Shown here: positions 1 through 35,040 of the stretch, piece after piece
How positions within the stretch are numbered: position 1 is the stretch's first letter
Layout of the letters: every line of letters begins with the position of its first letter
Source of the DNA: Nemertoderma westbladi
Taxonomy: Eukaryota; Animalia; Xenacoelomorpha
DNA length: 35,040 nucleotides
Reading direction: 5' to 3'
Assembly: GCA_032718475.1 (NCBI GenBank)
Contig: JAUCBJ010009075.1
Span: 1 to 35,040, forward strand
Translations under genes and position numbers: made by a program
Notes under the pieces: generated by a model
What the model saw: only the letters and a program-made list of their open reading frames with translations
The model's database searches: none
What the model was told of the DNA's origin: nothing

Positions 1-1
1 C

Positions 2-2014
2 TCCCTGTCTACTAACTACGTGGCCTACCAGGCCCTCTGCTCCCTGGTTACGTAGGCCCGACGTGTCTACACTAATAACACCCATATTGGAAACGGAATT
101 AATTTGCTCGCCCAAAACAAAATCGTTTGTATTACTCTGGGCGGCCACGTTATCCGAATTATTTTGTAAATTCGGATTTAGGTCATTATTTAAATTATTC
201 GAATTATTTTGCGTGATCGCGTTATTTAAATTATTTTGTAGGCTCGAATTTGGATTATTATTTTGATTATTTGAATTATTTTGCGTAACTACATCAATAT
301 TAGAATTATCTCCTACATTAACACTAGGATTGTTCTGATTTAAATTTAAATTACTACCACTAGGTAAAGTATTTCCTGCAATAAAGGTTTGATTAGTGTT
401 GTCCCATACGGTATTATCAATATTAACAACGCCTACTGTACCATCATTACTATTACCCCCCCCGCCCGTACGGTCACACCAGTTTTGGGTCTGTCGTGCG
501 GTCCCTGTCAGTGGGGCATTAATAAATGTATCTACGGCCCTCGGCTCCTCAAAAATACTCGAGCCGGCCCCGCTTTCAGACACTCCTGCCCGCGCCCGTT
601 CCAAATCGCGCGCGTGTACAGCTGTATACTCTAGGAGTTTCTCTCGCCGTTTCTCTAACTCTATTTGGCCACTCTCCTCTCTTGTTACTTTCTCGCTAGA
701 CTCCCGTTCTCTCTGCTCGACCAATTCCATCTCTCTCACAATCCCCTCTCTTCTTCTCGCCTTACGCTCTTTGCGTTCACTTTCCTCTCTCGCCTCACGC
801 TCCCTGCGTTCACTTTCCTCTCTCGCCTCACGCTCCCTGCGTTCACTTTCCTTTCTCGCCTCACGCTCCCTGCGTTCCGCCTCGCGTTTCTCGCGTTCCG
901 CCTCGCGTTCCCTCTCTTCCCTCAACTCTATCTCGTCATACTCCCTAAGGTTCCTCGCGGCCCTTTCGCCCCTTTCCCTTAACTCTTTAATCGACACCGC
1001 TTCCCTCTCTAGCATCACTCTCCCCTCCTCTAGCCGTCTACCTACTTCTCTATTAGCTTCCACCGCTAGATTGAGACGGTGTCTGGCCTCTATCTCTCTC
1101 ACCCGTCTTTCTTTTACGGAGGATGTAGCAGACTTATCGGTTGTAACGGATTCCCTCCGCCTTCCCGACCCACTGGCTCTCCCCCGCTTCCCGGAACTTT
1201 CTCCGACCGACGAGGCCAAATCCTCGGAGTTAACCTCGGATTCGCCCCCTTCGAGTCCCCTCCAACCCACCGGTTTTATTCCCCGGGCATCGACCGAGTA
1301 TGGCCCTATGTACACTGGCCCTACACTAGGTTCCATACCCCCACGCTCCCACAGTTCCAATAGTTCCACGGCAATCTCATGTGCCCTCGTTTCGGCTAGC
1401 TCTCTCTGCTCAAAGTGTATTAGATAACTAAAGTGTTTATCCGACTCACCTAGTCGCTTCCTCAGTCTCACCTCGTCCACCTTCGCCCCTTTCTTCTTGG
1501 CATCGTTTAGTATCCTCCGGGTTGCGATGTAAGCGCGTCGGAGTCGCTCAGAAACCCCGACGTCCTCTTCGCCGACTTCTCCCCTCTCCCTCCGGGTTCG
1601 ACGTCGTACCGGCGGCTCCACCGTCGCCGTTCCGGTGGGCCGTCCGTCGCCCTCGGCCTGTAGCTGGCCGGCGACATCGGTACCGATCTTTGTTCCGTCT
1701 CTTCGCGTCCGGCGTCGCACCGTCGGCCCCACCGTCACCGTTTCGGTGGGCCGCTCGTCGCCCTCGGCCGGTAGCTGGCCGGCGACATCGGCGCGCCTTT
1801 CTCCGTCCCGTGTCGACTCCGCCCTCTCTCCCTCCTTCTCGCTCTCCCTTTCTCTTGGCTCGGCTTCGAGCTCCAGGCCCCCCTCATCCTCGACTTCCGG
1901 TCCGCCCACTATCGATGGCTCCGGCGTCGTGGGCCTGTATCGTTTGGTCGCGGCCTCGCGGATCGTTAGGTCTTCGTCCGGGGTCCGCGGTGGTGTCTCG
2001 CCCGAATCGCTCAT
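2..2014 (-). CDS. Gag-like polyprotein N-terminal region (at least 671 aa, no stop within the window)
   Basis: Manual translation from ATG at 2014 (upstream in-frame stop at 2045-2047): MSDSGETPPRTPDEDLTIRE...SATSSVKERRVREIEARHRL...(ERREREAREES)n...Asn-rich segment...VSRQG. No stop found down to position 2. The plus-strand ORFs 63-266, 396-1427 and 1635-2204 are its antisense shadows. A Ser-rich segment followed by a charged coiled coil resembles BEL/Pao gag N-termini. Confidence 0.7.
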   Translation of the reverse strand, partial: MSDSGETPPRTPDEDLTIREAATKRYRPTTPEPSIVGGPEVEDEGGLELEAEPRERESEKEGERAESTRDGERRADVAGQLPAEGDERPTETVTVGPTVRRRTRRDGTKIGTDVAGQLQAEGDGRPTGTATVEPPVRRRTRRERGEVGEEDVGVSERLRRAYIATRRILNDAKKKGAKVDEVRLRKRLGESDKHFSYLIHFEQRELAETRAHEIAVELLELWERGGMEPSVGPVYIGPYSVDARGIKPVGWRGLEGGESEVNSEDLASSVGESSGKRGRASGSGRRRESVTTDKSATSSVKERRVREIEARHRLNLAVEANREVGRRLEEGRVMLEREAVSIKELRERGERAARNLREYDEIELREEREREAEREKREAERREREARKESERREREAREESERREREAREESERKERKARRREGIVREMELVEQRERESSEKVTREESGQIELEKRREKLLEYTAVHARDLERARAGVSESGAGSSIFEEPRAVDTFINAPLTGTARQTQNWCDRTGGGGNSNDGTVGVVNIDNTVWDNTNQTFIAGNTLPSGSNLNLNQNNPSVNVGDNSNIDVVTQNNSNNQNNNPNSSLQNNLNNAITQNNSNNLNNDLNPNLQNNSDNVAAQSNTNDFVLGEQINSVSNMGVISVDTSGLRNQGAEGLVGHVVSRQG
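756..910. repeat. 30-bp coding tandem repeat (about 4 copies) within the gag-like ORF
   Basis: CTCGCCTCACGCTCCCTGCGTTCACTTTCCT-type units encoding an E/R-rich coiled coil on the minus strand. Confidence 0.8.
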
Positions 2015-2186
2015 CTCTCTTCTGCAGATTTCAGTGGCTAGTGTTTATAGAGTTTGTCTAGGGCGGCAGCTGGCTTTAGTTACTGAGTTTAGCTGGGGAA
2101 GCAGCACCGATTTAGTTACTGTGACGGGATCCAAGAGGGATCCCGATTTATCCGGTTGTGGTAATTTAGTCCACGCGTCCCCGCCG

Positions 2187-3400
2187 TGTATAAGGATGAA
2201 ATAAAGTGACTGAGTTCTGAAGTTCGGTGTATAATAGGAGGTTATAAGATATGGATATATTGTAAATGTGTACAAGGCGGGATACGGTAACTAAAGTCCC
2301 GTGATCCCCTAACTAAACTAATTGGCTGTACCCTACGCTAGCACTCCTGCACTGAGATAACTGAATAGGTAATATTACTGCCAAGTGGCTATACTGCACG
2401 GTTGGCCTTACTGCTACTCAATCGATGCCATTCCCCCCTCTGATTGGTTGATACCCTCGTTGGCGCCCCGTGGAGTATTCCCCTTCACTCCACCTGTTCT
2501 CCTTGGGTTAGGGGTTTGGCCCCTGACCCTCTATTGTGTGCTTCCTTCCCACTCTTATTGGGATGGCACGAGTTGGTTAATTGCCCAATCTCGTGGCTCC
2601 CAATATTGCTTATCGGCTTACAACTTTGTGGGGTGTTGGCGGGATTGAATAAGCTAACACCCAACATTGATTGTATAATCACTGGTGCCATTTTTAAGCT
2701 TTATTTTTAGCCAACAATTGACTTATATTTTATTTAACAATTTAGTAGTGATGTTGATCCTGTTCGTTTACTATGATTTTATAATAGTGTAATCGGCATA
2801 ATTGTATAATTGTCACAATTTTACTAATAAATGCCAGCTAGCCTGGTTTGCGCTTATGTGCGCGAGTATAATAATAAGTCACAATTCTGTGGTCCGAACC
2901 AATTAGGTTGAACGAGCTGTATGCCTCGCAGTTGATCATGCTATTTCTCCACTTTTTGTTTATGAGGATGTAATCCAGTTGTGCTTTGGTTCCATTAGGG
3001 TATTGAAAGGTCCATAGCTTCCCCTTAATCTTTTCGAATGTGTTGTTTGTTGGTTAGTGTCTTTTTACATTTCAACAGGTTGGTTCTTCTTTCTTCTCTG
3101 TCTTCTGTTCCAGTAGCCAATTTATCGACCCCAGCCTGGTGTACAACTGAGGGACGCGGTCCTTGTTGACCCGGGCGACGACCGAGCCGGTATTTCTCCT
3201 GGAGGGTTCTCATACTCATATCTTTCAGTTGCGGGAGTAAACCGCTTGTGGTCGCAACTCCTACAAGCGTCTTCGCAGTAGGTCGCCGTTGGTTGATTAC
3301 CTTCCGCCGACCTTGTCAGCATGTCTAGCCGTTGGTTGATTACCTTCCGCCTATCCATGGCCTACAGCCCTGCTGCCGACTGTAGGGGCCATTTGTTACA
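2187..3400 (-). repeat. Putative 5' LTR (about 1214 bp)
   Basis: TGTA...TACA termini. On the minus strand a TATAAAA near 2780 is followed by AATAAA near 2730 and 2705. A 24-bp direct repeat GCCGTTGGTTGATTACCTTCCGCC lies at about 3285 and 3328 in the putative U3. The second LTR is not in the window, so this is unconfirmed. Confidence 0.5.
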
Positions 3401-3745
3401 CCCTGAACCAAGTGTGCCTCCTGGGTTAGGTTACCTAACACTGGTAGACGAGCATCCAGTATAGACAGGGCCTAGGGGCTGTTGCACTGCCAGTCAGAGA
3501 GGTAACAGCCCATGGGGTAAGGATTTACCCATGGGGCGCTAACTATCAGATAGTCTGATACCAACTGTCAGACAGTCTTTTTCAACTATCAGATAGATGA
3601 TCGCCCAGTTACAAGTTGCCCGATAGTTGTATTTTTTAAACCCCCGAGTGTTGTTGACGGAGTCTGTTACTTCCGAAATCGTTGATCGTGGTGCCGGTCT
3701 GCCGCTGCCGGAATTCTGGCTTTGATTAAAAACACTGAACTGCTG

Positions 3746-4090
3746 AACGATGGCGGAATCTACGAAACCCGGCCGGATTCCTAATCCGAGGAGGCGACGG
3801 AGTCAATTAAACGTAGCAATGACACGATCGCGATGGACAATGGACTGATGGAGTCTATTCCAGTATTCAATGTATCCAGAACGATACGATGGTGGCGGAG
3901 TCTATTACAGTATTAAACACGCAACCAAAGCGATCAGACGATGGCGAAGTAATCTACAAAACAGAGAACGACAGGAAGGCGATGGAGTTTATTAAACCCA
4001 GTAAGATGGTGCATAGCGAAGCGATCGAGACGGATAACGGAGTCTATTACAGAATTAAACCTGGAACGAAGACGGTGGAATCTATAGGCC
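3746..4090 (+). repeat. Degenerate tandem repeat with core GATGG(CGG)AGTCTATTACAG(T/A)ATTAAAC
   Basis: About 6-7 diverged copies near 3748, 3847, 3892, 3940, 3982, 4038 and 4072. Confidence 0.55.
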
Positions 4091-4408
4091 TAAACCTGGA
4101 ACAATGCGAACAAGGCTACTCTAAAGTTAGACTAGACTGGTTTGTGAGATTAACTTGCCAATACTAACTCAATACAATTTGCTTTCTTCGAATTCCTCAA
4201 TCAATTATTTTATAAGTCTTGTCAATGTATAAGATTGCTAAAGACTAAAGAGCTAACTTTAGGAAGATTTTCTGCCTTATATTTTTAGAATTATTATAAT
4301 TAATTTTGTTATGTTTATAATGAATTGTATCTTTTGACAGACTACTTGATGTGCGACCGTGATAATAAAATTAAATGGTGCCGAAATATTTTCACTTACT
4401 TAACTGCA

Positions 4409-4432
4409 GGGGGGGGGGGGGGGGGGGGGGGG
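4409..4432 (+). repeat. Poly-G tract (24 nt)
   Basis: Direct inspection. Confidence 0.9.
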
Positions 4433-4986
4433 TAATCAATATTATTCCCTCTCCAGGTGAAAATCGACGCAAATAACAGCTTGTTTACTACTAAAATAAA
4501 ACTGCATCCTGTTCTATAGGAAAAAACATTATAGGGGAAACTTTAGCAAGTTGTGTTTATTTTAGCCGATAGACAAGATTACATGTTTACCAAGTTTTGT
4601 ATAATTTAGTCAAAGATTGAATAAGTTACGATTTAAATTATCAGTGGAGGGTGAAGGCGCGGCCAGGATTCAGTTATACTTGAATAAAGAATAGTGATTA
4701 AACCAAGCAGCCAAGGGATACGCGATATATGACACTGCTGTATAAGTTCATTGAATGACTGTTGATTTCGAAACATTTAATTCAAAACTATATAAATGTT
4801 AATATAATGTTGGATTTTTTTTTGTAATAATTAACAGATGAATTATATTTCATTAATTTATTTTTTTTATCTAATCACATTATTAAATAACGAAGCACAG
4901 AAATAATACTAAGATTGAATATTTAATTGAAGGTACAGTACCGAATTGAATATTTAAATGGGAGAATCTTTTAGGCTCGTTAAGCC

Positions 4987-5179
4987 AAGGAATGCCTGTT
5001 CACCACCATGGGTGATCTTTCACAGTAAACCGTTCCACTCTGTTTCCTAAAGGAATGCCTGTTCACCACCATGGCTGATCTTCCACAGTAAACCCGTCCA
5101 CTCTGTTTCCAAAAGGAATGCCTGTTCACCACCCCACCATGGGTGATCTTTCACAGTAAACCCTTCCACTCTGTTTCCC
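4987..5179 (+). repeat. 63-bp minisatellite, 3 copies
   Basis: AAGGAATGCCTGTTCACCACCATGGGTGATCTTTCACAGTAAAC...CCACTCTGTTTCC starting at 4987, 5050 and 5113. Confidence 0.9.
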
Positions 5180-5281
5180 AAGTTGCCTTGGTTCCCAATC
5201 GACCACTGAAGGATAAAAGCCGGGGTTGGGCTAGGCAGCAGCATTTAAAGCACTGTGCCCAAACAGTACTGCTCCATCTAG

Positions 5282-5728
5282 GGATCGAACATTGAATATT
5301 TGAGATTGCATAAGATAGAGTATTGAATATCTTCGGCCGTCATCCCGTTGGTGACTGCATTGGCAACCATTTCGACAGTTTCGATTGGTTTCGGCTCTTC
5401 AGTCCCTGAATAGACCGATGGTCGGTGTGGTTGCTGTCCCCATGACTGAGGCTGCATTACCAACCAAAATTGCCATCTCCAGGCGTTGGAGCAGAAACTG
5501 GTGTGACCGCGGTTCGTGGGTGGCACTGTGGAGACGAGCCCCGATCTCCCGGAGGAAGGTGGATGTCTCTGGACCAGGGCGGCCAAAGGTCTCAAAGGCC
5601 ACGGGGTTAAATAAATGGCCCCGGTCCATTAGGTCGCGATACTTAGAGTTTTTAATGCGCTCCGCCCCCTTAGCTGAGTGCCCCTCGGCAATGATGGTTT
5701 GTTGAAGGTAGCTGGGGGCCAGTGGATC
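5282..5728 (-). mobile_element. 5'-truncated CRE-like non-LTR retrotransposon fragment (C-terminal restriction-like endonuclease and 3' UTR)
   Basis: Minus frame 5728-5399 reads DPLAPSYLQQ...AKGAERIKNSKYRDL...FNPVAFETFGRPG...FLLQRLEMAILVGNAASVMGT. This matches the AE..K..KY / F.P.A.ET.G / QR.S.A...GNA motifs of CRE-clade RLE domains. ATCTAG occurs at both ends (5276-5281, 5726-5731). Confidence 0.8.
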
Positions 5729-6944
5729 TAGTAATAATTAACGCAAAGATATGATTAGGTAGGCCTACGTGATATTACTGTATTAATTTCTCAAACCAAA
5801 CCTCCATTGACGTCAAATATATCCAATTTCTCATTCCATACTAATCCGTATGTAATAATGCAGTAATGTACACTGTAATGCAATACCGGTAATGTCAATG
5901 TCCAACCAAACAATGCGTTGAGTGTTATCGGACCAGCCTCCGAGAAATGTTAGGCTAACCTGCTAACGGCACCTCGCTCTGTCGCATCAGTTTTGTAGTG
6001 GTCAGGTGGTCTAGTTCCAGGCTACCAGAATCCGTTAGGCCTAGTGCATGATATAGAATCTGCACATCCTGACATCTGTGCAACTCCTGAACTCACGCGA
6101 GCATTTTACAGATGGTGGTCTAATTTATATGGTCTTGTACCGCGAAACCATGTATTATTTACAGATGTAGGCTAAATTTCGGGTCTTGTACCGTGCACAG
6201 TACTGGTGGGCCTACACAGCTACTGCTATTTTGCCTAATACAGGTCCCAGAGGTAAATCCTTACCCCACAGGCTGTTACCTCTCTGACTGACAGCGCAAC
6301 AGCCCTCTCTCGACAGGGCGGGGCTTGTATCATCTCTAATGCAGATGCGTATCAAGCCTTTGCCTTCAATGGTGCCCTAGGCGCTATAGCCCTCAATGAC
6401 TTATTTAGTTGACGGTGCTGAACCAACCCACTCTTGATCAACTAAATAATGAATAGGCTATGCTTATCGGGCCTGCCCTACTGGGCTGACAGCTACAGGT
6501 AGTACCACATTACTGCCATAGTGGTAGCAGGATCTGGGGACCTGACCTGACCTACTATTGTCTTCCACTATACTTCCACTATTGTCTTTAGTTAATTAAA
6601 GGCAGTGATTTTTTATGTCCTTTTATTTGACTTTTTTTGTAATTTTTTTTTACGAATTATGCATAATGACTTTTGTTGTCCTTTTAATGACTTTTATTGT
6701 CCTTTTAATGACTTTTTATGTATGTATTTCTTCAAACTGTCAGACTGCTGGTTTCTGGACTGTCAGACAGTTGATTTCACTATGCCTGTGCCATAACATT
6801 CCATGATTCCATGATTTATAGACTATGAGATAGATTTCCATATGCGCCTGTGGTAAAAAGACTATATTTAATAGTTTGTGGTTGTTGTCGATAATCGATT
6901 ACTACCTGACGTAGCAAAACACTCATTTTATAGCCAAAAACAAT

Positions 6945-7590
6945 TACCAATTGATGGAAAGGAGCAGGTTAATGCCGAGTTTTCTAACCAAAACAATAAA
7001 CAGTCACTTTACCAAATCAGGGAAAGGAGCAGGTTACAGAGACGGGATTTTCTAACCAAAACAATAAACGATCACTTAACTAATTGAGGGAAAGGAGCAG
7101 GTTACAGAGGCGGGATTTTCTAACCAAAACAATAAACGATCACTTAACTTATTGAGGGAAAGGAGCAGGTTACAGAGGCGGGATTTTCTAACCAAAACAA
7201 TAAACGATCATTTAACTAATTGAGGGAAAGGGACAGGTTACATAGGCAGAATTTTCTAACCAAAACAATAAACTATCATTTAACTAATTGAGGGAAAGGG
7301 GCAGGTTACAGAGGCGGGATTTTCTAACCAAAACAATAAACGATCATTTAACTAATTGAGGGAAAGGAGCAGGTTACAGAGACGGGATTTTCTAACCAAA
7401 ACAATAAACGATAACATTACCAATTGAGAGAAAGGAGCAGGTTACAGAGGCGGGATTTTCTAACCAAAACAATAAACGATAACATTACCAATTGAGGGAA
7501 AGGAGCAGGTTACAGAGGCGGGATTATCTAACCAAAACAATAAACGATCATTTAACTAATTGAGGGAAAGGGGCAGGTTACAGAGGCGGG
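6945..7590 (+). repeat. 68-bp minisatellite, about 9.5 copies
   Basis: GGAAAGGAGCAGGTTACAGAGGCGGGATTTTCTAACCAAAACAATAAACGATCA...AATTGAG, with unit starts at 7021, 7089, 7157 and onward. Confidence 0.95.
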
Positions 7591-8193
7591 CCTTCTGTGC
7601 TGTTGGAAGTAGTGGTGCCGCTATCCGTAACACTACTCAGACAGTAGTCATGATCCATTATTGATTATAAAACTAATACAGTAATAGGCCTAAATTATGT
7701 GAAAGGTATATCCACATTTTCCACAATCCTGCAATCCAGTTTGGCCTATCAATTATTTAAAATTTATTAGCACAACCGGTAGGCCTACCATTACCGTATT
7801 TAAATGGTAGGCTACACAGTAGGCCTATAGCAGTACCGGTGCCGGTACCGGTACTAAAATACAGAAATACCTGCTTTATACCTACATCTGTACATACAAT
7901 ACAGCAAAATAGTGCTATATATACTAATACCGGTACTGATAGCCTGAGAGAACAGCAGTAGAGAAACCGGTAGCATGGAACCTAACATTAGACTTTTGGA
8001 GGACATAAAAAATAAAAAAAAAGGACAAAAAAAGGATTTAAACGGACAATAAAAATTATTGCGTTAATTAAACCACTTGCCTTGCAATGGGATTGTTCAT
8101 TTAGTCTCAGGCTGTTTGGTAATAATCTAGATTTTGTGATTGACATATTGAATCCAACCAGACTGATTCCAACATTATCTTTAATTAGAATTT

Positions 8194-8546
8194 ACCCGTT
8201 ACCGCACCTCTATTTAAGCCAATCAACCCGTTACCGCACCTCTATTTAAGCCAATCAACTGTTACCGCAACCTCTATTTAAGCCAATCAACCCGTTACCG
8301 CACCTCTATTTAAGCCAATCAACCCGTTACCGCACCTCTATTTAAGCCAATCAACCCGTTACCGCACCTCTATTTAAGCCAATCAACTGTTACCGCACCT
8401 CTATTTAAGCCAATCAACTGTTACCGCACCTCTATTTAAGCCAATCAACTGTTACCGCACCTCTATTTAAGCCAATCAACCCGTTACCGCACCTCTATTT
8501 AAGCCAATCAAACCCGTTACCCGCACCTCTATTTAAGCCAATCAAC
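8194..8546 (+). repeat. 31-32-bp minisatellite, about 11 copies
   Basis: ACCCGTTACCGCACCTCTATTTAAGCCAATCA units. Confidence 0.95.
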
Positions 8547-8679
8547 TATCAATAAACTAATAAAAGGATTGCCTACACGATAAAGGCAACCACAAACATT
8601 CGAAATGCTAATTATTGCGTTAGTCGTTTTGTAAAAGCGCCTTATGTGGTATATTAATTAAGTTTCTGTGAACAATATA

Positions 8680-8726
8680 CACCATGACCCGTAATAGTGT
8701 CATTTTCTGATGACACGGGACACGGG

Positions 8727-8760
<34 letters not shown>

Positions 8761-9298
8761 CTTTTTCTACAAATCTTTATCATATTGCTTGAAATTTGAA
8801 ACACAACTAATTCCACTCACCGTCGATGTCCACATAAAGCCGGAATTTTCTATTTTGACTTTAAATTTTCTTTTGCGAAATCGCACCTTGTTCCAGAATT
8901 TTGTGTACATATTAAATAGAATAAATGGCCTGAAGCGAACAATAATTCTTGCAATCTTTGAACGCCTATATCTCAGCTGTTTCTCAACGAAATTCAGATA
9001 TTGTTACATATTTGGAATCCTTGTAAAAAAAAAGTGGGGAGGGGGGGGGGGGGGGTGGGAAGTACGACTATTGTGAAGAATGGCCACGATACGGAAGGTG
9101 CGATTTCGAAAAATACACTTTTTTTAAAACACTTCTGAAAAACATTTGAAAAAAATCATAATTCCGGCTTCATGCTAACAACCACGGTGAATTGAACTAT
9201 AGTTGTGTTTCATGCAATTTGATAAAGATTTGTAGAAAAATCTGGGGGGGGGGGGGTCCGTGTCATCAGAAAATGACACTACATTACGGGTCATGGTG
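8680..9298. mobile_element. Tc1/mariner-type MITE with long imperfect TIRs and TA target duplication
   Basis: TA|CACCATGACCCGTAAT...GTGTCATTTTCTGATGACACGG-polyC-TTTTTCTACAAATCTTTATCA is mirrored by TGATAAAGATTTGTAGAAAAA-polyG-CCGTGTCATCAGAAAATGACAC...ATTACGGGTCATGGTG|TA. Inverted similarity extends about 200 bp (CGAAATCGCACCTT / AAGGTGCGATTTCG). Confidence 0.85.
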
Positions 9299-9763
9299 TA
9301 ATACTGTACTGTACGGCTTATATTATTTAATATAAGTAGTGGACTGCCTGGCTCATGATCACCCAACCAGTTGCAGATAATATTTGTCTAATAGTATTTA
9401 AATTTATAAAAAATTATTGTATATTTTAATATAATAAATACCTACATTACATACAGGCCACCATATTAAAATTAAGAAAAAAAAATTTATTCTTAAATTG
9501 CTACTTTTTTGCTCAAATTTAGACCAAAATTGAGAGAAAAAGTTGAAGCGACCGATAGGATTGCATTGATTTTACTATTTTTAAATAAAAGAAAAGTAAA
9601 ATAAAATATTTTTGGTGGAATTTCTTAAATTTTATTAAATGTGTTGAAAGATCATTGACGTAGAAAAGGTTCGCACGTAATTTGAGCAAAATCCATTCAC
9701 ACACTCAAAAGTTACTGCAAATTTAGTGTCTGCGCGGTGTACACCAAAACATAACCCAATATT

Positions 9764-12700
9764 CAATATTGGTTTTAGTTAAGAGGNNNNNNNNNNNNNN
9801 NNNNNNNNNNNNNNNNNNNNNNNNNNNNNNNNNNNNNNNNNNNNNNNNNNNNNNNNNNNNNNNNNNNNNNNNNNNNNNNNNNNNNNAGGCTCTCCATTCT
9901 CCCCAATATTGGTTTTAGTTAAGAGGCTCTCCATTCTCCCCAATATTGGTTTTAGTTAAGAGGCTCTCCATTCTCCCCAATATTGGTTTTAGTTAAGAGG
10001 CTCTCCATTCTCCCCAATATTGGTTTTAGTTAAGAGGCTCTCCATTCTCCCCAATATTGGTTTTAGTTAAGAGGCTCTCCATTCTCCCCAATATTGGTTT
10101 AGTTAAGAGGCTCTCCATTCTCCCCAATATTGGTTTTAGTTAAGAGGCTCTCCATTCTCCCCAATATTGGTTTTAGTTAAGAGGCTCTCCATTCTCCCCA
10201 ATATTGGTTTTAGTTAAGAGGCTCTCCATTCTCCCCAATATTGGTTTTAGTTAAGAGGCTCTCCATTCTCCCCAATATTGGTTTTAGTTAAGAGGCTCTC
10301 CATTCTCCCCAATATTGGTTTTAGTTAAGAGGCTCTCCATTCTCCCCAATATTGGTTTTAGTTAAGAGGCTCTCCATTCTCCCCAATATTGGTTTTAGTT
10401 AAGAGGCTCTCCATTCTCCCCAATATTGGTTTTAGTTAAGAGGCTCTCCATTCTCCCCAATATTGGTTTTAGTTAAGAGGCTCTCCATTCTCCCCAATAT
10501 TGGTTTTAGTTAAGAGGCTCTCCATTCTCCCCAATATTGGTTTTAGTTAAGAGGCTCTCCATTCTCCCCAATATTGGTTTTAGTTAAGAGGCTCTCCATT
10601 CTCCCCAATATTGGTTTTAGTTAAGAGGCTCTCCATTCTCCCCAATATTGGTTTTAGTTAAGAGGCTCTCCATTCTCCCCAATATTGGTTTTAGTTAAGA
10701 GGCTCTCCATTCTCCCCAATATTGGTTTTAGTTAAGAGGCTCTCCATTCTCCCCAATATTGGTTTTAGTTAAGAGGCTCTCCATTCTCCCCAATATTGGT
10801 TTTAGTTAAGAGGCTCTCCATTCTCCCCAATATTGGTTTTAGTTAAGAGGCTCTCCATTCTCCCCAATATTGGTTTTAGTTAAGAGGCTCTCCATTCTCC
10901 CCAATATTGGTTTTAGTTAAGAGGCTCTCCATTCTCCCCAATATTGGTTTTAGTTAAGAGGCTCTCCATTCTCCCCAATATTGGTTTTAGTTAAGAGGCT
11001 CTCCATTCTCCCCAATATTGGTTTTAGTTAAGAGGCTCTCCATTCTCCCCAATATTGGTTTTAGTTAAGAGGCTCTCCATTCTCCCCAATATTGGTTTTA
11101 GTTAAGAGGCTCTCCATTCTCCCCAATATTGGTTTTAGTTAAGAGGCTCTCCATTCTCCCCAATATTGGTTTTAGTTAAGAGGCTCTCCATTCTCCCCAA
11201 TATTGGTTTTAGTTAAGAGGCTCTCCATTCTCCCCAATATTGGTTTTAGTTAAGAGGCTCTCCATTCTCCCCAATATTGGTTTTAGTTAAGAGGCTCTCC
11301 ATTCTCCCCAATATTGGTTTTAGTTAAGAGGCTCTCCATTCTCCCCAATATTGGTTTTAGTTAAGAGGCTCTCCATTCTCCCCAATATTGGTTTTAGTTA
11401 AGAGGCTCTCCATTCTCCCCAATATTGGTTTTAGTTAAGAGGCTCTCCATTCTCCCCAATATTGGTTTTAGTTAAGAGGCTCTCCATTCTCCCCAATATT
11501 GGTTTTAGTTAAGAGGCTCTCCATTCTCCCCAATATTGGTTTTAGTTAAGAGGCTCTCCATTCTCCCCAATATTGGTTTTAGTTAAGAGGCTCTCCATTC
11601 TCCCCAATATTGGTTTTAGTTAAGAGGCTCTCCATTCTCCCCAATATTGGTTTTAGTTAAGAGGCTCTCCATTCTCCCCAATATTGGTTTTAGTTAAGAG
11701 GCTCTCCATTCTCCCCAATATTGGTTTTAGTTAAGAGGCTCTCCATTCTCCCCAATATTGGTTTTAGTTAAGAGGCTCTCCATTCTCCCCAATATTGGTT
11801 TTAGTTAAGAGGCTCTCCATTCTCCCCAATATTGGTTTTAGTTAAGAGGCTCTCCATTCTCCCCAATATTGGTTTTAGTTAAGAGGCTCTCCATTCTCCC
11901 CAATATTGGTTTTAGTTAAGAGGCTCTCCATTCTCCCCAATATTGGTTTTAGTTAAGAGGCTCTCCATTCTCCCCAATATTGGTTTTAGTTAAGAGGCTC
12001 TCCATTCTCCCCAATATTGGTTTTAGTTAAGAGGCTCTCCATTCTCCCCAATATTGGTTTTAGTTAAGAGGCTCTCCATTCTCCCCAATATTGGTTTTAG
12101 TTAAGAGGCTCTCCATTCTCCCCAATATTGGTTTTAGTTAAGAGGCTCTCCATTCTCCCCAATATTGGTTTTAGTTAAGAGGCTCTCCATTCTCCCCAAT
12201 ATTGGTTTTAGTTAAGAGGCTCTCCATTCTCCCCAATATTGGTTTTAGTTAAGAGGCTCTCCATTCTCCCCAATATTGGTTTTAGTTAAGAGGCTCTCCA
12301 TTCTCCCCAATATTGGTTTTAGTTAAGAGGCTCTCCATTCTCCCCAATATTGGTTTTAGTTAAGAGGCTCTCCATTCTCCCCAATATTGGTTTTAGTTAA
12401 GAGGCTCTCCATTCTCCCCAATATTGGTTTTAGTTAAGAGGCTCTCCATTCTCCCCAATATTGGTTTTAGTTAAGAGGCTCTCCATTCTCCCCAATATTG
12501 GTTTTAGTTAAGAGGCTCTCCATTCTCCCCAATATTGGTTTTAGTTAAGAGGCTCTCCATTCTCCCCAATATTGGTTTTAGTTAAGAGGCTCTCCATTCT
12601 CCCCAATATTGGTTTTAGTTAAGAGGCTCTCCATTCTCCCCAATATTGGTTTTAGTTAAGAGGCTCTCCATTCTCCCCAATATTGGTTTTAGTTAAGAGG

Positions 12701-15700
12701 CTCTCCATTCTCCCCAATATTGGTTTTAGTTAAGAGGCTCTCCATTCTCCCCAATATTGGTTTTAGTTAAGAGGCTCTCCATTCTCCCCAATATTGGTTT
12801 TAGTTAAGAGGCTCTCCATTCTCCCCAATATTGGTTTTAGTTAAGAGGCTCTCCATTCTCCCCAATATTGGTTTTAGTTAAGAGGCTCTCCATTCTCCCC
12901 AATATTGGTTTTAGTTAAGAGGCTCTCCATTCTCCCCAATATTGGTTTTAGTTAAGAGGCTCTCCATTCTCCCCAATATTGGTTTTAGTTAAGAGGCTCT
13001 CCATTCTCCCCAATATTGGTTTTAGTTAAGAGGCTCTCCATTCTCCCCAATATTGGTTTTAGTTAAGAGGCTCTCCATTCTCCCCAATATTGGTTTTAGT
13101 TAAGAGGCTCTCCATTCTCCCCAATATTGGTTTTAGTTAAGAGGCTCTCCATTCTCCCCAATATTGGTTTTAGTTAAGAGGCTCTCCATTCTCCCCAATA
13201 TTGGTTTTAGTTAAGAGGCTCTCCATTCTCCCCAATATTGGTTTTAGTTAAGAGGCTCTCCATTCTCCCCAATATTGGTTTTAGTTAAGAGGCTCTCCAT
13301 TCTCCCCAATATTGGTTTTAGTTAAGAGGCTCTCCATTCTCCCCAATATTGGTTTTAGTTAAGAGGCTCTCCATTCTCCCCAATATTGGTTTTAGTTAAG
13401 AGGCTCTCCATTCTCCCCAATATTGGTTTTAGTTAAGAGGCTCTCCATTCTCCCCAATATTGGTTTTAGTTAAGAGGCTCTCCATTCTCCCCAATATTGG
13501 TTTTAGTTAAGAGGCTCTCCATTCTCCCCAATATTGGTTTTAGTTAAGAGGCTCTCCATTCTCCCCAATATTGGTTTTAGTTAAGAGGCTCTCCATTCTC
13601 CCCAATATTGGTTTTAGTTAAGAGGCTCTCCATTCTCCCCAATATTGGTTTTAGTTAAGAGGCTCTCCATTCTCCCCAATATTGGTTTTAGTTAAGAGGC
13701 TCTCCATTCTCCCCAATATTGGTTTTAGTTAAGAGGCTCTCCATTCTCCCCAATATTGGTTTTAGTTAAGAGGCTCTCCATTCTCCCCAATATTGGTTTT
13801 AGTTAAGAGGCTCTCCATTCTCCCCAATATTGGTTTTAGTTAAGAGGCTCTCCATTCTCCCCAATATTGGTTTTAGTTAAGAGGCTCTCCATTCTCCCCA
13901 ATATTGGTTTTAGTTAAGAGGCTCTCCATTCTCCCCAATATTGGTTTTAGTTAAGAGGCTCTCCATTCTCCCCAATATTGGTTTTAGTTAAGAGGCTCTC
14001 CATTCTCCCCAATATTGGTTTTAGTTAAGAGGCTCTCCATTCTCCCCAATATTGGTTTTAGTTAAGAGGCTCTCCATTCTCCCCAATATTGGTTTTAGTT
14101 AAGAGGCTCTCCATTCTCCCCAATATTGGTTTAGTTAAGAGGCTCTCCATTCTCCCCAATATTGGTTTTAGTTAAGAGGCTCTCCATTCTCCCCAATATT
14201 GGTTTTAGTTAAGAGGCTCTCCATTCTCCCCAATATTGGTTTTAGTTAAGAGGCTCTCCATTCTCCCCAATATTGGTTTTAGTTAAGAGGCTCTCCATTC
14301 TCCCCAATATTGGTTTTAGTTAAGAGGCTCTCCATTCTCCCCAATATTGGTTTTAGTTAAGAGGCTCTCCATTCTCCCCAATATTGGTTTTAGTTAAGAG
14401 GCTCTCCATTCTCCCCAATATTGGTTTTAGTTAAGAGGCTCTCCATTCTCCCCAATATTGGTTTTAGTTAAGAGGCTCTCCATTCTCCCCAATATTGGTT
14501 TTAGTTAAGAGGCTCTCCATTCTCCCCAATATTGGTTTTAGTTAAGAGGCTCTCCATTCTCCCCAATATTGGTTTTAGTTAAGAGGCTCTCCATTCTCCC
14601 CAATATTGGTTTTAGTTAAGAGGCTCTCCATTCTCCCCAATATTGGTTTTAGTTAAGAGGCTCTCCATTCTCCCCAATATTGGTTTTAGTTAAGAGGCTC
14701 TCCATTCTCCCCAATATTGGTTTTAGTTAAGAGGCTCTCCATTCTCCCCAATATTGGTTTTAGTTAAGAGGCTCTCCATTCTCCCCAATATTGGTTTTAG
14801 TTAAGAGGCTCTCCATTCTCCCCAATATTGGTTTAGTTAAGAGGCTCTCCATTCTCCCCAATATTGGTTTTAGTTAAGAGGCTCTCCATTCTCCCCAATA
14901 TTGGTTTTAGTTAAGAGGCTCTCCATTCTCCCCAATATTGGTTTTAGTTAAGAGGCTCTCCATTCTCCCCAATATTGGTTTTAGTTAAGAGGCTCTCCAT
15001 TCTCCCCAATATTGGTTTTAGTTAAGAGGCTCTCCATTCTCCCCAATATTGGTTTTAGTTAAGAGGCTCTCCATTCTCCCCAATATTGGTTTTAGTTAAG
15101 AGGCTCTCCATTCTCCCCAATATTGGTTTTAGTTAAGAGGCTCTCCATTCTCCCCAATATTGGTTTTAGTTAAGAGGCTCTCCATTCTCCCCAATATTGG
15201 TTTTAGTTAAGAGGCTCTCCATTCTCCCCAATATTGGTTTTAGTTAAGAGGCTCTCCATTCTCCCCAATATTGGTTTTAGTTAAGAGGCTCTCCATTCTC
15301 CCCAATATTGGTTTTAGTTAAGAGGCTCTCCATTCTCCCCAATATTGGTTTTAGTTAAGAGGCTCTCCATTCTCCCCAATATTGGTTTTAGTTAAGAGGC
15401 TCTCCATTCTCCCCAATATTGGTTTTAGTTAAGAGGCTCTCCATTCTCCCCAATATTGGTTTTAGTTAAGAGGCTCTCCATTCTCCCCAATATTGGTTTT
15501 AGTTAAGAGGCTCTCCATTCTCCCCAATATTGGTTTTAGTTAAGAGGCTCTCCATTCTCCCCAATATTGGTTTTAGTTAAGAGGCTCTCCATTCTCCCCA
15601 ATATTGGTTTTAGTTAAGAGGCTCTCCATTCTCCCCAATATTGGTTTTAGTTAAGAGGCTCTCCATTCTCCCCAATATTGGTTTTAGTTAAGAGGCTCTC

Positions 15701-18700
15701 CATTCTCCCCAATATTGGTTTTAGTTAAGAGGCTCTCCATTCTCCCCAATATTGGTTTTAGTTAAGAGGCTCTCCATTCTCCCCAATATTGGTTTTAGTT
15801 AAGAGGCTCTCCATTCTCCCCAATATTGGTTTTAGTTAAGAGGCTCTCCATTCTCCCCAATATTGGTTTTAGTTAAGAGGCTCTCCATTCTCCCCAATAT
15901 TGGTTTTAGTTAAGAGGCTCTCCATTCTCCCCAATATTGGTTTTAGTTAAGAGGCTCTCCATTCTCCCCAATATTGGTTTTAGTTAAGAGGCTCTCCATT
16001 CTCCCCAATATTGGTTTTAGTTAAGAGGCTCTCCATTCTCCCCAATATTGGTTTTAGTTAAGAGGCTCTCCATTCTCCCCAATATTGGTTTTAGTTAAGA
16101 GGCTCTCCATTCTCCCCAATATTGGTTTTAGTTAAGAGGCTCTCCATTCTCCCCAATATTGGTTTTAGTTAAGAGGCTCTCCATTCTCCCCAATATTGGT
16201 TTTAGTTAAGAGGCTCTCCATTCTCCCCAATATTGGTTTTAGTTAAGAGGCTCTCCATTCTCCCCAATATTGGTTTTAGTTAAGAGGCTCTCCATTCTCC
16301 CCAATATTGGTTTTAGTTAAGAGGCTCTCCATTCTCCCCAATATTGGTTTTAGTTAAGAGGCTCTCCATTCTCCCCAATATTGGTTTTAGTTAAGAGGCT
16401 CTCCATTCTCCCCAATATTGGTTTTAGTTAAGAGGCTCTCCATTCTCCCCAATATTGGTTTTAGTTAAGAGGCTCTCCATTCTCCCCAATATTGGTTTTA
16501 GTTAAGAGGCTCTCCATTCTCCCCAATATTGGTTTTAGTTAAGAGGCTCTCCATTCTCCCCAATATTGGTTTTAGTTAAGAGGCTCTCCATTCTCCCCAA
16601 TATTGGTTTTAGTTAAGAGGCTCTCCATTCTCCCCAATATTGGTTTTAGTTAAGAGGCTCTCCATTCTCCCCAATATTGGTTTTAGTTAAGAGGCTCTCC
16701 ATTCTCCCCAATATTGGTTTTAGTTAAGAGGCTCTCCATTCTCCCCAATATTGGTTTTAGTTAAGAGGCTCTCCATTCTCCCCAATATTGGTTTTAGTTA
16801 AGAGGCTCTCCATTCTCCCCAATATTGGTTTTAGTTAAGAGGCTCTCCATTCTCCCCAATATTGGTTTTAGTTAAGAGGCTCTCCATTCTCCCCAATATT
16901 GGTTTTAGTTAAGAGGCTCTCCATTCTCCCCAATATTGGTTTTAGTTAAGAGGCTCTCCATTCTCCCCAATATTGGTTTTAGTTAAGAGGCTCTCCATTC
17001 TCCCCAATATTGGTTTAGTTAAGAGGCTCTCCATTCTCCCCAATATTGGTTTTAGTTAAGAGGCTCTCCATTCTCCCCAATATTGGTTTAGTTAAGAGGC
17101 TCTCCATTCTCCCCAATATTGGTTTTAGTTAAGAGGCTCTCCATTCTCCCCAATATTGGTTTTAGTTAAGAGGCTCTCCATTCTCCCCAATATTGGTTTT
17201 AGTTAAGAGGCTCTCCATTCTCCCCAATATTGGTTTTAGTTAAGAGGCTCTCCATTCTCCCCAATATTGGTTTTAGTTAAGAGGCTCTCCATTCTCCCCA
17301 ATATTGGTTTTAGTTAAGAGGCTCTCCATTCTCCCCAATATTGGTTTAGTTAAGAGGCTCTCCATTCTCCCCAATATTGGTTTTAGTTAAGAGGCTCTCC
17401 ATTCTCCCCAATATTGGTTTTAGTTAAGAGGCTCTCCATTCTCCCCAATATTGGTTTTAGTTAAGAGGCTCTCCATTCTCCCCAATATTGGTTTTAGTTA
17501 AGAGGCTCTCCATTCTCCCCAATATTGGTTTTAGTTAAGAGGCTCTCCATTCTCCCCAATATTGGTTTTAGTTAAGAGGCTCTCCATTCTCCCCAATATT
17601 GGTTTTAGTTAAGAGGCTCTCCATTCTCCCCAATATTGGTTTTAGTTAAGAGGCTCTCCATTCTCCCCAATATTGGTTTTAGTTAAGAGGCTCTCCATTC
17701 TCCCCAATATTGGTTTTAGTTAAGAGGCTCTCCATTCTCCCCAATATTGGTTTTAGTTAAGAGGCTCTCCATTCTCCCCAATATTGGTTTTAGTTAAGAG
17801 GCTCTCCATTCTCCCCAATATTGGTTTTAGTTAAGAGGCTCTCCATTCTCCCCAATATTGGTTTTAGTTAAGAGGCTCTCCATTCTCCCCAATATTGGTT
17901 TTAGTTAAGAGGCTCTCCATTCTCCCCAATATTGGTTTTAGTTAAGAGGCTCTCCATTCTCCCCAATATTGGTTTTAGTTAAGAGGCTCTCCATTCTCCC
18001 CAATATTGGTTTTAGTTAAGAGGCTCTCCATTCTCCCCAATATTGGTTTTAGTTAAGAGGCTCTCCATTCTCCCCAATATTGGTTTTAGTTAAGAGGCTC
18101 TCCATTCTCCCCAATATTGGTTTTAGTTAAGAGGCTCTCCATTCTCCCCAATATTGGTTTTAGTTAAGAGGCTCTCCATTCTCCCCAATATTGGTTTTAG
18201 TTAAGAGGCTCTCCATTCTCCCCAATATTGGTTTAGTTAAGAGGCTCTCCATTCTCCCCAATATTGGTTTTAGTTAAGAGGCTCTCCATTCTCCCCAATA
18301 TTGGTTTTAGTTAAGAGGCTCTCCATTCTCCCCAATATTGGTTTTAGTTAAGAGGCTCTCCATTCTCCCCAATATTGGTTTTAGTTAAGAGGCTCTCCAT
18401 TCTCCCCAATATTGGTTTTAGTTAAGAGGCTCTCCATTCTCCCCAATATTGGTTTTAGTTAAGAGGCTCTCCATTCTCCCCAATATTGGTTTTAGTTAAG
18501 AGGCTCTCCATTCTCCCCAATATTGGTTTTAGTTAAGAGGCTCTCCATTCTCCCCAATATTGGTTTTAGTTAAGAGGCTCTCCATTCTCCCCAATATTGG
18601 TTTTAGTTAAGAGGCTCTCCATTCTCCCCAATATTGGTTTAGTTAAGAGGCTCTCCATTCTCCCCAATATTGGTTTTAGTTAAGAGGCTCTCCATTCTCC

Positions 18701-21085
18701 CCAATATTGGTTTTAGTTAAGAGGCTCTCCATTCTCCCCAATATTGGTTTTAGTTAAGAGGCTCTCCATTCTCCCCAATATTGGTTTTAGTTAAGAGGCT
18801 CTCCATTCTCCCCAATATTGGTTTTAGTTAAGAGGCTCTCCATTCTCCCCAATATTGGTTTTAGTTAAGAGGCTCTCCATTCTCCCCAATATTGGTTTTA
18901 GTTAAGAGGCTCTCCATTCTCCCCAATATTGGTTTTAGTTAAGAGGCTCTCCATTCTCCCCAATATTGGTTTTAGTTAAGAGGCTCTCCATTCTCCCCAA
19001 TATTGGTTTTAGTTAAGAGGCTCTCCATTCTCCCCAATATTGGTTTAGTTAAGAGGCTCTCCATTCTCCCCAATATTGGTTTTAGTTAAGAGGCTCTCCA
19101 TTCTCCCCAATATTGGTTTTAGTTAAGAGGCTCTCCATTCTCCCCAATATTGGTTTTAGTTAAGAGGCTCTCCATTCTCCCCAATATTGGTTTTAGTTAA
19201 GAGGCTCTCCATTCTCCCCAATATTGGTTTTAGTTAAGAGGCTCTCCATTCTCCCCAATATTGGTTTTAGTTAAGAGGCTCTCCATTCTCCCCAATATTG
19301 GTTTTAGTTAAGAGGCTCTCCATTCTCCCCAATATTGGTTTTAGTTAAGAGGCTCTCCATTCTCCCCAATATTGGTTTTAGTTAAGAGGCTCTCCATTCT
19401 CCCCAATATTGGTTTTAGTTAAGAGGCTCTCCATTCTCCCCAATATTGGTTTTAGTTAAGAGGCTCTCCATTCTCCCCAATATTGGTTTTAGTTAAGAGG
19501 CTCTCCATTCTCCCCAATATTGGTTTTAGTTAAGAGGCTCTCCATTCTCCCCAATATTGGTTTTAGTTAAGAGGCTCTCCATTCTCCCCAATATTGGTTT
19601 TAGTTAAGAGGCTCTCCATTCTCCCCAATATTGGTTTTAGTTAAGAGGCTCTCCATTCTCCCCAATATTGGTTTTAGTTAAGAGGCTCTCCATTCTCCCC
19701 AATATTGGTTTTAGTTAAGAGGCTCTCCATTCTCCCCAATATTGGTTTTAGTTAAGAGGCTCTCCATTCTCCCCAATATTGGTTTTAGTTAAGAGGCTCT
19801 CCATTCTCCCCAATATTGGTTTTAGTTAAGAGGCTCTCCATTCTCCCCAATATTGGTTTTAGTTAAGAGGCTCTCCATTCTCCCCAATATTGGTTTAGTT
19901 AAGAGGCTCTCCATTCTCCCCAATATTGGTTTTAGTTAAGAGGCTCTCCATTCTCCCCAATATTGGTTTAGTTAAGAGGCTCTCCATTCTCCCCAATATT
20001 GGTTTTAGTTAAGAGGCTCTCCATTCTCCCCAATATTGGTTTTAGTTAAGAGGCTCTCCATTCTCCCCAATATTGGTTTTAGTTAAGAGGCTCTCCATTC
20101 TCCCCAATATTGGTTTTAGTTAAGAGGCTCTCCATTCTCCCCAATATTGGTTTTAGTTAAGAGGCTCTCCATTCTCCCCAATATTGGTTTTAGTTAAGAG
20201 GCTCTCCATCTCCCCAATGGTTGTTAGAGGCTCCATCTCCCAATATTGGTTTAGTTAAGAGGCTCTCCATTCTCCCCAATATTGGTTTTAGTTAAGAGGC
20301 TCTCCATTCTCCCCAATATTGGTTTTACAGTAGTTAAGAGGCTCTCCATTCTCCCCAATATTGGTTTTAGTTAAGAGGCTCTCCATTTTCCCCAATATTG
20401 GTTTTAGTTAAGAGGCTCTCCATTCTCCCCAATATTGGTTTTAGTTAAGAGGCTCTCCATTCTCCCCAATATTGGTTTAGTTAAGAGGCTCTCCATTCTC
20501 CCCAATATTGGTTTAGTTAAGAGGCTCTCCATTCTCCCCAATATTGGTTTTAGTTAAGAGGCTCTCCATTCTCCCCAATATTGGTTTTAGTTAAGAGGCT
20601 CTCCATTCTCCCCAATATTGGTTTTAGTTAAGAGGCTCTCCATTCTCCCCAATATTGGTTTTAGTTAAGAGGCTCTCCATTCTCCCCAATATTGGTTTAG
20701 TTAAGAGGCTCTCCATTCTCCCCAATATTGGTTTAGTTAAGAGGCTCTCCATTCTCCCCAATATTGGTTTTAGTTAAGAGGCTCTCCATTCTCCCCAATA
20801 TTGGTTTTAGTTAAGAGGCTCTCCATTCTCCCCAATATTGGTTTAGTTAAGAGGCTCTCCATTCTCCCCAATATTGGTTTTAGTTAAGAGGCTCTCCATT
20901 CTCCCCAATATTGGTTTAGTTAAGAGGCTCTCCATTCTCCCCAATATTGGTTTTAGTTAAGAGGCTCTCCATTCTCCCCAATATTGGTTTAGTTAAGAGG
21001 ATCTCCATTCTCCCCAATATTGGTTTAGTTAAGAGGCTCTCCATTCTCCCCAATATTGGTTTAGTTAAGAGGCTCCCCATTCTCC
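9764..21085 (+). repeat. 37-bp satellite array, about 300 copies, nearly invariant
   Basis: Unit CCAATATTGGTTTTAGTTAAGAGGCTCTCCATTCTCC, head-to-tail with no spacers. It starts just left of the gap. Occasional 36-bp (T3) variants are enriched near the right end. Confidence 0.99.
9787..9886. other. Assembly gap (100 N)
   Basis: Run of N; a standard placeholder size, so the true length is unknown. Confidence 0.99.
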
Positions 21086-21537
21086 TTCGGCCTTTAAAAA
21101 ATATGCTTTTACTATTCCTCGATAATGGGAGTTAAAAAGTCGGACAAAAAATGTTACCTCCTTTTTGTAAAATAAATATATATTTTTTCAATATTGTCTT
21201 CACCCTAGACCCTATTGTCTTAACCTCGCTGGCGCTCGGTAAATATATTTCCTCGAGAATATTGAAAAATTTCTACCTTTTTTCCATGTTATAATTAATT
21301 ATTTTTCTACAATTACATCGATAGAAGTGAAAATGGTGTGAATATTCTCGTTTAGGTTCGTTCAGTGGGATCAAGTTTGCATCTCACACACAAACATTCA
21401 TTTGTAAATAGGAACGAAACGGTGACGTTTGGCCTCCCACACGCCGACACGTCTCTATTTGTGCTTTTCAGATCAAACCGTGTAGGTTGTCCAGTGGGGT
21501 CACGTTTGGTTTGCCAAACGCTGATGTCGTTTCTATG

Positions 21538-21680
21538 TCACATGACCCATGTCATCGACTTCCTGCCATCGCCACCCCATAGGTGCAGTAGCTCCGACCA
21601 ATCAGCATTCAGAGCGTTCCGATCCCGATTGGCATAATGTCTGGCTATAAAAGGGCCTGTTTTGTCACTTACCTCACCTT
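21538..21680 (+). promoter_or_regulatory. Pol II promoter-like cluster (E-box, CCAAT, TATA)
   Basis: TCACATGA at about 21538, CCAATCAG at 21598, inverted ATTGG at about 21628, TATAAAAG at 21646-21653 and a pyrimidine-rich CA about 30 nt downstream. Motif-level evidence only. Confidence 0.35.
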
Positions 21681-21971
21681 CTTGCACCTTCACCCTCTGC
21701 TTGCGGAAGCACCTGTATTTTACAACAGTAAATGTTTTTATAGCAGTAAATGTTTTTATATTAATGTTTTTAGCGGCATTTTTATCTGTAAATAGTATTT
21801 CTGTATTTCAGCAATTTCTGTACTTAATTAATAATAAGTGATTCTGGTTAAATAATGCATAGTTCCGGCATAGTTCACATCGATTTATACTCGTTTTCAT
21901 CTCGACTTCCCTTCCTATACAGTCCACTTCATCGAACTCTAACTTTGGTAAGACCCGAGGAACAGGTGCAG

Positions 21972-23187
21972 TCACCCTCTCCCTCACCTCTCCCTCACCC
22001 CTCCCTCACCTCCTCCCTCACCCTCTCCCTCCCCTCTCCCTCACCCTCTCCCTCACCCTCCCTCACCCCTCCCTCCCCTCACCCTCCCTCACCCTCCCCT
22101 CTCCCTCACCCTCTCCCTCACCTCTCCCTCACCCCTCCCTCCCCCTCCCTCACCCCTCCCTCCCTCCCCTCACCCTCACCCTCTCCCTCACCCTCTCCCT
22201 CTCCCTCTCCCTCACCCTCCCCTCCCTCTCCCTCTCCCTCCCCTCCCCTCACCCTCTCCCTCACCTCTCCCTCACCCTCTCCCTCACCCTCTCCCTCACC
22301 CTCTCCCTCACCTCTCCCTCACCCTCTCCCTCACCCTCACCCTCCCCCTCACCTCTCCCTCACCCTCACCCTCCCTCACCCTCTCCCTCACCCTCCCTCA
22401 CCCTCTCCCTCCCCTCTCCCTCACCCTCTCCCTCCCCTCACCCTCACCCTCACCCTCTCCCTCACCCTCCCCCTCCCTCCCCTCTCCCTCCCCCTCCCTC
22501 ACCCTCTCCCTCCCCTCTCCCTCACCCTCTCCCTCTCCCTCACCTCTCCCTCACCCTCTCCCTCACCCTCACCCTCTCCCTCACCTCTCCCTCACCCTCT
22601 CCCTCACCCTCCCCTCCCTCACCCTCCCTCTCCCTCACCTCTCCCTCACCCTCTCCCTCACCCTCACCCTCTCCCTCACCTCTCCCTCACCCTCACCCTC
22701 ACCCTCTCCCTCACCCTCACCCTCTCCCTCACCCTCTCCCTCCTCCCCTCACCCTCCCTCCCCTCACCCTCACCCTCTCCCTCACCCTCACCCTCTCCCT
22801 CACCCTCTCCCTCTCCCTCTCCCTCTCCCTCTCCCTCCCCTCCCCTCTCCCTCCCCTCTCCCTCACCTCTCCCTCACCCTCTCCCTCACCCTCACCCTCT
22901 CCCTCACCTCTCCCTCACCCTCTCCCTCACCCTCACCTCTCCCTCACCTCTCCCTCTCCCTCACCTCCCCTCACCCTCTCCCTCACCCTCACCCTCTCCC
23001 TCACCTCTCCCTCACCCTCCCCTCACCCCTCCCTCACCCTCACCCTCTCCCTCACCCTCTCCCTCTCTCTCTCCCTCACCTCTCCCTCACCCTCTCCCTC
23101 TCCCTCTCCCTCTCCCTCCCCTCACCCTCTCCCTCACCCTCACCCTCTCCCTCTCCCTCACCTCTCCCTCACCCTCACCCTCACCCT
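21972..23187 (+). repeat. 1.2-kb low-complexity (CCCTCA/CCCTCT)n tract
   Basis: G-free C/T/A hexamer-based repeat; it explains the spurious Pro/Ser-rich ORF 21855-23210. Confidence 0.95.
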
Positions 23188-23188
23188 T

Positions 23189-23770
23189 GAATTTCACGTT
23201 GACAACGTGAAGAAAGATAATGCAAAACTACGCAGCGAGGTAGAAGGTTGTAAAGATGTTATAGCAAAACAGCAGCGTCAACTAGAAGTTTTTGACACTG
23301 ACAGAAGATCGAAGAATATAATTATTCGTGGGATACCAGAAATAAATCCAGAAGTAGATCGCGCATTTTCAATAAAGATATTGAAGATTGCCGGCATGGA
23401 GAACCCTAACAACGTTTCGTTTAGACGATTAGGACGACAGTCAGATACAACTAATGGGACACAACAGGGTGGGAGTGCCCCGAGTCGTCCTCGACCGGTG
23501 TTAGTTGAGCTGGAGTCTCGCTATATTCGTGATAAGCTACTAGTTGGTGCCAAATCGTTGTCTAAGGCAGGAGAGGAATTTCACAACGTATATATTAAAC
23601 GAGATGAGATACCCCAGACCCTTGAAATGAATAGCAAACTGTATAAAGCGCTGCACGAGGAGAAACAGAAGCCCGTCAATATCAATGCAAACGTATTTAT
23701 TAACTGGCGTACAAGGTGTGTGATGAGGGATAATACTGTATTATTTCAGGTACCCAAATTGGGTTTTTAA
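23189..23770 (+). CDS. LINE ORF1 C-terminal part (coiled coil plus L1-type RRM/CTD); N-terminus missing
   Basis: [13 protein letters not shown]...RRLG...RPRPVLVEL...RDKLL..AK.L...VYIKRD motifs typical of non-LTR ORF1p. The frame continues upstream into the CT repeat with no ATG. Confidence 0.85.
23761..23767 (+). promoter_or_regulatory. Putative -1 ribosomal frameshift slippery site G_GGT_TTT
   Basis: ORF1 ends ttG GGT TTT TAA. ORF2 is in the -1 frame, open from 23734, and has no ATG until 24154. Confidence 0.6.
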
Positions 23771-26223
23771 TAGGGCCGTGTGTAGATCTTAACATTCTTT
23801 GGTTTAATATCGCTGGAATTCAGAATAAGTTAGAAAATAGAAATACTGTACACTTTTTACTCCAATTTGACATTATATTTTTATTGGAAATTAATAGTGC
23901 TTTGAATTTTACTGTACCTGGGCTCAAGTTTTTAAAGCGAAGTAAAATTTTACAAGGCAGAGGCCACCGTGGCGGTGTGGCTCTATTTGCCAAACCGTTT
24001 TTAGAGGATTTTATTACTGAAATAAAAGACAATTATGAGGACCAGTTGTGGATAAAAATACCTACCGTAGATTCAAGGTATATCGGAGGATGTTACATCC
24101 CCAATAGCAGTTCAAAATTTTTTGATATATCATGTTTTGGGATTATTCAGGGTATGTTTATGTCTGGGGATGCCCTATTGGCCGGAGGTGATTTAAACAG
24201 TAGAATTGGTTACCCCGGTTGCCAACCGCTGGATGGGGCCTATAAAACCTGGCCAGATAATACTGTAAATAGCCATGGGAAAATATTGAAACAAATGTGT
24301 ACTGACACGGATGCAGTTATTGTGAACGGTTTAAAAGTACCATCATGTGATTTTCAGAGTGGTCTAACTTATAAAATAAAAGGAGTATGGAAGTCAGCTT
24401 TGGACTATATAATAGTAGCGAGGTCTCACGTAGAAGGTCCCAACAATAAACTCAGGTCATTAACTATTTGGTCTGACATAACCTTACCATCTGATCATGC
24501 ACCAATTAGTATATCTATTAGAGCAAACGAGATGCCTCTGGCACTATTAGATAAGCGAGCAACGAGTTTAGGTACCTATGACAATTACCTTAAAAGAGGG
24601 CACGAGGTAGCACATCGATTGAAGCCAAACCAAAACAGTGTATCCAACTATACCCAGTATATGCGAGTCAATAACCCACCGCCGTCATTGAGTATGAACA
24701 TGAGTGATGTGCATTTCATTTGTAACGAACTTAGTAACCAATTATATGCTGCAGCAAAAACAACCCGTTGTAGGATAAAGGCGAGAGCTGGCAGTACCGA
24801 CACCACATCTTGGGGGAATGAGAGGTGGAACCACTTACTTGCATGTAAAGACTCTAAAACGTTATGGGCTGCCATTGATTGGAGAGGTAATGTATCTACG
24901 CTGTCAACTCAAACAGATAGTCCAACATGCCCAACAGACGATGAATTTCAAGCTCATTACAATGCGCTATTAAATGATCCTGAGTATATAGAAGAGCAAA
25001 TTGAATCTGAAATTAATATCCCTCTTTTAGATGAAGATATAACAATCAATGAAGTCAATGACGCAGCCTCGAAACTGAAATCGAACCGTGCTAGCGGTCC
25101 AGATGGATTGGCATCCGAATATTTGAAATCACTTCCAATGAACTGGCTGATTACTTTAACAATGATATTTAACTTGGTATTCTCTTCTAGAATTTACCCG
25201 AACACATGGGCATATGCTACACTTGTGTCAATCTTTAAGAAAGGAAATCGAATGTTATGTTCGAATTATAGGGGGATCAGTGTCATGAACTGTATACCTA
25301 AGCTTTATGATATGATATTAACTAGTAGGCTCATGGCCTGGTATAAACCATTACCTGAGCAAGCAGGTGCTAGTAAGGGCCGAGGATGTATTGAGCAAAT
25401 ACTGGCGATACGATTGCTTTGTGATCATGCGAGGAAATGTAAAGCTATACTCTATGTGGTCTTTGTAGATTTCGAAAAGGCCTATGACAATGTTAATCGT
25501 AACTACATGTTTGAAATGTTGAATAAGCTTGGTTGTGGTTCTAGAATGCTTAGAGCTTTACAGGCTATGTATAAGACAACTATTGCTTCAGTCCACTCAC
25601 TATATATTATTTGTAATAAAGGCGTCCGCCAAGGTTCACCAGGAAGCTTATACTTGTTCGTAACCATTATTGATTGTTTTGTAAGAGCACTTAAAAAGCT
25701 CCCACCCGATAGCTGGCTCAGAAAGCTCCACAGTGTACTACTTATGGATGATACTGCAATAATGGGAACATCTAGGGAGGCAATTATTGTGAAATTAAAA
25801 GTGCTTGAGGAATTCTGCCGGACTTCTGGGATGATCATCAATATTAAGAAAACCAAATTTATTGTAATAAACGGAACTGACGATGACAAACGCGACTTCA
25901 TTATTGGGAACAAAGCAATAAAATATACAAATTCATATATATATCTGGGCTCACCTATTTCTGCAGACGGTTTAGTTTCAACCGCAATAGAGCTGATAGC
26001 AAAGGAGAAACAGTCGCACTTATTGAAATTCTCTACATTCATCAATAAGAACCCTGATGTACCATTCCGTGTGAAAAGGAAAATTTTTGATGCTGCCTTA
26101 GTATCAGCAATTACATATGGGTGCGAAACATGGTGCGGTGGGTCAATAGTTCCAATGACGAAGATTTACATGTCAATGGTACGTCTGTTATTGGGTGTCC
26201 GACCAACAACGTGTGGCGACATT
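23761..26223 (+). CDS. Outer LINE ORF2, 5' part: AP endonuclease and reverse transcriptase
   Basis: APE motifs ILWFNIAG, DIIFLLE, GGVA, GGDLNSR, LDYII, SDHAPI. RT motifs NYRGIS, EQAG, FVDFEKAYD, GVRQG, LMDD, YLG. The true frame starts upstream of the ORF-track start at 23884. Confidence 0.92.
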
Positions 26224-26418
26224 TATTATATATTATATTATATTGTTTTAATTCCTGTACATAGATAAAATGTAAATGGGAATAGTAAAACCAAATGCAT
26301 CATTAAAACATGCTAAATAAGTAAGTAAGTAATAAGTATAAAGTCTTTGACAAATTAAATAAAATTACATTAAGTATAGATGATATAAGAAATTAAATAA
26401 TAAACATTGGACATTAAC

Positions 26419-29400
26419 TCAGTCGAAAAATAACGGCATCTCATTACTAATAAGGTATCGTATGGCCATAGGTGCAAATGAGTTCTGAAATAATTTCGTA
26501 CGAACGTTTGGCATTGTGTATTTGCTGCGAGTTGAGGTGGACGTTGACTTGGAGGCCATGATAAAATCATGTAAGGGGTGTCGGGGTGTGGCCATAATCT
26601 TGTTAACCATGTTGACAAATTGAGTGGAGAATGCGTCATTAATATATTTTAAGTACACATGTTTATCTATCTTAGAGTGCCTTGCGTACAGTGATATTGG
26701 TTTACGCAGCTTCTTTCTTAGACTGGATGGTGTAAGAGGGACCCAAGCCACAGAACAGTACAAATAGTGTGGTGCAATGTACGTTTGGAATAGAAATATT
26801 TTAGTCTTTTTACTCGCAAACCGAATGAAGAAGCTGAACTGGCGGACTATGTAGTTAACTTTTTTTATTAAGTTAGAGACATGGATTTTCCATGACATAT
26901 TATCTGATATCCACACTCCCAGATGTTTCACCACAGCTGGTCGTGGTACGACATTACCCCCAATTGTAATCCTTTCCTTTGCAATATCTACGATTTTAGA
27001 GTCTTTGAAATTTATTGGAATGAAGCACAGTTCCTCAGACTTCTTTGTGTTCAGCTTCAAGTTTTTCTTTAATGACAAATCTACAATTTTCTTAATACTT
27101 AGCTCATATTTATCATTATCTTTTGAACAACTAATAGAGTACAAGCAACGAGAATCGTCAGAATACTTGGCAAGGGAACCATCTTCTTCTCTAATTTCAT
27201 CTGTATCTTTCGTAAACAATGGACCGCTTAGAGGACCACCTTGAGGAAATCCAACTTTTAGAGTTATTGTAGGAGATATAATTCTACCAGATTTAACGCA
27301 TTGAGAGAAGTTACTCATATAAGACTGTAACCAAGTCACCAACCAGCGCATATCTGTAGGCAGTTCGTCTAACAGTTTGTTCAAGAATCTGTTCTGCAGT
27401 ACAGTATTAAAAGCAGAGGAGTAATCTATGAATAGGCATTTTACGATTGTGTGCCTTTTGTCTAGTGCTCCCGTAATTTGGTGTAATAAATAAAGCACTG
27501 CATCCGCAGTTGAATAATCCTTTTTGTACGCAAATTGGAAGATGTCATCGCTATCTACTGTTGCAGTACGGAAAATTCCTAGTGCAATCCTGTCGAGGAT
27601 CCTTGAGCTTAGTGGAGTAACACATACAGGCCTGAAACTCGTTTTATCTGAGATAGATGAGTTGTGTCTTTTGGGTAAAGCAGATGTTAGCGCAGAGTTC
27701 CAATTTTGAGGATATTTTTGGAGTTGAAAGCTGCCATTAAAAAGGGAGGCATATGGTATTGAAAGTTCCCTAGCGAATGTTTTATAGCAAGTTGATGATA
27801 TAATGCTACTTCCTTGGGCAGTATTTGATTTCAATTTACGGATTTGATGTTCAACTTCAAGAGGCTCAATGACTTTCACATTATTCTCATAGCTAACTCC
27901 TTTGTACGTTGGTTCATCTTTGTCCACGTCTTCATTAAACCTAGTAAAGAACTCATTTAGACTCTCAACTTCTTTCGCATCAAATGTATGAATTTTATGT
28001 TTGTTCTTGAGGCAGTTGCTTGATAGCTTATATATTTGATCTTTTGACATACTGCTAAAATCTGATTGACGTTTGTTAAATATTAATTTATTAATCTTTC
28101 TCTGGCACTCATTTCGCTTGGCATTATCTCTATTCACAATAGCAAGCCTTTTTTCTTCCATTAGTTCCCTAATACCCTTGATCGGCTGCCGCATATTAAA
28201 CTTCCTGGTTTTAATCTTTGTCAAGGGTAAGTGTCGATCAATTACATACTTTATATAGCTTTCAGTTGTTTCTACATTTTCATCTAGACTCTGGGTTTCA
28301 TCATAGAAAATATTCCAGTCTGTCTCTTGAAACACTTGTCGCACTTCAGCAACTTTGTCCGAACTAAAAACCTGAATTCTTTTGTAACATGATTTTGGTT
28401 TATAGATGTTCCTACAGTCAATTTTAGGCTTAAGTAGAATAGTCTTATGGCCATGGTCTGAGTTACCAATAGGAGCAATTATTAAACATTTGTAAGGGGA
28501 TGCTGCAGTGACGTAAGCGACATCCAACTGAGATTCTGAGCGAGTGAAAGTGAAAGTGGGTTCATCAATCATATTCACTAAATTCAGGGAGTCTAAGTAG
28601 TTCAATTTCGGCTGGTTGACATCTCCAATCACAATTAAAAAGCCCCTAGGATTCGAAACCATGATCGTGCTCATCATTTTACGAAGTTCTTTTCTCGAAA
28701 TTGCTCGATTTGCCTTAGGCCGTATGTAAATATTGATAATGATGATACAGCTATACTGTGATGGAAGATATCTTGGACGACATAATACACCTAAAGCTTC
28801 TATATGAGGTGATGAAATGGAGGTAACCATGGTGGGTCTGGTATTACACCATAGTTTGCTCACATATGTAACCAGACCACCACCACCATTCTCCTCAAAT
28901 TTTGATAGGTCTCTATCATGCCGAAAGAGATAGAAATTGTCCAGTTCAATACTACCATCTGATACATCATTCTGCAGTTTGGATTCTTGTATTGTAACCA
29001 CAGTCACATTATTGTATAGTACAACTAATTCACACAAAATAACGTGTTTACCTTGAAGCCCATTGACATTGTTGTTTAAAATGAATGGTAGCGACAACCA
29101 CTCAGTGGGAAGGTTAGTAGAACCGACGCCATCTTGGGGGGAGGCGGGCTGTGACGCACTTGGTGTTGCTGAATTAATCGAACCGGTGCCCCCTCGTGAG
29201 GAGGGGGACTGTGACGCGCTTAGTGTTGCTGAATTAATCGAACCGGTGCCCCCTTGGGAGGAGGGGGGCTGTGACGCAATCAGAGTTGATGAATTAATCA
29301 AACCGGTGCCCCCTCGGGGGGAGGGGGGCTGTGAGGTGCACCCTCGGGGGGAGGGGGACTGTGACGCAATTAGTGTTGCTGAATTAATCGAACCAGGGCC

Positions 29401-32100
29401 CCCTCGGGAGGAGGGGGGCTGTGACACAGTTAGAGTTGCTGAATTAATCGAACCGGTGCCCCCTCGGGAGGAGGGGGGCTGTGACGCAATTAGTGTTGCT
29501 GAATTAATCGAACCAGGGCCCCCTCGGGGGGAGGGGGGCTGTGAGGAGCACCCTCGGGAGGAGGGGGACTGTGACGCAATTAGTGTTGCTGAATTAATCA
29601 AACCGGTGCCCCCTCGGGGGGATGAGGGTTGTGAGGAGCACCCTCGGGAGGAGGGGGACTGTGATGCAATTAGTGTTGCTGAATTAATCGAACCGGTGCC
29701 CCCTCTGGAGGAGGGGGGCTGTGACGCAATCAGAGTTGCTGAATTAATCAAACCGGTGCCCCCTCGGGAGGAGGGGGACTGTGACGCAATTAGTGTTGCT
29801 GAATTAATCGAACCAGGGCCCCCTCGGGAGAAGGGGGGCTGTGACGCAATTAGAGTTGCCAAATTAATCGAACCGGTACCCCCTCGGGAGGAGGGGGGCT
29901 GTGACGCAATTAGAGTTGCTGAATTAATCGAACCGGTGCCCCCTCGGGAGGAGGGGGGCTGTGACGCAATCAGAGTTGCTGAATTAATCAAACCGGTGCC
30001 CCCTCGGGGGGAGGGGGGCTGTGAGGTGCACCCTCGGGGGGAGGGGGACTGTGACGCAATTAGTGTTGCCGAATTAATCGAACCAGGGCCCCCTCGAGAG
30101 GAGGGGGACTGTGACGCAATTAGAGTTGCCGAATTAATCGAACCGGTACCCCCTCGGGAGTAGGGGGGCTGTGACGCAATTAGAGTTGCTGAATTAATCG
30201 AACCGGTGCCCCCTCGGGAGGAGGGGGGCTGTGACGCAATTAGAGTTGCCGAATTAATCGAACCGGTGCCCCCTCGGGAGGAGGGGGGCTGTGACGCAAT
30301 TAGAGTTGCTGAATTAATCGAACCGGTGCCCCCTTGGGAGGAGGGGGGATGTGACGCAATCAGAGTTGCTGAATTAATCAAACCGGTGCCCCCTCGGGGG
30401 GAGGGGGGCTGTGAGGTGAACCCTCGGGAGGAGGGGGACTGTGACGCAATTAGAGTTGCTGAATTAGTCAAACCGGTGCCCCCTCGAGAGGAGGGGGGCT
30501 GTGACGCAATTAGAGTTGCCGAATTAATCGAACCGGTGCCCCCTCGAGAGGAGGGGGGCTGTGACGCAATTAGAGTTGCCGAATTAATCGAACCGGTACC
30601 CCCTCGGGAGTAGGGGGGCTGTGACGCAATTAGAGTTGCCGAATTAATCGAACCAGGGCCCCCTCGAGAGGAGGGGGGCTGTGACGCAATTAGAGTTGCC
30701 GAATTAATCGAACCGGTACCCCCTCGGGAGTAGGGGGGCTGTGACGCAATTAGAGTTGCTGAATTAATCGAACCGGTGCCCCCTCGGGAGGAGGGGGGCT
30801 GTGACGCAATTAGAGTTGCCGAATTAATCGAACCGGTGCCCCCTCGGGAGGAGGGGGGCTGTGACGCAATTAGAGTTGCTGAATTAATCGAACCGGTACC
30901 CCCTCGGGAGGAGGGGGGCTGTGACGCAATTAGAGTTGCCGAATTAATCGAACCGGTACCCCCTCGGGAGGAGGGGGGCTGTGACGCAATTAGAGTTGCT
31001 GAATTAATCAAACCGGTGCCCCCTCGGGAGGAGGGGGGCTGTGAGGTGTACCCTCGGGAGGAGGGGGGCTGTGACGCAATTAGAGTTGCCGAATTAATCA
31101 AACTGGTGCCCCCTCGGGAGGAGGGGGGCTGTGACGCAATTAGAGTTGCCGAATTAATCGAACCGGTGCCCCCTCGGGAGTAGGGGGGCTGTGACGCAAT
31201 TAGAGTTGCCGAATTAATCGAACCGGTACCCCCTCGGGAGGAGGGGGGCTGTGACGCAATTAGAGTTGCCGAATTAATCGAACCGGTACCCCCTCGGGAG
31301 GAGGGGGGCTGTGACGCAATTTGAGTTGCCGAATTAATCGAACCAGTACCCCCTCGGGAGGAGGGGGGCTGTGACGCAATTAGAGTTGCTGAATTAATCA
31401 AACCGGTGCCCCCTCGGGGGGAGGGGGGCTGTGAGGTGTACCCTCGGGAGGAGGGGGGCTGTGACGCAATTAGAGTTGCTGAATTAATCGAACCGGTACC
31501 CCCTCGGGAGGAGGGGGGCTGTGACGCAATTAGAGTTGCCGAATTAATCGAACCAGTGCCCCCTCGGGAGGAGGGGGGCTGTGACGCAATTAGAGTTGCC
31601 GAATTAATCGAACCGGTGCCCCCTCGGGAGGAGGGGGGCTGTGACGCAATTAGAGTTGCTGAATTAATCGAACTGGTGCCCCCTCGGGAGGAGGGGGGCT
31701 GTGACGCAATTCGAGTTGCTGAATTAATCGAACTGGTGCCCCCTCGGGAGGAGGGGGGCTGTGACGCAATTAGAGTTGCCGAATTAATCGAACCAGTGCC
31801 CCCTCGGGAGGAGGGGGGCTGTGACGCATTTAGAGTTACCGAATTAATCGAACCGGTGCCCCCTCGGGAGGAGGGGGGCTGTGACGCAATTAGAGTTGCC
31901 GAATTAATCGAACCGGTACCCCCTCGGGGGGAGGAGGGCTGTGACGCAATTAGAGTTGCCGAATTAATCGAACCGGTGCCCCCTCGGGAGGAGGGGGGCT
32001 GTGACGCAATTAGAGTTGCCGAATTAGTTGATCCGGCGCCCCCTCGGGAGGAGGGGGCACGCAACACAATATTACTACTGGAAAGGTGGGGGGAATGTAG
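26419..32100 (-). CDS. Inner LINE ORF2: repeat linker of about 980 aa, AP endonuclease and reverse transcriptase
   Basis: APE motifs NNVNGL, IQES, GGGGLVTYV...WC, CRPRYLP, GDVN, QLD, SDH. RT motifs FRPV, FQFAY, FIDYSSAFNT, GFPQG, KYSDD, LNTKKSEE, HLGV. C-terminal HPLH...RT..FQNSF.P.AIR is typical of Rex1/Babar. The frame is open from immediately after the ORF1 stop; first ATG only at 28830. Confidence 0.92.
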   Translation of the reverse strand, partial: LHSPHLSSSNIVLRAPSSRGGAGSTNSATLIASQPPSSRGGTGSINSATLIASQPSSPRGGTGSINSATLIASQPPSSRGGTGSINSVTLNASQPPSSRGGTGSINSATLIASQPPSSRGGTSSINSATRIASQPPSSRGGTSSINSATLIASQPPSSRGGTGSINSATLIASQPPSSRGGTGSINSATLIASQPPSSRGGTGSINSATLIASQPPSSRGYTSQPPSPRGGTGLINSATLIASQPPSSRGGTGSINSATQIASQPPSSRGGTGSINSATLIASQPPSSRGGTGSINSATLIASQPPYSRGGTGSINSATLIASQPPSSRGGTSLINSATLIASQPPSSRGYTSQPPSSRGGTGLINSATLIASQPPSSRGGTGSINSATLIASQPPSSRGGTGSINSATLIASQPPSSRGGTGSINSATLIASQPPSSRGGTGSINSATLIASQPPYSRGGTGSINSATLIASQPPSSRGGPGSINSATLIASQPPYSRGGTGSINSATLIASQPPSSRGGTGSINSATLIASQPPSSRGGTGLTNSATLIASQSPSSRGFTSQPPSPRGGTGLINSATLIASHPPSSQGGTGSINSATLIASQPPSSRGGTGSINSATLIASQPPSSRGGTGSINSATLIASQPPYSRGGTGSINSATLIASQSPSSRGGPGSINSATLIASQSPSPRGCTSQPPSPRGGTGLINSATLIASQPPSSRGGTGSINSATLIASQPPSSRGGTGSINLATLIASQPPFSRGGPGSINSATLIASQSPSSRGGTGLINSATLIASQPPSSRGGTGSINSATLIASQSPSSRGCSSQPSSPRGGTGLINSATLIASQSPSSRGCSSQPPSPRGGPGSINSATLIASQPPSSRGGTGSINSATLTVSQPPSSRGGPGSINSATLIASQSPSPRGCTSQPPSPRGGTGLINSSTLIASQPPSSQGGTGSINSATLSASQSPSSRGGTGSINSATPSASQPASPQDGVGSTNLPTEWLSLPFILNNNVNGLQGKHVILCELVVLYNNVTVVTIQESKLQNDVSDGSIELDNFYLFRHDRDLSKFEENGGGGLVTYVSKLWCNTRPTMVTSISSPHIEALGVLCRPRYLPSQYSCIIIINIYIRPKANRAISRKELRKMMSTIMVSNPRGFLIVIGDVNQPKLNYLDSLNLVNMIDEPTFTFTRSESQLDVAYVTAASPYKCLIIAPIGNSDHGHKTILLKPKIDCRNIYKPKSCYKRIQVFSSDKVAEVRQVFQETDWNIFYDETQSLDENVETTESYIKYVIDRHLPLTKIKTRKFNMRQPIKGIRELMEEKRLAIVNRDNAKRNECQRKINKLIFNKRQSDFSSMSKDQIYKLSSNCLKNKHKIHTFDAKEVESLNEFFTRFNEDVDKDEPTYKGVSYENNVKVIEPLEVEHQIRKLKSNTAQGSSIISSTCYKTFARELSIPYASLFNGSFQLQKYPQNWNSALTSALPKRHNSSISDKTSFRPVCVTPLSSRILDRIALGIFRTATVDSDDIFQFAYKKDYSTADAVLYLLHQITGALDKRHTIVKCLFIDYSSAFNTVLQNRFLNKLLDELPTDMRWLVTWLQSYMSNFSQCVKSGRIISPTITLKVGFPQGGPLSGPLFTKDTDEIREEDGSLAKYSDDSRCLYSISCSKDNDKYELSIKKIVDLSLKKNLKLNTKKSEELCFIPINFKDSKIVDIAKERITIGGNVVPRPAVVKHLGVWISDNMSWKIHVSNLIKKVNYIVRQFSFFIRFASKKTKIFLFQTYIAPHYLYCSVAWVPLTPSSLRKKLRKPISLYARHSKIDKHVYLKYINDAFSTQFVNMVNKIMATPRHPLHDFIMASKSTSTSTRSKYTMPNVRTKLFQNSFAPMAIRYLISNEMPLFFD
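29121..32060 (-). repeat. In-frame 60-bp (20-aa) tandem repeat, about 45 full units plus 7 interspersed 30-bp half units
   Basis: Encodes SQPPSSRGGTGSINSATLIA. Half units such as SQPPSSRGYT lie near 29331, 29541, 29631, 30021, 30411, 31041 and 31431. No 1-2-bp indels seen. Confidence 0.97.
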
Positions 32101-32103
32101 TCA
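32098..32103 (-). promoter_or_regulatory. Putative stop-codon readthrough signal TGA-CTA
   Basis: Minus strand reads GTC GAT TGA CTA CAT TCC...; ORF1 and ORF2 are in the same frame, separated only by this TGA. Confidence 0.65.
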
Positions 32104-33219
32104 ATCGACCTGACCCACCACATCAATTCCCTCACTTTCGTTTGTCTGAGATTGACTGGCACGGGTGACAGGACGCTTGAGAAACGCAGAGTCAACGACG
32201 GCACCGCGATATATAACCCAATCTTTTCCTGGTTTCGCTGCAGCCATGGACCGCCGTTCTTGTCGGAGTGAGTACTGCAGTTTGTTCTCAGCCAGGGTGT
32301 AGTCTGGCGTTATATATATATGGCTGTATCTTTGAGACTTTCTTAGATTTCGAGCTTTTTGAAGCAGGAGGAGGCGTTTTTCAGGTGATAGAGTAACAAC
32401 GATTGGTTGTTTATTCTCTCGCAGCCTCCCGACTCGCTTGGTTTTTATTTCAGATTCTTCAAGATTGATATCAATCTCGTTCGCTATATCTATGATAAAG
32501 TGTTTATCATTAGATACCGGTGGATTGCAAGGTCCACCTCTGATCACAATGTTAGAACTTCGTCTCAACTGTTCTGCTTCCTCGTCTTTTATCTGCTTAG
32601 AGAGAAGAGCGAGATTTGACGCATTCGGAGCAACATTACGTTTATTCCGTTTTGATGTAGCTACCTCTATCCAGGCACCATCTTCAACTACCTCCGATAG
32701 CAAGCGTTTTTGATCGTTAGTGTGTGCATTCGTCTGTAGAGATTCTAATTTGCACTCCGTATTGTTGTTTTTAGTTTCATTCTCGTTACACTGCAATTGG
32801 AGTTGTTCTAATTTCTGCTCTAGTAATAGAATATCCTCATCTCTAGAGGTTGTTACCATTTCAAGCCGCGAAAGTTTATCTTGTATCTTCGTATCCAAAT
32901 CTTGGAGATCCTTGGAGAACTTGTTAAAGTATCTCGCAGCGCAACATCCACAATAGAAGTCAACGCGACCCCATTGCGTTCCCGGTTTGGCAATACATAT
33001 TAATGACACTGTACAGTTCGAGCCCGAGCAGCCAACCTCGTATTCCTTCTGGCCATCTTTCCTGTCAGAACTACCGGTATTCGAGTTTTGTTTTCCCGAA
33101 ACACGCGAGTTTTTACTGCCGGTTTCGGAACCACTTACGATACTGCCACGGCGCGATTTATCTACCGCGGTAGTTTGTAGTAGATCTGTGGGCCTACTTG
33201 ACCTGCGATCTGAACTCAT
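32101..33219 (-). CDS. Inner LINE ORF1 (372 aa: Cys-rich segment, coiled coil, L1-type RRM/CTD)
   Basis: ATG in context AAGATGA; CSGSNC...C...FYCGCC; heptad-rich region; RRSSNIVIRG...RVGR...PIVVTL...KARNLR...IYITPDYT. Confidence 0.9.
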   Translation of the reverse strand: MSSDRRSSRPTDLLQTTAVDKSRRGSIVSGSETGSKNSRVSGKQNSNTGSSDRKDGQKEYEVGCSGSNCTVSLICIAKPGTQWGRVDFYCGCCAARYFNKFSKDLQDLDTKIQDKLSRLEMVTTSRDEDILLLEQKLEQLQLQCNENETKNNNTECKLESLQTNAHTNDQKRLLSEVVEDGAWIEVATSKRNKRNVAPNASNLALLSKQIKDEEAEQLRRSSNIVIRGGPCNPPVSNDKHFIIDIANEIDINLEESEIKTKRVGRLRENKQPIVVTLSPEKRLLLLQKARNLRKSQRYSHIYITPDYTLAENKLQYSLRQERRSMAAAKPGKDWVIYRGAVVDSAFLKRPVTRASQSQTNESEGIDVVGQVD

Positions 33220-33400
33220 CTTATATTTCTTCTTCTACGCAATTTTTTTTTTTTTTAACATCTATTTGTTTAGAGTTCTCCTTGGGGTATCAGGGTATAT
33301 CATATATAATATCAATATTTCAGTATATAGCAGGTCAGTAACATAGGCCTACCTGAAGGCAATAGGCGTCTACCATGTCAGTATGTCGACTACAAACTTT

Positions 33401-33994
33401 TGCCTGATCGAGCTCGGTATTCCTGACTTTGAGACTTTAGTCCTGGAAAAACAACGAAAATTCTTAAATAACTTCACTATTGTCGATGATTCCCCTCTAA
33501 AGATAGCTATGGAACTCGTTGAAGTTTCTAAAAGTCCAATGTACCTTTCTATGGAGAGGGTAAGGAAACTGCCCAATAATTACCTTGATCAGCAGCATTC
33601 AAAACTCACGAAATCGGTAGTAACATCAATGACAACAAAACGTCACCTTTATAAACTAATGAACCCTACTACGTCACCACCTCATTTATACTTTGATCCA
33701 AGGGTTCCAGAACGTCATAGGATATCCTGGTCCCGCTTCAGATTAGGCAGCCACAATTTCCCAGTTGAACGAATGCGGTGGGCGAGAGTGAAACCAGAGG
33801 AGCGTTGGTGTCAGTGCGGGGCAATTCAAACTGAACAGCACTTAGTTACGGAGTGTCCTAAAACACTGAAACATAGAACAGAGACAGAGGGGTGTACTGG
33901 AACGGCTTGGAACGATCTGGCTAGTTTATTTGCTTTGGAAAACCAGCCTGCTATAGCCAAAATGATTTATAAAATAAACGGCGAATTTGATTGA
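33401..33994 (+). CDS. Outer LINE ORF2, displaced 3' part (C-terminal CCHC domain)
   Basis: CLIELGIP continues LLGVRPTTCGD(I) from 26223; SRFRLGSHNFPVE...WCQCGAIQTEQHLVTECP. The ORF-track start MSTTNF comes from the antisense 5' end of the inner LINE. Confidence 0.9.
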   Translation, partial: CLIELGIPDFETLVLEKQRKFLNNFTIVDDSPLKIAMELVEVSKSPMYLSMERVRKLPNNYLDQQHSKLTKSVVTSMTTKRHLYKLMNPTTSPPHLYFDPRVPERHRISWSRFRLGSHNFPVERMRWARVKPEERWCQCGAIQTEQHLVTECPKTLKHRTETEGCTGTAWNDLASLFALENQPAIAKMIYKINGEFD

Positions 33995-35040
33995 TATTTT
34001 GAAAGAATTTTCTATTTGAAAGGTTGAACATATTTGGTTTTTGTATCTTAGTTTCATGACAATTTATTTATTTGAAAATTTAAGTAAGTGAAGTTTCTTT
34101 TACGGAGCCCCTGAAGTTTTCATTAGTTTTCGACAATGAATCGATTATTATATATATATATATTATAATAAAAATAAAATAATAGGAAGGCATTTTATAC
34201 AACCATGTTCAGCATGATCCGGTCTCTTAAATATAATTTTGAGTTGAACGAATTATGTTTTTGACAGACCAATATCAAGCAAGTAAAATTATTTGGAAAC
34301 AGAGAAACAACATGTTCCTATCTGTTCAACCGTAAGTAGTCATCGTTTTATTTAAGCAGGGACACAAAGCGCAACCCTGTTTAAATACTGTAAGTAAAAT
34401 TATCACATTGGTTACATTTTTGCATATGTGTTTCGCCGGGATTTGGCTCATCAGCTACACTAACCCGTGCAGGACACATGTTAATCCAACTAACTACACC
34501 AAAACCCAGCTAAACACACTGTAAAAGCCTTTGCTGAATTGCCCCGTTATTTTTATTATCTTTTACATTAAAATACTCTGTAGTTGATTTAATAAGTGTA
34601 AGAGACCGTATTATTACTGTATCGGTGTTTTTAGAGGATCTAAGACTTATTTCCTCCGTATGTGTATTGTGAAAGGTATATTTTATGATTCTATGGCAAT
34701 TTGTGACGCAAAGGAGTGATAGCTACTCTTGAACAGTAGTTACTATGACTACGGTTAACAGCTGACATTCATACGTGTTGATTTCCTTTGTTCTACGGCG
34801 TCTCTCAGCTCAGTCAGCCAATGAGAGCGTTTTTGTGGCTCCTTGTACAGAGAATTTCCGAGAAATGACGAAATGCCTATGTGCAGTGTTTATTCATTCA
34901 GTCTTGAGCCAAAGAAAGAACGGCTTAGAAATATTTTGTGCTGTACTGCTTTTTAGTCGTACACTGGTAGGTTTAATTATAAAAGGGCATATATCCTTTA
35001 ACTGCAAACTGACTACTTGAATATCTCATGCCTATGTGCA

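Follow-up and report, generated by a model that had tools for sequence, protein, structure and literature searches.

A LINE of about 7.2 kb in the genome of Nemertoderma westbladi (Xenacoelomorpha) encodes, in one frame interrupted by a single TGA, an ORF1 protein, a repeat linker of about 1,000 aa, an AP-endonuclease (APE) and a reverse transcriptase (RT). We lean towards the view that its enzyme is likely made by occasional readthrough of the UGA-CUA stop. The window analysed here is a stretch of 35,040 nucleotides (contig JAUCBJ010009075.1 of assembly GCA_032718475.1, positions 1 to 35,040), and all features given below lie on its reverse strand. We read the element as intact, low in copy number and belonging to the Rex1 group. 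In the searched literature, outside which most subscription papers lie, we found no measured readthrough in a LINE, no Rex1 with an ORF1 and no coding minisatellite placed ahead of a LINE endonuclease. For the non-LTR Group 3 of Paramecium tetraurelia, it has already been proposed, from consensus sequences, that ribosomes read through the stop of ORF1, and the available sections of that paper report no experimental test (PMC5405496). The novelty that the preliminary description had attached to this strategy is therefore reduced, while an ORF1 in a Rex1 lineage and a repeat linker of such length are new here. Production of ORF2p from a two-gene LINE RNA is settled for few elements only.

Layout of the insertion and of its reading frame

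The whole insertion occupies positions 26222..33398, inside ORF2 of another LINE, and its ends are ambiguous by up to one TTT triplet. Contigs of the sequencing runs X1, X2 and X3 contain the empty site, with 26221 joined to 33399, and the frame of the host LINE runs on across it. ORF1, linker and ORF2 therefore arrived together as one 7.2-kb insertion. Beyond the TTT ambiguity, no target-site duplication was found at the insertion ends. The element has the organisation of an APE-type LINE: the endonuclease is followed by the RT in a single ORF, there are no LTRs and the 3' tail is a simple repeat.

Four ATGs (8-13 aa) precede ORF1 in the 5' UTR (33220..33398), which also has a donor-like site at 33352. 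ORF1 (32101..33219) starts at the ATG at 33219 and runs for 372 codons to a TGA at 32103-32101, followed by CTA CAT. Past this TGA, the same frame has no further stop for 1,893 codons; it begins at 32100 and closes with a second TGA (26421-26419), and the two parts joined by readthrough would form a protein of 2,266 aa. After the linker (29125..32059) come the AP-endonuclease domain (28460..29100), with the motifs NVNGL, IQES, GDVN and SDH, and a region comprising tether, RT and C-terminal part (26419..28459), with YSDD at 27165. The AT-rich 3' UTR (26222..26418) ends with short TAA/TAT-type repeats. Against Pfam, ORF2 matched RVT_1 (E 2.5e-12) and, weakly and under the cut-off, Exo_endo_phos_2 (E 8e-4).

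No in-frame ATG occurs for 1,090 codons after the stop, the first one being at 28830, inside the endonuclease. NVNGL (29070) and IQES (28992) precede this ATG, while GDVN, SDH, the RT motifs and YSDD come after it. These first two motifs (I and II) we take, from the L1 endonuclease, to carry catalytic residues, and a product starting at 28830 would lose both. The start or the extension of ORF2 translation must be non-canonical. An in-frame GTG (32067) and TTG (32064) lie 33-36 nt 3' of the ORF1 stop. The preliminary description had reported a shared frame with one TGA then CTA, no ORF2 ATG before 28830, past NVNGL and IQES, and a fusion of about 2266 aa; the sequence bears out the first two, coordinates included, and recomputing the readthrough length gave 2,266 aa.

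The linker is a minisatellite in coding frame, rich in Ser, Gly, Pro and Thr. Its length is known from the assembly of the window only, because short-read contigs break in the array. It comprises 52 units, of which 44 measure 60 bp and 8 measure 30 bp, with all 52 lengths being multiples of 3. The frame shared by ORF1 and the endonuclease contains 0 stops and is the sole sense frame that is open; the remaining two contain 52 and 49. Selection on linker codons was not significant, 12 of the 33 distinct variants being synonymous (10.8 expected), and 0 stops were found among these variants where 1.2 were expected (P about 0.3). A GC hairpin is predicted for every 60-bp unit, and 300-nt windows of the linker fold at -103 to -111 kcal/mol, against -49 to -83 outside it. 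Such strong folding would hinder scanning to a distant start, not elongation. The D(V/I)ExNPGP motif described for LINEs recoded by 2A/StopGo (PMC3708506, available sections) has no match in the 2,266 aa.

ORF1 and the Rex1 affinity of the element

Type II (L1-like) ORF1 proteins are described as composed of a coiled coil, an RRM and a CTD (PMC4120745, available sections). The ORF1 reported here has a Cys-rich stretch and, in a low-confidence model, a long helix at about aa 94-150. A two-sequence model of its C-terminal 140 aa (pLDDT 74) had human L1 ORF1p (2ykq) as its top Foldseek match (E 7e-4, probability 1.0). With this predicted helix and the RRM-CTD match of L1 ORF1p type, the models place ORF1 in type II. 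A single-sequence model of ORF1 (pLDDT 36) was set aside as unusable. No Pfam family reached the cut-off for ORF1, the Atlas leads were Baculo_FP and Transposase_22, both below 0.9, and the search for ORF1 homologues retained 0 of 2,906 candidates.

The six nearest full-length relatives of ORF2 are 34-38% identical to it. Together with the query they form a starred clade in two quick trees, one of the RT (52 rows) and one of the endonuclease (31 rows), both drawn without any named Rex1, L2, CR1 or RTE reference. In the endonuclease tree, the sister of this clade consists of Holothuria leucospilota proteins that keep the Met and the basic N-terminal stretch, and the two groups lie within a 99% clade with fish loci (including L001) and proteins with a Rex1-type N-terminus. 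By eye, the 5' ends of fish loci (L001, L002 and L045) look like consensus rows labelled Rex1 in the PMC13343379 supplement, a comparison covering 21 of the 122 matching rows and the first 400 letters of each. The affinity to Rex1 that had been proposed from the sequence alone thus holds in the RT and endonuclease trees as a grouping with Rex1-type proteins, the Rex1 label itself being assigned by eye.

The query shares with Rex1 (Rex1/Babar, CR1 group) the combination of APE and RT, the lack of a clear target duplication and the 99% clade; it differs by its L1-type ORF1, by the loss of the basic N-terminus and of its Met, and by the 1,000-aa repeat linker. Where Rex1 proteins have their own Met and a basic RGKRGG-type stretch before motif I (a trait drawn from our search matches and the supplement rows), the query has neither, nor is it limited to a single ORF. 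According to the available sections of a 2026 vertebrate survey, no ORF1 is known in Rex1, which has a single ORF (PMC13343379). The apparent ORF1 of this lineage runs counter to that statement, to which invertebrate Repbase entries may also be exceptions. Because of the L1-fold ORF1, we file the element, on its sequence features, as probably Rex1-related and not as a canonical Rex1.

The loss of the start codon appears to extend to the relatives. Of the 7 query-clade proteins extending into the endonuclease, 0 have a Met called before motif I, compared with 24 of 33 distant ones (Fisher P 0.0006), these counts being gene-caller starts on contigs of 2.5-4.3 kb to which broken copies may contribute. 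Before P0107 and P0082 were moved to the Holothuria branch on the tree (1/9 becoming 0/7), the comparison was 1/9 near relatives versus 24/33 distant ones (P 0.0014). Two of the seven proteins are called from a Val and lack the Rex1 basic stretch. The residues before motif I include 2 K/R in 27 in P0001 and 1 in 22 in P0081, and 9-14 in 35 in eight outgroup proteins.

The wider search yielded 80 loci kept of 92 in metagenome contigs and 30 loci in prokaryote genome contigs, with 22-31% identity for the full-length ones. The loci listed, out of the 24 of 110 submitted, were one-ORF elements of Rex1 type. Among 12 loci checked upstream, 11 had no Met-ORF over 71 aa and one (L009) had an ORF of 244 aa. 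The genomic surroundings of the closest relatives turned up in neither of these contig sets, nor in viral contigs, where 0 of 106 candidates were retained, and a weak search revealed no long or fused relatives of the query clade. A 2,105-aa PHD-EN-RT protein (EN, endonuclease) recovered by the search for longer forms was rejected as distant and outside the query clade.

The ORF1 stop codon and its conservation

UGACUA is a type II readthrough context in the available text of PMC13517186, and the ORF1 stop (32098..32103) combines it with a downstream ORF in frame. From the element's own composition, the chance of an in-frame junction with UGA followed by CUA or CGG is about 0.3%. Since a scan of many windows throws up some such junctions by chance, it is the paralogue and the clade that carry weight. 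UGGGA is absent from the 200 nt before the stop.

Two of the six runs listed contain the stretch and both match across the stop without difference, though they may represent the same locus and one run is possibly the source of the window. In X1 the window's copy seems to be present at one locus only, since its contig runs through the 5' junction. A paralogue present in X1, X2 and X3 has 131 differences in the 829 nt of ORF1 compared (about 84% identical); of its 142 differences, the 40 listed include 22 at third positions, and 20 of the 34 changed codons are synonymous. Divergence prevents alignment of the tail of its ORF1, which is shorter by 18 nt in X1 and X2 and by 6 nt in X3, so that the frame is kept despite two different tail lengths. 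It realigns without gaps at 32060..32110, an island spanning the stop and the sequence downstream of it, with 7 differences in 51 nt.

In the X3 paralogue, the 12 nt at 32094-32105, i.e. the stop and its context (TGA CTA CAT T), are identical to the window's copy. Differences are listed only away from the ends of a piece, and the sole change listed for the X3 piece (32060-32138) is at 32093, 34 from the end; as 32094-32105 lies at least as far inside the piece, TGA CTA CAT T is unchanged. In X1 and X2 the stop is too close to the end of the piece for direct reading. The loose ends of the paralogue show, by eye, a homologous end of ORF1 and then, over the next 30 nt, a linker start that is likewise homologous, lacks stops and keeps the same frame. 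Conservation of the stop rests on one paralogue lineage of about 84% identity. Twelve identical bases would be expected by chance with a probability of 0.12 at 16% divergence (the ORF1 average), 0.04 at 24% (third positions) and 0.005 at 36%, so as a sign of selection the shared 12 nt seem modest. The island also differs less than its flanks (7/51 vs. 22/60, P 0.009), a post hoc contrast to which we give little weight, since the aligner fixed the boundaries and the differences in the flanks were counted by eye.

As the stop is common to a diverged paralogue, a private mutation is rejected. An origin of the TGA within one long ORF, by faulty assembly or by a nonsense mutation of recent date, would fit the continuous frame and the apparent single locus in X1, but the same TGA is found in a second sample (X2) and in the paralogue 16% diverged (X3), and it sits where an L1-type ORF1 should end. 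To judge from these copies, this explanation appears largely refuted, and we consider it very improbable. The preliminary description had seen a private stop or a variable ORF1/ORF2 frame as evidence against readthrough; neither was found, the stop being shared with a paralogue about 16% diverged, which also keeps the frame.

The island has a further property, which the preliminary description, naming splicing in passing, had overlooked: it resembles a 3' splice site, with a branch point TTGAC, a pyrimidine tract and a CAG, after which an exon would start at 32077. The TGA itself would supply the branch A, at a distance of 24 nt from the AG, and 15 of 17 bases are pyrimidines. The GTG (32067) and TTG (32064) also fall inside the island. 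In four runs, no DNA contig joint falls at this acceptor. A search for long-range pairing of the block after the stop (at least 10 contiguous pairs) gave none with the 3' UTR among the best 15 rows; the partners there were the linker repeats and, in one case, a 14-mer of ORF1 that includes 4 G-U pairs. Rfam gave 0 matches in 26000-35040. A fold z-score of -4.1 after the stop was not counted, being driven by the repeats.

Possible routes to the ORF2 product

Readthrough explains jointly the common frame, the type II context UGACUA and its retention, the repeat units in multiples of a triplet and the missing AUG. The leaky UGA-CUA would give abundant ORF1p plus a rare ORF1-linker-EN-RT fusion of 2,266 aa. 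The linker would be translated and probably disordered, and might act as a tether letting the enzyme join an ORF1p particle through its ORF1 part. The case for readthrough is weakened by the lack of significant codon selection on the linker, by the searches that found neither a stimulatory structure nor pairing with the 3' UTR, and by the fact that a 3' splice site would account for the conserved block just as well.

AUG-independent reinitiation after termination at the UGA, at the GUG (32067) or UUG (32064) a short distance past the stop, would yield a separate linker-EN-RT protein and also accounts for the missing AUG and the open linker. Translation of L1 ORF2, as far as the available sections describe it, is likewise unconventional and need not use its own AUG (PMC5972666, PMC5009743). 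Reinitiation, however, has no need of an in-frame stop in a leaky context, the missing UGGGA speaks against it, and the tail upstream of the stop is the least conserved part in the paralogue; we regard it as unlikely. Splicing in a minority of transcripts, from a donor at 33202 (ORF1 codon 6) to the acceptor at 32077, would remove ORF1 with its stop and give ORF2 the ORF1 AUG in frame. The acceptor is the sole site with at least 15/17 pyrimidines among 112 YAG sites of the non-repeat sense strand, its tract and the branch-like TTGAC at -24 occur together in 1 of 674 background sites (rest of the window), and the donor matches it in phase. The only X3 paralogue change listed in the block keeps a pyrimidine and turns a Ser to Phe. 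Rex1 elements live without ORF1 (PMC13343379) and spliced L1 RNAs are known (PMC5860796), both according to available sections. On the other side, the usable donor scores 0.0 on a rough matrix (still the best of 11 phase-matched ORF1 sites), and the stronger donor of the 5' UTR has no in-frame ATG, its upstream ATG hitting a stop at the junction. In addition, the tract is C-rich, and the in-frame position and the CUA would be coincidences. Cis-preference would moreover give spliced genomic copies, whereas no joint at 32077 appears in the four DNA runs, which is weak evidence for a low-copy family. We give this spliced route a rather low probability, including the in-frame AUG it would supply. 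The three mechanisms map to distinct bases within 50 nt, and the question can thus be tested with a short reporter. A start supplied by SL trans-splicing and ending in AUG was rejected, both acceptors meeting a stop at once in that frame.

A different possibility is an internal transcript as the source of ORF2: it would start close to CAAGATGGCG at 29136, a Rex1-like sequence, and the array would serve as promoter DNA; alternatively, the copy would be defective there. This 10-mer is found a single time in the window, some 60 nt ahead of motif I, and opens several Rex1 consensus rows in the part of the PMC13343379 supplement that was compared. Its ATG, though, is in the +1 frame and yields 18 aa only, and the motif is a degenerate last repeat unit. 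As the linker is open precisely in the endonuclease frame and the sister proteins have no such Met, this scenario seems to us quite improbable.

Readthrough could also be placed in a longer history, which we propose tentatively and hold to be rather less than evenly probable as a whole. A Rex1 branch would have captured an L1-type ORF1 and dropped its own start codon. The polymerase would now be produced solely in a readthrough fusion resembling Gag-Pol, in which a disordered repeat of 1,000 residues, rich in hairpins and variable in length, forms the tether to ORF1p. If so, a two-gene LINE would have arisen from a one-gene ancestor whose one-gene sister branch is still extant. This sister branch bears on the gain of ORF1 in LINEs and on how the ratio of ORF1p to ORF2p is set.

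Several known systems share part of this arrangement. Group 3 of Paramecium also has ORF1 and ORF2 in one frame, but belongs to a separate ciliate clade and has a zinc-finger ORF1, and no long repeat linker is mentioned in the available sections (PMC5405496). Candida albicans Tca2 has, like the query, one in-frame UGA between structural and enzyme genes (gag-UGA-pol); it is an LTR element, however, and its bypass is described in the available text as non-canonical (PMC3956500), hence such junctions need not be simple readthrough. In Sindbis and related alphaviruses (nsP3/nsP4) and in PSIV, a UGA-CUA likewise precedes the polymerase (PMC13517186, available sections), whereas the query is a retrotransposon, has C at +7 instead of the G of human UGACUAG, and no stimulatory stem-loop was found in it. 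Mammalian L1 and silkworm SART1 have a bicistronic LINE RNA like that of the query, and restart translation at the ORF2 AUG or in its vicinity, a short way from where ORF1 stops (PMC5972666, PMC5009743, available sections), unlike the query, which has no AUG for 3.3 kb. L1 ORF1p has the same RRM-CTD fold as that predicted for the ORF1 described here.

Translation of the host LINE

The second LINE of the window, on the plus strand, carries within its ORF2 the 7.2-kb insertion of the Rex1-related LINE. Like the Rex1-related LINE, this host LINE has no ATG ahead of its endonuclease, and the first methionine is amino acid 141. In the region 23734-23770 (+), ORF2 overlaps ORF1 in the -1 frame, and a slippery-type heptamer, G_GGU_UUU, is found at 23761 (+), in the phase of ORF1 and immediately upstream of its stop. 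This overlap is a candidate -1 frameshift site. The hairpin 3' of the heptamer is weak (-6.5 kcal/mol).

The repeat and open-frame scan also detected a purine-poor hexamer microsatellite of 1.2 kb at 21972-23187 (+), inside an open frame that continues into the C-terminal domain of the host LINE ORF1.

Motifs of the Rex1-related LINE and distant relatives

At the end of the linker, the coding minisatellite between the ORF1 stop and the endonuclease, stands CAAGATGGCG (29127-29136, -), which occurs nowhere else in the window. Several Rex1 consensus rows of the PMC13343379 supplement begin with CAAGATGGCG. The ATG that it contains is out of frame and yields 18 amino acids.

The peptide SSNIV(I/L)R is encoded twice on the minus strand, once where the RRM of ORF1 begins (~32560, amino acid 221) and once shortly past the stop (~32080); the pair could reflect either an old duplication or chance. 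In the 5' UTR, a 60-bp piece (33261-33320) has an exact match, with different flanks, in another contig of sequencing run X3.

Two distant LINE proteins have N-terminal additions: an OTU-like domain in P0052 (match below the cut-off), and a long low-complexity region plus a PHD in P0157, a single ORF of 2,105 amino acids.

Other features of the window

The repeat scan identified a 37-bp satellite at 9887-21085 (303 copies, 99% matches). A 681-aa open frame (2-2044, -), which extends past the window edge, comprises a charged part followed by an Asn-rich part; its Pfam search gave no match, and it is possibly a retroelement gag-like gene.
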